A DNA stretch of 44,338 nt, taken from IMG/VR virus record IMGVR_UViG_3300034032_000018, positions 1-44,338 of that record; one strand, given 5' to 3'. The stretch comes from a virus (taxonomy: Duplodnaviria; Caudoviricetes). The notes beneath the pieces were generated by a model that saw only the letters and a program-made list of their open reading frames with translations, was not told the origin of the DNA and did not search any database. The translations under genes were made by a program, and so were the position numbers. How positions within the stretch are numbered: position 1 is the stretch's first letter; every line of letters begins with the position of its first letter. Below are positions 1 to 44,338 of this stretch, piece after piece.

Positions 1-318
1 GGTCTCCAGGAAGTCTGACAGGATCAAGCCCGGCTGTGACTGCTGCGCCCGCGTCGCGGCTGAGCACGGAGCGACGAAGTGGCGGCTGTGACGGAGTGGA
101 TCACTTGCAGGGACTTGACAAGGGGGTTACGCTCGAGGAGTCGCCGCGCCAGCGAAGCCAGCGGGGACGACGAGAGCGTACTCACTGGGCACAGGGCACG
201 ATCCGAGCCAGAGCCACGCAGGATCGGGGCCGGCGACGTAGGGCGCAGTGCAGCTCTTGGCCGAGATCCGGCTAGTCTGGGCACCATCACCCGCGCCACG
301 GAACCCAGGAGTCCCGGC

Positions 319-576
319 ATGACCAAGCACGTCGCGAAGAACGCCACGGTCGACGCCACCGAGGTCACCGCCAAGAACATCGACGCCCTTGCCGAGAAGC
401 ACGGCGCGACGGTGATGGACTCCCAGCGGACCGAGGGTCTGCGCTTCCTGCTCGTCGAGGGCCCCGAGGGCACGACCCGCGCCGACGTCGGTGGCTTTCT
501 CGTCGAGGACGGCGACGGCAACCTGCGCGCCTTCCAGACCGCCGACGCGTTCTACGCGGTGTACGAGCGACCCTGA
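319..576 (+). CDS. small hypothetical phage protein (85 aa, MTKHVAKNATV...)
   Basis: ATG at 319 in the 79..576 ORF with AGGAG upstream; strong GC3 codon bias; C-terminus GGFLVEDGDGNLRAF..DAFYAVYE resembles a common small phage protein pattern. Confidence 0.75.
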   Translation: MTKHVAKNATVDATEVTAKNIDALAEKHGATVMDSQRTEGLRFLLVEGPEGTTRADVGGFLVEDGDGNLRAFQTADAFYAVYERP

Positions 577-691
577 CCCGTCGTCCCCGCAGCAGGCACG
601 ACATCCGGCGTCCCTGGCCCCGGCGCAGGCCAGGCCGACACGGCGTTGGGCCCCGGTCACGCTGAGTCACAGCATCGGCTAACCTCGTCGC

Positions 692-1201
692 ATGGCATCC
701 GGTGGAGCGCGTCTGCGGAGTGGACCCGCGCCTGACCCGAACGCGCTTCGTCGCGAGCGGGACGCGAAGGACTGGATCAAGCTGCCCGCGGAGGGCCGCG
801 TCGGCGACGCCCCCGAGTGGCCCGTCGAGCTCCCGGCGCCGAGCGTCGGCGAGATCTCCATGTGGACGCGGCTGTGGGCGCTGCCCCAGGCGCTCGTCTG
901 GGAGGCCGACCGCGGTCACGACATGGTCGCCCTCTACGTCCGCACCTACATCGACTCCGTCCAGAAGGACGCCCCCGCAGCGCGCACGACGCAGGCCAAG
1001 CAGCTCGCCGAGGCGCTGCTGCTGACGACGCCCGCGCTGCACGCCGCCCGGTACACCATCGCCTCGCCCGCGGCGCCACGGAACGGCGAGGTCGAGGACT
1101 CCATGGCGCGGCACCCCTCGAGCCAGCCCAAGCGCAGCGGTGCGCGAGCGATGCTCAAGGTCGTGGAGCCGACAGCACATGCCGACGACACCGAGGACTG
1201 A
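692..1201 (+). CDS. terS: terminase small subunit
   Basis: N-terminus MASGGARLRSGPAPDPNALRR is typical of actinophage small terminases; lies directly upstream of and overlaps the large subunit. Confidence 0.8.
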   Translation: MASGGARLRSGPAPDPNALRRERDAKDWIKLPAEGRVGDAPEWPVELPAPSVGEISMWTRLWALPQALVWEADRGHDMVALYVRTYIDSVQKDAPAARTTQAKQLAEALLLTTPALHAARYTIASPAAPRNGEVEDSMARHPSSQPKRSGARAMLKVVEPTAHADDTED

Positions 1202-2846
1202 CGACTACGTCGTCGACTTCCCGGTCCTCTGGGTCGCCCTGGACTGGGTCGCCGCCCACTGCGTGATCCCCGACGGGTTCCGCATGGGCGAGCCGTTCGA
1301 GCTCGCCGACTGGCAGGCGTGGTACTTCGCCAACTTCTACCGGGTCCGTCCCGGCGCCGCCCTGCGCGAGGGACGGCCCGTCGCGGCCCCCGCGTTCCAC
1401 TACCGCCGCGCCCAGGTCGTGATGCCGCAGAAGGCCGGGAAGGGCCCGATGACGGCGGCGCACTGCTGCCTCGAGGGCGTCGGTCCGGCGCTGTTCGCCG
1501 GCTGGGCCCGTGGCGGGGAGATCTACCGCTGCATCGAGAACGACTGCGGCTGCGGCTGGGAGTACGAGTACGAGCCCGGCGAGGCCATGGGTGCCCGGTG
1601 GCCGACGCCGCTCATCCAGATCACCGCGTACTCCGAGGAGCAGGCGGGGAACGTGTACGACGCGCTCAGGCCCATGATCGAGAAAGGCCCGCTGATCTCG
1701 GTCATCCCGAAGACCGGCGAGCAGTTCATCCGGCTCCCCGGCGACGGACGCATCGACATCGTGACGTCCAACGCCCAGTCCCGGCTCGGGCAGCGCGTCA
1801 CCTTCGTCCCGCAGGACGAGACCGGCATCTGGACGTCGAACAACAAGATGATCAGCGTCGCGAAGACCCAGCGACGAGGCGCCGCAGGTATGCAGGGGCG
1901 CACCGCGGAGACCACGAACGCCTGGGATCCCGGCGAGGACTCCGTGGCGCAGCAGACCGCCATGGCGGCGATCCAGCGCCCCGACATCTTCCGGCTCCAC
2001 CGCCAGGCCCCGACCAAGTCGACCGGCGAGCCGCTCAACTTCCGCGACAAGCGCGAGCGCATGCGGATCCTCGCCCACGTCTACCGCGGCTGCACCTGGA
2101 TCGACCTCGGTTCGATCAACGCCGAGGCCGAGGAGCTCATGCTGCTCGACCCCGGCAACGCCGAGCGCTTCTACGCCAACCGCGTCGTCGCCGGGCAGGG
2201 CTCATGGATGAACGAGGGGCTCTGGGAGTCCCGCGCCGAGCCTGGTCGCCTCGTGCCCGAGGGCGCCGTGGTCGCAGGCGGCTTCGACGGCTCCGAGAAC
2301 GACGACTGGACCGCGATCCGCCTGGAGACCCTCGAGGGCTTCCGCTTCACGCCTCGGTACGGGCCCGACCGGCGCCCGACGTACTGGGATCCGAAGGAGT
2401 GGGGCGGCTCCATCCCTCGCGGCGAGGTCAACGCCGCGGTCGACGAGATCTTCCGGCGCTACAAGGTCAAGAAGTTCTACGCCGACCCCCGCGACTGGCA
2501 GAGCGAGATCGGCGAGTGGGCGTTGCGCTGGGGCGACGACGTCGTCTACGAGTGGGCGACGTACCGCATCGTGCCGATGCACGATGCGCTCAACCGCTCG
2601 CTGACCGACCTCATCACCGGGCGCAGCCGGCACGATGGCGACCCGATGGTCGCTCTGCACGTCGAGAACGCGAGGAAGGTGGCGAAGCCCGCGGACCGCT
2701 ACATCCTAGGCAAGCCTGAGAACCACCGTAAGATCGACCTTGCCATGGCTGACACGCTCGCCCATGAGGCCGCAAGTGACTTGCGCGAGGAGCCCGTCGA
2801 GATCAAGGGTCTGACCCGCGTACGCGGTCGAGCCCGAGCCTACTGA
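1179..2846 (+). CDS. terL: terminase large subunit
   Basis: Walker A-like PQKAGKG, Walker B FVPQDE, nuclease motifs GFDGSENDDWT and KIDLAMA; precedes the portal. ATG 1179 preferred over the ORF-track start at 1140. Confidence 0.92.
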   Translation: MPTTPRTDDYVVDFPVLWVALDWVAAHCVIPDGFRMGEPFELADWQAWYFANFYRVRPGAALREGRPVAAPAFHYRRAQVVMPQKAGKGPMTAAHCCLEGVGPALFAGWARGGEIYRCIENDCGCGWEYEYEPGEAMGARWPTPLIQITAYSEEQAGNVYDALRPMIEKGPLISVIPKTGEQFIRLPGDGRIDIVTSNAQSRLGQRVTFVPQDETGIWTSNNKMISVAKTQRRGAAGMQGRTAETTNAWDPGEDSVAQQTAMAAIQRPDIFRLHRQAPTKSTGEPLNFRDKRERMRILAHVYRGCTWIDLGSINAEAEELMLLDPGNAERFYANRVVAGQGSWMNEGLWESRAEPGRLVPEGAVVAGGFDGSENDDWTAIRLETLEGFRFTPRYGPDRRPTYWDPKEWGGSIPRGEVNAAVDEIFRRYKVKKFYADPRDWQSEIGEWALRWGDDVVYEWATYRIVPMHDALNRSLTDLITGRSRHDGDPMVALHVENARKVAKPADRYILGKPENHRKIDLAMADTLAHEAASDLREEPVEIKGLTRVRGRARAY

Positions 2847-2860
2847 GGGAAGGGCCACCC

Positions 2861-4438
2861 GTGGCAGTCATTCCGCCCACCTACGACCCGCTCAGTCCTG
2901 AGTGGTGGGTCTCGCGGCTCTACGAGCAGCTGCAGAACCGACGCCCGGCCATCGAGCACTGCGACGCCTACTACCGCGGTGACTTCCCGCTCCCCTGGCT
3001 CGCCCCGCAAGCCGCGGAGGACTTCCGGCGCATCCTGAGCATGACCCGGTCCAACTTCATGGGCCTGGTGATCGACTCCATGGTCGAACGCATCAGCATC
3101 GAGGGCTTCCGCGTCGGCATGAACCCCGCCGCCGACACAGAGATGTGGCGGATCTGGCAGGCCAACAACATGGACTCGGACTTTGACCAGGGCCTCTTGG
3201 AGAGCGCCATCAGCGGCGTGTCGTACCTGCTGGTCGAGCCGAACCCCGAGGACCGCAAGACGCCGAAGATCCACGTCGAGCACGGCACGCAGTGCATCGT
3301 CGAGCACGTCCCCGGCTCCAACCGCCGCGAGAGCGCTGCGGGGCTCAAGGCGTGGGAGGACGAGCACACCGGGCGCATCTACGCGACGCTCTACCTGCCC
3401 AAGATGATCTACAAGTTCGAGGCCGAGCAGGCGCCGAAGGTCAAGGGGCGCCGGGCCAGGCTGCAGTGGGTGCCTCGCGCTGGCGTGCGCTTCAAGGGTC
3501 GCAACCCGGTCGGCGAGGTGTGCCTCTACGAGCTGCCCAACAACCCGCGGCTGCTCGAGGGCGGCGTCAGCGAGATCCACGACGTCATGGACGTGCAGGA
3601 CCGCATCGTCAAGACCATCGCGGACCGGCTCATGACCCAGGACTACGGCGCGTTCCCGCAGAAGTGGGCGACCGCGTGGCCCGAGGAGGACGGCGAGGGC
3701 AACCCGACGCCGCCCATCCAGGTGGGCCGCAACCGCATGGTCACCACCGAGGTCGCCGAGACCAAGTTCGGCCAGTGGGACGCCGCAGAGATCGGCGGCT
3801 ACGTCGGCGCCAAGGCCGAGGACGTCAAGGACATCGCCTCGCGCACCCGCACGCCCGCGCAGTACCTCCTCGGCGAGATGTCCAACGTCAACGGCGAGAC
3901 GCTCAAGGCGTCCGAGTCCGGCCTCGTGAGCAAGGTCCGGCAGCGATGCAAGGGCTACGCCGACCCCGTCGAGCGCGCCGCCCGCGCCGTGCGCCGGCTC
4001 GCTGGCATCCCGTCCGACGGTGACGAGATCATGGAGGTGCTCTGGAAGAACCCCGAGTTCCGCACCGAGGGCGAGCTGGTCGACGCGCTGTTCAAGCTCG
4101 GCTCCCCGCCGATCAACATCCCGCGCATCGTCATCTGGGAGAAGTGGGGCGCCACCCCGACCGAGATCGCTCGTTGGGAACGGCTCATGCGTGAGCAGCG
4201 CCAGGCCGACGACATGATGATGATGATGACCGAGCGCTACCGCGCCATGGCGACGCAGGGCATCGAGGACACCACCACGACGTCGGGCGGCAGCGCATCC
4301 AGTGGCGGGGCGAGGAAGCCCAACCCCGAGGCGCAGGCGGCGCGTGGCGGCGGCTCAGGCGGCAACCGACGACGCCAGGTCCGCGACACGGACGGTGACG
4401 GCATCGTCGGTGAGGGTCGCAACGGCAACTCGCTGTGA
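2861..4438 (+). CDS. portal protein (SPP1 gp6-like)
   Basis: YYRG motif, NFMGLVIDSMVERI, WQANNMD, SNVNGETLKASESGL; follows terL; GGAAGG RBS. Confidence 0.9.
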   Translation: MAVIPPTYDPLSPEWWVSRLYEQLQNRRPAIEHCDAYYRGDFPLPWLAPQAAEDFRRILSMTRSNFMGLVIDSMVERISIEGFRVGMNPAADTEMWRIWQANNMDSDFDQGLLESAISGVSYLLVEPNPEDRKTPKIHVEHGTQCIVEHVPGSNRRESAAGLKAWEDEHTGRIYATLYLPKMIYKFEAEQAPKVKGRRARLQWVPRAGVRFKGRNPVGEVCLYELPNNPRLLEGGVSEIHDVMDVQDRIVKTIADRLMTQDYGAFPQKWATAWPEEDGEGNPTPPIQVGRNRMVTTEVAETKFGQWDAAEIGGYVGAKAEDVKDIASRTRTPAQYLLGEMSNVNGETLKASESGLVSKVRQRCKGYADPVERAARAVRRLAGIPSDGDEIMEVLWKNPEFRTEGELVDALFKLGSPPINIPRIVIWEKWGATPTEIARWERLMREQRQADDMMMMMTERYRAMATQGIEDTTTTSGGSASSGGARKPNPEAQAARGGGSGGNRRRQVRDTDGDGIVGEGRNGNSL

Positions 4439-5574
4439 CCACTCCCGCGCCGCCGACCGTCGAGCAGGTCGCCGCGGAGCACGCCGTACAGACCGGGCTC
4501 ATCCGCGCCATGGCGCTGAACGCCGCGATGCAGATCTGGTCTGCTGCGCCACGGAACCTCGTCGACCTCATGGCGTGGTGGTTCGGCTTCGGCGGCGCCC
4601 GTGACCAACTGCTGACGGCGCTGGGCATGGCGCAAGAGATGGTCGCGGCGCAGGCGCCCCAGTACGTCGAGGATACGATGGGCGTGCAGGGCTGGGCCGT
4701 CGAGTCACCCACGCTGGTCCCCGACCGCTTCGCCGCCACGGCGTCGGATGGGCGCTCGCTCGAGACGCTGCTGGACCGCGTCGTCTTCCAGGTGGACCGC
4801 GCTGTGCAGCAGGACGACAGGACGGTCGAGGAAGCGATCCGCGAGGCTGAGCCGCTGCTGCAGCGCATCGTCCACACGCAGGTCACCGACGCGAGCCGCG
4901 AGGCCGACGGCGTCATGCTGGCGACCTCCGAGACTGCCGGGCCCATCGCGCCGGACTGGTCTCCGTCCGTTGCGCCACGGCAGCAGCGTCCACCCGTGTC
5001 CGACCGGGAGTTCCTCGACGCCAACGAGATCGTCGACCCGTGGGCCCGGCGCCGTCGAGAGCAGGAGCTCGCCGAGGCCAAGCGCCAGAACCGCTCGCCG
5101 ATTGGCTGGATCCGCATGCTGAGCCCGCCGTCGTGCGGGCGCTGCGCGGTGCTCGCCGGGCGCTGGTACGGCTGGAACGAGGGCTTCCAGCGCCACCCCA
5201 ACTGCGACTGCCGGCACATCCCGGCCATCGAGAACGACGCCGAGTCGCTCGTGACCGACCCGCGGCTCTACTTCGACTCGCTGAGCCGGGCCGAGCAGGA
5301 TGAGCTGTTCGGCACCGCCGCCGCCGACGCGATCAGGAACGGCGCCGACATCGCCCAGGTGATCAACGCGCAGAACCGGCAGGGCGGCTCCTACACGGTC
5401 GACGGGCGCCAGTACACCCGCGAGGGCACGACGCGACGTGGCTACTACGGCGGCACCGAGGCCGGTCAGAACCGGCGCCGACGCCCCACGCCCGTCCAGA
5501 TCTACCGCGACGCCCGTGGCGACAGACAGCGCGCTGTGAGCCTCCTGACGGAGTTCGGCTACATTGTGCCGTGA
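4435..5574 (+). CDS. MuF-like minor head / capsid maturation protein
   Basis: CGRCAVLAGR...FQRHPNCDC motif; GTGA overlap with the portal; between portal and scaffold. Confidence 0.75.
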   Translation: MTTPAPPTVEQVAAEHAVQTGLIRAMALNAAMQIWSAAPRNLVDLMAWWFGFGGARDQLLTALGMAQEMVAAQAPQYVEDTMGVQGWAVESPTLVPDRFAATASDGRSLETLLDRVVFQVDRAVQQDDRTVEEAIREAEPLLQRIVHTQVTDASREADGVMLATSETAGPIAPDWSPSVAPRQQRPPVSDREFLDANEIVDPWARRRREQELAEAKRQNRSPIGWIRMLSPPSCGRCAVLAGRWYGWNEGFQRHPNCDCRHIPAIENDAESLVTDPRLYFDSLSRAEQDELFGTAAADAIRNGADIAQVINAQNRQGGSYTVDGRQYTREGTTRRGYYGGTEAGQNRRRRPTPVQIYRDARGDRQRAVSLLTEFGYIVP

Positions 5575-5630
5575 TCACTCAGCGTGAGGCTGGGGTCTAC
5601 GCGGCGTGATGCCGCAAGCTAGGAGAGCGC

Positions 5631-6311
5631 GTGACCATCGACCTCGACATCTTCGGACGCCCCTTCGCGACACTGCGGGGATCGGCGCCGGATGACGACG
5701 GGGGAGGTGACAACAACTCCACAGCGGCTCAGGGCGGCGAAGACGACGACGCTGGCGACAGCACCGACGACGACACGCCTGACAAGGACGGCCTGACCGC
5801 AGGTGGGCGAAGGCTCATCGACGCGGAGCGCGAGGCGGCACGAACCGCCAAGCGCGCCTACGGACCGTGGCGCAAGCTCGAGCGGGACTTCCAGAAGTCC
5901 CCCGACGAGATCCGCGCCATCCTGGAGGGACGGGACAGCCAGAGCACCGACGCAGACCAGATCCGGCGTGACGCCGAGGCGGCTGCGAGTGCGAAGGTCA
6001 ACACCCGCCTGGTGCGAGCAGAGGTCAAGGCGCTGGCGAGCGCGACGTTCGCCGACCCGACCGACGCGCACCTCTACATCGACCTCGACGACATCGAGGT
6101 CGACCAGGACGGCGAGGTCGACACTGACGCCATCGCCACGGCTCTCAAGGACGTCCTGCGCCGCAAGCCACACCTCGCCAAGGTCAAGGCCGACGAGGAG
6201 CGCGACGTCGAGGATCTCGACGGTGGAGCACGCCGCACGCCTCCCAAGCCCGAGAACATGATGTCCATCATTCGCGACGCCGCAGCGGCCAAGAACGGTC
6301 GTCGGCGCTAG
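5631..6311 (+). CDS. capsid scaffolding protein
   Basis: Acidic N-terminus, helical middle, FADPTDA and KPHLAK motifs; immediately before the major capsid gene; AGGAG RBS. Confidence 0.8.
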   Translation: MTIDLDIFGRPFATLRGSAPDDDGGGDNNSTAAQGGEDDDAGDSTDDDTPDKDGLTAGGRRLIDAEREAARTAKRAYGPWRKLERDFQKSPDEIRAILEGRDSQSTDADQIRRDAEAAASAKVNTRLVRAEVKALASATFADPTDAHLYIDLDDIEVDQDGEVDTDAIATALKDVLRRKPHLAKVKADEERDVEDLDGGARRTPPKPENMMSIIRDAAAAKNGRRR

Positions 6312-6330
6312 GTCCAGAAGGGACCAGAGC

Positions 6331-7335
6331 ATGACCAGCCTCATCGACCACCTGCCCCGCATCGCGGGGTCGGCCTACAACAACATCACCACGCGCTCGG
6401 ACGTCAGCCCGCTCATCCCCGAGCAGGTCAGCAACGAGATGCTCGGCAAGGCGACGGAGGACTCCACCGTCCTGTCGCTGTTCCGCAACATCCCTGTCGG
6501 CAGCGGCCAGCTGCGCTTCCCGATCCTGTCTGCGCTGCCCATGGCGTACTGGGTCAGCGGAGACACCGGCCTCAAGCAGACGACAGAGATGGGGTGGGCC
6601 AACAAGTACATGACGGTCGAGGAGATCGCCGTCATCATGCCGGTCCCCGACAACGTCCTCGCGGACGTCGAGGCTGACATCTGGGACGAGGCCATGCCGT
6701 TGCTGATCGAGGCGTTCGGGCGCACGCTCGACTCCGCGGTCTTCTTCGGCGCCAACGCCCCGGCGTCCTTCCCGGTCAACGTCCTGGCGGCGCTGTCCGC
6801 TGCTGGCAACGTCGTCACCGAGGGCACCAACGCTGCGGCGGCTGGTGGCTTCTACGGCGACATCGACGACCTGCACGGCGTGCTCGAGGCCGATGGCTTC
6901 GAGGGCACCGGCTTCCTGGCGCCGACCTCCGCGAAGGCTCGCCTCCGCAAGGTCCGCGACACGACCGGGCGTCGCATCGACGAGGGCCGCGTCGGTGGGG
7001 ACCTCTCCACCCTCGACGGACTCCCCGTCCGCTACCCGATGAAGGGCCTCTGGCCGGTCGCGGGTGGCCCCGGTGCCAACGGCGTCCGCGTCGTGCTCGG
7101 CGCCTGGGACGAGTTCGTCGTCGGCGTCCGGCAGGACATCGACATGAAGGTCCTGACCGAGGCCGTGATCCAGGACAACACGGGCGCGATCATCTACAAC
7201 CTCGCGCAGCAGGACATGACCGCTGTGCGCCTGACCTTCCGCGCCGGCTGGCAGGTCGTGAACACGATCAACAACGAGCGTCCGACGGAGGCGCAGCGCT
7301 ACCCCGCTGCGGCCATCCAGACGCTCGGCGCCTAG
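6331..7335 (+). CDS. major capsid protein (HK97 fold)
   Basis: AYWVS....K..T, EEIAVIMP, LDSAVFFG, NLAQQDMTAVR motifs; 334 aa; synteny. Confidence 0.93.
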   Translation: MTSLIDHLPRIAGSAYNNITTRSDVSPLIPEQVSNEMLGKATEDSTVLSLFRNIPVGSGQLRFPILSALPMAYWVSGDTGLKQTTEMGWANKYMTVEEIAVIMPVPDNVLADVEADIWDEAMPLLIEAFGRTLDSAVFFGANAPASFPVNVLAALSAAGNVVTEGTNAAAAGGFYGDIDDLHGVLEADGFEGTGFLAPTSAKARLRKVRDTTGRRIDEGRVGGDLSTLDGLPVRYPMKGLWPVAGGPGANGVRVVLGAWDEFVVGVRQDIDMKVLTEAVIQDNTGAIIYNLAQQDMTAVRLTFRAGWQVVNTINNERPTEAQRYPAAAIQTLGA

Positions 7336-7386
7336 TCCGCGCACCCGCCAGAACACCCGTCGCAAGATCCAGTCAGGAGACTGAGC

Positions 7387-7755
7387 ATGGCCGAGAACAC
7401 TCCCACCGTCCCCAACCGCAAGGCCCAGGACCAGCCGGGGCAGAACGACGCCAAGGAGACCAGCACCGCGCCGGTCGCCGTGGGTCGCGCTCAGCTCGGC
7501 GAGAAGGTCGAGGGCACCCTCACCACCCGCGTTCCCCGCGGCGTGGGTGAGCCCGCTGCAGACGCTCTCGCCAGCGAGCACGATGGCGTCAAGGCGCTGC
7601 AGGAGCACGTCCAGAAGACCGTGGATGCCGAGAACGAGCGCGGCTTCCGTGGCGAGCAGGTCGGCGGGTACGACAACCACGCGTACACCGTCGCAGGCGT
7701 CACCGCGGGCGAGCCCACGCCCGAGACGACGACCTTCACGCCTCGCGGCAAGTAG
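7387..7755 (+). CDS. hypothetical virion-region protein
   Basis: AGGAG RBS, coding-like codon bias, directly after the capsid gene. Confidence 0.7.
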   Translation: MAENTPTVPNRKAQDQPGQNDAKETSTAPVAVGRAQLGEKVEGTLTTRVPRGVGEPAADALASEHDGVKALQEHVQKTVDAENERGFRGEQVGGYDNHAYTVAGVTAGEPTPETTTFTPRGK

Positions 7756-7794
7756 TCTGCGAGCAACCGCACAGCACTAAGAGAGGGCGTCATC

Positions 7795-8202
7795 GTGGCT
7801 TACGGAGTCCTGACATCGGACGTCGAAGCCCGGTGGCGCCCTCTCTCTGTTGCGGAGACCGGCGTCGCCGAGGAGCTGATCACGAGCGCCGAGGTTCTGC
7901 TCGACACCCTGCGCCCCCGCCTGCCCGGCCTGGTCGCCGCAGGGCTCATCCCGAAGCGCCTCGTCATCGACGTGATCTGCGAGGCCGTGCAGCGCGTGCT
8001 CCGCAACCCCGACCTGCTGCGCGCCCAGAACATCACAGGCGACGGTGGCATCGGGATCACCTACGGACTGGGCGAGGACACGAACCACGCCCTGCCTCGT
8101 CTGCGCCTCTCGCTCGAGGATCTCGACGCCATCGACCGGGCGATCTCGGTCGTGCCGGGCTCGGGCTCCAAGGTCAAGTCCGTCCGGCTCGTGGCGTCGT
8201 GA
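7795..8202 (+). CDS. head-to-tail adaptor (Gp19/Gp15/Gp42-like)
   Basis: DVEARWRPLS and VICEAVQRVLRNPD motifs typical of actinophage adaptors. Confidence 0.82.
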   Translation: MAYGVLTSDVEARWRPLSVAETGVAEELITSAEVLLDTLRPRLPGLVAAGLIPKRLVIDVICEAVQRVLRNPDLLRAQNITGDGGIGITYGLGEDTNHALPRLRLSLEDLDAIDRAISVVPGSGSKVKSVRLVAS

Positions 8203-8408
8203 GGACCCGCGACGCGGTCTCCGACAACCACTGGCACCGCGACCAGGCCAACTCCGACCCGACGACGGTCGGCGGCGCCGTGCTCCGCACGATGCTGAGC
8301 CCGGCCCCGCGGTACGCCCACCGTGCCGCAGCCCTGCGTGATGCATGGGCGCCACGGATCCACGATCCCCGTACGATGAAGACCACGCCGACTGAGGAGC
8401 CGCAGTGA
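8199..8408 (+). CDS. small hypothetical protein (69 aa)
   Basis: GTGA overlaps at both ends (8199-8202 and 8405-8408) fill the gap exactly. Confidence 0.5.
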   Translation: MRTRDAVSDNHWHRDQANSDPTTVGGAVLRTMLSPAPRYAHRAAALRDAWAPRIHDPRTMKTTPTEEPQ

Positions 8409-9085
8409 AGTCCAGCCTGACCCCGAGTGGGGCCTTGAGCGTGCGGCGCATCCCGCTCCTCGAGCGCCCGGTCATCCGCAGCGTGAGTGACGCGCTGCAG
8501 CACAGCGGCGTCGGCTTCGCCCGCGGCGACGTGCGCCGGTTCCGCAAGGCCAACCGCGCCGAGCACTTCGAGCGGTCGCTCGACGACCAGCACGGCTTCG
8601 CTCAGGGGCGCCTGTTCGCCATCGGACACCTGTGGCTCGCCAAGATCAACCTCAACGGCAAGGTCGACGACTACGGCCTGGTGTCCTGCCGCGTCGTCAC
8701 CGACGCAGGCGCCGGCTTCATCGTGGACGCGATGCAGAACCTCGTGGAGATCGAGGCCATGCGCTTCCACGGCGTCGGCACGAACACGGCAGCCGAGGCG
8801 GCAGGGAACACCGCGCTGGGCGCCGAGCTCACCACCCAGTACTCGACGTCGAGTACGCGCCCCACCGGCACCCTTGGCGAGAAGACCGGGGACAGCAAGA
8901 CGTACGAGACCAGCGCGACGATCACCGTCAGCGCTGGCGTCGCCGTCACCGAGCACGGGATCTTCTCGCAGGCCGGTGTGCCTGGCGGCGTGTTGCTCGA
9001 CCGCTCCGTGTTCGCCGCCGTCAACCTCGCTGCGGGCGAGGCGCTGCAGTCGACGTACCAGCTCACCTTCCCGAGCGGAGGCTGA
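8405..9085 (+). CDS. putative structural (fibre/appendage subunit) protein
   Basis: GAGGAG RBS; beta-rich C-terminus EHGIF...LLDRSVFAAVN..GEALQSTYQLTF of a kind seen in phage structural modules. Confidence 0.6.
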   Translation: MKSSLTPSGALSVRRIPLLERPVIRSVSDALQHSGVGFARGDVRRFRKANRAEHFERSLDDQHGFAQGRLFAIGHLWLAKINLNGKVDDYGLVSCRVVTDAGAGFIVDAMQNLVEIEAMRFHGVGTNTAAEAAGNTALGAELTTQYSTSSTRPTGTLGEKTGDSKTYETSATITVSAGVAVTEHGIFSQAGVPGGVLLDRSVFAAVNLAAGEALQSTYQLTFPSGG

Positions 9086-9087
9086 GC

Positions 9088-9579
9088 ATGACTTCGCCTC
9101 TTGGCGCTCGTCCTGGCGCCCACGAAGACGAAGTGGTGGACACCGAGCACTACTGGCTCGCGCCATGGGTCGCCACCGTCCACCCGGTCTACGGCTACGA
9201 GCAGTGGAACGTCGTGATGTTCAGCGGCGAGAACGCGCTGCCCATGTCCGGCTCGCTCGACCTGCGTGACCCTAACGTCACCGAGGGCTTCGCCTTCGTG
9301 CGGAGCCCTGCTGGCCCTGCGGATGCTCCGACGCCGCTCCCGGCCAATGTGCACTACCTGGGTCAGAACCTCGACCGCACGCTGACGAACACCGAGCGCC
9401 AGGGTGCTCGCACGCTGCTGGGCATCAACAGCCAGGGCGGCTCCACCCTCAAGGAGGTGCTGCGGATCATGCTGTTCACCGAGGCCAGCACTTCGGGCAA
9501 GCCGCGCAAGTTCGTGCCTTCCTCTGACGGCTCCCAGTTCGTCTACCTCGGAGACCTCCGCATCGACTTCTCGGTCTAG
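9088..9579 (+). CDS. hypothetical protein (163 aa, MTSPLGARPG...)
   Basis: ATG 2 nt after the upstream stop, GGAGG RBS; 3' part of ORF 8632..9579. Confidence 0.7.
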   Translation: MTSPLGARPGAHEDEVVDTEHYWLAPWVATVHPVYGYEQWNVVMFSGENALPMSGSLDLRDPNVTEGFAFVRSPAGPADAPTPLPANVHYLGQNLDRTLTNTERQGARTLLGINSQGGSTLKEVLRIMLFTEASTSGKPRKFVPSSDGSQFVYLGDLRIDFSV

Positions 9580-9581
9580 CC

Positions 9582-11111
9582 GTGGTCAGCGAGAACTTCA
9601 ACAAGGGCACGTCAGCCGGCTGGGGTCCTTCGACAACGTGGCGCGCTGGGCTCGGCACAATGGGGACGAACGCCGACCGCGGCACCTTCGTCAGCCCCAC
9701 GCCCAACCACGGCACCGGCATCTGCACGGTGGCGCTGGGCAGTCCCAACATGTACTCCGAGGTCGACGTCCCCACCGGACGCGACACGCACGTCGATCTG
9801 CGCGCTAGCTCGAGCGGTCAGACGTGGTACATGTGCACGCTGACCTTCGAGTCGAAGCTCGTCGTCGAGCGCTGCAACAACGGCATCTTCACCACCGTCG
9901 GCAGCGCCTTCCAGTGCTCCACGACGTCGCGACCGGGTCGGCTGCGCGCTGAGATCGACGGCTCCACGATCAAGATGACGTGGGGCGGGCAGACGCACAC
10001 GGTTACCGACACGAACATCCAGTCCGGTGAGTACGCAGGCGCCGGAATCTACATGGGCAACCTGTTCAGCTTCTACCTGGACAACTGGACTGCGGACTCG
10101 CTGGTAAAGCCGCCGTCTCCGATCAAGATCGGCAACTTCTCGGAGAACTTCCCCGGCAGCGCAATCAACACGGGCATCTGGGGTTCCAATGGCGGGGTCA
10201 CGGTCGCCAACAATGTCGCGACGTTCCAGCAGACCGCCGCCTATTACGCGATCACCAGCAATGCAACCTATGACTGGCTCGACTCATCGCTGTTCTTCAA
10301 GCTCGAGGACAGCCAGAACCTCTCGACCAGTACTCGAGAAGCCGGCTGCGAAGCGTGGTTCAACGACGACAACAAGGTGCTGATCTACCACTCCGTCAAC
10401 CGCCTCATGGCTGCCGTGAGATCTGGCGGCGTGTACCAGGCCAACCCCTTCGACATCCCCTACGACCCAGTACAGCACGCTTACCTCCGCATGCGCTGTC
10501 TCACCGACAAGCGCTGGGCCTTCGACACGAGCCCCGACGGCAGGACTTGGACGCAGCGTGGCGTCAGCGCCAGTGCTGTCGGCTGGGACGTCCGCAACAC
10601 CAAGATCAACATCTGGACAGGGTTCTGGGGCACCGACACCGGCACCCACACGTCGAAGTTCTCGCGCATCAACGTCACAGGCGCTGCGATGGTCCTGGCA
10701 GGCTCGCTGCGACCCACGGGCGCCCTGCAGCGGGTGCAGCCTCCGAAGCGGCTCAGCGGCTCTGTGGCGGCGGCTGGAACCTTCCTCAAGCAGAAGGTCG
10801 CGTGGCGCACGTTCGCCGGGTCGTCCAGTCCGGTCGGGACCTTCGCGAAGACCGGCCTGCTCCGCAAGACCGCGACCATCGCCACCTACGCGCTGACCTC
10901 CAAGCGCGGCTGGAAGATGCCTCGCGGCTCCGTAGCGCCGGGGAGCGGGACCGTTCGTCGGACGCCGATCCGGCGCTTCCCGTCGACCATCGCGCTGCAC
11001 AGCCTGTTCACGCCGATCAAGCTCGGTCGCATCCTCGGACGTGCCGGAAGTGCGATCATCACCTTTACGGCGTCGGTCGGCGAGATCCGCCTCCGCTTCC
11101 GTCGACACTAG
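9582..11111 (+). CDS. putative fibre / receptor-binding protein with lectin-like (ConA-type) beta-sandwich domains
   Basis: Rich in Thr/Ser/Gly/Trp; YDPVQHAYLRMR...FDTSPDGRTW segment; basic repetitive C-terminus. Confidence 0.55.
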   Translation: MVSENFNKGTSAGWGPSTTWRAGLGTMGTNADRGTFVSPTPNHGTGICTVALGSPNMYSEVDVPTGRDTHVDLRASSSGQTWYMCTLTFESKLVVERCNNGIFTTVGSAFQCSTTSRPGRLRAEIDGSTIKMTWGGQTHTVTDTNIQSGEYAGAGIYMGNLFSFYLDNWTADSLVKPPSPIKIGNFSENFPGSAINTGIWGSNGGVTVANNVATFQQTAAYYAITSNATYDWLDSSLFFKLEDSQNLSTSTREAGCEAWFNDDNKVLIYHSVNRLMAAVRSGGVYQANPFDIPYDPVQHAYLRMRCLTDKRWAFDTSPDGRTWTQRGVSASAVGWDVRNTKINIWTGFWGTDTGTHTSKFSRINVTGAAMVLAGSLRPTGALQRVQPPKRLSGSVAAAGTFLKQKVAWRTFAGSSSPVGTFAKTGLLRKTATIATYALTSKRGWKMPRGSVAPGSGTVRRTPIRRFPSTIALHSLFTPIKLGRILGRAGSAIITFTASVGEIRLRFRRH

Positions 11112-11120
11112 GAGCACGCC

Positions 11121-11411
11121 ATGGCGCAGCAGTTCGTCGAGGGCGGGTCCATCATCGCTCAGGTCGAGTTCCGGCTTGAGGGCGTGCGGGTCGATCCGGT
11201 GATCGTCCGCGCCTTCGTCCGACACCCCAGCGGTAACCTCGAGGAGATCTCGTTTCCCTCGACCCACTTCGTGAAGGTCGACATCGGCCTCTACGAGCTC
11301 ACAGTCCTCGCCGACGAGCCGGGCACCTGGGCGTTCCGCGCCGTGGGGACCGGGACAATCGACGCGGTGCAAGAGGGCGTGGTCAACGTGATCTCGTCCA
11401 ACGTGATCTGA
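11121..11411 (+). CDS. small Ig-like structural/adaptor protein
   Basis: AGGAG RBS; all-beta pattern GLYEL....EPGTWAFRAVGTG. Confidence 0.55.
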   Translation: MAQQFVEGGSIIAQVEFRLEGVRVDPVIVRAFVRHPSGNLEEISFPSTHFVKVDIGLYELTVLADEPGTWAFRAVGTGTIDAVQEGVVNVISSNVI

Positions 11412-11424
11412 CAGGAGACTGAGC

Positions 11425-11604
11425 ATGGCGCGCAAGTCCACCACCGACAGCGGAGAGAAGCCGGTCAGCAAGATCGTCGGCGACTACCCCGAGCGTCCCT
11501 ACGGCGACGCCGTCTCCGACGAGCACCGTGAAGTGCTCAAGGAGGCCGGCTACGACGTCGCCAAGAAGACCGAGGGCGACCCGACCCTCGCGCCCGGCGC
11601 ATGA
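11425..11604 (+). CDS. small hypothetical protein (59 aa, MARKSTTDSGEKP...), absent from the ORF track
   Basis: CAGGAG RBS, ATG 11425, stop TGA overlapping the next ATG (ATGA 11601-11604). Confidence 0.7.
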   Translation: MARKSTTDSGEKPVSKIVGDYPERPYGDAVSDEHREVLKEAGYDVAKKTEGDPTLAPGA

Positions 11605-11978
11605 GCATCGGCGCAGCGGTCGAGGGAGGGCGCCGTCTGATCGAGGGCTCCTTCCTCGACCGCTGCGTCATCCTCGACGTCACCGAGGAGGCCGACGGCT
11701 CCGGTGGCACCACGACGACGTACACGCCGCGGGCCCTCGACGTCCCGTGCCGCTTCACCGCCTTGACCGAGACCGACGTGCGCGTGGTCGCGGGCTCGGC
11801 CTACGGCGCCGCCACGGCGACGTGCCAGGTCTCGGTCGACCTGCAGGTCCCCGAGGGCGCCTACGTCCAGAACGTCGACCACGACGACGCCTTCTGGCTC
11901 GTCGTCGGCGACCGGACGCCCCCCAGTGCCACGGCGACGGTGCGGCGCCTGCTGGTGCGCGAGGCATCCTGGCGATGA
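11601..11978 (+). CDS. head-tail stopper / closure protein
   Basis: FLDRCVI....DGSGG......VPCR pattern; position before the gp10-like gene. Confidence 0.7.
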   Translation: MSIGAAVEGGRRLIEGSFLDRCVILDVTEEADGSGGTTTTYTPRALDVPCRFTALTETDVRVVAGSAYGAATATCQVSVDLQVPEGAYVQNVDHDDAFWLVVGDRTPPSATATVRRLLVREASWR

Positions 11979-12343
11979 GCGTCCGAGTCCGCGTCAACCT
12001 CAAGACCAACCGCGTCCCCGCGGTGATCGAGGCGATGCCCAAGGAGATCGACGCCGGGGTCGACGGTGAGGCGCGAGCCATGGCGAACGAGCTGCAGGGC
12101 ATCGTCTGGCGGCGCTACGGCTACATCAGGGGCGCCACGGTGGCGCGGACAGCCGGCGCGATGTACCACGCCGAGGTCTGGGTGGGCTACAACCGGGCGC
12201 AGGGCTTCTACTCGCGCTTCCAGGAGTGGGGCACGATCTACCAGGCGCCACGGCCCATCGTCGGGCCGACGGCGCACGCCCACGAGCCCCTCTATGCTCA
12301 GCGCATGGCCCAAGCAGTCAAGGACGCGTGCAACGCCGGATGA
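11975..12343 (+). CDS. HK97 gp10-like tail completion protein
   Basis: YSRFQEWGT..QAPRP motif; ATGA overlaps at both ends. Confidence 0.75.
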   Translation: MSVRVRVNLKTNRVPAVIEAMPKEIDAGVDGEARAMANELQGIVWRRYGYIRGATVARTAGAMYHAEVWVGYNRAQGFYSRFQEWGTIYQAPRPIVGPTAHAHEPLYAQRMAQAVKDACNAG

Positions 12344-12771
12344 GCAGTGGCATCGAGCCCGTCGACATCGTCGACCCCTGGCTCTACTCGACGCTCGCGA
12401 ACGACCCGCAGATCACTGCTGCCGTCGCCAAGCGGATCTCCAACGGTGGCGCGCTGGGCCCGACCGCGACGCCGTTCATCACCTGGGACATGAACTCGTC
12501 CCGAGACATCCTCGCGCACGACGGCAGCGTGATCTTCAACGAGTCGCTGTTCGAGATCAAGGTCGTCGGGCAGGGAGGCTCCTTCGCTCCCGTAGCACCC
12601 ATTGGCAAGCGCATGGACTTCCTGCTGGGTGCTGCCACGAATGTCGAGGTCCCCGGCAAGGGCTGGGTCAGCAGTCGTCGAGACCGCGTGATCCGCTACG
12701 TCGAGTTGGACGACAACGTCCAGTACCGGCACCTCGGAGCGATCTACCGCATCACCGCTCACGCCCTGTAG
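12340..12771 (+). CDS. tail terminator protein
   Basis: LYSTL..DPQI.....RI...PFITW pattern; directly before the major tail gene. Confidence 0.7.
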   Translation: MSSGIEPVDIVDPWLYSTLANDPQITAAVAKRISNGGALGPTATPFITWDMNSSRDILAHDGSVIFNESLFEIKVVGQGGSFAPVAPIGKRMDFLLGAATNVEVPGKGWVSSRRDRVIRYVELDDNVQYRHLGAIYRITAHAL

Positions 12772-12831
12772 CAGATCTCTGGCAGACTGTCGACGGAGAG
12801 TCACTCCACGTCGTCTGAGAGGAGCTTGGCT

Positions 12832-13839
12832 GTGGCCGAGCGCAGTACCATCAGCCAGTCCGTCCAGATCGGCGTCGAGGCCACTCCTGGCACCGCCGTC
12901 GCCGCTACCCGCCGACTGGGAAGCCTCGGCTTCTCCGTGGGCGTCCAGACCGAGGTCAGCGCCCGGCGCCCCATCGGCCAGAAGTACGCATCGCTGCAGG
13001 TGCTCGGCAAGGAGTGGTCCGAGGCCGACCTCGAGGGTGGCCCGGTCTACACCGAGCTCCCCTACCTGTTCGCCTCGCTGCTGTCCGAGCCGACCGTCAC
13101 GCAGGTCATGGGTGAGGGCGCAGTCCCGACCGGCGCCTACCGCTGGGTCTTCGACACGTCCACGTTCGGCGAGGACAACCCGACGACCTTCACCTTGGAG
13201 CAGGGCTCGGGTGCCCGCGCTCACCGCCTGACCAACGGCATCATCACCGACTTCGACCTCTCGTGGGGCCGCGAGGAGATCGAGATCGGCGGCACCTTGC
13301 TGGGCCGTGCCATCGAGGACGGCATCACGCTGACCCCGAACCCGACCGGCCTGGCCCAGATCCCGGTCAAGCCGACCGACCTGTCGGTCTACCTCGACAG
13401 CAGTGCCGGCACGCTGGGCACCACGAAGCTCCTGCGCGCTCTGTCCGGCGAGGTCTCGCTCGGCTCGCGCTACGCCCCGCTCTGGGTCGTCGACCGCGAC
13501 CAGCCGTCGTTCGTCACGACCATCGAAGGTGAGCCCGAGCTGGAGTTCACCGTCGTGCAGATGGCTGACCAGCAGGGCATGGAGAACCTCCTCGCCCTGC
13601 GTGGTGGCGCGACGCGCTTCCTGCGCCTCGAGGCAGTCGGCCCGGTCATCTTCGGGAGCGGTGCCGGCGCCGTGCGGCACTCCATGGCTATCGACATCGC
13701 GGGCCAGGTGTCCGAGGTCGGCGAGTTCTCCGACGAGGACGGCGTCTACGCCGTGGAGTGGACCTTCGGCGGCGTCCACAACCCCGAGTGGGGCAAGGCG
13801 ATGCACGTCGAGGTCGTCACCACGACCGCCACGCTCTAG
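12832..13839 (+). CDS. major tail (tube) protein
   Basis: VQIGVEATPGTAVAAT N-terminus, TFTLEQG; GAGGAG RBS favours GTG 12832 over TTG 12826; followed by a hairpin, chaperone and tape measure. Confidence 0.88.
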   Translation: MAERSTISQSVQIGVEATPGTAVAATRRLGSLGFSVGVQTEVSARRPIGQKYASLQVLGKEWSEADLEGGPVYTELPYLFASLLSEPTVTQVMGEGAVPTGAYRWVFDTSTFGEDNPTTFTLEQGSGARAHRLTNGIITDFDLSWGREEIEIGGTLLGRAIEDGITLTPNPTGLAQIPVKPTDLSVYLDSSAGTLGTTKLLRALSGEVSLGSRYAPLWVVDRDQPSFVTTIEGEPELEFTVVQMADQQGMENLLALRGGATRFLRLEAVGPVIFGSGAGAVRHSMAIDIAGQVSEVGEFSDEDGVYAVEWTFGGVHNPEWGKAMHVEVVTTTATL

Positions 13840-13850
13840 CCCAGCAACGC

Positions 13851-13884
13851 CGAGAGGGGCCCCGCTTAGGCAGGGCCCCTCTCG
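13851..13884 (+). terminator. hairpin terminator after the major tail gene
   Basis: Perfect 12-bp stem CGAGAGGGGCCC / GGGCCCCTCTCG with a 10-nt loop; no U-tract. Confidence 0.7.
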
Positions 13885-13943
13885 CATGCTCAGCACTCCC
13901 CAGTGCTGCCCCCGGAAGCGAGGCATGGTGAGTGTACCCAGAC

Positions 13944-13973
13944 TTGGCATGCACCTGTCAAGCGTGGCACACT
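13944..13973 (+). promoter_or_regulatory. putative promoter with CTGTCAA operator half-site
   Basis: TTGGCA-N18-CACACT with ACCTGTCAA in the spacer. Confidence 0.4.
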
Positions 13974-14010
13974 GATCACCGACAGTCACAGCCCCGACGA
14001 TGGGATCCGA

Positions 14011-14319
14011 GTGAAGATCAGCCAGGCCACCGCCGACTCCAAGCCCTGCAGTGCCACCTTCGGCGAGAACGTCCTCAACTTCGTGTACCGCCCGCTGACC
14101 TACACGGTCGCCGAGATGGAGGCGATGCAGGAGGACACCCCGCGGCCCGGCGCCATCATCGAGTCGATGATGAAGCTGCTCGTCTCCTGGGACCTCACGG
14201 ACGAGGACGACGTCGTCATCCCGCTCGAGGCCGACGCGCTCCGCACGATCCCGAGCCACATCTTCACCGGCATCATGCAGGCTGTCGGGAAGGACCAGAC
14301 CCCCTCGGGGGAAGCGTAA
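14011..14319 (+). CDS. tail assembly chaperone (G)
   Basis: Between major tail and tape measure genes; LLVSWDLTDEDD..IPL motif; ends just after a slippery site; start uncertain. Confidence 0.8.
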   Translation: MKISQATADSKPCSATFGENVLNFVYRPLTYTVAEMEAMQEDTPRPGAIIESMMKLLVSWDLTDEDDVVIPLEADALRTIPSHIFTGIMQAVGKDQTPSGEA

Positions 14320-14543
14320 CGCTGCTCCGTCGGTACCTGACCACGCGGGGCACCGTCGTCGAGGCGTCGGAAGTCCCTGAGTGGTACTGGGTCCTCCGAG
14401 CAGCGAAGTACCTGGGGGTCGCGCCATGGGACCTCGTCGCGAAGCCTGTGTGGTGGATGCGGGTAGCCTTGGCCGCAGAGGGCGCCGAAGCGGCGGCGGC
14501 GAACGCGCAGCAGAGCAAGGGCGCGTCGAAGACGAAGGGGTAG
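14307..14543 (+). CDS. tail assembly chaperone G-T extension via -1 frameshift
   Basis: G GGG GAA at 14307-14313; the -1 frame is open to TAG 14543 and encodes WYWVLRAAKYLGVAPWDL. Confidence 0.8.
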   Translation, partial: GGSVTLLRRYLTTRGTVVEASEVPEWYWVLRAAKYLGVAPWDLVAKPVWWMRVALAAEGAEAAAANAQQSKGASKTKG

Positions 14544-14546
14544 CGC

Positions 14547-17500
14547 GTGCCCACGGTCGCCGAGCTCGACGTCCAGATCGACGCGACCAACAACGCGCAG
14601 GACGAGCTCGTCGCACTGCAGGCCATGCTCGCAGCGCTGAGCGGCACGGACGCGAACATCGATGTCCGAGCCGATACCGGAGCGGCTGAGCGCGACCTCG
14701 CGCAACTCACGGCGCTGCTGCGTGCGCTGGCCTCGACGCCGAGCACGGTCGAGGTGGAGGCCGCCACGGCTGCCGCGCAGGCTCGGATCAACGAGTTGCA
14801 GCGCGAGGTCGACCGGGTCGTCAACTCGCCGCACACCGTCACCATCGAGGGCGAGACTGCAGCGCTCGAGGCGAAGCTGGCGCGGATCCGCGCCGAGACC
14901 GACGAGTTGCGCGACCTCCGTCTGCAGGTCGAGGTCGAGGCTGCGACCGGCACAGCCGAGGCGAACCTGCGTCGCCTGCAGAGCAGCATCGAGTCGATCA
15001 CCGAGCGGGTCGACGTCAACATCGACGCGGTCGGCGTCGAGCAGGTCATCGCGCAGATCCGCGGCATCGAGTCGGCGATCACGAGCATCGACGGCAACGT
15101 CAAGGTCGACGCTGACACGGCGGCGGCGCGGGCACAGCTTGAGTCGCTGCGAGCCTTGGCGACCAACATGCAGGCGCAGATCAAGGTCGACGCCGACACC
15201 GCGCAGGCCAACGCGAAGCTGCTGCAGGTCCAGGCGGCGGCGCGGGCGCTCGAAGCCACCATGCCGGTCGACGCGGAGACCGGCGCCGCCCTGGCGAAGA
15301 TCCGCGGGCTCGAGTCAGCGATCAACGCCATCGACGCGAACATCGACATCGACGTCGACACTGCGGCGGCTCGAGCGCAACTCACCGCGCTCAAGTCACA
15401 GCTCGACGCCATCGACCGGATGCGTGTCGAGCCCAAGGTCGGCACGGGTGGCCTGGAGAACCTCGCTGTCGCTGCCGAGCGCGCTGGTACCAACGTCCGT
15501 GGCCTCATGAGCGCCGGGCTACTGCTGTGGCCTGCCCTTGTCCCCATGGCGGGCGCTGCGACCGCTGCGGTCGGCGGCTTCGCGACAGCGGTCTCCGTCG
15601 CGGGCATCGGGACCGGGCTGTTCGCCGCCGTGGCGGTGACCAACTACAACGACGTCACCGAGGCGTCCAAGCGCATCACGCAGGCCACCGAGGAGTACGA
15701 CCGGGCGACGACCGACGCGGCGCGCTCCACGGCGCTCGCCAAGATCCAGGCGCAGTGGGACCTGCTGACCCCGGCGCAGGCCGAGGCTGTCCGCGAGCTC
15801 CGCAACTTCCAGACGACGTGGGCCGACTTCGCTGGGCAGTTCCAGCCGCAGGTCTTCGAGATCGCCTCCAACGGTCTCGGGATGATCAGTGAGTTGCTCC
15901 CGCAGATCTCGCCCATGGTGCAGAGCGTCGCGGACACCTTCGTCGACCTCGGCGAGCGCATGCGGACCGCGCTGCAGGGCGACTTCTGGCAGGACTTCAT
16001 CGGCATGCTCAACGAGCAGGCCGGACCTGCCATCGACACGCTGATCACCGGCTTCGGCAACATCATCCAGGGCTTCGCCGGGATCCTCATGGCCTTCGCG
16101 CCCTTCCAGGCGCAGTGGAACGCCGGCTTCGTCAACATGACGGCTCGCTTCGCCGAGTGGGGCCGGGAGTTGGGCGCGAGCCAGGGCTTCCGCGACTTCA
16201 TGTCGTACGCGCAGGCCGCGATCCCCGCCGTCAACGACTTCCTCGGCTCGCTGCTCGACGCCCTCGTCGCCATCGTGCGCGCCGTGGCGCCCTACGGTGA
16301 CCTCGTCCTCGGTGCGCTCACCGCCGTGCTCGACGTGATCGCCGCGATGGGCCAGCACGCACCCGGCCTGCTCGCGCTCGTCGTCGCGTTCACCGGCATC
16401 GCCGCTGCCGCCGTGGCGCTCGCTGGCCCCATCGCCTCGGTGCTCCGCATCGGGCAGCTGCTTTGGCCCGTCATGACCGGCCTCGCCGCCGCCGTGGGGC
16501 TGGGAGTCGGGCCCTTCGTCGCCATCGCCGCGGGCGTCGCGCTCGCAGCGGGCGCCTTTGCTGCGGCCTACTTCCAGTTCGAGGGCTTCCGCGAGGTCGT
16601 CAACAACGTCGCTCGAGCGGTCGTCGAGGGGCTCGGCCAGATGGTTGCTTGGCTGCAGGCGACGCTCGGCCCCGCCGTCGCTGCGGTCGGCACCTTCATC
16701 AAGGCCGAGTGGGACAAGTGGGTCGTCTGGGCGCAGACCATGGCGCCGCAGTTCGCTGCTGCGTGGCAGTCCATCGTCACCGGCATCCAGGCGTTCGGCG
16801 CCATGGTCGCTGCAGTGTGGGGGCAGATCTGGCCCTTCCTCGCGCCGGTCGTGCAGGCCGCGTGGGATCTGATCAAGGCTGTGATCTCTGCCGCCATGGA
16901 GATCATCCGCGGCGTCATCACGGTCGGGCTCGGCGTCATCAACGGCGACTGGACGACCATCTGGAACGGCATGGTCATGATCGTCCAGGCCGTGTGGGGC
17001 CTGATCGGCGGCATCATCAGCGCCGCGTGGGCCGTGATCAGCGGGCTGTTCATGGCTGCCATCGCTGAGATCAAGAGCCAGTGGGACGCCTTCTGGAACG
17101 GGCTCGGCACTATCGTCTCGACGGTGTGGGGCCTGATCACCGCGGCTGCTGCAGCAGGTTGGGCCATGCTGCAGGCGGCGTTCGCTGCTGGCGGCGCCAT
17201 GCTCAGTGCGGCGTGGAGCCTGCTGTGGACGACGCTGACCACCGTCGCCTCGACAGTCTGGGCGGGGATTCAGGCTGCGGCATCTGCCGGCTGGGCAGCG
17301 CTCACCGCGATCTTCTCGGCCATGGGCGCCGTACTCACGACCATCTGGAACGCACTCTGGGCCGTCTTCGCCCCGGTCGTGTCTGCGGCGTGGGCGGTCA
17401 CCCAGGCAGTCGTCGGTGCGGGCATCGCGATCATCCAGGCGCTCATCAGCGCCTTCGTGTCGATCATCGGCGCGATCTGGTCGGCCTTCTGGAACGCGGG

Positions 17501-19220
17501 CTTCATGGAGCCGGTGCGTCTCGCGTGGGCTGCAGTCCAGATCGCAGTGCAGACCGGCGTCACCATGATCCAAGCGCTCATCACCGCGTTTATCGCCGCC
17601 GTGCAAGCCGTCTGGGCGGTGTTCTGGACGGCGCTCTCGACGGTCGTCACTGTGGCGTGGACGACCGTGCAGGCCGCGGTTGCCGCAGGCGTCGCCATGG
17701 TGCAGGCTGCGATCACTGCGTTCATCGCCGCTGTGCAGGCCGTGTGGACGGTGTTCTGGACGACGCTGTCGACTGCCGTCACGGCGGCATGGGCGCTGAT
17801 CGGCGCGGCGGTCTCGACCGGCGTTGCCGCCGTGCAGGCGATGTTCACCGCGTTCATCGCTGCCGTGCAGGCTGTCTGGACTGCCTTCTGGGTCGCACTG
17901 CAGACGGCGGCGCAGACCGCATGGACGACGATCTCCGCAGCGGTTCAGGCCGGCGTCACCGCTGTCCAGACTGTGATCACGACCTTCATCTCGACGATCA
18001 CGACCGCCTGGTCGACCTTCTGGACCGCGCTCGGCACGGTGCTGACCACCGCGATCACCACCATGCAGACGACGATCACGACCTTCATCACCGCTGCGAC
18101 GACCGTGATCACGACCTTCATCTCGACGATCACGACGCAGTGGCAGACCTGGCTCACCACGATCCAGACCGCGCTGCAGACGGCGTTCACGACGATGACG
18201 ACGATCATCCAGACCGCCATGACCACGATCCAGACCGTGATCACGACGGCGTGGACGACCATCACCACTGTGATCACCACGGCGATGACCACGATCACCA
18301 CGCTCATCCAGACCGCGTGGACGACGATCACGACGGTGATCCGCACCGCCATGACCACGATCCAGACCTTGATCCAGACTGCCTGGACCACGATCACGAC
18401 GATCATCCGCACGGCGATGACCACCATCCAGACGCTCATCCAGACCGCGTGGCAGACGATCACGACGGTGATCCGCACCGCCATGACGACGATTCAGACG
18501 CTGATCTCGACCGCGTGGCAGACGATCACGACACTGGTCCGCACCGCCATGACGACGATCACCACCGTCATCCGCACCGGCTTCGAGCAGGCGCGCTCGG
18601 CGGTGCAGACCGCCATGAGCAATATCGTCTCAGCGATCCGTAGCGGCATGAGTCAGGCGCTCTCCGCAGTGCAGAACGGCATTGAGGCGATGGTTGGCTA
18701 CATCACCGGGGCTGCTGGGCGCTTCTTCTCGGCTGGCGCCTCGCTGATGAGCAGCCTCGCCGCAGGTATCTCCTCGCAGATCGGCGCGGCGGTCAGCGCC
18801 GTGGCGGGTGCCGCCGCACAGCTCGCCTCGTACCTGCCTGGCTCGCCCGCGAAGAAGGGCCCGCTGTCCGGCTCGGGCTATACCCGCATCCGTGGTCAGC
18901 ACCTCGTCGAAGACCTCGCTGCTGGTGTCGGCTCCCGTGCTCGGCTGCTCACCGCGCAGGCTCGCGATCTCGCCGACATCATGGCGATGGGCGTGTCGAG
19001 CGAGACCGCCTTCAACAAGATCACCGGTCCGCTGGGTGTCAGCGGCTCCATGGCGACAGGGGCAGGGGCAGGCGGCGGTACGATCACGCTGCAGTCCGGT
19101 GCCGTGACGCTGACCGTCCAGGTCGGCGAGGGCGTGGACATGGCTGCAGCCCGCGCCGCCTTCAACGGTGCGGGTGACGATCTCGCCGAGAAGCTCGCGC
19201 TGGCGCTGAGCCGCAAGTAG
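14547..19220 (+). CDS. tape measure protein (1557 aa)
   Basis: Longest ORF, follows the chaperone, Ala-rich helical sequence with Trp/Phe-anchored 11-residue periodicity; PGSPAKKGPLSG near the C-terminus. Confidence 0.95.
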   Translation: MPTVAELDVQIDATNNAQDELVALQAMLAALSGTDANIDVRADTGAAERDLAQLTALLRALASTPSTVEVEAATAAAQARINELQREVDRVVNSPHTVTIEGETAALEAKLARIRAETDELRDLRLQVEVEAATGTAEANLRRLQSSIESITERVDVNIDAVGVEQVIAQIRGIESAITSIDGNVKVDADTAAARAQLESLRALATNMQAQIKVDADTAQANAKLLQVQAAARALEATMPVDAETGAALAKIRGLESAINAIDANIDIDVDTAAARAQLTALKSQLDAIDRMRVEPKVGTGGLENLAVAAERAGTNVRGLMSAGLLLWPALVPMAGAATAAVGGFATAVSVAGIGTGLFAAVAVTNYNDVTEASKRITQATEEYDRATTDAARSTALAKIQAQWDLLTPAQAEAVRELRNFQTTWADFAGQFQPQVFEIASNGLGMISELLPQISPMVQSVADTFVDLGERMRTALQGDFWQDFIGMLNEQAGPAIDTLITGFGNIIQGFAGILMAFAPFQAQWNAGFVNMTARFAEWGRELGASQGFRDFMSYAQAAIPAVNDFLGSLLDALVAIVRAVAPYGDLVLGALTAVLDVIAAMGQHAPGLLALVVAFTGIAAAAVALAGPIASVLRIGQLLWPVMTGLAAAVGLGVGPFVAIAAGVALAAGAFAAAYFQFEGFREVVNNVARAVVEGLGQMVAWLQATLGPAVAAVGTFIKAEWDKWVVWAQTMAPQFAAAWQSIVTGIQAFGAMVAAVWGQIWPFLAPVVQAAWDLIKAVISAAMEIIRGVITVGLGVINGDWTTIWNGMVMIVQAVWGLIGGIISAAWAVISGLFMAAIAEIKSQWDAFWNGLGTIVSTVWGLITAAAAAGWAMLQAAFAAGGAMLSAAWSLLWTTLTTVASTVWAGIQAAASAGWAALTAIFSAMGAVLTTIWNALWAVFAPVVSAAWAVTQAVVGAGIAIIQALISAFVSIIGAIWSAFWNAGFMEPVRLAWAAVQIAVQTGVTMIQALITAFIAAVQAVWAVFWTALSTVVTVAWTTVQAAVAAGVAMVQAAITAFIAAVQAVWTVFWTTLSTAVTAAWALIGAAVSTGVAAVQAMFTAFIAAVQAVWTAFWVALQTAAQTAWTTISAAVQAGVTAVQTVITTFISTITTAWSTFWTALGTVLTTAITTMQTTITTFITAATTVITTFISTITTQWQTWLTTIQTALQTAFTTMTTIIQTAMTTIQTVITTAWTTITTVITTAMTTITTLIQTAWTTITTVIRTAMTTIQTLIQTAWTTITTIIRTAMTTIQTLIQTAWQTITTVIRTAMTTIQTLISTAWQTITTLVRTAMTTITTVIRTGFEQARSAVQTAMSNIVSAIRSGMSQALSAVQNGIEAMVGYITGAAGRFFSAGASLMSSLAAGISSQIGAAVSAVAGAAAQLASYLPGSPAKKGPLSGSGYTRIRGQHLVEDLAAGVGSRARLLTAQARDLADIMAMGVSSETAFNKITGPLGVSGSMATGAGAGGGTITLQSGAVTLTVQVGEGVDMAAARAAFNGAGDDLAEKLALALSRK
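17560..18580 (+). repeat. degenerate 33/66-bp coding tandem repeats in the tape measure
   Basis: Units such as QTAWTTITTVI / RTAMTTIQTLI recur; boundaries approximate. Confidence 0.85.
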
Positions 19221-19233
19221 AGGAGGCGCACGG

Positions 19234-22200
19234 GTGGGCACCTTCATCACCAAGGGCTCCGAGAACCCATGCCTCATGGGCTCACCGGAGAAGCGCGTCG
19301 ACTGGGCCCCCGGTGGTGTGCTGTGGCTCTGCGAGTCCGAGCCTGCAGCGGGCAAGTTCTTCTCGAGCAGCGACGGCGGCTCGACGTGGAAGTACAGCGC
19401 CGGCTCGGACCTGCCCTGGAACATCGAGCGGGCGACGAACCAGACGCAGAACTTCCCCACCTTCTTCATCGACGGCGAGGGCTACGCGCACGTCGCGTGG
19501 TCGCTGTGGAACACCTCGCCGCAGCGCATGAACTACGCCCGCGGACGTCCGGTGAGTGGCGGCGGCTGGTCCTGGACGATCCTGCGCTGGGCCATCGTGC
19601 CCAACGTCGGCGGCGACTCCGAGATGACGGTCGTGCGCCGCGGATCGGGGTGGACCGTCTTCATCCAGTCGGGCTCGCACGGTCGCGTCGGACGCGTCGA
19701 GGTCTCGGCCAACGGCACGCTCACCCTCGCCACGGCGGCGATGAACGCGCCGGACACCGGGACCTACCACTCCTGCGCGGCGCTCGAGCACGAGCACATC
19801 GGCGACGGCAAGACGCCCAAGGAGAACCCGCACCTGCTCATGGTCTCGGGCGCGCAGAGCACTGACAACGGCATGCGCCCGATGTGGGGCTTCCGCGCCC
19901 TGCACAACAACGGTGCCTACACCTGGCAGGCGCCTGTCCAGCTCGACGCTGGCGCGGACATCCACGAGACGTCCATGTCGATGCTCTACGACGGCACGCG
20001 GGTGTGCACCGTGTACGAGTACCAGGCCGCGCCAGGCGTGCGCTTCGTCGAGTGGATCCCCGGTGGCGCCGTCACCCGCCGCGACCCTCCCACGCTGCCC
20101 TCGGACTTCACGGGCGTCATGCTCGGCGTCAGCATCGGCCAGGACATCGTCACGCACGACATCTGGATCGCGGCGTACTCCTTCAACTCCGACATCTGGT
20201 GGGCCAAGCTCACGCGCTCGACGAACACCTGGAGCGCCTGGACAAAGATCGCGACCCGCGTCGAGTCGAAGTGGGACGGCAAGATCCAGATTCCGCGACA
20301 CGCGCAGCGCGACACCATCGACCTGATCTGGGCCACCGCGAGTCCTGGCGCCAACTACCCGTTCTCGATCTACCACGAGCAGATCGCCCGGCTGCAGCGC
20401 ACGCCCTCGGCTCCCGCTCTGCACCGTCCGGCCAACGGCGCTCGCGTCGACCTCGCAGCGGGCGCGATGTTCGAGTGGGACTACATGGGCACCGGGCCCA
20501 GCGACGTGCAGCAGGCGTGGGCGTTCCGCCGCGTCGCGGGCGCCACGACGGCGTACTGGAACGCCGGGTCGCAGGCGTGGCAGTCGACCGAGATCTTCAA
20601 CGCCGGCGCCGAGGAGCGGGCCACGTTCCCGCCCGGCGCGTGGCCGAACGGTGCGGCGTACTCCTGGACCGTGCGAGTCAAGGCGTCGAGCGGGCAGGAC
20701 AGTCCCTACGCAACGCCGCGCTCCGTCATCGCCACCTCGGCGCCAGTCGTCAGGATCACCGGGCCCAGTGGCCTGGTCTTCACCGAAAGCACGCCGACCG
20801 TGACGTGGGACTACGTCTCGTCGGATGCTCAGCGCACATACGAGGTCCGAGTCTTCGTGGACGCGCCGAACATCAACCCCGACACCGCGACGCCGTTGTG
20901 GAGCAGCGGCCAGGTGACCTCGTCGACTGGTCGCGCCGTCCGCATCGACACGCCGCTGCTCGACGGCGAGTCCTACCGGATCTTCGCTCGCGCGACGAGC
21001 AGCACCGACCTGACGAGCGCGTGGGACGACGAGATCTTCACGCTCTCCTTGACGCCGCCGACCGGGCCGAGCGTGCGTGCCTCGCAGGGCTGGTCCTACC
21101 CTCGCGACGTCCCGCATGCCGTGCTGCGCCTCGTGGGCCGCACGAACCACCTGTCCTCGCTGCAGGCTCGCGGCCTCGCCGGCTGGGATGCTGAGCCTGG
21201 CACCAGCCTCGCCTTCCACGAGGGCGACCTGCTCACCCTCACCGAGGAGGGCTTGGCCCTGACGACGCCGACGGGTGGACGTGTCGCGGCACGCTCCGTG
21301 CTCGGCCAGCCGCCCGAGGCGCCCATCGGGCAGCCGCAGCCGCTGGGCCCGCTGTCGTTCCCGGTGAACCCGGGCGAGACCTACACCGCCATCGCCCACT
21401 TCCGCGCCGCCACTTCGACGCTGCGCGCCGCACGCATCGTGCTGCGCTGGTACGCGGGCGACGAGGGCCTCGAGGCGAACGCGCCAGCCGCCGCCATGGA
21501 GACGACGCTCGGCGATCAGGTCAACGTCGGCACGGCGTACGACCTCGTGGTGACGACGGTGACCGCGCCGCAGGGCGCCAAGCGTGTCACCGTCGTGCCC
21601 GAGATGCTGGGCCTGGACGCCGGGGAGACCGGCTACGTCTCGCGGCTGTCCTTTCACCCCGGCGACGACACGCGGTGGCAGCCGGGTGGCTTCGCCACCA
21701 CCCAGACGCTGCGGGTCGAGCGCAGCCTCGACGGGATCGCCTGGACGCAGGTCGACGAACGGGTCGGCGTGGACTTCTACCAGCGCGGCGTCGTCATCGA
21801 CCGCCTGATGCCGCTGGGCCGCGACGTGCTCTACCGCGGCTTCACCGACGTCAACTACGACAACGGCGCCCGGCTGTCGAGTGCCCCGAGCCCCATCGCC
21901 ACCCTCGCAGTCGAGGCCGACGCGTGGGCGATCCGCGACCCGCTGGACTTCGCAGGCGAGGTCAACGCGCTGGTCATCGAGCACGAGCGCAAGGACCGGG
22001 ATGCCGCCACGGTCTCGCAGCCGGCTGGGCGCTCGCACGCGGTCGTCGACAGCGAAGGCCCGATGGGCGCCGAGGGATCCTTGACGATCTACGCGCCCGC
22101 CGCGATCCGCGACGCGACCGTCGACCTGCTACGCCGGGGCCGGGCGCTCGTGGTGCAGTCTCCGGTCGGCGTCGTGCACCTCGTCTACTTCGTGGACCGG

Positions 22201-22263
22201 GACTACACGTTCGAGATGAACGGCGCCCGCACGCTGGACGCGTCGTACGTCGAGGTGGGCTGA
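19234..22263 (+). CDS. minor tail protein (multi-domain; FN3-like middle, possible distal-tail-like C-terminus)
   Basis: Directly after the tape measure; Asp-box SSDGGSTW, YSWTVRVK FN3-like strands; GAGGAGG RBS. Confidence 0.8.
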   Translation: MGTFITKGSENPCLMGSPEKRVDWAPGGVLWLCESEPAAGKFFSSSDGGSTWKYSAGSDLPWNIERATNQTQNFPTFFIDGEGYAHVAWSLWNTSPQRMNYARGRPVSGGGWSWTILRWAIVPNVGGDSEMTVVRRGSGWTVFIQSGSHGRVGRVEVSANGTLTLATAAMNAPDTGTYHSCAALEHEHIGDGKTPKENPHLLMVSGAQSTDNGMRPMWGFRALHNNGAYTWQAPVQLDAGADIHETSMSMLYDGTRVCTVYEYQAAPGVRFVEWIPGGAVTRRDPPTLPSDFTGVMLGVSIGQDIVTHDIWIAAYSFNSDIWWAKLTRSTNTWSAWTKIATRVESKWDGKIQIPRHAQRDTIDLIWATASPGANYPFSIYHEQIARLQRTPSAPALHRPANGARVDLAAGAMFEWDYMGTGPSDVQQAWAFRRVAGATTAYWNAGSQAWQSTEIFNAGAEERATFPPGAWPNGAAYSWTVRVKASSGQDSPYATPRSVIATSAPVVRITGPSGLVFTESTPTVTWDYVSSDAQRTYEVRVFVDAPNINPDTATPLWSSGQVTSSTGRAVRIDTPLLDGESYRIFARATSSTDLTSAWDDEIFTLSLTPPTGPSVRASQGWSYPRDVPHAVLRLVGRTNHLSSLQARGLAGWDAEPGTSLAFHEGDLLTLTEEGLALTTPTGGRVAARSVLGQPPEAPIGQPQPLGPLSFPVNPGETYTAIAHFRAATSTLRAARIVLRWYAGDEGLEANAPAAAMETTLGDQVNVGTAYDLVVTTVTAPQGAKRVTVVPEMLGLDAGETGYVSRLSFHPGDDTRWQPGGFATTQTLRVERSLDGIAWTQVDERVGVDFYQRGVVIDRLMPLGRDVLYRGFTDVNYDNGARLSSAPSPIATLAVEADAWAIRDPLDFAGEVNALVIEHERKDRDAATVSQPAGRSHAVVDSEGPMGAEGSLTIYAPAAIRDATVDLLRRGRALVVQSPVGVVHLVYFVDRDYTFEMNGARTLDASYVEVG

Positions 22264-23357
22264 TGTGGCCGACCTCGGACGCCTTCGCCGAGGCGCTGGC
22301 CCGGCCTGACCGGCAGTGGCGCAGCCAGGTCGAGATCCTCTACGCAGGCGAGCTCGTCCAGGCGCTCGACGTAGTCATGTCCGGCTCGATCACCATCGAC
22401 GACGTCGCGGTGCGGCGGGCCGCGAAGCTCACCCTCATCGACCCGCTGGGCAACCTGACGCCTGCCGATGCCCGCGACATCCTCGCGCCGAAGGGCACCG
22501 AGATCCGACCTTCGCGTGGCCTCGTGCTCGCAGACGGCTCGGTCGAGTACGTCCCGCTCGGCGTCATGGAGATCACCGAGCCCAAGGTCACCGCTGAGCG
22601 AGGCGGCGTCAAGATCGACCTGACCTGCAAGGACCGCGCCGAGACCGTGCGTCGGCGGCGCTTCACCGAACCGTGGCGGGTGGCAGCTGGCACAGCCACG
22701 CACCAGGCCATTGCCGACATCGTGACGAGCCGCTTCTCCGTGGCGACGCGCCTGACGGTGACGGGCTACACGACTTCCGAGATCGTCTACGACCGGCTGA
22801 GCGACCCGTGGGAGGCGGTCCAGGAGCTCGCCGCGAGCGACACCCTCGTCGCCGCCTTCGACCCGCTGGGCACCCTGTCCGTGCAGCGCGACGAGCCCGT
22901 GGCGACGGGGGTCACCTACGCGCTCGGACCGGAGTCGATGATGCTCGCCACGGAGCGCAGCATCAACATCGAGCAGACGTACAGCGGCGTCGTCGTCCGC
23001 GTCGAGCACCCCGAGCGTGACCCCATCGAGTCGCAGCTTTGGGACCTCGACCCGCGGAGCCCGACGTACTCGCTGGGCCCGTTCGGGCGTCGTCCGTACG
23101 GCTACTCGAGCCCGGTCATCACCACGCAGGCGCAGGCCGATCAGGTGGCCGCGACGATCCTGCCCCGCGTCACGAAGATGCGGCAGGAGGCCGTCGTGCA
23201 CACCATCGGGCATCCCGGTCACGAGATCGGCGACATGGTCACCGTCGTCGACCCGCGCACGAGGACCGAGGGCAACTGGGTCATCCGCGGAGGTACCGTG
23301 CACCTTCGACCCAGCGGCGGCTCGACGTCGTGGAAGCTGCAGGAGGTGCCCGCGTGA
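22263..23357 (+). CDS. minor tail / baseplate hub protein (DUF5047-like)
   Basis: MWPTSDAF..AL start, VPLGV, GPFGRRP..YSSPVITTQAQA motifs; TGATG coupling. Confidence 0.8.
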   Translation: MWPTSDAFAEALARPDRQWRSQVEILYAGELVQALDVVMSGSITIDDVAVRRAAKLTLIDPLGNLTPADARDILAPKGTEIRPSRGLVLADGSVEYVPLGVMEITEPKVTAERGGVKIDLTCKDRAETVRRRRFTEPWRVAAGTATHQAIADIVTSRFSVATRLTVTGYTTSEIVYDRLSDPWEAVQELAASDTLVAAFDPLGTLSVQRDEPVATGVTYALGPESMMLATERSINIEQTYSGVVVRVEHPERDPIESQLWDLDPRSPTYSLGPFGRRPYGYSSPVITTQAQADQVAATILPRVTKMRQEAVVHTIGHPGHEIGDMVTVVDPRTRTEGNWVIRGGTVHLRPSGGSTSWKLQEVPA

Positions 23358-24091
23358 CCGACGCCGCGATCACGAAGATCGTCGATGCGGTCAAGGACGC
23401 CAGCGACTCGGGCGCGCACCTCCGCATCGGCAAGGTCACCGCGACGCAGACCGACGGCGCCCGTGTGCAGCTGGACTTCACTGGCGACGCCTGGATCTCG
23501 TGCGACCGAGACGTCTCAGCGGTCGTCGGGGACCGTGTCTACGCCCTGCAGCAGGGCTCGGTGCTCATCGTCTCGGGCAAGATCGGCGCCGAAGCGCAGA
23601 GCAGCGGCGTGCCGGTCGGAGCGCTCACGCAGTACGCCGGGACGTCCGGCGCGGTGCCCGGTGGCTGGCTGCTCTGCGAGGGCCAGGAGGTCAGCCGCAC
23701 CGACTTCGCCGTGCTGTTCTCCCGCCTCGGGACGACGTACGGCGGCGGCAACGGCTCGACGACCTTCAACCTGCCGAACCTGCAGAACCGCGTGCCGGTC
23801 GGCGTCGGCTCACGAGGTCGAGGCGCTACTGGCGGCGCCGAGACGGTCACGTTGTCCGTGGCGCAGATGCCGAGCCACAACCACGGCGGCGTCGGGGATC
23901 ACACGCACGGCATGGGTCAGGGCGGCGGCGATCCGCAGGTGCAGAGCGGGACCGGCGCCACCGTCGCAGGCAACGGCGACCAGACCTCGTACGGCGGCGG
24001 CGCGCACACCCACGCGTCGGACGGCTCTGGACAGTCCCACGAGAACATGCCACCGTTCGTGGTCATGTACTTCATCATCCGTGTGCTGTGA
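23354..24091 (+). CDS. tail spike/fibre protein with phage tail collar domain
   Basis: PVGAL..YAG...PGGWLLCEGQ.VSRT.F..LF..LGTTYG.GNGSTTFNLPNL collar motif, HxH motifs, ENMPPF C-terminus; GTGA overlap. Confidence 0.85.
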   Translation: MTDAAITKIVDAVKDASDSGAHLRIGKVTATQTDGARVQLDFTGDAWISCDRDVSAVVGDRVYALQQGSVLIVSGKIGAEAQSSGVPVGALTQYAGTSGAVPGGWLLCEGQEVSRTDFAVLFSRLGTTYGGGNGSTTFNLPNLQNRVPVGVGSRGRGATGGAETVTLSVAQMPSHNHGGVGDHTHGMGQGGGDPQVQSGTGATVAGNGDQTSYGGGAHTHASDGSGQSHENMPPFVVMYFIIRVL

Positions 24092-24102
24092 CGGAGAGTC
24101 CT

Positions 24103-24549
24103 GTGCCTGACCCGCTGACCTGCGAGCCTGTGCACCCTGCGGCCATCCTCGTCATCAGGTACCGCAGCCTGATCCGGCAAGCCAGCCACGGTGCCGGGCT
24201 CTACGCGCTGCTCGTCGGCGTGGCGACGTTCTGGGGCGGCGACCAGCGCATGATGGGCCCGTCCTACATCACCTCGTCGGATGTAGCTGAGAGCATGGGA
24301 GCGTCACCCTCTGTACTCTGGGGGGTGTCCGCGATGCTCGTCGGCGCCCTGGCGCTGCTCCCGCACAGGAAGGTGTCACTGTGCGGCCTCTATGGCGTCG
24401 TCGCGTGGAGCGTGGTCTTCGGCCTGAGCTTCCTGGTGAGCGTGAACACCGAACCCCTGGCGGGGGTGAGTGGAGTGTTCGGGCACGGCTTCATCGCAGT
24501 GATGGTGACAGGGCTGATCGTGGTGAGGATCGTGGACCCTCGGGTCTGA
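24103..24549 (+). CDS. membrane protein (about 4 TM segments)
   Basis: Hydrophobic segments; GGAGAG upstream of GTG 24103; alternative start GTG 24088. Confidence 0.7.
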   Translation: MPDPLTCEPVHPAAILVIRYRSLIRQASHGAGLYALLVGVATFWGGDQRMMGPSYITSSDVAESMGASPSVLWGVSAMLVGALALLPHRKVSLCGLYGVVAWSVVFGLSFLVSVNTEPLAGVSGVFGHGFIAVMVTGLIVVRIVDPRV

Positions 24550-25052
24550 GTGCCGAGGGCGACCTTGAGACGGCGCCGCTCCCCCCGCTCCCCGGCAGAC
24601 TGCCACCACCGAGGTCGTTCCGCACCGACACCATCGGGATCTTCCTCGTCCTGTTCGTCGCTGGACTGGCTCAGCTCGCCGCGACGAACGACGGCGCCAT
24701 CGCTCGGGAGACCTCCGACGCTGCAGTCGTGGCACACCTCTGGGAGTTGACCCTCGCCATCGGCGGTGTTGTCGGACTGGTGGCAACGTTCCTGCCCAAG
24801 CGGCTCGCGGTCGTCGGGCTCGGCTTGGAGTTCGTGGCGCGCATCGCGCTGGGCATAGCCAACCTGGCCTACGCGCTGGCCGTGACGCTGTCCCGCGGCT
24901 TCTTCAACGCCGAGTTCACCATCCTCACCTACTACGGCATCGCGCTGCTCATGATGCTCGGCGCCTACCAGATCACGCGCTGGTTGCGCATGCAGCGGAC
25001 CGCAGTGGACGGTGTCCTAGCCATCACCCACCCCGAGGAGGGAGCGTCGTGA
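24546..25052 (+). CDS. membrane protein (about 4 TM segments); start uncertain
   Basis: Hydrophobic helices in the 3' part of ORF 24381..25052; the in-frame codon at the upstream stop is CTG. Confidence 0.6.
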   Translation: MSAEGDLETAPLPPLPGRLPPPRSFRTDTIGIFLVLFVAGLAQLAATNDGAIARETSDAAVVAHLWELTLAIGGVVGLVATFLPKRLAVVGLGLEFVARIALGIANLAYALAVTLSRGFFNAEFTILTYYGIALLMMLGAYQITRWLRMQRTAVDGVLAITHPEEGAS

Positions 25053-25471
25053 ACCCGACCCTCTGGGTGACTGTCCTCGCCGCCATCGGTGGCCCCGCCG
25101 GCATCGTCGCGCTCATCATGATCTTGCCACAGATCAAGAAGCTGCAGGCCGACACCTCTCGGGTCGAGAAGGAGTCGGAGATCGCCGACATCGAGGGCGC
25201 CTCGGTGCTCTCGGCTGCGGCGCTCGCGCAGATGCAGGCAGCCATGGCGCGGGCTGCCGCAGGCGACCTGCACATCGAGAGGCTCGAGAAGGGCCACGCC
25301 GAGATGCGGCAGCGCCTGGACGCCCTCGAGGCGCAGCTCAGGGCGTACCGTGAGGTGGCGCAGGAGCACGTCGCATGGGACGTGCTGCGAATCCAGGATC
25401 TCGTCGAGACTCACGGCGTCGACCCCCGCACCATCCCACTGGCGCCACCCCTTCTGCCACCACGAGGATGA
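25049..25471 (+). CDS. membrane-anchored coiled-coil protein of the lysis region
   Basis: N-terminal TM segment then heptad-like helix; GGAGGGAG RBS; GTGA overlap. Confidence 0.75.
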   Translation: MNPTLWVTVLAAIGGPAGIVALIMILPQIKKLQADTSRVEKESEIADIEGASVLSAAALAQMQAAMARAAAGDLHIERLEKGHAEMRQRLDALEAQLRAYREVAQEHVAWDVLRIQDLVETHGVDPRTIPLAPPLLPPRG

Positions 25472-25472
25472 C

Positions 25473-25661
25473 ATGGACGACGACCTCTCGACCGAGGCGA
25501 ACCTCGGCACCCTCACCGACGAGCAGTGGATCGCCGGGCACAGCGCACTCGTCGAGATGGGCGACATCCCGCCCGAGGAGCTCACGTTCATCTGGGATCC
25601 CACGCTGAACCCCGCAGACCTGATCGACCCCGCCGAAGTCGAGGAGGCGCCCCGTGGCTGA
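25473..25661 (+). CDS. small acidic hypothetical protein (62 aa)
   Basis: GAGGA RBS, ATG 25473, overlaps the lysin start. Confidence 0.6.
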   Translation: MDDDLSTEANLGTLTDEQWIAGHSALVEMGDIPPEELTFIWDPTLNPADLIDPAEVEEAPRG

Positions 25662-26607
25662 CGCTGGCGACGTCGCACGGATGCGGCGCATCATCGCGCG
25701 CATCGAGAAGGCTGGCGTCGTCGTGCGCCCGATCTCAGGCTGGGAGCACCGCGGCGCCACCTTCGCCTACGTCCCGGTCGGCATCATCGACCATCACGAC
25801 GCGTCCTCGCGCAAGAGCGGCGAGTGGGGCGCGCTCGGCGCGGTGACCACCGGGTTCGGCACGCTGCCGGGCCCGCTCTCGCAGTTCGTCACGGCGCGCT
25901 GCCTGGACGACATCCCGAAGATCGCCATCGTCGCCGCGGGCCGCGCCAACCACGCAGGCCGCGGTGGGCCGCGCACCATGGGCGGGCTTGGCGTCGGGTC
26001 CAACGCGGGCAACGGGATCCTCTACGGGAACGAGAAGGCCAACGACGGACGGGGCGAGCCGCACACTGCCGCCGCGCACTACGCCGCCGACGCTGTGTTC
26101 GCTGCCGTGCTCGCGGAGTGCCGTGGCGCAGGGGTCGACCGCCTCATCGGGCACAAGGAGTGGGCCACGCCCAGCGGACGCAAGGGTGACCCCGAGTATT
26201 CGATGGACTGGCGCCGCACCCGCGTCGGTGCGTTCGCGCCGGTCGAGAAGCCAGTCACGCCGATCCCGCCCGCCGTCCCGAAGGAGCCCTCGCGGTACTC
26301 CAAGGTCAGCGAGGCCACGCAGCGCGCCGTGCACACGCCGGTCGACGGCTTCTGGGGCGTCGCCACGGACACCGGGGTCAACGTCGTGCGCCACGCGATC
26401 AACGGCGGCTTCCCGCTCGGCGTGGGTGAGGCTCAGCGCGTCGTCGGTGCCAAGATCGACGGCGCGTGGGGACCGAACAGCCGGGGCGCCCTCGCGGCTA
26501 CCATCAAGGCGCTGCAGATCGCCTGGGGCACCGGAGCCGACGGCGTCTGGGGCCGCAACACCGAAGCAGCATGGCAGCGCGCCCGCGCTGCCTGCTTCAT
26601 CAAGTAG
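25654..26607 (+). CDS. endolysin: N-acetylmuramoyl-L-alanine amidase with peptidoglycan-binding repeats
   Basis: IIDHHDA, AAGRANHAGRG, GNE, IGHKEW...RKGDP motifs; C-terminal DGFWG/DGAWG/DGVWG repeats. Confidence 0.9.
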   Translation: MADAGDVARMRRIIARIEKAGVVVRPISGWEHRGATFAYVPVGIIDHHDASSRKSGEWGALGAVTTGFGTLPGPLSQFVTARCLDDIPKIAIVAAGRANHAGRGGPRTMGGLGVGSNAGNGILYGNEKANDGRGEPHTAAAHYAADAVFAAVLAECRGAGVDRLIGHKEWATPSGRKGDPEYSMDWRRTRVGAFAPVEKPVTPIPPAVPKEPSRYSKVSEATQRAVHTPVDGFWGVATDTGVNVVRHAINGGFPLGVGEAQRVVGAKIDGAWGPNSRGALAATIKALQIAWGTGADGVWGRNTEAAWQRARAACFIK

Positions 26608-26618
26608 AGGAGTACGGC

Positions 26619-27005
26619 ATGGTCACTCCCTTCCAGCTCGAGGTGCGCCAGTACGTCAAGGCGGTCGTGGGTGGCCTCATGTCCGCGCTGCCGCTGCTGA
26701 TCGACGCGCTCAACAGCGACGGGCTCTCGCGCAACGAGGGTCTCGCCGCAGTGCTCGCCTTCGTCGTCGGGTTCAGCGCCGTCTTCTACGCGCCGAACCT
26801 CGCCGCCAAGGGACAGCGCGCTGACCCCGACCTGAGCGAGCAGGACCCGCTCGGCGCCGACCGCATCGACGCCATCGCCGATCTCGACGCCGGCTCGCGG
26901 CGTGTCCGCGGCGACGAGGGCGTCGGCCAGGTGACGCTCATCGTGCTCGTGGTGCTCGCCGTCATGGCGGTGCTGTTCATCGTCCTGCCCGCGCTGGGCG
27001 CGTGA
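26619..27005 (+). CDS. holin
   Basis: Directly after the lysin; YVKAVVGG..., AVFYAPN; 2-3 TM segments; GAGGAG RBS. Confidence 0.75.
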   Translation: MVTPFQLEVRQYVKAVVGGLMSALPLLIDALNSDGLSRNEGLAAVLAFVVGFSAVFYAPNLAAKGQRADPDLSEQDPLGADRIDAIADLDAGSRRVRGDEGVGQVTLIVLVVLAVMAVLFIVLPALGA

Positions 27006-27757
27006 TCACGCTTCGCGACGGGACCGAGGTCGAGGACCAGCGCCTCGACCGGCTCATCCCGCCCAACTTCGACCACATGGACAAGTACCCGCTGTCCATG
27101 TCGACGCTGCCCGCGACGCGCACGGCGATGGTCATGGGCGTCAACTGGTACTCCAACTTCGACCGACCGCAGCCGCTCAAGGTCGGGCGCAAGACGTGGC
27201 AGAGCATCGGGCGCGGCCCGCTCGGCAACGTCCGTGGCGGGCATGCGACCTGCCTCAAGCACTACGGGCTCTCCGACCTCGTGGCGTGGTGGGTCCACTA
27301 CAACCAGCTCAACGAGGGCCGCTGCGTCGAGTTCGCCACGCTGCGCGCCATGACGCTGCACAACCGCGTGCGCTACGACATCACCTCGCGGTGGCACTAC
27401 AAGCAGATGCAGAAGATCGACTACTGGCCCGGCGAGGACTACGAGGGCACCTCGGTCGACGCGGGGCTCAACGTCATGCGCCGGTACGGAGCGATCCCGG
27501 CGTTCTACAAGGGTGCCCCGATCAGCCCCGAGCAGGCGCCGTCCCTGGTGCGCCCCGAGGAGGGCATCGCCGCCTTCCGCTGGGCGCAGTCGTGGGACAT
27601 GGTCCGCACCGCGCTCGGCGTCCCCGACTCACTCCCCGGCGTGCCGATGCTCAACTCGTGGGGGCGCGGCTACCCGCACGAGACCCTGCTGCTCGACGAG
27701 GCAGGTGCGCGGCTGCTCCACGAGGACGGCGAGTTCGGGATGATCACCGACCGCTGA
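27002..27757 (+). CDS. papain-like (C1) cysteine peptidase with rearranged motif order
   Basis: Q...GRC (NQLNEGRCVEFA), WPGEDYEGTSV, GGHA and NSWG motifs. Confidence 0.7.
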   Translation: MITLRDGTEVEDQRLDRLIPPNFDHMDKYPLSMSTLPATRTAMVMGVNWYSNFDRPQPLKVGRKTWQSIGRGPLGNVRGGHATCLKHYGLSDLVAWWVHYNQLNEGRCVEFATLRAMTLHNRVRYDITSRWHYKQMQKIDYWPGEDYEGTSVDAGLNVMRRYGAIPAFYKGAPISPEQAPSLVRPEEGIAAFRWAQSWDMVRTALGVPDSLPGVPMLNSWGRGYPHETLLLDEAGARLLHEDGEFGMITDR

Positions 27758-27770
27758 CCCAGATCGACTG

Positions 27771-27801
27771 AGCCCCGGTAGCCTGGTGCTGCCGGGGCTT
27801 C
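27771..27801 (+). terminator. hairpin terminator
   Basis: AGCCCCGGTAGC / GCTGCCGGGGCT stem (one G-U pair) followed by TCGTCGT. Confidence 0.7.
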
Positions 27802-27824
27802 GTCGTAGGTAGGGAGTGTGACCT

Positions 27825-30800
27825 GTGACGATTGGCTACGGCACCCTTGGCTCGGCCCAGGCCAAGGCCAGCGGCACCTCGCTGACGATCACCACGACCG
27901 AGGCGGTGCCCAAGGGCGCCACGGTCATCGTGCGGTACGGCTTCGACAACAACGCCGCCGGCAGCGCCACCGCGAGCGCTCCCGCAGCGGGCACGCTGAC
28001 CTGCTCGACGACCGGCGCCGTCACGGGCGCCACGGTGCGTGCCACGATGAGCAGCGGCTCGGCGTCCGCTGCGGGCGTCAGCCTCAACATCTGGACCTTC
28101 GTCGCGGGCGTCGTCATCCCCGCGGGCGCGACGATCACGGTCACCATCGCCGCTGCGGTCGTCGCTCGAGCAGCATCGGCAGCCTGGATCGGCGCCACCT
28201 GGGCGGCAACGAGCAGCGCCCGTGCGACGACTGGCACCGGCTCGGTCAGCGCCACGCCGACCGCGGCGACGCAGGCTGCGGTCGCCACGATCTGCGGCGA
28301 GGACAACCAGGCGCAGGCGTTCGGGCAGGTCGTCGGCTGGGACACCGGCATCCAGGTCGGCACCACGGGCGGCACCGCCAACACGAACGTCGTGCTGATC
28401 TCGGCGCGCAAGATGATCGTCGGCGCGACCACGGCGCAGACCTACAACCCCAGCGGCGTCTACGCGGGCGGCGACTGGACCGCCTCCATGCTGCTGTTCA
28501 ATGACACCAGCCCGTCGGTCTCGGCGCTCTCGCCGACGTCTGCGTCGAACGCGGCGCCGGTCACCATCACGATCACGGGCGCCAACTTCACTGACGTGAC
28601 CGGCGTGATGCTCGACAGCACCCCGGCGACCAGCTACACGGTCAACTCGACGACGCAGATCACCGCGACCTTCCCGGCCAACATGCCGGGCGGGGTCAAG
28701 AGCCTCGTGGTCACGGCTCGCGGCTCGTGGTCGAACGGCGACCCCTTCACCGTCGTCGGCCAGGTCTTCAACCTCGTGCCCGCCGACGCCTTCCACGAGC
28801 ACCACGCCGACACCACGACGATTGTCGATGCGGGCCCGCCGCCCGCCGACGCCTACCTCGCCGCCGTGCTCGCCGACGCGCCTCTGGCGTACTGGCGCCT
28901 GAGCGGAGACGCCCTCGACGAGGTCAGCACGCACCACGGCACTTTCACGGCCCTCGAGGGCTGGGGTCCGACGACCGACGCTCCCGGTCTGGCTGGCGGC
29001 ACCGACACCGCTCGCTACTTCCCGCGAGAGACGGGAGTGGCGGTCCCGCACGCCGCGGCGCTGAACCTCAAGACAGCGACCGGATGGACCGTCGAGTTCA
29101 TCGCCAAGCCTGACGACCCGCAGGTCTACGCCTACCCGTCCTTCCTGCGGAAGGGCAACGCCACCATCGACGGCTGGCTGTTCTACTACGCCCTGCCGGC
29201 GGATCCCACCGTCCGCAGCCTCGTCCTCAAGGTCCCCGGCTTCGAGGATGGCGCGCAGCTCGGCGTCGTCCCCGGCGTTGCACACCACTACGCGGTCACG
29301 CAGACCACCGACGGTGTGCTGCGCTTCTACCGCGACGGTGTGCTGCTGCGGACGCTAGGTCCGGTCACGATCAACAGCACGACCGTCGCGGAGTTGACCC
29401 TCGCCAACGGTGACGCCTCGCTGCAGGGCGTCATGGACGAGGTCGCGATCTACCCGACCGCGCTGTCCGAGGCGCGGCTGCTGGCTCACCACCAGGCACG
29501 CACGGCGTCGCCCACGCCGGTCGTGCACAACCTCGTCCCCGACGACGCCCTGCACGCCACGCGAGCCGACACGACGTCGCTCACCCAGCAGCACGCACTG
29601 AGCCCGGTCGACGCGCTCCACATTCACCGCGCCGACGCGACGACGCAGACGCAGCGCCACTCCTTCGTCCCGGTCGACGCCTTCCACGAGCACCGCGGGG
29701 ACACCTCGCTGCTCACGCAGGGCCACGTCTTCGCGCCCACCGACGCCCGACACAGCCACATCGCCGACGCCGCCGCGATGACGCAGCAGCACGCCCTGGC
29801 GCCACGGGACGCCGACCACGCACACCGCGCCGACGCTGCGTCGATCACCCAGGCGCACGTCCTTGTCCCGACCGACGTCTCGCACCCGCACACAGCGGAC
29901 TCCGTGGCGCTCACGGGCACGCACAGCCTGAGCCCGGTCGATGCGCGGCACGAGCACCGCGCTGACGTCGCAAGCCTCGCCATCACGCACAACCTCGCGC
30001 CGGTCGACACCCGCCACGAGCACCGTGCCGATGCGACGACGCAGACCGGCGTGCACCTGCTGAGCCCTGACGACACCCGGCACGAGCACGTCGCGGACGA
30101 GTCGGCGGTCGACGACGCGCTGCCGTCCCTGTCGACGCTCGTCGACCCGTTCGACGTCGAGCGCACCGACCTCTGGGACGGCTACGACCAGCCCGAGATC
30201 TCAGTGGTCGACGGACAGCTGGAGATCGTCAGGACCGCTGCCTACGCCGGCATGGGTGCGCGACGCTCCTACGGGCCCGGTCGCTTCGAGGTCCGCGTGC
30301 CCAACGTGGCCCACGAGGTCGCCCAGATGGACACCGGCATCGAGGTCCACATCGCTCTCGCCAACCACACGATCTTCGTCGAGTCCTACATGCTCTACGC
30401 CGGTCACACGGGCGCCTTCGTCATCACCTCGGCGTACGACCCCGTCCGCGACGCCTTCTGGTGCATCGACGTCGATGACGCCGGCATGGTCACCTACCAG
30501 ACCAGCCCCGATGGCGTGACGTGGCAGACGATCCACGCAGAGACCGAGCCGGTCGACGTCTCCGAAGGGTTGTGGCCTGTCTTCTCCGCGGGCTTCTGGG
30601 TCGACCCTGGCGTGCGCTCCGTGGCGCGCTACGGCGCCGTCAACGTCCACGAGGCGGCGGTCGTCTACGACCTCGTCCCCGACGATGCAACGCACCCGCA
30701 CCGCACGACGACGTCGGCGCTGAGCCAGGACCACGCGCTCGCGCCCGACGACGCCCACCACGAGCACGTCGCGGACGAGACGACGTCAACCGGCGTGCAC

Positions 30801-31835
30801 ACGCTGGTGCCGGTCGACGCTTCGCACAGCCACACCGCAGATGTGACCGTGGCGACCGGCACGCACATCCTGGCACCCGCCGACGCCCGGCACGAGCACA
30901 TCGCCGACACGACGACGTCAGGACAGATCCACAACCTTGCGCCACGCGACGCGCAGCACAGCTCTACGGCGGATCCTTCGTCGCTGACGCAGGTGCACAA
31001 CCTCGTCCCCACCGACGCGAGCCACCCGCACCACGCCGAGACCACGTCGATGACCGGCGAGGGCACGGTGTTCCCCGAGGACGCTCGCCACGAGCATCGG
31101 GCGACCGAGTCGGCGCTGACCCAGGTCCACGTCCTGACGCCCAGCGACGCCCGCCACGAGCACCGCGCCGACAGCGCCGGCCTGGGCCAGGCGCAGGAGT
31201 TGCAGCCCGACGACGCTCGCCACGAGCACACCGCGGACACCAGCAGCATGGGTGCGACGCACTTCCTGACGCCGACCGACGCCCGGCACAGCCACACCGC
31301 GGACTCGACCGAGGCGACGCAGGCGCACGCACTGGCGCCGCGGGACGCCGCGCACCCGTCGCGGGCCGACGCCTCGGCGCTGACGCAGGTGCACAACCTC
31401 GAGCCTCGCGATGCGCGCCACGAGCACCGCGCTGACACAGCACTGGCGAGCCTCATCTCGTTCTTCCAGCCCAGCGACGCCTTCCACGCTGTACGGGCCT
31501 CTGCCGCGTCGGCCACCCAGGTACACCGCCTGAGCCCCGAAGACGCCGCTGTGGCCCACACAGCCCGTGCCACGTCGCTGTCCGTCGAGTACCTGCTGAG
31601 CCCCGACGACGCCCGGCACGAGCACCACGCCGATCCGAGCGCCGCCTTCTCCGGTCGCCTCGCCATGCCGGTCGGTCGGACCCACGTCGTGCCTGCCGAG
31701 ATCCGCGTCGTGCACGTCCCCGAGGACGTCCGTCGACTGGTCGAGCTGCCCGAGTGGCGCCGCGTCACGGTGCCCGTCGAGGAGCGCGTGCTCGTCGTGG
31801 CAGGCGAGACACGCACGGAGCGTGTTCGGCCCTAG
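27825..31835 (+). CDS. large fibre-like protein: IPT/TIG, LamG-like and lectin-like domains plus His-rich 22-aa repeats
   Basis: SALSPTS...VTITITGANFT...TVNSTTQITAT (IPT/TIG); YLAAVLADAPLAYWRL...GVMDEVAIYPTALS (LamG-like); tandem repeats. Confidence 0.75.
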   Translation: MTIGYGTLGSAQAKASGTSLTITTTEAVPKGATVIVRYGFDNNAAGSATASAPAAGTLTCSTTGAVTGATVRATMSSGSASAAGVSLNIWTFVAGVVIPAGATITVTIAAAVVARAASAAWIGATWAATSSARATTGTGSVSATPTAATQAAVATICGEDNQAQAFGQVVGWDTGIQVGTTGGTANTNVVLISARKMIVGATTAQTYNPSGVYAGGDWTASMLLFNDTSPSVSALSPTSASNAAPVTITITGANFTDVTGVMLDSTPATSYTVNSTTQITATFPANMPGGVKSLVVTARGSWSNGDPFTVVGQVFNLVPADAFHEHHADTTTIVDAGPPPADAYLAAVLADAPLAYWRLSGDALDEVSTHHGTFTALEGWGPTTDAPGLAGGTDTARYFPRETGVAVPHAAALNLKTATGWTVEFIAKPDDPQVYAYPSFLRKGNATIDGWLFYYALPADPTVRSLVLKVPGFEDGAQLGVVPGVAHHYAVTQTTDGVLRFYRDGVLLRTLGPVTINSTTVAELTLANGDASLQGVMDEVAIYPTALSEARLLAHHQARTASPTPVVHNLVPDDALHATRADTTSLTQQHALSPVDALHIHRADATTQTQRHSFVPVDAFHEHRGDTSLLTQGHVFAPTDARHSHIADAAAMTQQHALAPRDADHAHRADAASITQAHVLVPTDVSHPHTADSVALTGTHSLSPVDARHEHRADVASLAITHNLAPVDTRHEHRADATTQTGVHLLSPDDTRHEHVADESAVDDALPSLSTLVDPFDVERTDLWDGYDQPEISVVDGQLEIVRTAAYAGMGARRSYGPGRFEVRVPNVAHEVAQMDTGIEVHIALANHTIFVESYMLYAGHTGAFVITSAYDPVRDAFWCIDVDDAGMVTYQTSPDGVTWQTIHAETEPVDVSEGLWPVFSAGFWVDPGVRSVARYGAVNVHEAAVVYDLVPDDATHPHRTTTSALSQDHALAPDDAHHEHVADETTSTGVHTLVPVDASHSHTADVTVATGTHILAPADARHEHIADTTTSGQIHNLAPRDAQHSSTADPSSLTQVHNLVPTDASHPHHAETTSMTGEGTVFPEDARHEHRATESALTQVHVLTPSDARHEHRADSAGLGQAQELQPDDARHEHTADTSSMGATHFLTPTDARHSHTADSTEATQAHALAPRDAAHPSRADASALTQVHNLEPRDARHEHRADTALASLISFFQPSDAFHAVRASAASATQVHRLSPEDAAVAHTARATSLSVEYLLSPDDARHEHHADPSAAFSGRLAMPVGRTHVVPAEIRVVHVPEDVRRLVELPEWRRVTVPVEERVLVVAGETRTERVRP
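29523..30116 (+). repeat. 9 x 66-bp coding repeats (xHxLxPxDAxHxHxAD)
   Basis: Counted from the translation. Confidence 0.9.
30663..31652 (+). repeat. 15 x 66-bp coding repeats (same unit)
   Basis: Counted from the translation. Confidence 0.9.
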
Positions 31836-31873
31836 ACTGGGCGTTACCACACCCACATCAGGAGGACGCCGTC

Positions 31874-32257
31874 ATGGCGAAGTACACCGACGACTACGTC
31901 CTGGACGGCTCTGCGCTGCGCGTCGCCGAGGGCAACGAGCTCCGCATCTGCGCCGGACAGCCGACCTCCTTCGCCGACTCCACCACGCGCCGCCTCGGCA
32001 GCATCGCCATGACGCCGGGCACGGGCGGCGGCGACTACTCGCTGGCGAACGGCGACGTCAACGGGCGCAAGGTCACCGTGGCGGCACAGACGGGGATCGC
32101 CGTGGCGACCACGGGCACCGCTGACCACGTCGCCATCGTGGACACCGTCAACAGCCGGCTGCTCCACGCCACCACGATGCCCTCGCAGACCGTCACGGCG
32201 GGCAACACGGCGAACACCGCTGCGTGGGACGCCGAGTTCGGCGACGTGACGCCCTAG
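31874..32257 (+). CDS. putative fibre-associated structural protein (127 aa)
   Basis: AGGAGG RBS, ATG 31874; Thr/Gly/Ala-rich beta protein. Confidence 0.65.
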   Translation: MAKYTDDYVLDGSALRVAEGNELRICAGQPTSFADSTTRRLGSIAMTPGTGGGDYSLANGDVNGRKVTVAAQTGIAVATTGTADHVAIVDTVNSRLLHATTMPSQTVTAGNTANTAAWDAEFGDVTP

Positions 32258-32259
32258 CC

Positions 32260-32547
32260 ATGGCGGGCTCCTTCAAGAAGGACCCGAGCGCGATCCTCGA
32301 CTACGGCTTCGACTGGACCGCGTGGCTCGGCGCCGACACCATCGCGGTGTCGGACTGGACTATCGCCGGTCCCGACACCTCGCTGACCCTGACGCCGGAC
32401 CGCCCCGTCCAGGCCGACGCGCACTCGACGCTGTGCTGGCTCCATGGCGGGACCGCGGGGGTCACCTACGACCTGACGAACCGAGTCACGACCGTCGGCG
32501 GGCGGGTCGACGACCGCACCGTCAAGATCGTCGTCGTCCAGAAATGA
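32260..32547 (+). CDS. putative fibre-tail adaptor protein
   Basis: KDPSAILDYGFDWTAWL...WLHGGTAG..Y..TNRVTT.GGR.DDRT pattern of small phage fibre adaptors. Confidence 0.7.
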   Translation: MAGSFKKDPSAILDYGFDWTAWLGADTIAVSDWTIAGPDTSLTLTPDRPVQADAHSTLCWLHGGTAGVTYDLTNRVTTVGGRVDDRTVKIVVVQK

Positions 32548-32548
32548 T

Positions 32549-32803
32549 CTAGGGGGCACATGATCGTTTGCCCCCTAGCCCCCCATTCTGGGCCATCGTG
32601 CCCCCAAGATCATCATGCCTCTGACCTGCGAAGATAGGCCGGATGATCTACGAGGGGGCACAGGGGGCAGCGAAATCAACTCGGCTCCATACGTCATGCG
32701 ATAGCGATGTGAAATCCGTGCCCCCACCTGCCCCCAAGATCGCCTGGACTGCATAACCGCAGGCCAGAGGGGGTGCGCCGTGGGGGCACAGCACTGTGCC
32801 CCC
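32549..32803. repeat. non-coding array of nine GGGGGCA/TGCCCCC heptamers in both orientations (origin-like)
   Basis: GGGGGCA at 32552, 32654, 32663, 32782; TGCCCCC at 32569, 32599, 32719, 32729, 32797. Confidence 0.85.
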
Positions 32804-32849
32804 TTGATCATCCGGGGCAGGGCGTCACTCACAGCTCCCCGTTGGTTAC

Positions 32850-32880
32850 TTGACAGCGCTCTGTCAGCATGTGATACCCT
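32850..32880 (+). promoter_or_regulatory. putative promoter with TGACAG-N4-CTGTCA palindrome upstream of the T4SS-like operon
   Basis: TTGACA 32850-32855 and TACCCT 32875-32880 (19-nt spacer); palindrome 32851-32866. Confidence 0.55.
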
Positions 32881-32906
32881 CGGGTCACCCCACCGAGAGG
32901 ACGAGG

Positions 32907-33191
32907 ATGCTCCCCGAGATCACTGTGCTGGCGCTGACGGCGCCTGGCACCTTCAACCCGAGCGCGACCGTCACCATCGTGCGGACGCTGCTCATCGCCG
33001 GCGTCTCCGTGGCGCTGGTCTGGATCAGCCTCGCCACCCTGTTCGGCAGCGCCCGTCAGGGCAACAGCGGCAAGGTCGCCCGCGTGCTCGCGGCGGTCGT
33101 CCTCGCGCTCGTGCCGCTCGTCATCGCCATCGGGATCGGCGCCTCGCAGTTCGGGACGTCCATCTTCGGCTGGCTGTTCCCCGGCTTCTAG
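32907..33191 (+). CDS. pilin-like (VirB2-like) small membrane protein
   Basis: 94 aa, two hydrophobic helices with a short basic linker; first gene of the VirB4 operon; the call rests on topology and synteny. Confidence 0.6.
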   Translation: MLPEITVLALTAPGTFNPSATVTIVRTLLIAGVSVALVWISLATLFGSARQGNSGKVARVLAAVVLALVPLVIAIGIGASQFGTSIFGWLFPGF

Positions 33192-33194
33192 GCC

Positions 33195-34043
33195 GTGCAG
33201 CGCTCAGACTCCCCAGCGCGCTCCGTCCCTGGCTACTGGCTGGGCGACCCGTCGGCTGGGTTCCGCTGGCCCTTCGATTGGACCTTCGCCGCATGGCGCG
33301 TCTGGGCCGGGCTCATCATCCCGCTCGCCTTCCTGCTGGTCTTCGCGATCCCCGCAGCCGCCCTGCTCGTCTTCGCGGCCTGGCGCTTCGGTGTACGGGG
33401 CCAGCCGCACATCCCGCAGGTCCGACACTCGTCGGGGCGCAACCTCACCGTCTACAGCGTGGCGGGCACCGTCCTGCTCGGCGCCTTCGCGGTGGCCCCG
33501 ACGACCGCTTGGCTGTTCCCGCTCTACTGGCCCGTCGCGCTGCTCGCGGCGCCGCTGGTCAGCGCGTACCTCACCAAGAAGCTCCGCCCGTTCTTCGACG
33601 ACATCAACACGCCGGTCTCCTACTGGACGTCGCTGCTGCCGCGCATCGCCCGCGGCCCCCGCGCCGCCCGCAAGACCTACGAGTACATCCCGCTCAGCGC
33701 CATGGAGCCCGGCATCGCTGCGCTCTCCGACCTCGAGTACCTCGCCCTGACCATCGACCCCCGAGAGGTGATCGTGAAGACTGCCAAGCCCAAGGCCCCG
33801 ACTCTGCAGTGGGACCAGTGGATGCCCACCGACATGCAGCGGGGTGCGAACACCCTCGCCTGGCTGAGCAGCCTCGGCGTCGGCACGGAGGTCACCGCAG
33901 GCAACGTGCTCCTCGTCAAGCGCGGCGACGTCGTCACCCAGGTGCGGCCCGGCGCCATCGTCGTGCAGATGGCTGACGGCGCGATCCACGCCATGACCGA
34001 CCACGCGTTCCGCGCCGAGTTCGACGTGGTGCACGGTGGCTAG
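33195..34043 (+). CDS. membrane protein in the VirB3/PrgI/TcpE position, with an extra soluble C-terminal domain
   Basis: Several TM segments; upstream of the VirB4-like ATPase. Confidence 0.55.
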   Translation: MQRSDSPARSVPGYWLGDPSAGFRWPFDWTFAAWRVWAGLIIPLAFLLVFAIPAAALLVFAAWRFGVRGQPHIPQVRHSSGRNLTVYSVAGTVLLGAFAVAPTTAWLFPLYWPVALLAAPLVSAYLTKKLRPFFDDINTPVSYWTSLLPRIARGPRAARKTYEYIPLSAMEPGIAALSDLEYLALTIDPREVIVKTAKPKAPTLQWDQWMPTDMQRGANTLAWLSSLGVGTEVTAGNVLLVKRGDVVTQVRPGAIVVQMADGAIHAMTDHAFRAEFDVVHGG

Positions 34044-34230
34044 CGCGGGGCGTGAGCAGACACCAACGTGGCCGCGTGTCCTCGACAACCCGAAGGCGTG
34101 CGGTGCACCGAAGAAGTCCAGGTGGGGCTACCTGCCCTGCGGCTGCACCCACAACGGCTACGGCGGTCACATGTACAACCGCGTGCCGACTGCCGACGCC
34201 AACTCCTCGACATCAGAGGTGGCGCGATGA
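34036..34230 (+). CDS. small Cys/His-containing hypothetical protein (64 aa)
   Basis: Overlaps both neighbours (ATGA at 34227-34230); C...CGCTHNG..GH. Confidence 0.5.
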   Translation: MASAGREQTPTWPRVLDNPKACGAPKKSRWGYLPCGCTHNGYGGHMYNRVPTADANSSTSEVAR

Positions 34231-36935
34231 GCCTCATCGACCGGATCCGCAAGCCGATCCACTCCGACCCCGCGCCGCACACCCGGCAGTTCTTCGACAA
34301 CCTGCTCGTCACGACGCAGGGTCGGGTGTTCGCGGGCTTCCGCATGGGCGACGTCCGCTGGGACTACACCGGCACCGAGGCCAAGGCCCGCACGCTGGAT
34401 CAGGTCCAGGACGGCTGGGCGCTGCTCGAGGGCACGCCGTACCACGAGCGCGTCACGACCCGTCCGCACCCGGTCGAGCACTGGGCAGCGCGCCTCGACG
34501 CCCGCACGCCGAACCCGCTGCCGGACGTGCACCTCTGCGAGCGCTTCAAGTTCTCCGACGAGGAGCTCAGCAGCGGAGCGTGCGGCTGCTACACCTGGAA
34601 CGCGCACCTGAGCGCCATGCAGCGCCGCATCGCGCAGACCGGGCAGGACGACAAGGTCGTCTTCCGCTACTTCCTCGTCGGCGACGTCGGGGGCATCGAC
34701 CTGCGCGCCGAGGCGCTGGGCATGCGCTGGGACGGCAAGCGCCCGTCAGACTCCGCTCGCGCCGTCTTCCAGCGCGCCAAGGAGATCGCCGACGCGGTCA
34801 CCGGGCCTGGCTGGGAGGCCCGCCGCATGACCGAGCGCGAGCAGGAGTGGCTGCGGCACCGCTCGCTGGGGATCGCCCTGCCTGCGCCACGGCTCACCGC
34901 CACCGGCAACGTCGGGTGGAGCGGCACCGACCTGCCTGCGCTCGCCACGGACATCCGGTGGGTCGAGCAGCCCTTCGACCGCAACGTGCGCCTCGTGGGA
35001 TGGCGCGACGGCAAGCAGATCGAGCGCGTCGTGCAGGTGCTGACCCTCGCGCTCGACCCCGGCACGCTCGACTACCCGAACAACGGGCTCGAGCCGTGGA
35101 TGGTCTACGCGGAGCGCGCCGTCGACCTCGACGGACGCCCCATCGGTGCGGAGTGGAGCGTCAACGGGCGCATCGCCACGGGCGAGGAGCTCAAGGCTCA
35201 GGCCGAGTTGGACCTGAGAAGGTCGCTGCACCTGGAGAAGGACTACCGCGACTTCAACGAGCCGCCTCGCGAGGACATCGCCCGCGGAATCATGCGCGCC
35301 AAGGAGGTCCGCGACGAGGTCGGCAAGCCGGCTCGCATCAGCGCCCGCTTCGTCGGCACCGTCAACATGGTCGTGTGGGGCGAGACCGCCTACCTCGACG
35401 GCAAGGTCGTCAAGACCGCCGAGGAGGTCGCGGAGGAACGCGCTGCCTCCATGACGCGCCTCTACGCGGGTGCCGACATGGGCTTCCACTTCGTCACCCC
35501 GCACGGCCAGGCTGCGAAGCTCGCCGAGTTCGTGCCGGGCGAGTACGAGGTCTGGGACAAGGTCGGCTACCAGCGCCAGTGGCCGCTCGACTTCCACTCG
35601 ACCGCGCTGCCGAACGTCTCGACGTCGGTCGGCGACGGGCACGGCCCCTACATGGGTCCGACCCGTGGCGCGGCCAAGCGCCCGACCTTCCACGACAGCC
35701 ACTACGCCACCGAGGGCCGCTCGACCGGGCGTGGGCAGAACATGTGGCTCTGGATCTCCACGCTCGGCGGCGGCAAGACGGTCGGCTGCGTCGGCTCGGT
35801 CGGCTACAACGCCGTCCGGCGCGGCATCCGCACGCTGGTCAGCGACCCGTCCGGCCCGACCCTGGCGCTCACCCGGCTGCCCGAGCTGGCCCCGTACAGC
35901 AATGGGTTCAACCTGCTCAAGGGCGAGGCGGGCATCCTCAACCCGCCGTCGCTCGTGCGTGACCCGATCCGCGAGGAGTTCGAGGTCGACGACGACGGCG
36001 AGCGGCGCGACCCCGACGAGGTCGACGACCACTTCTCACGCGCACGCGTGCTCGCCATGGGACGTCGTGAGTCCCTGGTGCGCGACGTGGCCCGTCGCAT
36101 GCTCGAGGCTGACCTCTACGACCACCCGCAGACACGCCGGGCCCTGCGCGACGCCGCACGCGGCACCGTGTGGACCCGTGAGCGGACCATGTGGGACCTC
36201 GTGGACCGCCTGCTGCAGGGCGACGAGCACTCCCGCGACGTCGGCGAGGTGCTGCGGGACGCCTCGGACCTGCCCCGGCTCAACCTGCTGTTCGCGCCGC
36301 GCACCGAGGGCGGGGACTTCATCACGAGCGGGCTCAAGCGTGCCGTGTTCACCGTCGTCGCGACGCCGGGCGTCAAGCGCGCACCAGACTCCAAGGCCCG
36401 CGCCGACTGGGATCAGGAAGAGCTCAGCGCCGACGCGGTCACCTACCTCACCGGCCTCTACACCGGCAGGGAGGTCTACGACAAGCCGATGGACGAGCGC
36501 GCCGTCTTCATCGCCGACGAGGCCGAGACGCTGACCGACGGCGCCATGGGCAACGCGTTCCTGTCGACGCTGGGCCGCGACCACTCCAAGTGGAACATCG
36601 AGGCCCACCTGCTGCTCAAGAACCTCAACGAGGTCGTCATGCAGCGCGAGATCCTCAACTTCATCGCGGGCGTCTGGATCGGTCGCATGGCGAAGCTGGG
36701 CCCTGCGGAAGACCTCCTGGACACCCTCGGTTCCATCGACAGGGGCTACGCCAAGTCCCTGCTGCGCCTGAGCGAGCGGCGTCCCGGCGAGTTCGTCCAC
36801 GTCGATGCCGACAACCGCGTGGGCGGCATGGCGGTCGACCTCGGCTACATGCCGCACGTCCAGCGCGCCATCTTCACCACGCCGGACCCGACCGGGCACG
36901 GCGCGTGGGCCAGCAGCGAGGAGGTGCTCGGGTGA
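34227..36935 (+). CDS. virB4: VirB4-like conjugation ATPase (ConE/TcpF type, 902 aa)
   Basis: Walker A STLGGGKT, SDPSGP motif, Walker B VFIADEAE, RDHSKWN, GEFVHVD; long N-terminal region; flanked by membrane genes. Confidence 0.82.
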   Translation: MSLIDRIRKPIHSDPAPHTRQFFDNLLVTTQGRVFAGFRMGDVRWDYTGTEAKARTLDQVQDGWALLEGTPYHERVTTRPHPVEHWAARLDARTPNPLPDVHLCERFKFSDEELSSGACGCYTWNAHLSAMQRRIAQTGQDDKVVFRYFLVGDVGGIDLRAEALGMRWDGKRPSDSARAVFQRAKEIADAVTGPGWEARRMTEREQEWLRHRSLGIALPAPRLTATGNVGWSGTDLPALATDIRWVEQPFDRNVRLVGWRDGKQIERVVQVLTLALDPGTLDYPNNGLEPWMVYAERAVDLDGRPIGAEWSVNGRIATGEELKAQAELDLRRSLHLEKDYRDFNEPPREDIARGIMRAKEVRDEVGKPARISARFVGTVNMVVWGETAYLDGKVVKTAEEVAEERAASMTRLYAGADMGFHFVTPHGQAAKLAEFVPGEYEVWDKVGYQRQWPLDFHSTALPNVSTSVGDGHGPYMGPTRGAAKRPTFHDSHYATEGRSTGRGQNMWLWISTLGGGKTVGCVGSVGYNAVRRGIRTLVSDPSGPTLALTRLPELAPYSNGFNLLKGEAGILNPPSLVRDPIREEFEVDDDGERRDPDEVDDHFSRARVLAMGRRESLVRDVARRMLEADLYDHPQTRRALRDAARGTVWTRERTMWDLVDRLLQGDEHSRDVGEVLRDASDLPRLNLLFAPRTEGGDFITSGLKRAVFTVVATPGVKRAPDSKARADWDQEELSADAVTYLTGLYTGREVYDKPMDERAVFIADEAETLTDGAMGNAFLSTLGRDHSKWNIEAHLLLKNLNEVVMQREILNFIAGVWIGRMAKLGPAEDLLDTLGSIDRGYAKSLLRLSERRPGEFVHVDADNRVGGMAVDLGYMPHVQRAIFTTPDPTGHGAWASSEEVLG

Positions 36936-38710
36936 GGCGCCCGACACGAGTGCCGGTGCGCCGCATGATGATCGTGCTCGGCCTGCTCACCACACTGCTG
37001 TTCATCGTCATGGTCGCGGGCGGTGGCGCGGCTCGCGCTGCCGAGGGCCCGATGGGCGACCCCGGCGACGTCGGTATCTGGGACCGCATCAAGGGCACCG
37101 TGTCCAACGAGTGCCTCGCGGGCCCGCCCGAGGTCCAGTCGCCACGGGGCGAGGGCTTCCCGACGCCCTTCGTGCAGGTCCCCGAGACCATCGCGGGCGG
37201 AGCGCAAGGCCAGTGGCAGGAGTACGGCTTCGCCGGCCTCAAGTCCTTCACCTACGACATGGGCTGCACGATCACGAACGGGCCCAGCCAGGTCCAGGCG
37301 GCGTTCAACACCGGCACCGCCAACGACCTCGTCGGGCTCGCGCACTTCCTCACCGCCGTGGCCGACTTCATGGACAAGGCGTCGTGGGATCCGCGGTGGA
37401 TCACGGCGTTCTTCACCGACCTGGCGAGCACGCTCGTCGAGGCGTTCCGGCTCGCTGCGTTCCTGCCCTACGCCGCCATCGGCCTGATCTTCACCGTGAT
37501 CATGCTGCTGTGGCGCTCGCGCAAGGGCCAGGTCAGCACCGTGGCGCTGGGGACCGCCTGGGCCGCGACGGTCATCGTGGTCGCCACGCTGATCATGTCG
37601 AGTCCGCTGCTGCTGCCCAGCCTCGTGCAGAACCAGAGCGGCGGCATGGTGAGCGCGCTCTACAACGGCGAGGACCCGAGCGAGGCCGCGACCACGCGCA
37701 CGGTCGAGGCCATCCACGAGCAGGGCGCGCTGCGCCGCATGTTCGGCACGGACCCCTCCCCCGCTGCTGTCGCGGCGTTCCCGACGATCCTGCGCTCGAC
37801 GTCGTGGTCGTGGGTCGAGTACAAGGCGATCCAGGCTGACCCGGCGAGCAAGCAGGCCATGTGGGAGGCCAAGATGGACGCGCTCAACGAGGTCACCGCC
37901 GACCTCAAGGAGGCCGACCCGCAGGCGTACCAGAAGATGACGGGGCTCGAGCAGGACCGCATCGACCCCGCCGCGCTGGAGCTCGGCTACTCCGCAGTGA
38001 CCAACCTGTTCCGCATCGCCGCCGCCTTCCTGCGCGTGCTGTGCATCGTGGCGATCTTCATCATCGGGCTCGCCTGGCTGTTCGCGGCACCCTTCATCGT
38101 CACGCCGCAGGGCGAGAACACCGGGCGCGGCCTGCTCAACAACACCCTGCGCGCCGTCGGCTACTGCATCATCTCGATCTTGGGCTCCTACGGCTTCACG
38201 ACGTGGGCCGCCTTCGCCATGGCGCCGGACCTCACCGAGGGTCTGAGCCTGATCCTGTTGCTCATCGGGACCGTCGTGTTCTGGTCGCTGATCCGCCCCG
38301 ACCGCAAGATCCTCTCTCTCGCCACAGCGGGGAAGGTGCAGGGCTTCGGTGGGCTGACCAAGTTCCTCATCGACAAGATCAGCACCGCGGCGGCGGTCGG
38401 CGTCGGGGCCAAGGTCGGCACCGAGGCGGGCACCACGACGTCGAAGACGAGCGGCGCCAAGCCGACGTCCAGCGAGGAGTACGACCCGCCCGTCTACGAG
38501 GGAGTCGTCATCGACGAGCCACGCCCGGTCTACCAGCGCGGCGCGGGGCTCCCCTCGACGCCCACCGTGATCGACGGCGAGGCGTGGGAGGTCCGTCCGA
38601 CCGCGGGCGCGCTCGACGCTGAGCCCTCCAAGGTCGACGACGTCTCGGTGCCGCACTCCGAGGTCCGCTATGAGGTCGAGGTCTACCAGCGACCCCTGGT
38701 CGACCAGTGA
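36932..38710 (+). CDS. VirB6/TcpH-like polytopic membrane protein
   Basis: Signal-like N-terminus, extracellular loop with YDMGC, 6 or more TM segments, acidic low-complexity tail; GTGA-coupled to the ATPase. Confidence 0.7.
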   Translation: MRRPTRVPVRRMMIVLGLLTTLLFIVMVAGGGAARAAEGPMGDPGDVGIWDRIKGTVSNECLAGPPEVQSPRGEGFPTPFVQVPETIAGGAQGQWQEYGFAGLKSFTYDMGCTITNGPSQVQAAFNTGTANDLVGLAHFLTAVADFMDKASWDPRWITAFFTDLASTLVEAFRLAAFLPYAAIGLIFTVIMLLWRSRKGQVSTVALGTAWAATVIVVATLIMSSPLLLPSLVQNQSGGMVSALYNGEDPSEAATTRTVEAIHEQGALRRMFGTDPSPAAVAAFPTILRSTSWSWVEYKAIQADPASKQAMWEAKMDALNEVTADLKEADPQAYQKMTGLEQDRIDPAALELGYSAVTNLFRIAAAFLRVLCIVAIFIIGLAWLFAAPFIVTPQGENTGRGLLNNTLRAVGYCIISILGSYGFTTWAAFAMAPDLTEGLSLILLLIGTVVFWSLIRPDRKILSLATAGKVQGFGGLTKFLIDKISTAAAVGVGAKVGTEAGTTTSKTSGAKPTSSEEYDPPVYEGVVIDEPRPVYQRGAGLPSTPTVIDGEAWEVRPTAGALDAEPSKVDDVSVPHSEVRYEVEVYQRPLVDQ

Positions 38711-39120
38711 GCGCCGCCCTGCGGTGGCTGTTCACCACGCCCTCTCGCCTCTACGGCACCGTCGGCGCCCTGATCTGTCTCATGGTGATCTTCATGGTCG
38801 TCGTGATCGGCGTGCGCGTGGCGACGCTGCCCGTTGCGCCACGGAACGCCGGGGCGCAGGCGACCGAGCGGGCCTTCCCCGACGACAACGTCACCGAGGT
38901 CCCCGTCGACCTCGTGAAGCCGGGCAACCTCGAGGAGGCCGCGATGGCGTCCGTGGCCGAGGACGGGCACGGCAAGCCGGTCAGCGCCAAGGTCACCGCT
39001 CGCGACGGGCTTGTCCAGGTGGTCGAGGTGACGACGTCGACCGGCGAGGTGGGCGAGGTCATCCTGACTACCGACGGGCCGACCTTCGTCAAGGACAGCG
39101 TCACCTGGCGCAAGCCGTGA
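38707..39120 (+). CDS. bitopic membrane protein (possibly VirB8/TcpC-like)
   Basis: One N-terminal TM segment followed by a helix plus beta-strand domain; GTGA overlaps. Confidence 0.5.
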   Translation: MSAALRWLFTTPSRLYGTVGALICLMVIFMVVVIGVRVATLPVAPRNAGAQATERAFPDDNVTEVPVDLVKPGNLEEAAMASVAEDGHGKPVSAKVTARDGLVQVVEVTTSTGEVGEVILTTDGPTFVKDSVTWRKP

Positions 39121-40160
39121 AGCGCCTGGTGATCGTCGTGGCGGCGCTGCTTGCGCTGGGTTTCGTCCTCATCCCATCGCCGGGTGACGTGGCGGGCGCT
39201 GCGCTGGTCGAGCAACCAGCAGAGTGCGTAGACGACGCAACGGATGCCCCTGCCGGCCCCCCTGTACAGGTAGGGAGCGCCACGCAGGTCACGATGGCCG
39301 AGCTCGCTTCGCTGACCCGCGCCGCCCGCTTCGACGAGTACGGCGAGCAGGTGCTGCAGACCGCGGTGGCGACGTTCTGGCACGAGAGTGCTCGCGGCCA
39401 GATCAAGGCGAGGAACCCGACGTCGGGCGCCGCGGGGCTCACCCAGATCATGCCCGCCAACTACCGGAACCTCGGCGGCGACCCCGACGTGCCCGCAGAG
39501 AACCTCCGCATGGCGAAGCAACTCGCCGACGAGCGCGTCAAGGCGGGGCGCGACCCGCTGGGCCCGTGGGTGTCCTACACGAACGGCGCCTACGAAGAGT
39601 TCATGGACGAGGCGGCGGTCGCCCTCAAGGGCGGCTCCGTAGCGCCCAAGCCCGCCTACGAGAGCGCCGTGGCGGCGCCGTGCGGCTCGACCCCTGCCGT
39701 GCTCACCGCAGCGGGCCCTCCCGGCGCCGTAGGGCCCATCACGGGCAGCAACGGGCAGCTGGACACCTCCAAGCTCTGCCGCGTCGCCATCGCGCCGATG
39801 GCCGACCACATGGCGCTGCTGCAGTGCCCCGCGGCCAAGGCGCTCGACGCGCTGGCCGTGGCGTACGAGGCTGACCGCGGAGAGCGACTGTGCTACGGCA
39901 ACGGGTATCGCTCGCTGGCACAGCAGGTCACGCTCGCTCGGACCAAGCCGGGCCTCGCGGCGAAGGCTGGGACGTCGAACCACGGGTGGGGCCTGGCCGT
40001 CGACCTCTGCAACGGCGTCAACATCTTCGGCCACCCGGCGCATCAGTGGATGGTCAAGAACGCCGGACAGTTCGGCTGGATTCACCCGAAGTGGGCGCAG
40101 CGCAGCGGATCTCGTCCCGAGCCCTGGCACTGGGAGTACGGGGACACCTCGGCGTACTGA
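39117..40160 (+). CDS. secreted bifunctional cell-wall hydrolase: lytic transglycosylase + M15 (VanY-like) peptidase; VirB1/CwlT equivalent
   Basis: Signal/anchor; HES...NPTSGAAGLTQIMP (SLT); YRS..QQ, GTSNHGWGLAVD, EPWHWEY (M15). Confidence 0.88.
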   Translation: MKRLVIVVAALLALGFVLIPSPGDVAGAALVEQPAECVDDATDAPAGPPVQVGSATQVTMAELASLTRAARFDEYGEQVLQTAVATFWHESARGQIKARNPTSGAAGLTQIMPANYRNLGGDPDVPAENLRMAKQLADERVKAGRDPLGPWVSYTNGAYEEFMDEAAVALKGGSVAPKPAYESAVAAPCGSTPAVLTAAGPPGAVGPITGSNGQLDTSKLCRVAIAPMADHMALLQCPAAKALDALAVAYEADRGERLCYGNGYRSLAQQVTLARTKPGLAAKAGTSNHGWGLAVDLCNGVNIFGHPAHQWMVKNAGQFGWIHPKWAQRSGSRPEPWHWEYGDTSAY

Positions 40161-40166
40161 CACAGG

Positions 40167-40193
40167 AGGGCCTCGCCTGTTCGACGAGGCCCT
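40167..40193 (+). terminator. hairpin terminator ending the T4SS-like operon
   Basis: AGGGCCTCG / CGAGGCCCT 9-bp stem. Confidence 0.6.
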
Positions 40194-40299
40194 GCCCGCC
40201 TCTGCTCCCCAGCAGGGTCACCCGCCATCGCAACGAGGCTGTGCGGCGGGCTGCGACAAGCATCGGGGCTGTCCCGACGCTCGTCAACCGCACGGTCTG

Positions 40300-40329
40300 T
40301 TGACGTCCTGTCAAGAGTATGCGATCATC
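40300..40329 (+). promoter_or_regulatory. putative promoter/operator upstream of the RHH gene
   Basis: TTGAC-GTCCT-GTCAA palindrome over a TTGACG -35; the -10 is unclear. Confidence 0.45.
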
Positions 40330-40355
40330 GTTGGAACCAACCGAAGGAGGGTGCC

Positions 40356-40553
40356 GTGGCACTCGTGGCCGAGTTCACCGAGCCGCTCAACAGCATGGTC
40401 AGGCCCGATCAGCGGGAGTACGTTGACAAGCGCGCCGAGAAGCCAGGCGTCTCGCGAGGATCCCTCGTCCGTGACGCCCTGGACCTGCTCATGACGGCGC
40501 AGCCACTCGACTCGGAGCCGGATGTGCGGGAGACTGTCAGCCCCTCGCAGTAG
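40356..40553 (+). CDS. ribbon-helix-helix (CopG/Arc-like) DNA-binding protein
   Basis: PLNSMVRPDQREYVDKRAEKPGVSRGSLVRDALD fits strand-helix-G.S.S-helix; AAGGAGG RBS. Confidence 0.72.
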   Translation: MALVAEFTEPLNSMVRPDQREYVDKRAEKPGVSRGSLVRDALDLLMTAQPLDSEPDVRETVSPSQ

Positions 40554-40602
40554 GCTCCACTCCCCGCTCGGCACTCCCCATCGCTGTTGGAAGGTCCCCC
40601 GT

Positions 40603-42927
40603 ATGACTCTGTCCGTCCCCGTGATCACCGAAGACATGGACGTCACTCGCGCCGCGCTGGCCTACGCTGCAGCCGGCTGGTACGTCGTCCCAGTCAAGCA
40701 CGACACCAAGGCCCCCACCGTGCTCGGCAAGGGGTGGCAGCACCAGTCCTCGCGTGACCCCGAGCAGATCGTCGCGTGGTTCGCGGGCACGAACCACGCG
40801 CTTGGGCTGCACGTCGGTCGCTCAGGCGCCATCGTCTTCGACCTCGACGAGCCGGACTGCATCCCCGCAGTGCTGCAGCACGCCATCGAGACCGAGGCGC
40901 CGCCCTACCAGTCCTCGCGGGTCAACGTGCCGAACCAGGGCCACTACGTCTTCGCGGTACCGCCCGGTCGCTACTTCGGGAACGGGCGCGGCGGCATCAT
41001 GCACCCCGAGCACAAGGGCAAGTGGGGCGAGGTCCGTGGCGCCAACGGGATCATCGTCGCGGAGCCGTCCCTGCACACGAAGCCGGGCGGGCGCTACCAC
41101 TGGGTGAACGATGAGGGCGAGGCGCAGGAAGTCCCCGAACTTCCGAGCGAGCTCGCCGACCTGCTTCCCGACGGCACGCCGTCGAGCGACGTCGCCACCG
41201 ACGAGACCGTGGCGACCTTCCTGACCGAGCACCGCGCCGCGTCGGCGCCGCACCTGCTCACCCCGATCCTGCGGCGCTTCGCCAAAGAGGTCGAGGGGCA
41301 GTCCCGGCACGAGGCGCTGGTCGCCGCAGGGGCGTGGGCCATGCGTGACGCCCGAGCGGGCATCATCGACGCCCAGGAGGCGTACGACCAGCTGCAGACG
41401 CTGTTCCTCAAGGCCATGGCTGGCGAGGCCGGGCACGGTCGCTTCCCCAAGTCCGAGTTCCGCGGCGTCATGGCGTGGGCGGTCGGCCAGGCTCTCGCCA
41501 TCGACCCCGAGGCCCGCCGCGAGACGGTCGTGGAGCGCGTGGAGAAGCCCGCCGAGATCGGTGGGGACTGGGACACGCTGGACCCTACTGAGGCGCCCGC
41601 GGCTGCCCCTGCCGCCACGGAGCGGCGCCGAGACAGCGACGACTACTGGTACCGCGACTTCCTGCTGAACAAGATGGACGTCGACTCCGAGCTGCTGCTC
41701 AAGGACGTCATCGGGGCGGGGCCCATCGCCATCGCCCGCGACCACCGCTTCTGGTCCTACGAGGACGGCGTGTGGCGCGAGGACAACCTCGTCGTGCGCG
41801 AGCGCGTCATCGGGTGCCTCCGCAAGCGCGTGAAGCCGAACCACTGGTCGCTCATCGAGCAGATGCTGCAAGTGCCCGGCGTGATCCCGGCGCTCGAGGG
41901 TGACCCCACGCCTGACATGATCAACTTTCGGAACGGCATGCTCGACTGGAAGTCCGGCACGCTCATGCCGCACGCGCCGTCGTACCTGTCGACGATCCAG
42001 CTGCCGGTCGACTATGACATGACGGCGACCTGCCCGGCCTTCGATGAGTGGCTGAGCGAAATCCTCTCGCCGGACTACGTCAAGTTGGCCTGGCAGATGA
42101 TCGGCTACCTGATGATGAGCGGCAATCCGCTGCAGGTCGCCTTCCTCATGCTCGGCAAGGGCGGCAACGGTAAGGGCACGCTCATGCGCGTCATCAAGGC
42201 GCTGCTGGGCGACGAGAACATCAGCGCGCTGAGCCTCGACGACATCACGGGCAACCGCTTCGCCCCCGCCGGCCTCTACGGCAAGATCGCGAACCTCGCG
42301 GGTGACATCGACTCGACCTTCCAGGAGTCGACGGCGAAGTTCAAGATGCTGACCGGCGAGGACATGTTCACCGCCGAGAACAAGAACGCCCAGCCCTTCC
42401 GCTTCACCAACTGGGCGGTCCCGGTCTTCTCGGCCAACAAGATCTTCGGGTCCTCCGACACGACCGAGGGTTACCTGCGTCGCTGGATCATCATGAAGTT
42501 CGACCGGACCATCCCCAGTCACAAGCGGATCGCTGGGCTCGAGCGTCGCTTCATGAGCGAGCTGTCCGGCATCGCGTGGCGCGGCCTGGAGGCGCTGCGC
42601 GAACTCATGGAGGCCGGGCACTTCAAGGACGACGGCGACGTGAAGCAGGGCAAGGAGGAGTTCACCGAGGCGCTGGATCAGGTGCGCCAGTGGGTCTCGG
42701 AGTGCACCGCGCCGGACGACGGCAGCGAGGAGCGCACGGCCCTCTACGAGTCGTACAAGATGTGGGCGCACAAGGTCGGCGTCGGCACCCTGAGCGCCAA
42801 GGAGTTCTACAGCCGCCTCGACGGTGCGGGCTACCCCGCCGCCAAGGTGCACGGCGTCCGTCGCCACAAGGGCCTGCGCGTCACCGTGGCGCGCATGATG
42901 AGCGACGCCATGCTCACAGAGAGTTGA
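40603..42927 (+). CDS. bifunctional primase-polymerase fused to a D5/P4-type SF3 helicase
   Basis: ALAYAAAGWYVVPV, IVFDLD, GHYVF, EPSLH (prim-pol); INFRNGMLD, GKGGNGKGT, KMLTGED, FSANK, YLRRW (SF3). Confidence 0.92.
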   Translation: MTLSVPVITEDMDVTRAALAYAAAGWYVVPVKHDTKAPTVLGKGWQHQSSRDPEQIVAWFAGTNHALGLHVGRSGAIVFDLDEPDCIPAVLQHAIETEAPPYQSSRVNVPNQGHYVFAVPPGRYFGNGRGGIMHPEHKGKWGEVRGANGIIVAEPSLHTKPGGRYHWVNDEGEAQEVPELPSELADLLPDGTPSSDVATDETVATFLTEHRAASAPHLLTPILRRFAKEVEGQSRHEALVAAGAWAMRDARAGIIDAQEAYDQLQTLFLKAMAGEAGHGRFPKSEFRGVMAWAVGQALAIDPEARRETVVERVEKPAEIGGDWDTLDPTEAPAAAPAATERRRDSDDYWYRDFLLNKMDVDSELLLKDVIGAGPIAIARDHRFWSYEDGVWREDNLVVRERVIGCLRKRVKPNHWSLIEQMLQVPGVIPALEGDPTPDMINFRNGMLDWKSGTLMPHAPSYLSTIQLPVDYDMTATCPAFDEWLSEILSPDYVKLAWQMIGYLMMSGNPLQVAFLMLGKGGNGKGTLMRVIKALLGDENISALSLDDITGNRFAPAGLYGKIANLAGDIDSTFQESTAKFKMLTGEDMFTAENKNAQPFRFTNWAVPVFSANKIFGSSDTTEGYLRRWIIMKFDRTIPSHKRIAGLERRFMSELSGIAWRGLEALRELMEAGHFKDDGDVKQGKEEFTEALDQVRQWVSECTAPDDGSEERTALYESYKMWAHKVGVGTLSAKEFYSRLDGAGYPAAKVHGVRRHKGLRVTVARMMSDAMLTES

Positions 42928-42953
42928 CATGATCGCGTAGCCTGGCCGTCAGG

Positions 42954-43373
42954 ATGCTGACGATCAGGCGCGAGCACAGCCAAGAAGTCATCGCTCATGC
43001 GATGGAGGAAGCCGAGCGCAGCGATGGGCCCCGCGAGTGCGTGGGGCTCATCGTCTGCCACGTCACGACCCGGCAGTGCCGGGTGATCCGCCTGACCAAC
43101 TCCCACCCTGACCCGGCCAACCACTTCGAGGTCCGCGAGCGCGAGATCCGCGGCGTGTACCGCCAACTCATGCGCGAGCGCGAGTACATCGACGTGATCT
43201 ACCACAGCCACCTGCGCGTCGCTGCGGTCCCGTCGCAGGGCGATGTCGACAACGCCGACCTCGAGGACGCGCACTACCTCATCGTCGCGACGAGCGGACG
43301 CGGTCGGGCGCTGCGCTCGTGGCGCATCCAGGCCGGCGAGGCCCGCGAGGAGCCGGTCCACATCGAGGCTTGA
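42954..43373 (+). CDS. JAB/MPN+ (Mov34) metalloprotease
   Basis: PRECVGL and YHSH....AVPSQGD give an intact JAMM motif. Confidence 0.88.
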   Translation: MLTIRREHSQEVIAHAMEEAERSDGPRECVGLIVCHVTTRQCRVIRLTNSHPDPANHFEVREREIRGVYRQLMREREYIDVIYHSHLRVAAVPSQGDVDNADLEDAHYLIVATSGRGRALRSWRIQAGEAREEPVHIEA

Positions 43374-43399
43374 CAGGTCGTTGACAGGTAGTGCAAACT
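43370..43399 (+). promoter_or_regulatory. putative promoter with tandem TTGACAGGT repeats
   Basis: TTGACAGGT at 43370 and 43381; TTGACA-N18-CAAACT; ATG 6 nt after the -10, so possibly leaderless. Confidence 0.55.
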
Positions 43400-43405
43400 A
43401 GGCAC

Positions 43406-43522
43406 ATGGACTTCATCCCCCGTCGAGGCGAGTTCGACGACTACCAGCCCTTCCGGCACAACGAGGCGAAGCAGTGGCTCGCGCTCATCGCCCTCTTGAT
43501 CTTCCTCGTGGTCTTCCTGTGA
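43406..43522 (+). CDS. 38-aa membrane peptide (MDFIPRRGEFDDYQPFRHNEAKQWLALIALLIFLVVFL)
   Basis: Translated by hand; GC3 bias; stop overlaps the next GTG. Confidence 0.6.
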   Translation: MDFIPRRGEFDDYQPFRHNEAKQWLALIALLIFLVVFL

Positions 43523-43995
43523 GCACCTGGGCCGACGTCGAGGTCGGCGACGAGGTCAAGGGCCGCGACGGCAACGCGTGGGCCGTCGAGAAGATCGCGA
43601 ACAAGAACAAGGGGCTGCTGCGCGCCGCGACGATCATCCGTGGCGACAAGAGCTTCGACGTCGAGATGCCGACCGGGCGCGACGTCGAGATCCTGAGCAA
43701 GGGCGCCCCGCAAATCAAGGGCGTCGAGCCGACCGACCTCGCGGCTGCAGTGGTCACGTCGACCATCGGCGGCGAGGTCATCAAGGTCGACGACGGCACG
43801 AGGCTCCCGCCGCGGTCGCCCCGCACGTTCCAGCACGTCGGCTCGCTGCTCGGCCACCTCTACGTCGAGCACGGGATCCGCGACCTGCCCACCGCGTCGA
43901 AGGCGGCGCACGTCCACGCAGAGCACCACGAGGCAGTCCTGCGCCGCGAGGCGCTGCAGGGCTACCGCGACCACACCCACGACCTCGGAGAGTGA
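43519..43995 (+). CDS. hypothetical protein with a His-rich C-terminus
   Basis: GTG 43519 (GTGA overlap) in ORF 43474..43995; HLYVEHG...HAEHH...DHTH. Confidence 0.7.
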   Translation: MSTWADVEVGDEVKGRDGNAWAVEKIANKNKGLLRAATIIRGDKSFDVEMPTGRDVEILSKGAPQIKGVEPTDLAAAVVTSTIGGEVIKVDDGTRLPPRSPRTFQHVGSLLGHLYVEHGIRDLPTASKAAHVHAEHHEAVLRREALQGYRDHTHDLGE

Positions 43996-43998
43996 CGG

Positions 43999-44338
43999 AT
44001 GAACTCGATGAGCCTGGCCGGCGCTGCTGGCCCCACCGCGCTCGGGTGCCTCGACGACCTGTGCCGCTTCCTACGCAGCGTCGGCGCCACGCCGATCACG
44101 TCGTCGTTCAAGCACAGCATCATCGGGCCCTCCACGATCAGGGACAACGAGGGCAACGTCATCGCCGTGCTGCCAGGACATCCCGACGCCTGGCACCGCA
44201 TGGAGGTCGAGGTCGAGCACCAGTGCGACGGCGAGACGTCGTGGTGCAACCGCTGCGAGGAGCGCGAGCGCGCCATCAGGCGCCACGGAGACCAGTCGAC
44301 CTGCGAGGTGTGCGGCGGCGCCATCGAGTTCTGGCAGC
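43999..44338 (+). CDS. partial hypothetical protein with a Zn-ribbon-like CxxC...CxxC; truncated by the window edge
   Basis: GGAG upstream, ATG 43999, open to the end of the window; CNRC and CEVC. Confidence 0.6.
   Translation, partial: MNSMSLAGAAGPTALGCLDDLCRFLRSVGATPITSSFKHSIIGPSTIRDNEGNVIAVLPGHPDAWHRMEVEVEHQCDGETSWCNRCEERERAIRRHGDQSTCEVCGGAIEFWQ

Follow-up and report, generated by a model that had tools for sequence, protein, structure and literature searches.

We analysed a 44,338-nt stretch of viral DNA (hereafter the window), i.e., the whole of IMG/VR entry IMGVR_UViG_3300034032_000018, which is typed as 'linear'. Its genes and other features are listed below with their strand and the evidence for each call.

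1179..32547, + strand: siphovirus-type virion and lysis module (PHROGs, Pfam and NCBIfam, as for the six lines that follow)
1179-2846, + strand: terL
+ strand: portal, protease and scaffold genes, followed by the HK97 capsid (6331-7335) and tail genes
14547-19220, + strand: tape measure
25654-26607, + strand: endolysin
+ strand: 1336-aa fibre-like repeat protein
32260-32547, + strand: gp77-like adaptor
32551..32805, no strand: GGGGGCA(C) repeat array in both orientations, with the motif CTGACCTGC (sequence count)
32850..32880, + strand: predicted operon promoter, TTGACA-N19-TACCCT (sequence)
32907..33191, + strand: pilin-like two-helix protein in the VirB2 position, 94 aa (transmembrane pattern, cassette homology)
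33195..34043, + strand: membrane protein in the VirB3/TcpE position, 282 aa (cassette homology)
34036..34230, + strand: small Cys/His ORF, 64 aa (GC3 0.81)
34227..36935, + strand: VirB4 ATPase, 902 aa (predicted fold, profile match)
36932..38710, + strand: VirB6/TrbL-like polytopic membrane protein, 592 aa (ESM Atlas, cassette homology)
38707..39120, + strand: VirB8-like protein, 137 aa, bitopic; minimal domain of NTF2/cystatin type (structure, cassette homology)
39117..40160, + strand: VirB1-like cell-wall hydrolase, SLT plus M15/VanY, 347 aa (Pfam)
40165..40195 (about), + strand: GC-rich hairpin without a U-tail, candidate terminator (folding z)
40300..40553, + strand: promoter with a TTGAC-N5-GTCAA palindrome and CopG-like RHH gene (sequence, domain match)
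40603..42927, + strand: Prim-Pol/D5 (P4-family) primase-helicase (domain matches)

The virion and lysis gene set is complete, as in phage-plasmids, and orthologues of this module keep their gene order in five relatives (G001, G002, G003, G005, and G008). Although the initial annotation took the phage to be complete, CheckV places the window at 62%, its ends carry no terminal repeat, and the genomes of its relatives measure 70-81 kb; the window is a piece of a ~75-kb tailed-phage family. One member (G002, 77.9 kb) encloses the operon between terminal repeats in the form of a 127-bp direct repeat, i.e., it assembled as a circle. ITRs are absent from this genome and from G001, G004, G005, and G008, the latter four having no end repeats of any kind. 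Genes of the relatives were predicted with a codon-model caller and some of their start sites are off. The replication genes are of lytic type (primase-helicase, exonuclease, endonuclease VII, and helicase), the closest cultured relatives by terL are Arthrobacter phages (~55%), and the GC content (58-72%), the terL matches and a Kribbella homologue in the next tier point to a host within Actinomycetota, at no finer rank.

A type IV channel operon

Between the fibre-like and gp77-like genes on one side and the RHH and primase-helicase genes on the other lie seven open reading frames in the same direction, coupled much as first described: neighbours join by ATGA/GTGA overlaps at four of the six junctions, and the other two are an overlap of 8 bp and a gap of 3 bp. 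The first product has two transmembrane helices in all 12 family members, and its profile, in a search of 12 proteins, matches gene 1 of both plasmid cassettes considered below (E 6e-5 and 9e-4); we infer that this 94-aa protein is a pilin. It has no Pfam match, and neither it nor the VirB3-position protein matches a family in the profile libraries. The latter, for which the ESM Atlas returned nothing, is conserved over ~160 N-terminal residues with a variable C-terminal extension, and among the plasmid cassette genes its profile matches gene 2 (E 1e-9 and 7e-8). The small Cys/His gene, originally counted as part of the operon, has no homologue in any relative examined (best E 0.22) and is probably an insertion in this phage or a spurious ORF; the conserved operon therefore comprises six genes rather than seven.

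Walker A and B motifs had been reported for the 902-aa ATPase; Walker A is kept in all 44 close homologues, 38 of which match a Walker B regular expression. Its AF2 model (pLDDT 87) predicts a full-length two-domain VirB4 fold: the best Foldseek match is R388 TrwK/VirB4 (E 1.6e-19, 913 columns, TM 0.52), as opposed to a top HerA match at only E 1.8e-7 (TM 0.26), and a profile search of the PDB places VirB4 4ag5 first. This assigns the protein to VirB4 and not to FtsK/HerA, the placement on which the initial reading hinged. An identity as a HerA or defence ATPase was ruled out by the fold comparison.

The VirB6-like protein finds actinobacterial ESM Atlas clusters (features 0.97, TM 0.70) in which 11-25% of the members are annotated as TrbL, and it is homologous to gene 4 of the plasmid cassettes (E 2e-58). 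For the VirB8-like protein Foldseek gave no match under 0.001; a structural ranking has TraM first (Z 8.3, rmsd 2.3, 67 aa), VirB8 third (7.7) and DotI sixth (7.1), cystatins scoring 7.0-7.9, and the protein is homologous to gene 5 of the cassettes (E 2.5e-11). The hydrolase has the expected two domains (Pfam VanY 5e-12, SLT 0.005) behind an N-terminal anchor, and its partner domain varies among relatives (M23 in L018, NlpC/P60 in L020).

The 359-bp gap ahead of the operon is not devoid of features: it holds 9 of the window's 12 copies of GGGGGCA. G008 and G011 each carry two similar arrays and G014 carries one; a diverged second copy lies, at equal depth, on a different contig of run X1. We consider the array a likely origin or iteron array of the primase-helicase and not a transfer origin. 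A reading as a TraB-type clt/oriT was dropped because relatives without the operon (G011 and G014) carry the array too.

The operon also has the putative promoter and terminator proposed for it, i.e., TTGACA-N19-TACCCT upstream, overlapped by the palindrome TGACAG-CGCT-CTGTCA (a candidate repressor operator), and the GC hairpin downstream. The promoter was missed by a generic scanner; a similar pattern lies 5' of the pilin gene at 9 of 14 loci but in only 1.6% of shuffled sequences, a post hoc comparison in that the pattern was taken from the same loci. The hairpin (z -2.2, equally good in 4 of 200 shuffles) was not called by the scanner either. Orthologues of the RHH gene are present in six relatives (G001, G002, G004, G005, G008, and G014), and its product is a candidate repressor of both its own gene and the operon.

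Linkage to the phage genome

Operon loci were found by an alignment-based scan of viral contigs (the scan with a single sequence as query returned nothing). The same six genes adjoin phage tail genes in 11 of the 18 distinct related loci, the kind of phage-virB4 co-occurrence that the initial annotation proposed to look for, and terL is present at 63-69% identity in 5/9 searchable records and in 4/4 of those at least 90% complete. VirB4 had no match in 50,697 GenBank phages, and a search of 32 terL-related records, run without a positive control, also gave none, absence having been re-tested with controls only for the six records retrieved in full.

The similar codon style noted for the two modules holds (RSCU r 0.995; GC3 0.94 in the operon vs. 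0.92 in the structural genes), and over 11 contigs operon GC3 tracks tail GC3 from 0.64 to 0.96 with a gap never above 0.05. Mantel correlations were significant between tail and VirB4 (rho 0.51-0.61, p 0.02) and between VirB4 and FtsK (rho 0.68, p 0.02), but not for terL (p 0.11), capsid (p 0.06) or primase (p 0.34). Substitutions in VirB4 indicate purifying selection, with a dN/dS of 0.10 for the two closest sequences that rises to 0.3-1.0 in deeper pairs; the envelope genes diverge fast. The phage family keeps both gene sets intact across deep divergence.

These data bear on whether the locus could be a chimera created in assembly, or a prophage with an ICE or plasmid directly next to it (a phage-ICE tandem), a reading that is now very improbable and largely refuted. 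What such a reading could draw on is that in run X1 the operon's central contig has a depth of 9.8 against 7.3-8.4 for its flanks, and that among the pieces listed no single one spans 32693-32782 with 31 bases beyond each end. However, the linkage recurs in 11 other contigs, which argues that it is not a chimera, G002 with its terminal repeats encloses the operon, and codon bias is matched over a wide GC range. The operon sits inside phage genomes in which no integrase or relaxase was detected, not in an independent ICE next to a prophage. One chromosome (G009) carries the operon without a nearby FtsK. A JAB gene was considered as a transfer gene and dropped, because G014 has one.

An HNH-FtsK pump and its plasmid relatives

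All five long operon-bearing relatives, as well as L018, encode a fusion of an HNH nuclease with an FtsK translocase, located 6-27 kb from the operon. Its Walker A is intact, the HNH domain is fused ahead of two hydrophobic segments, and C27, C30, D42, H43, N60, C65, and H74 of this domain are invariant in 24/24 rows. The fusion is missing from both near-complete relatives that lack the operon: G011 has a pSVH1-like Streptomyces TraB instead (grouping 99.8/100), and G014, sister to the window phage, has neither system, so transfer would be dispensable. The presence/absence match of operon and pump rests on these two negatives only. As FtsK lies outside the truncated contig, its presence in the window phage is assumed; aligning run X1 to the FtsK region of G002 revealed none, and an 8.3-kb contig of that run (depth 7.9) with a 51-base match to the G002 endonuclease VII gene hints weakly at the part of the genome that is missing. 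The HNH-FtsKs cluster with FtsKs of linear plasmids, apart from TraB and chromosomal FtsK (99.3/99). The FtsK of G016 was tried as an AICE TraB and ruled out, as it nests among chromosomal FtsKs. No HNH-fused pump was found in 401 sampled genomes.

The initial annotation compared the operon to ICEBs1, Tn916, and pCW3, but its nearest counterparts are FtsK-plus-VirB4 cassettes of actinomycete plasmids. At E<=1e-3, 86 plasmid records matched, 85 of them actinobacterial and one from Bacillus, with no Clostridium or Enterococcus plasmid among them. Five operon genes map position for position to both cassettes examined, and all 11 plasmids common to the best 40 VirB4 and the best 40 FtsK matches have the two genes within 5 kb. 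These cassettes (pVAPN2012, NZ_KP851975; Streptomyces, NZ_CP029542; pNSL1, NC_010850) have the same order, i.e., pilin-like, B3, VirB4, B6, B8, and hydrolase, with the first five genes each homologous to the phage operon and an FtsK of the same lineage. The phage version differs in sitting in a tailed-phage genome, in its displaced, HNH-fused FtsK (the plasmid pumps have no HNH), and in having no ParA beside it; unlike the linear invertron plasmids, at least one phage member assembles with direct terminal repeats. From these homologies we conclude that operon and pump both descend from one actinomycete plasmid cassette (linear where checked). pVAPN, which carries this FtsK and VirB4 cassette, is described as self-transmissible by a relaxase-independent, TraB/FtsK double-stranded DNA route (PMC6852188).

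The VirB1/2/3/4/6/8 logic, with putative VirB2, VirB3, and VirB8 members in the phage, is nonetheless common to the phage operon and ICEBs1, Tn916, and pCW3. ICEBs1 and Tn916 transfer by a relaxase-based, single-strand route, whereas the phage family has no detected relaxase or integrase. Phage-plasmids (P1, N15, and the families in the Pfeifer/Rocha surveys) share with the phage family full virion genes, autonomous replication genes and the lack of an integrase; ParA/B were not detected in the phages, whose plasmid state is putative. pCW3 also uses an FtsK-like coupling protein (PMC13492992). Phage particle genes and conjugal transfer are likewise combined on one replicon in the Streptomyces plasmid-phage pZL12 (and pSLE1) (PMC3583192, PMC4487206). 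Transfer of pZL12 is described as requiring a single tra gene together with the two genes next to it (TraB type); pZL12 has ParA/B, and no VirB4 channel is mentioned for it. G011 resembles the pZL12 type and the window's type does not. Phage genes are also carried along with a T4SS in phage-ICE tandems (PMC13651849) and Hodor megaplasmids (PMC12934698), but those are composites of two separable elements, whereas the present operon lies within a genome of phage size and is inherited together with it. Our searches did not turn up a phage with a VirB4 channel of its own.

Predicted transfer and its alternatives

No tyrosine integrase was detected in the window, in keeping with the earlier remark that none separates the modules, and neither a tyrosine nor a serine integrase was detected in the five long relatives; an integrase is present in 17 of 34 terL-related records, mostly more distant ones. 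These five also gave no hit for relaxases (TrwC, Relaxase, MobA_MobL, Rep_trans, and Mob_Pre; the controls responded, whereas the control for Replic_Relax stayed silent, which makes that family uninformative), a pCW3-type tyrosine recombinase, or VirD4 (TraG-D_C), in place of which they have the FtsK-family protein. ParA and ParB were likewise detected in none of the five, and no clear toxin-antitoxin pair emerged from the Pfam scan, i.e., the usual markers of stable plasmid lysogeny are missing. A pattern scan of 185,579 genomes found no lysogen, only one locus without phage genes.

We consider it marginally probable that this ~75-kb family, with a VirB4 channel and, in relatives, an HNH-FtsK pump, is likely extrachromosomal and likely sends double-stranded DNA to touching cells besides forming virions. 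Transfer is predicted to be double-stranded and FtsK-driven because the relatives' other half has the pump and no detected relaxase. A linear plasmid would have been the source from which an ancestor acquired the entire cassette. With the help of the primase-helicase and the repeat arrays the genome would persist for a while as an episome, with RHH repressing the operon promoter. The hydrolase would then open the wall, VirB2/3/4/6/8 would form the junction, and membrane-anchored FtsK would pump duplex DNA end-first, the fused HNH nuclease cutting circular or concatemeric phage DNA to give a free end, which linear plasmids have from the outset. The stronger version, that of a long-lived, fully dual-mode family of actinobacterial siphoviruses with virions and their own type IV channel, in which HNH-FtsK replaces relaxase and coupling protein and the system is at times swapped for TraB or lost, is tentative and falls short of probable.

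The same machine could serve a phage with no lasting plasmid state, i.e., a lytic or carrier-state phage that pumps replicating genomes to neighbours or hyphal compartments and so bypasses receptors. The lack of detected integrase, ParA/B and lysogens and the lytic-type replication genes would fit, but a six-gene channel under its own conserved promoter is slow to build, elements with TraB-type systems are persistent ones, and MAG binning is prone to lose episomes; we regard this as unlikely. It is rather unlikely that the channel has been repurposed and moves no phage DNA, serving instead the export of proteins to neighbours (possibly the HNH nuclease or other effectors) or envelope remodelling against superinfection. 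HNH is a common toxin domain as well, relaxase and VirD4 were not detected and the envelope genes diverge fast, which would fit such a role; however, the retained partner is a DNA motor of a plasmid-transfer lineage with an intact Walker A, its HNH is fused ahead of two hydrophobic segments, and in G011 TraB takes its place.

Quite unlikely, in our judgement, is a third arrangement in which operon and FtsK are unlinked, FtsK-HNH acting in replication, resolution or packaging and the channel needing the coupling protein of a helper plasmid. The two lie 6-27 kb apart, the operon stands alone in G009, and FtsK genes are present in unrelated lytic Bacillus phages, in which we know of no mating channel; against this stand their common origin in one cassette, their joint absence from G011 and G014, and their correlated divergence.

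If transfer by channel and pump holds, the line between phages and conjugative plasmids is blurred and the HNH-FtsK fusion is a new way of starting conjugation. A demonstration of transfer would mean that such phages could spread with no need for receptors and leave the donor alive; in soils and crusts, host range would then no longer be tied to tail specificity. Linear plasmids termed 'T4SS-independent' carry a VirB4 operon adjoining the TraB-like gene. As these systems are relaxase-free, typing tools keyed to relaxases would be prone to overlook them; 50 of the 86 matching plasmids are labelled non-mobilizable in PLSDB.

The mating operon in its phage setting

The seven co-oriented genes at 32907-40160, taken in the initial annotation for a Gram-positive type IV mating operon, are open reading frames when checked against the sequence, with ATGA or GTGA overlaps coupling four of the six junctions. 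On their 5' side is a full set of siphovirus-type genes (terL, portal, protease, scaffold, HK97 capsid, tail, tape measure, and endolysin), and on their 3' side are genes for an RHH protein, a P4-family primase-helicase, and a JAB protein. The phage had also been called complete, which fails, as IMG/VR classes the record as linear and 62% complete; its VirB4, capsid, and lysin proteins are likewise recorded from a 46,839-base contig. Two neighboring features of the window are:

27825-31835, Laminin-G plus TIG protein of 1336 aa, with many 22-aa His-rich repeats (66-nt period)
42954-43373, Prok-JAB domain gene (domain match); most relatives have one, operon present or absent

The 1336-aa protein and its neighbors are placed after the lysin and are absent from the relatives fetched, and the JAB product is possibly an anti-defence deubiquitinase-like enzyme or a tail assembly protein.

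Domain libraries returned one weak AAA_10 match for the ATPase, and VanY plus SLT for the last gene. The ATPase is a VirB4 rather than a HerA: its AlphaFold model (built from 41 homologues, pLDDT 87) aligned full-length with R388 TrwK/VirB4 (E 1.6e-19, 913 columns), HerA (1.8e-7) and TrwB (3e-6) following far behind, and the Walker A motif is intact in 44/44 close homologues. The 592-aa protein matches actinobacterial clusters in which 11-25% of the proteins carry TrbL/VirB6 (features 0.97, TM 0.70). The top structural matches of the 137-aa protein, i.e., TraM, VirB8, and DotI, have Z scores of 7-8 that are equalled by cystatins, a model comparison that is at most supportive of a VirB8-like protein. 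The two small membrane proteins were assigned from position, helices, and homology, and the homologue search found no relative of the Cys/His ORF.

The ATPase has 43 further homologues (37-70% identity), many of them on 63-83 kb contigs. Scans gave 21 loci, 18 of them distinct (L013, L014, and L016 duplicate L007, L006, and L003), and the window phage's tail genes are found within 10 kb in 11 of the 18; of the rest, two have a lysin-like match only, L020 and L023 lack any phage gene, and three are too short. The proposed search for terL-virB4 co-occurrence found terL (63-69%) in five of nine searchable records, including all four with completeness ≥ 90%; one relative, G002, measures 77,934 bp and has direct terminal repeats. 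The similar codon style claimed for both modules was borne out, operon GC3 following that of the tail over a range of 0.64-0.96 in 11 contigs. Depth of the long contigs in the probable source run is 7.3-9.8, with the maximum at the operon centre. The right junction is spanned by one contig, and the left is only tiled: there, 32678-32900 is covered without differences by a sequence from a second study, whose overlap with the left contig is 15 bases. The operon-phage linkage is a family trait, and an assembly chimera is highly unlikely.

The VirB4 tree (a quick version) and the tail tree have the clades (G002,L009), (G004,G005), and (G003,(L008,L015)) in common, and Mantel tests correlate VirB4 with tail (rho 0.51, n = 12, and 0.61, n = 10; p 0.02), with no significant correlation against terL, capsid, or primase. 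For the closest pair, dN/dS is 0.10 in VirB4 and 0.19-0.37 in the other five operon genes, and operon dS (0.45-0.80) resembles that of the tail (0.63); deeper pairs give dN/dS of 0.15-1.0, their dS being probably saturated at high GC. In G005 and L015 the operon is oriented opposite to the tail genes, yet still adjoins the lysis module, and in G001 the primase sits between lysin and pilin.

A pump and its probable origin in actinomycete plasmids

A single protein that joins an HNH nuclease to two hydrophobic segments and an FtsK motor is encoded by each of the five long relatives with the operon (G001, G002, G004, G005, and G008) and by locus L018. Its 22 members in the database form a tight family, and the HNH residues are invariant in 24/24 aligned rows. 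None of these five relatives has TrwC, Relaxase, MobA/L, Rep_trans, Mob_Pre, or TraG-D, nor a tyrosine or serine integrase, ParA, or ParB (positive controls were detected). G002 (L027:14737-15597) and G008 carry an ArdC-like anti-restriction gene, of a family typical of conjugative plasmids. LAGLIDADG domains, probably inteins, occur in one HNH-FtsK (P0071, 891 aa) and in a distant VirB4 (P0052, 1367 aa).

The window's VirB4 had no match among 50,697 GenBank phages, and 85 of its 86 plasmid matches are actinobacterial. The two plasmids opened, a Streptomyces plasmid and pVAPN2012, are both recorded as linear, with FtsK divergent from a six-gene operon, and each of the first five phage operon genes matches the same-position gene of both cassettes. 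At least 11 plasmids are common to the best 40 of 86 VirB4 and best 40 of 163 FtsK matches, the two lying within 5 kb in 11/11. HNH-FtsK joins the linear-plasmid-cassette FtsKs in the tree, separate from TraB and chromosomal FtsK (99.3/99); its plasmid matches start past residue 175 and thus do not cover the HNH region. We infer a single cassette capture, followed by pump fusion and relocation. The linear plasmids pVAPN2012 (L164:8195-20078) and L002 (7367-18606) are described as relaxase/T4SS-independent; each has a VirB2/3/4/6/8/1-like operon, unannotated and running divergently from the FtsK/TraB gene (pVAPN TraB is named in PMC5434932).

The same operon is present at L020 and in the chromosome of an actinobacterial MAG (G009:C1:3735607-3742551, L048), surrounded by ordinary metabolic genes; the G009 neighbors scanned include neither a phage gene nor an FtsK, a relaxase, or an integrase. 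Their VirB4s form a sister branch to those of phages.

Probable transfer of phage DNA

This phage family is a real, conserved, and unusual hybrid of tailed phage, type IV mating channel, and HNH-FtsK pump, and we consider it probable that the phage transfers its own DNA by this machine. Conjugation of linear plasmids is thought to push duplex DNA end-first, driven by a motor of the FtsK type and needing no nickase (PMC13492992), a route also given for pVAPN and pNSL1 (PMC6852188). Here, the hydrolase and VirB2/3/4/6/8 would build the junction, the HNH nuclease would make a DNA end, and FtsK would pump duplex phage DNA as in linear plasmids. With no partition genes in the five long relatives and no lysogen among the genomes searched, both a stable plasmid and an infection can be read as the starting state; we give an episomal start slightly better than even chances, and transfer during infection appears unlikely. 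A promoter pattern, defined post hoc, is conserved at 9/14 loci, and TGAC/GTCA boxes stand 5' of both operon and RHH gene, which together suggest that the RHH protein may control the operon and its own gene.

The full-text literature searched, in which subscription papers are scarcely covered, gave no example of a phage that has a VirB4 channel of its own. A passage of PMC12282955 states that no conjugative phage-plasmid or prophage is known; it overlooks pZL12, a Streptomyces plasmid-phage transferred via a tra gene and two neighbors (PMC3583192, PMC4487206), and owing to pZL12 the hybrid would not be the first plasmid-phage with conjugal transfer. What appears to be new is the type IV mating channel plus HNH-FtsK pump in a tailed phage family. 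P1 derivatives have become mobilisable upon loss of phage genes (PMC10879196), and phage-T4SS composites are described in PMC13651849 and PMC12934698.

Relatives without the operon

G011 (69 kb, 96%) and G014 (75.6 kb, 100%) have head, tail, and primase genes in common with the family, and neither operon nor HNH-FtsK; operon and pump match in presence and absence, the negatives being few (these two genomes). As G014 is sister to the window phage (92/86 for terL plus capsid, 96/93 for a tail gene) and G011 is placed among operon bearers, loss of operon and pump in both would be the simpler reading of trees whose root is moderately supported. G014 shows that the transfer genes are dispensable. 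G011 encodes a 679-aa FtsK (TraB) at 43703-45742 (L145:5703-7742) that groups with pSVH1 TraB (99.8/100) and has its best plasmid matches in Streptomyces plasmids (39/43 records), an apparent swap of conjugation systems from VirB4 operon to TraB. Another phage, G016 (23748-39539; L156, L157), with terL at 61% and a different tail, carries DUF2637, a serine integrase, GntR/UTRA regulators, and a full FtsK, which nests among chromosomal FtsKs; together these genes recall the transfer regions of actinomycete plasmids.

Further features of the window and its relatives are:

G014 34798-36081 (L148:15798-17081), anchored 427-aa protein in the operon's slot, no Pfam match at E ≤ 0.002
Window 32551-32805, G-rich repeat array
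G008 28462-28678 and 61225-61575, G-rich repeat arrays
G011 29664-29879 and 64866-65091, G-rich repeat arrays
G014 58172-58326, G-rich repeat array

The motifs of the 427-aa protein presumably resemble those of GH26 glycoside hydrolases. The G-rich arrays often come two per genome, ca. 33-35 kb apart, and we take such pairs to resemble the origin of P4-type primase replicons, which has two sites.
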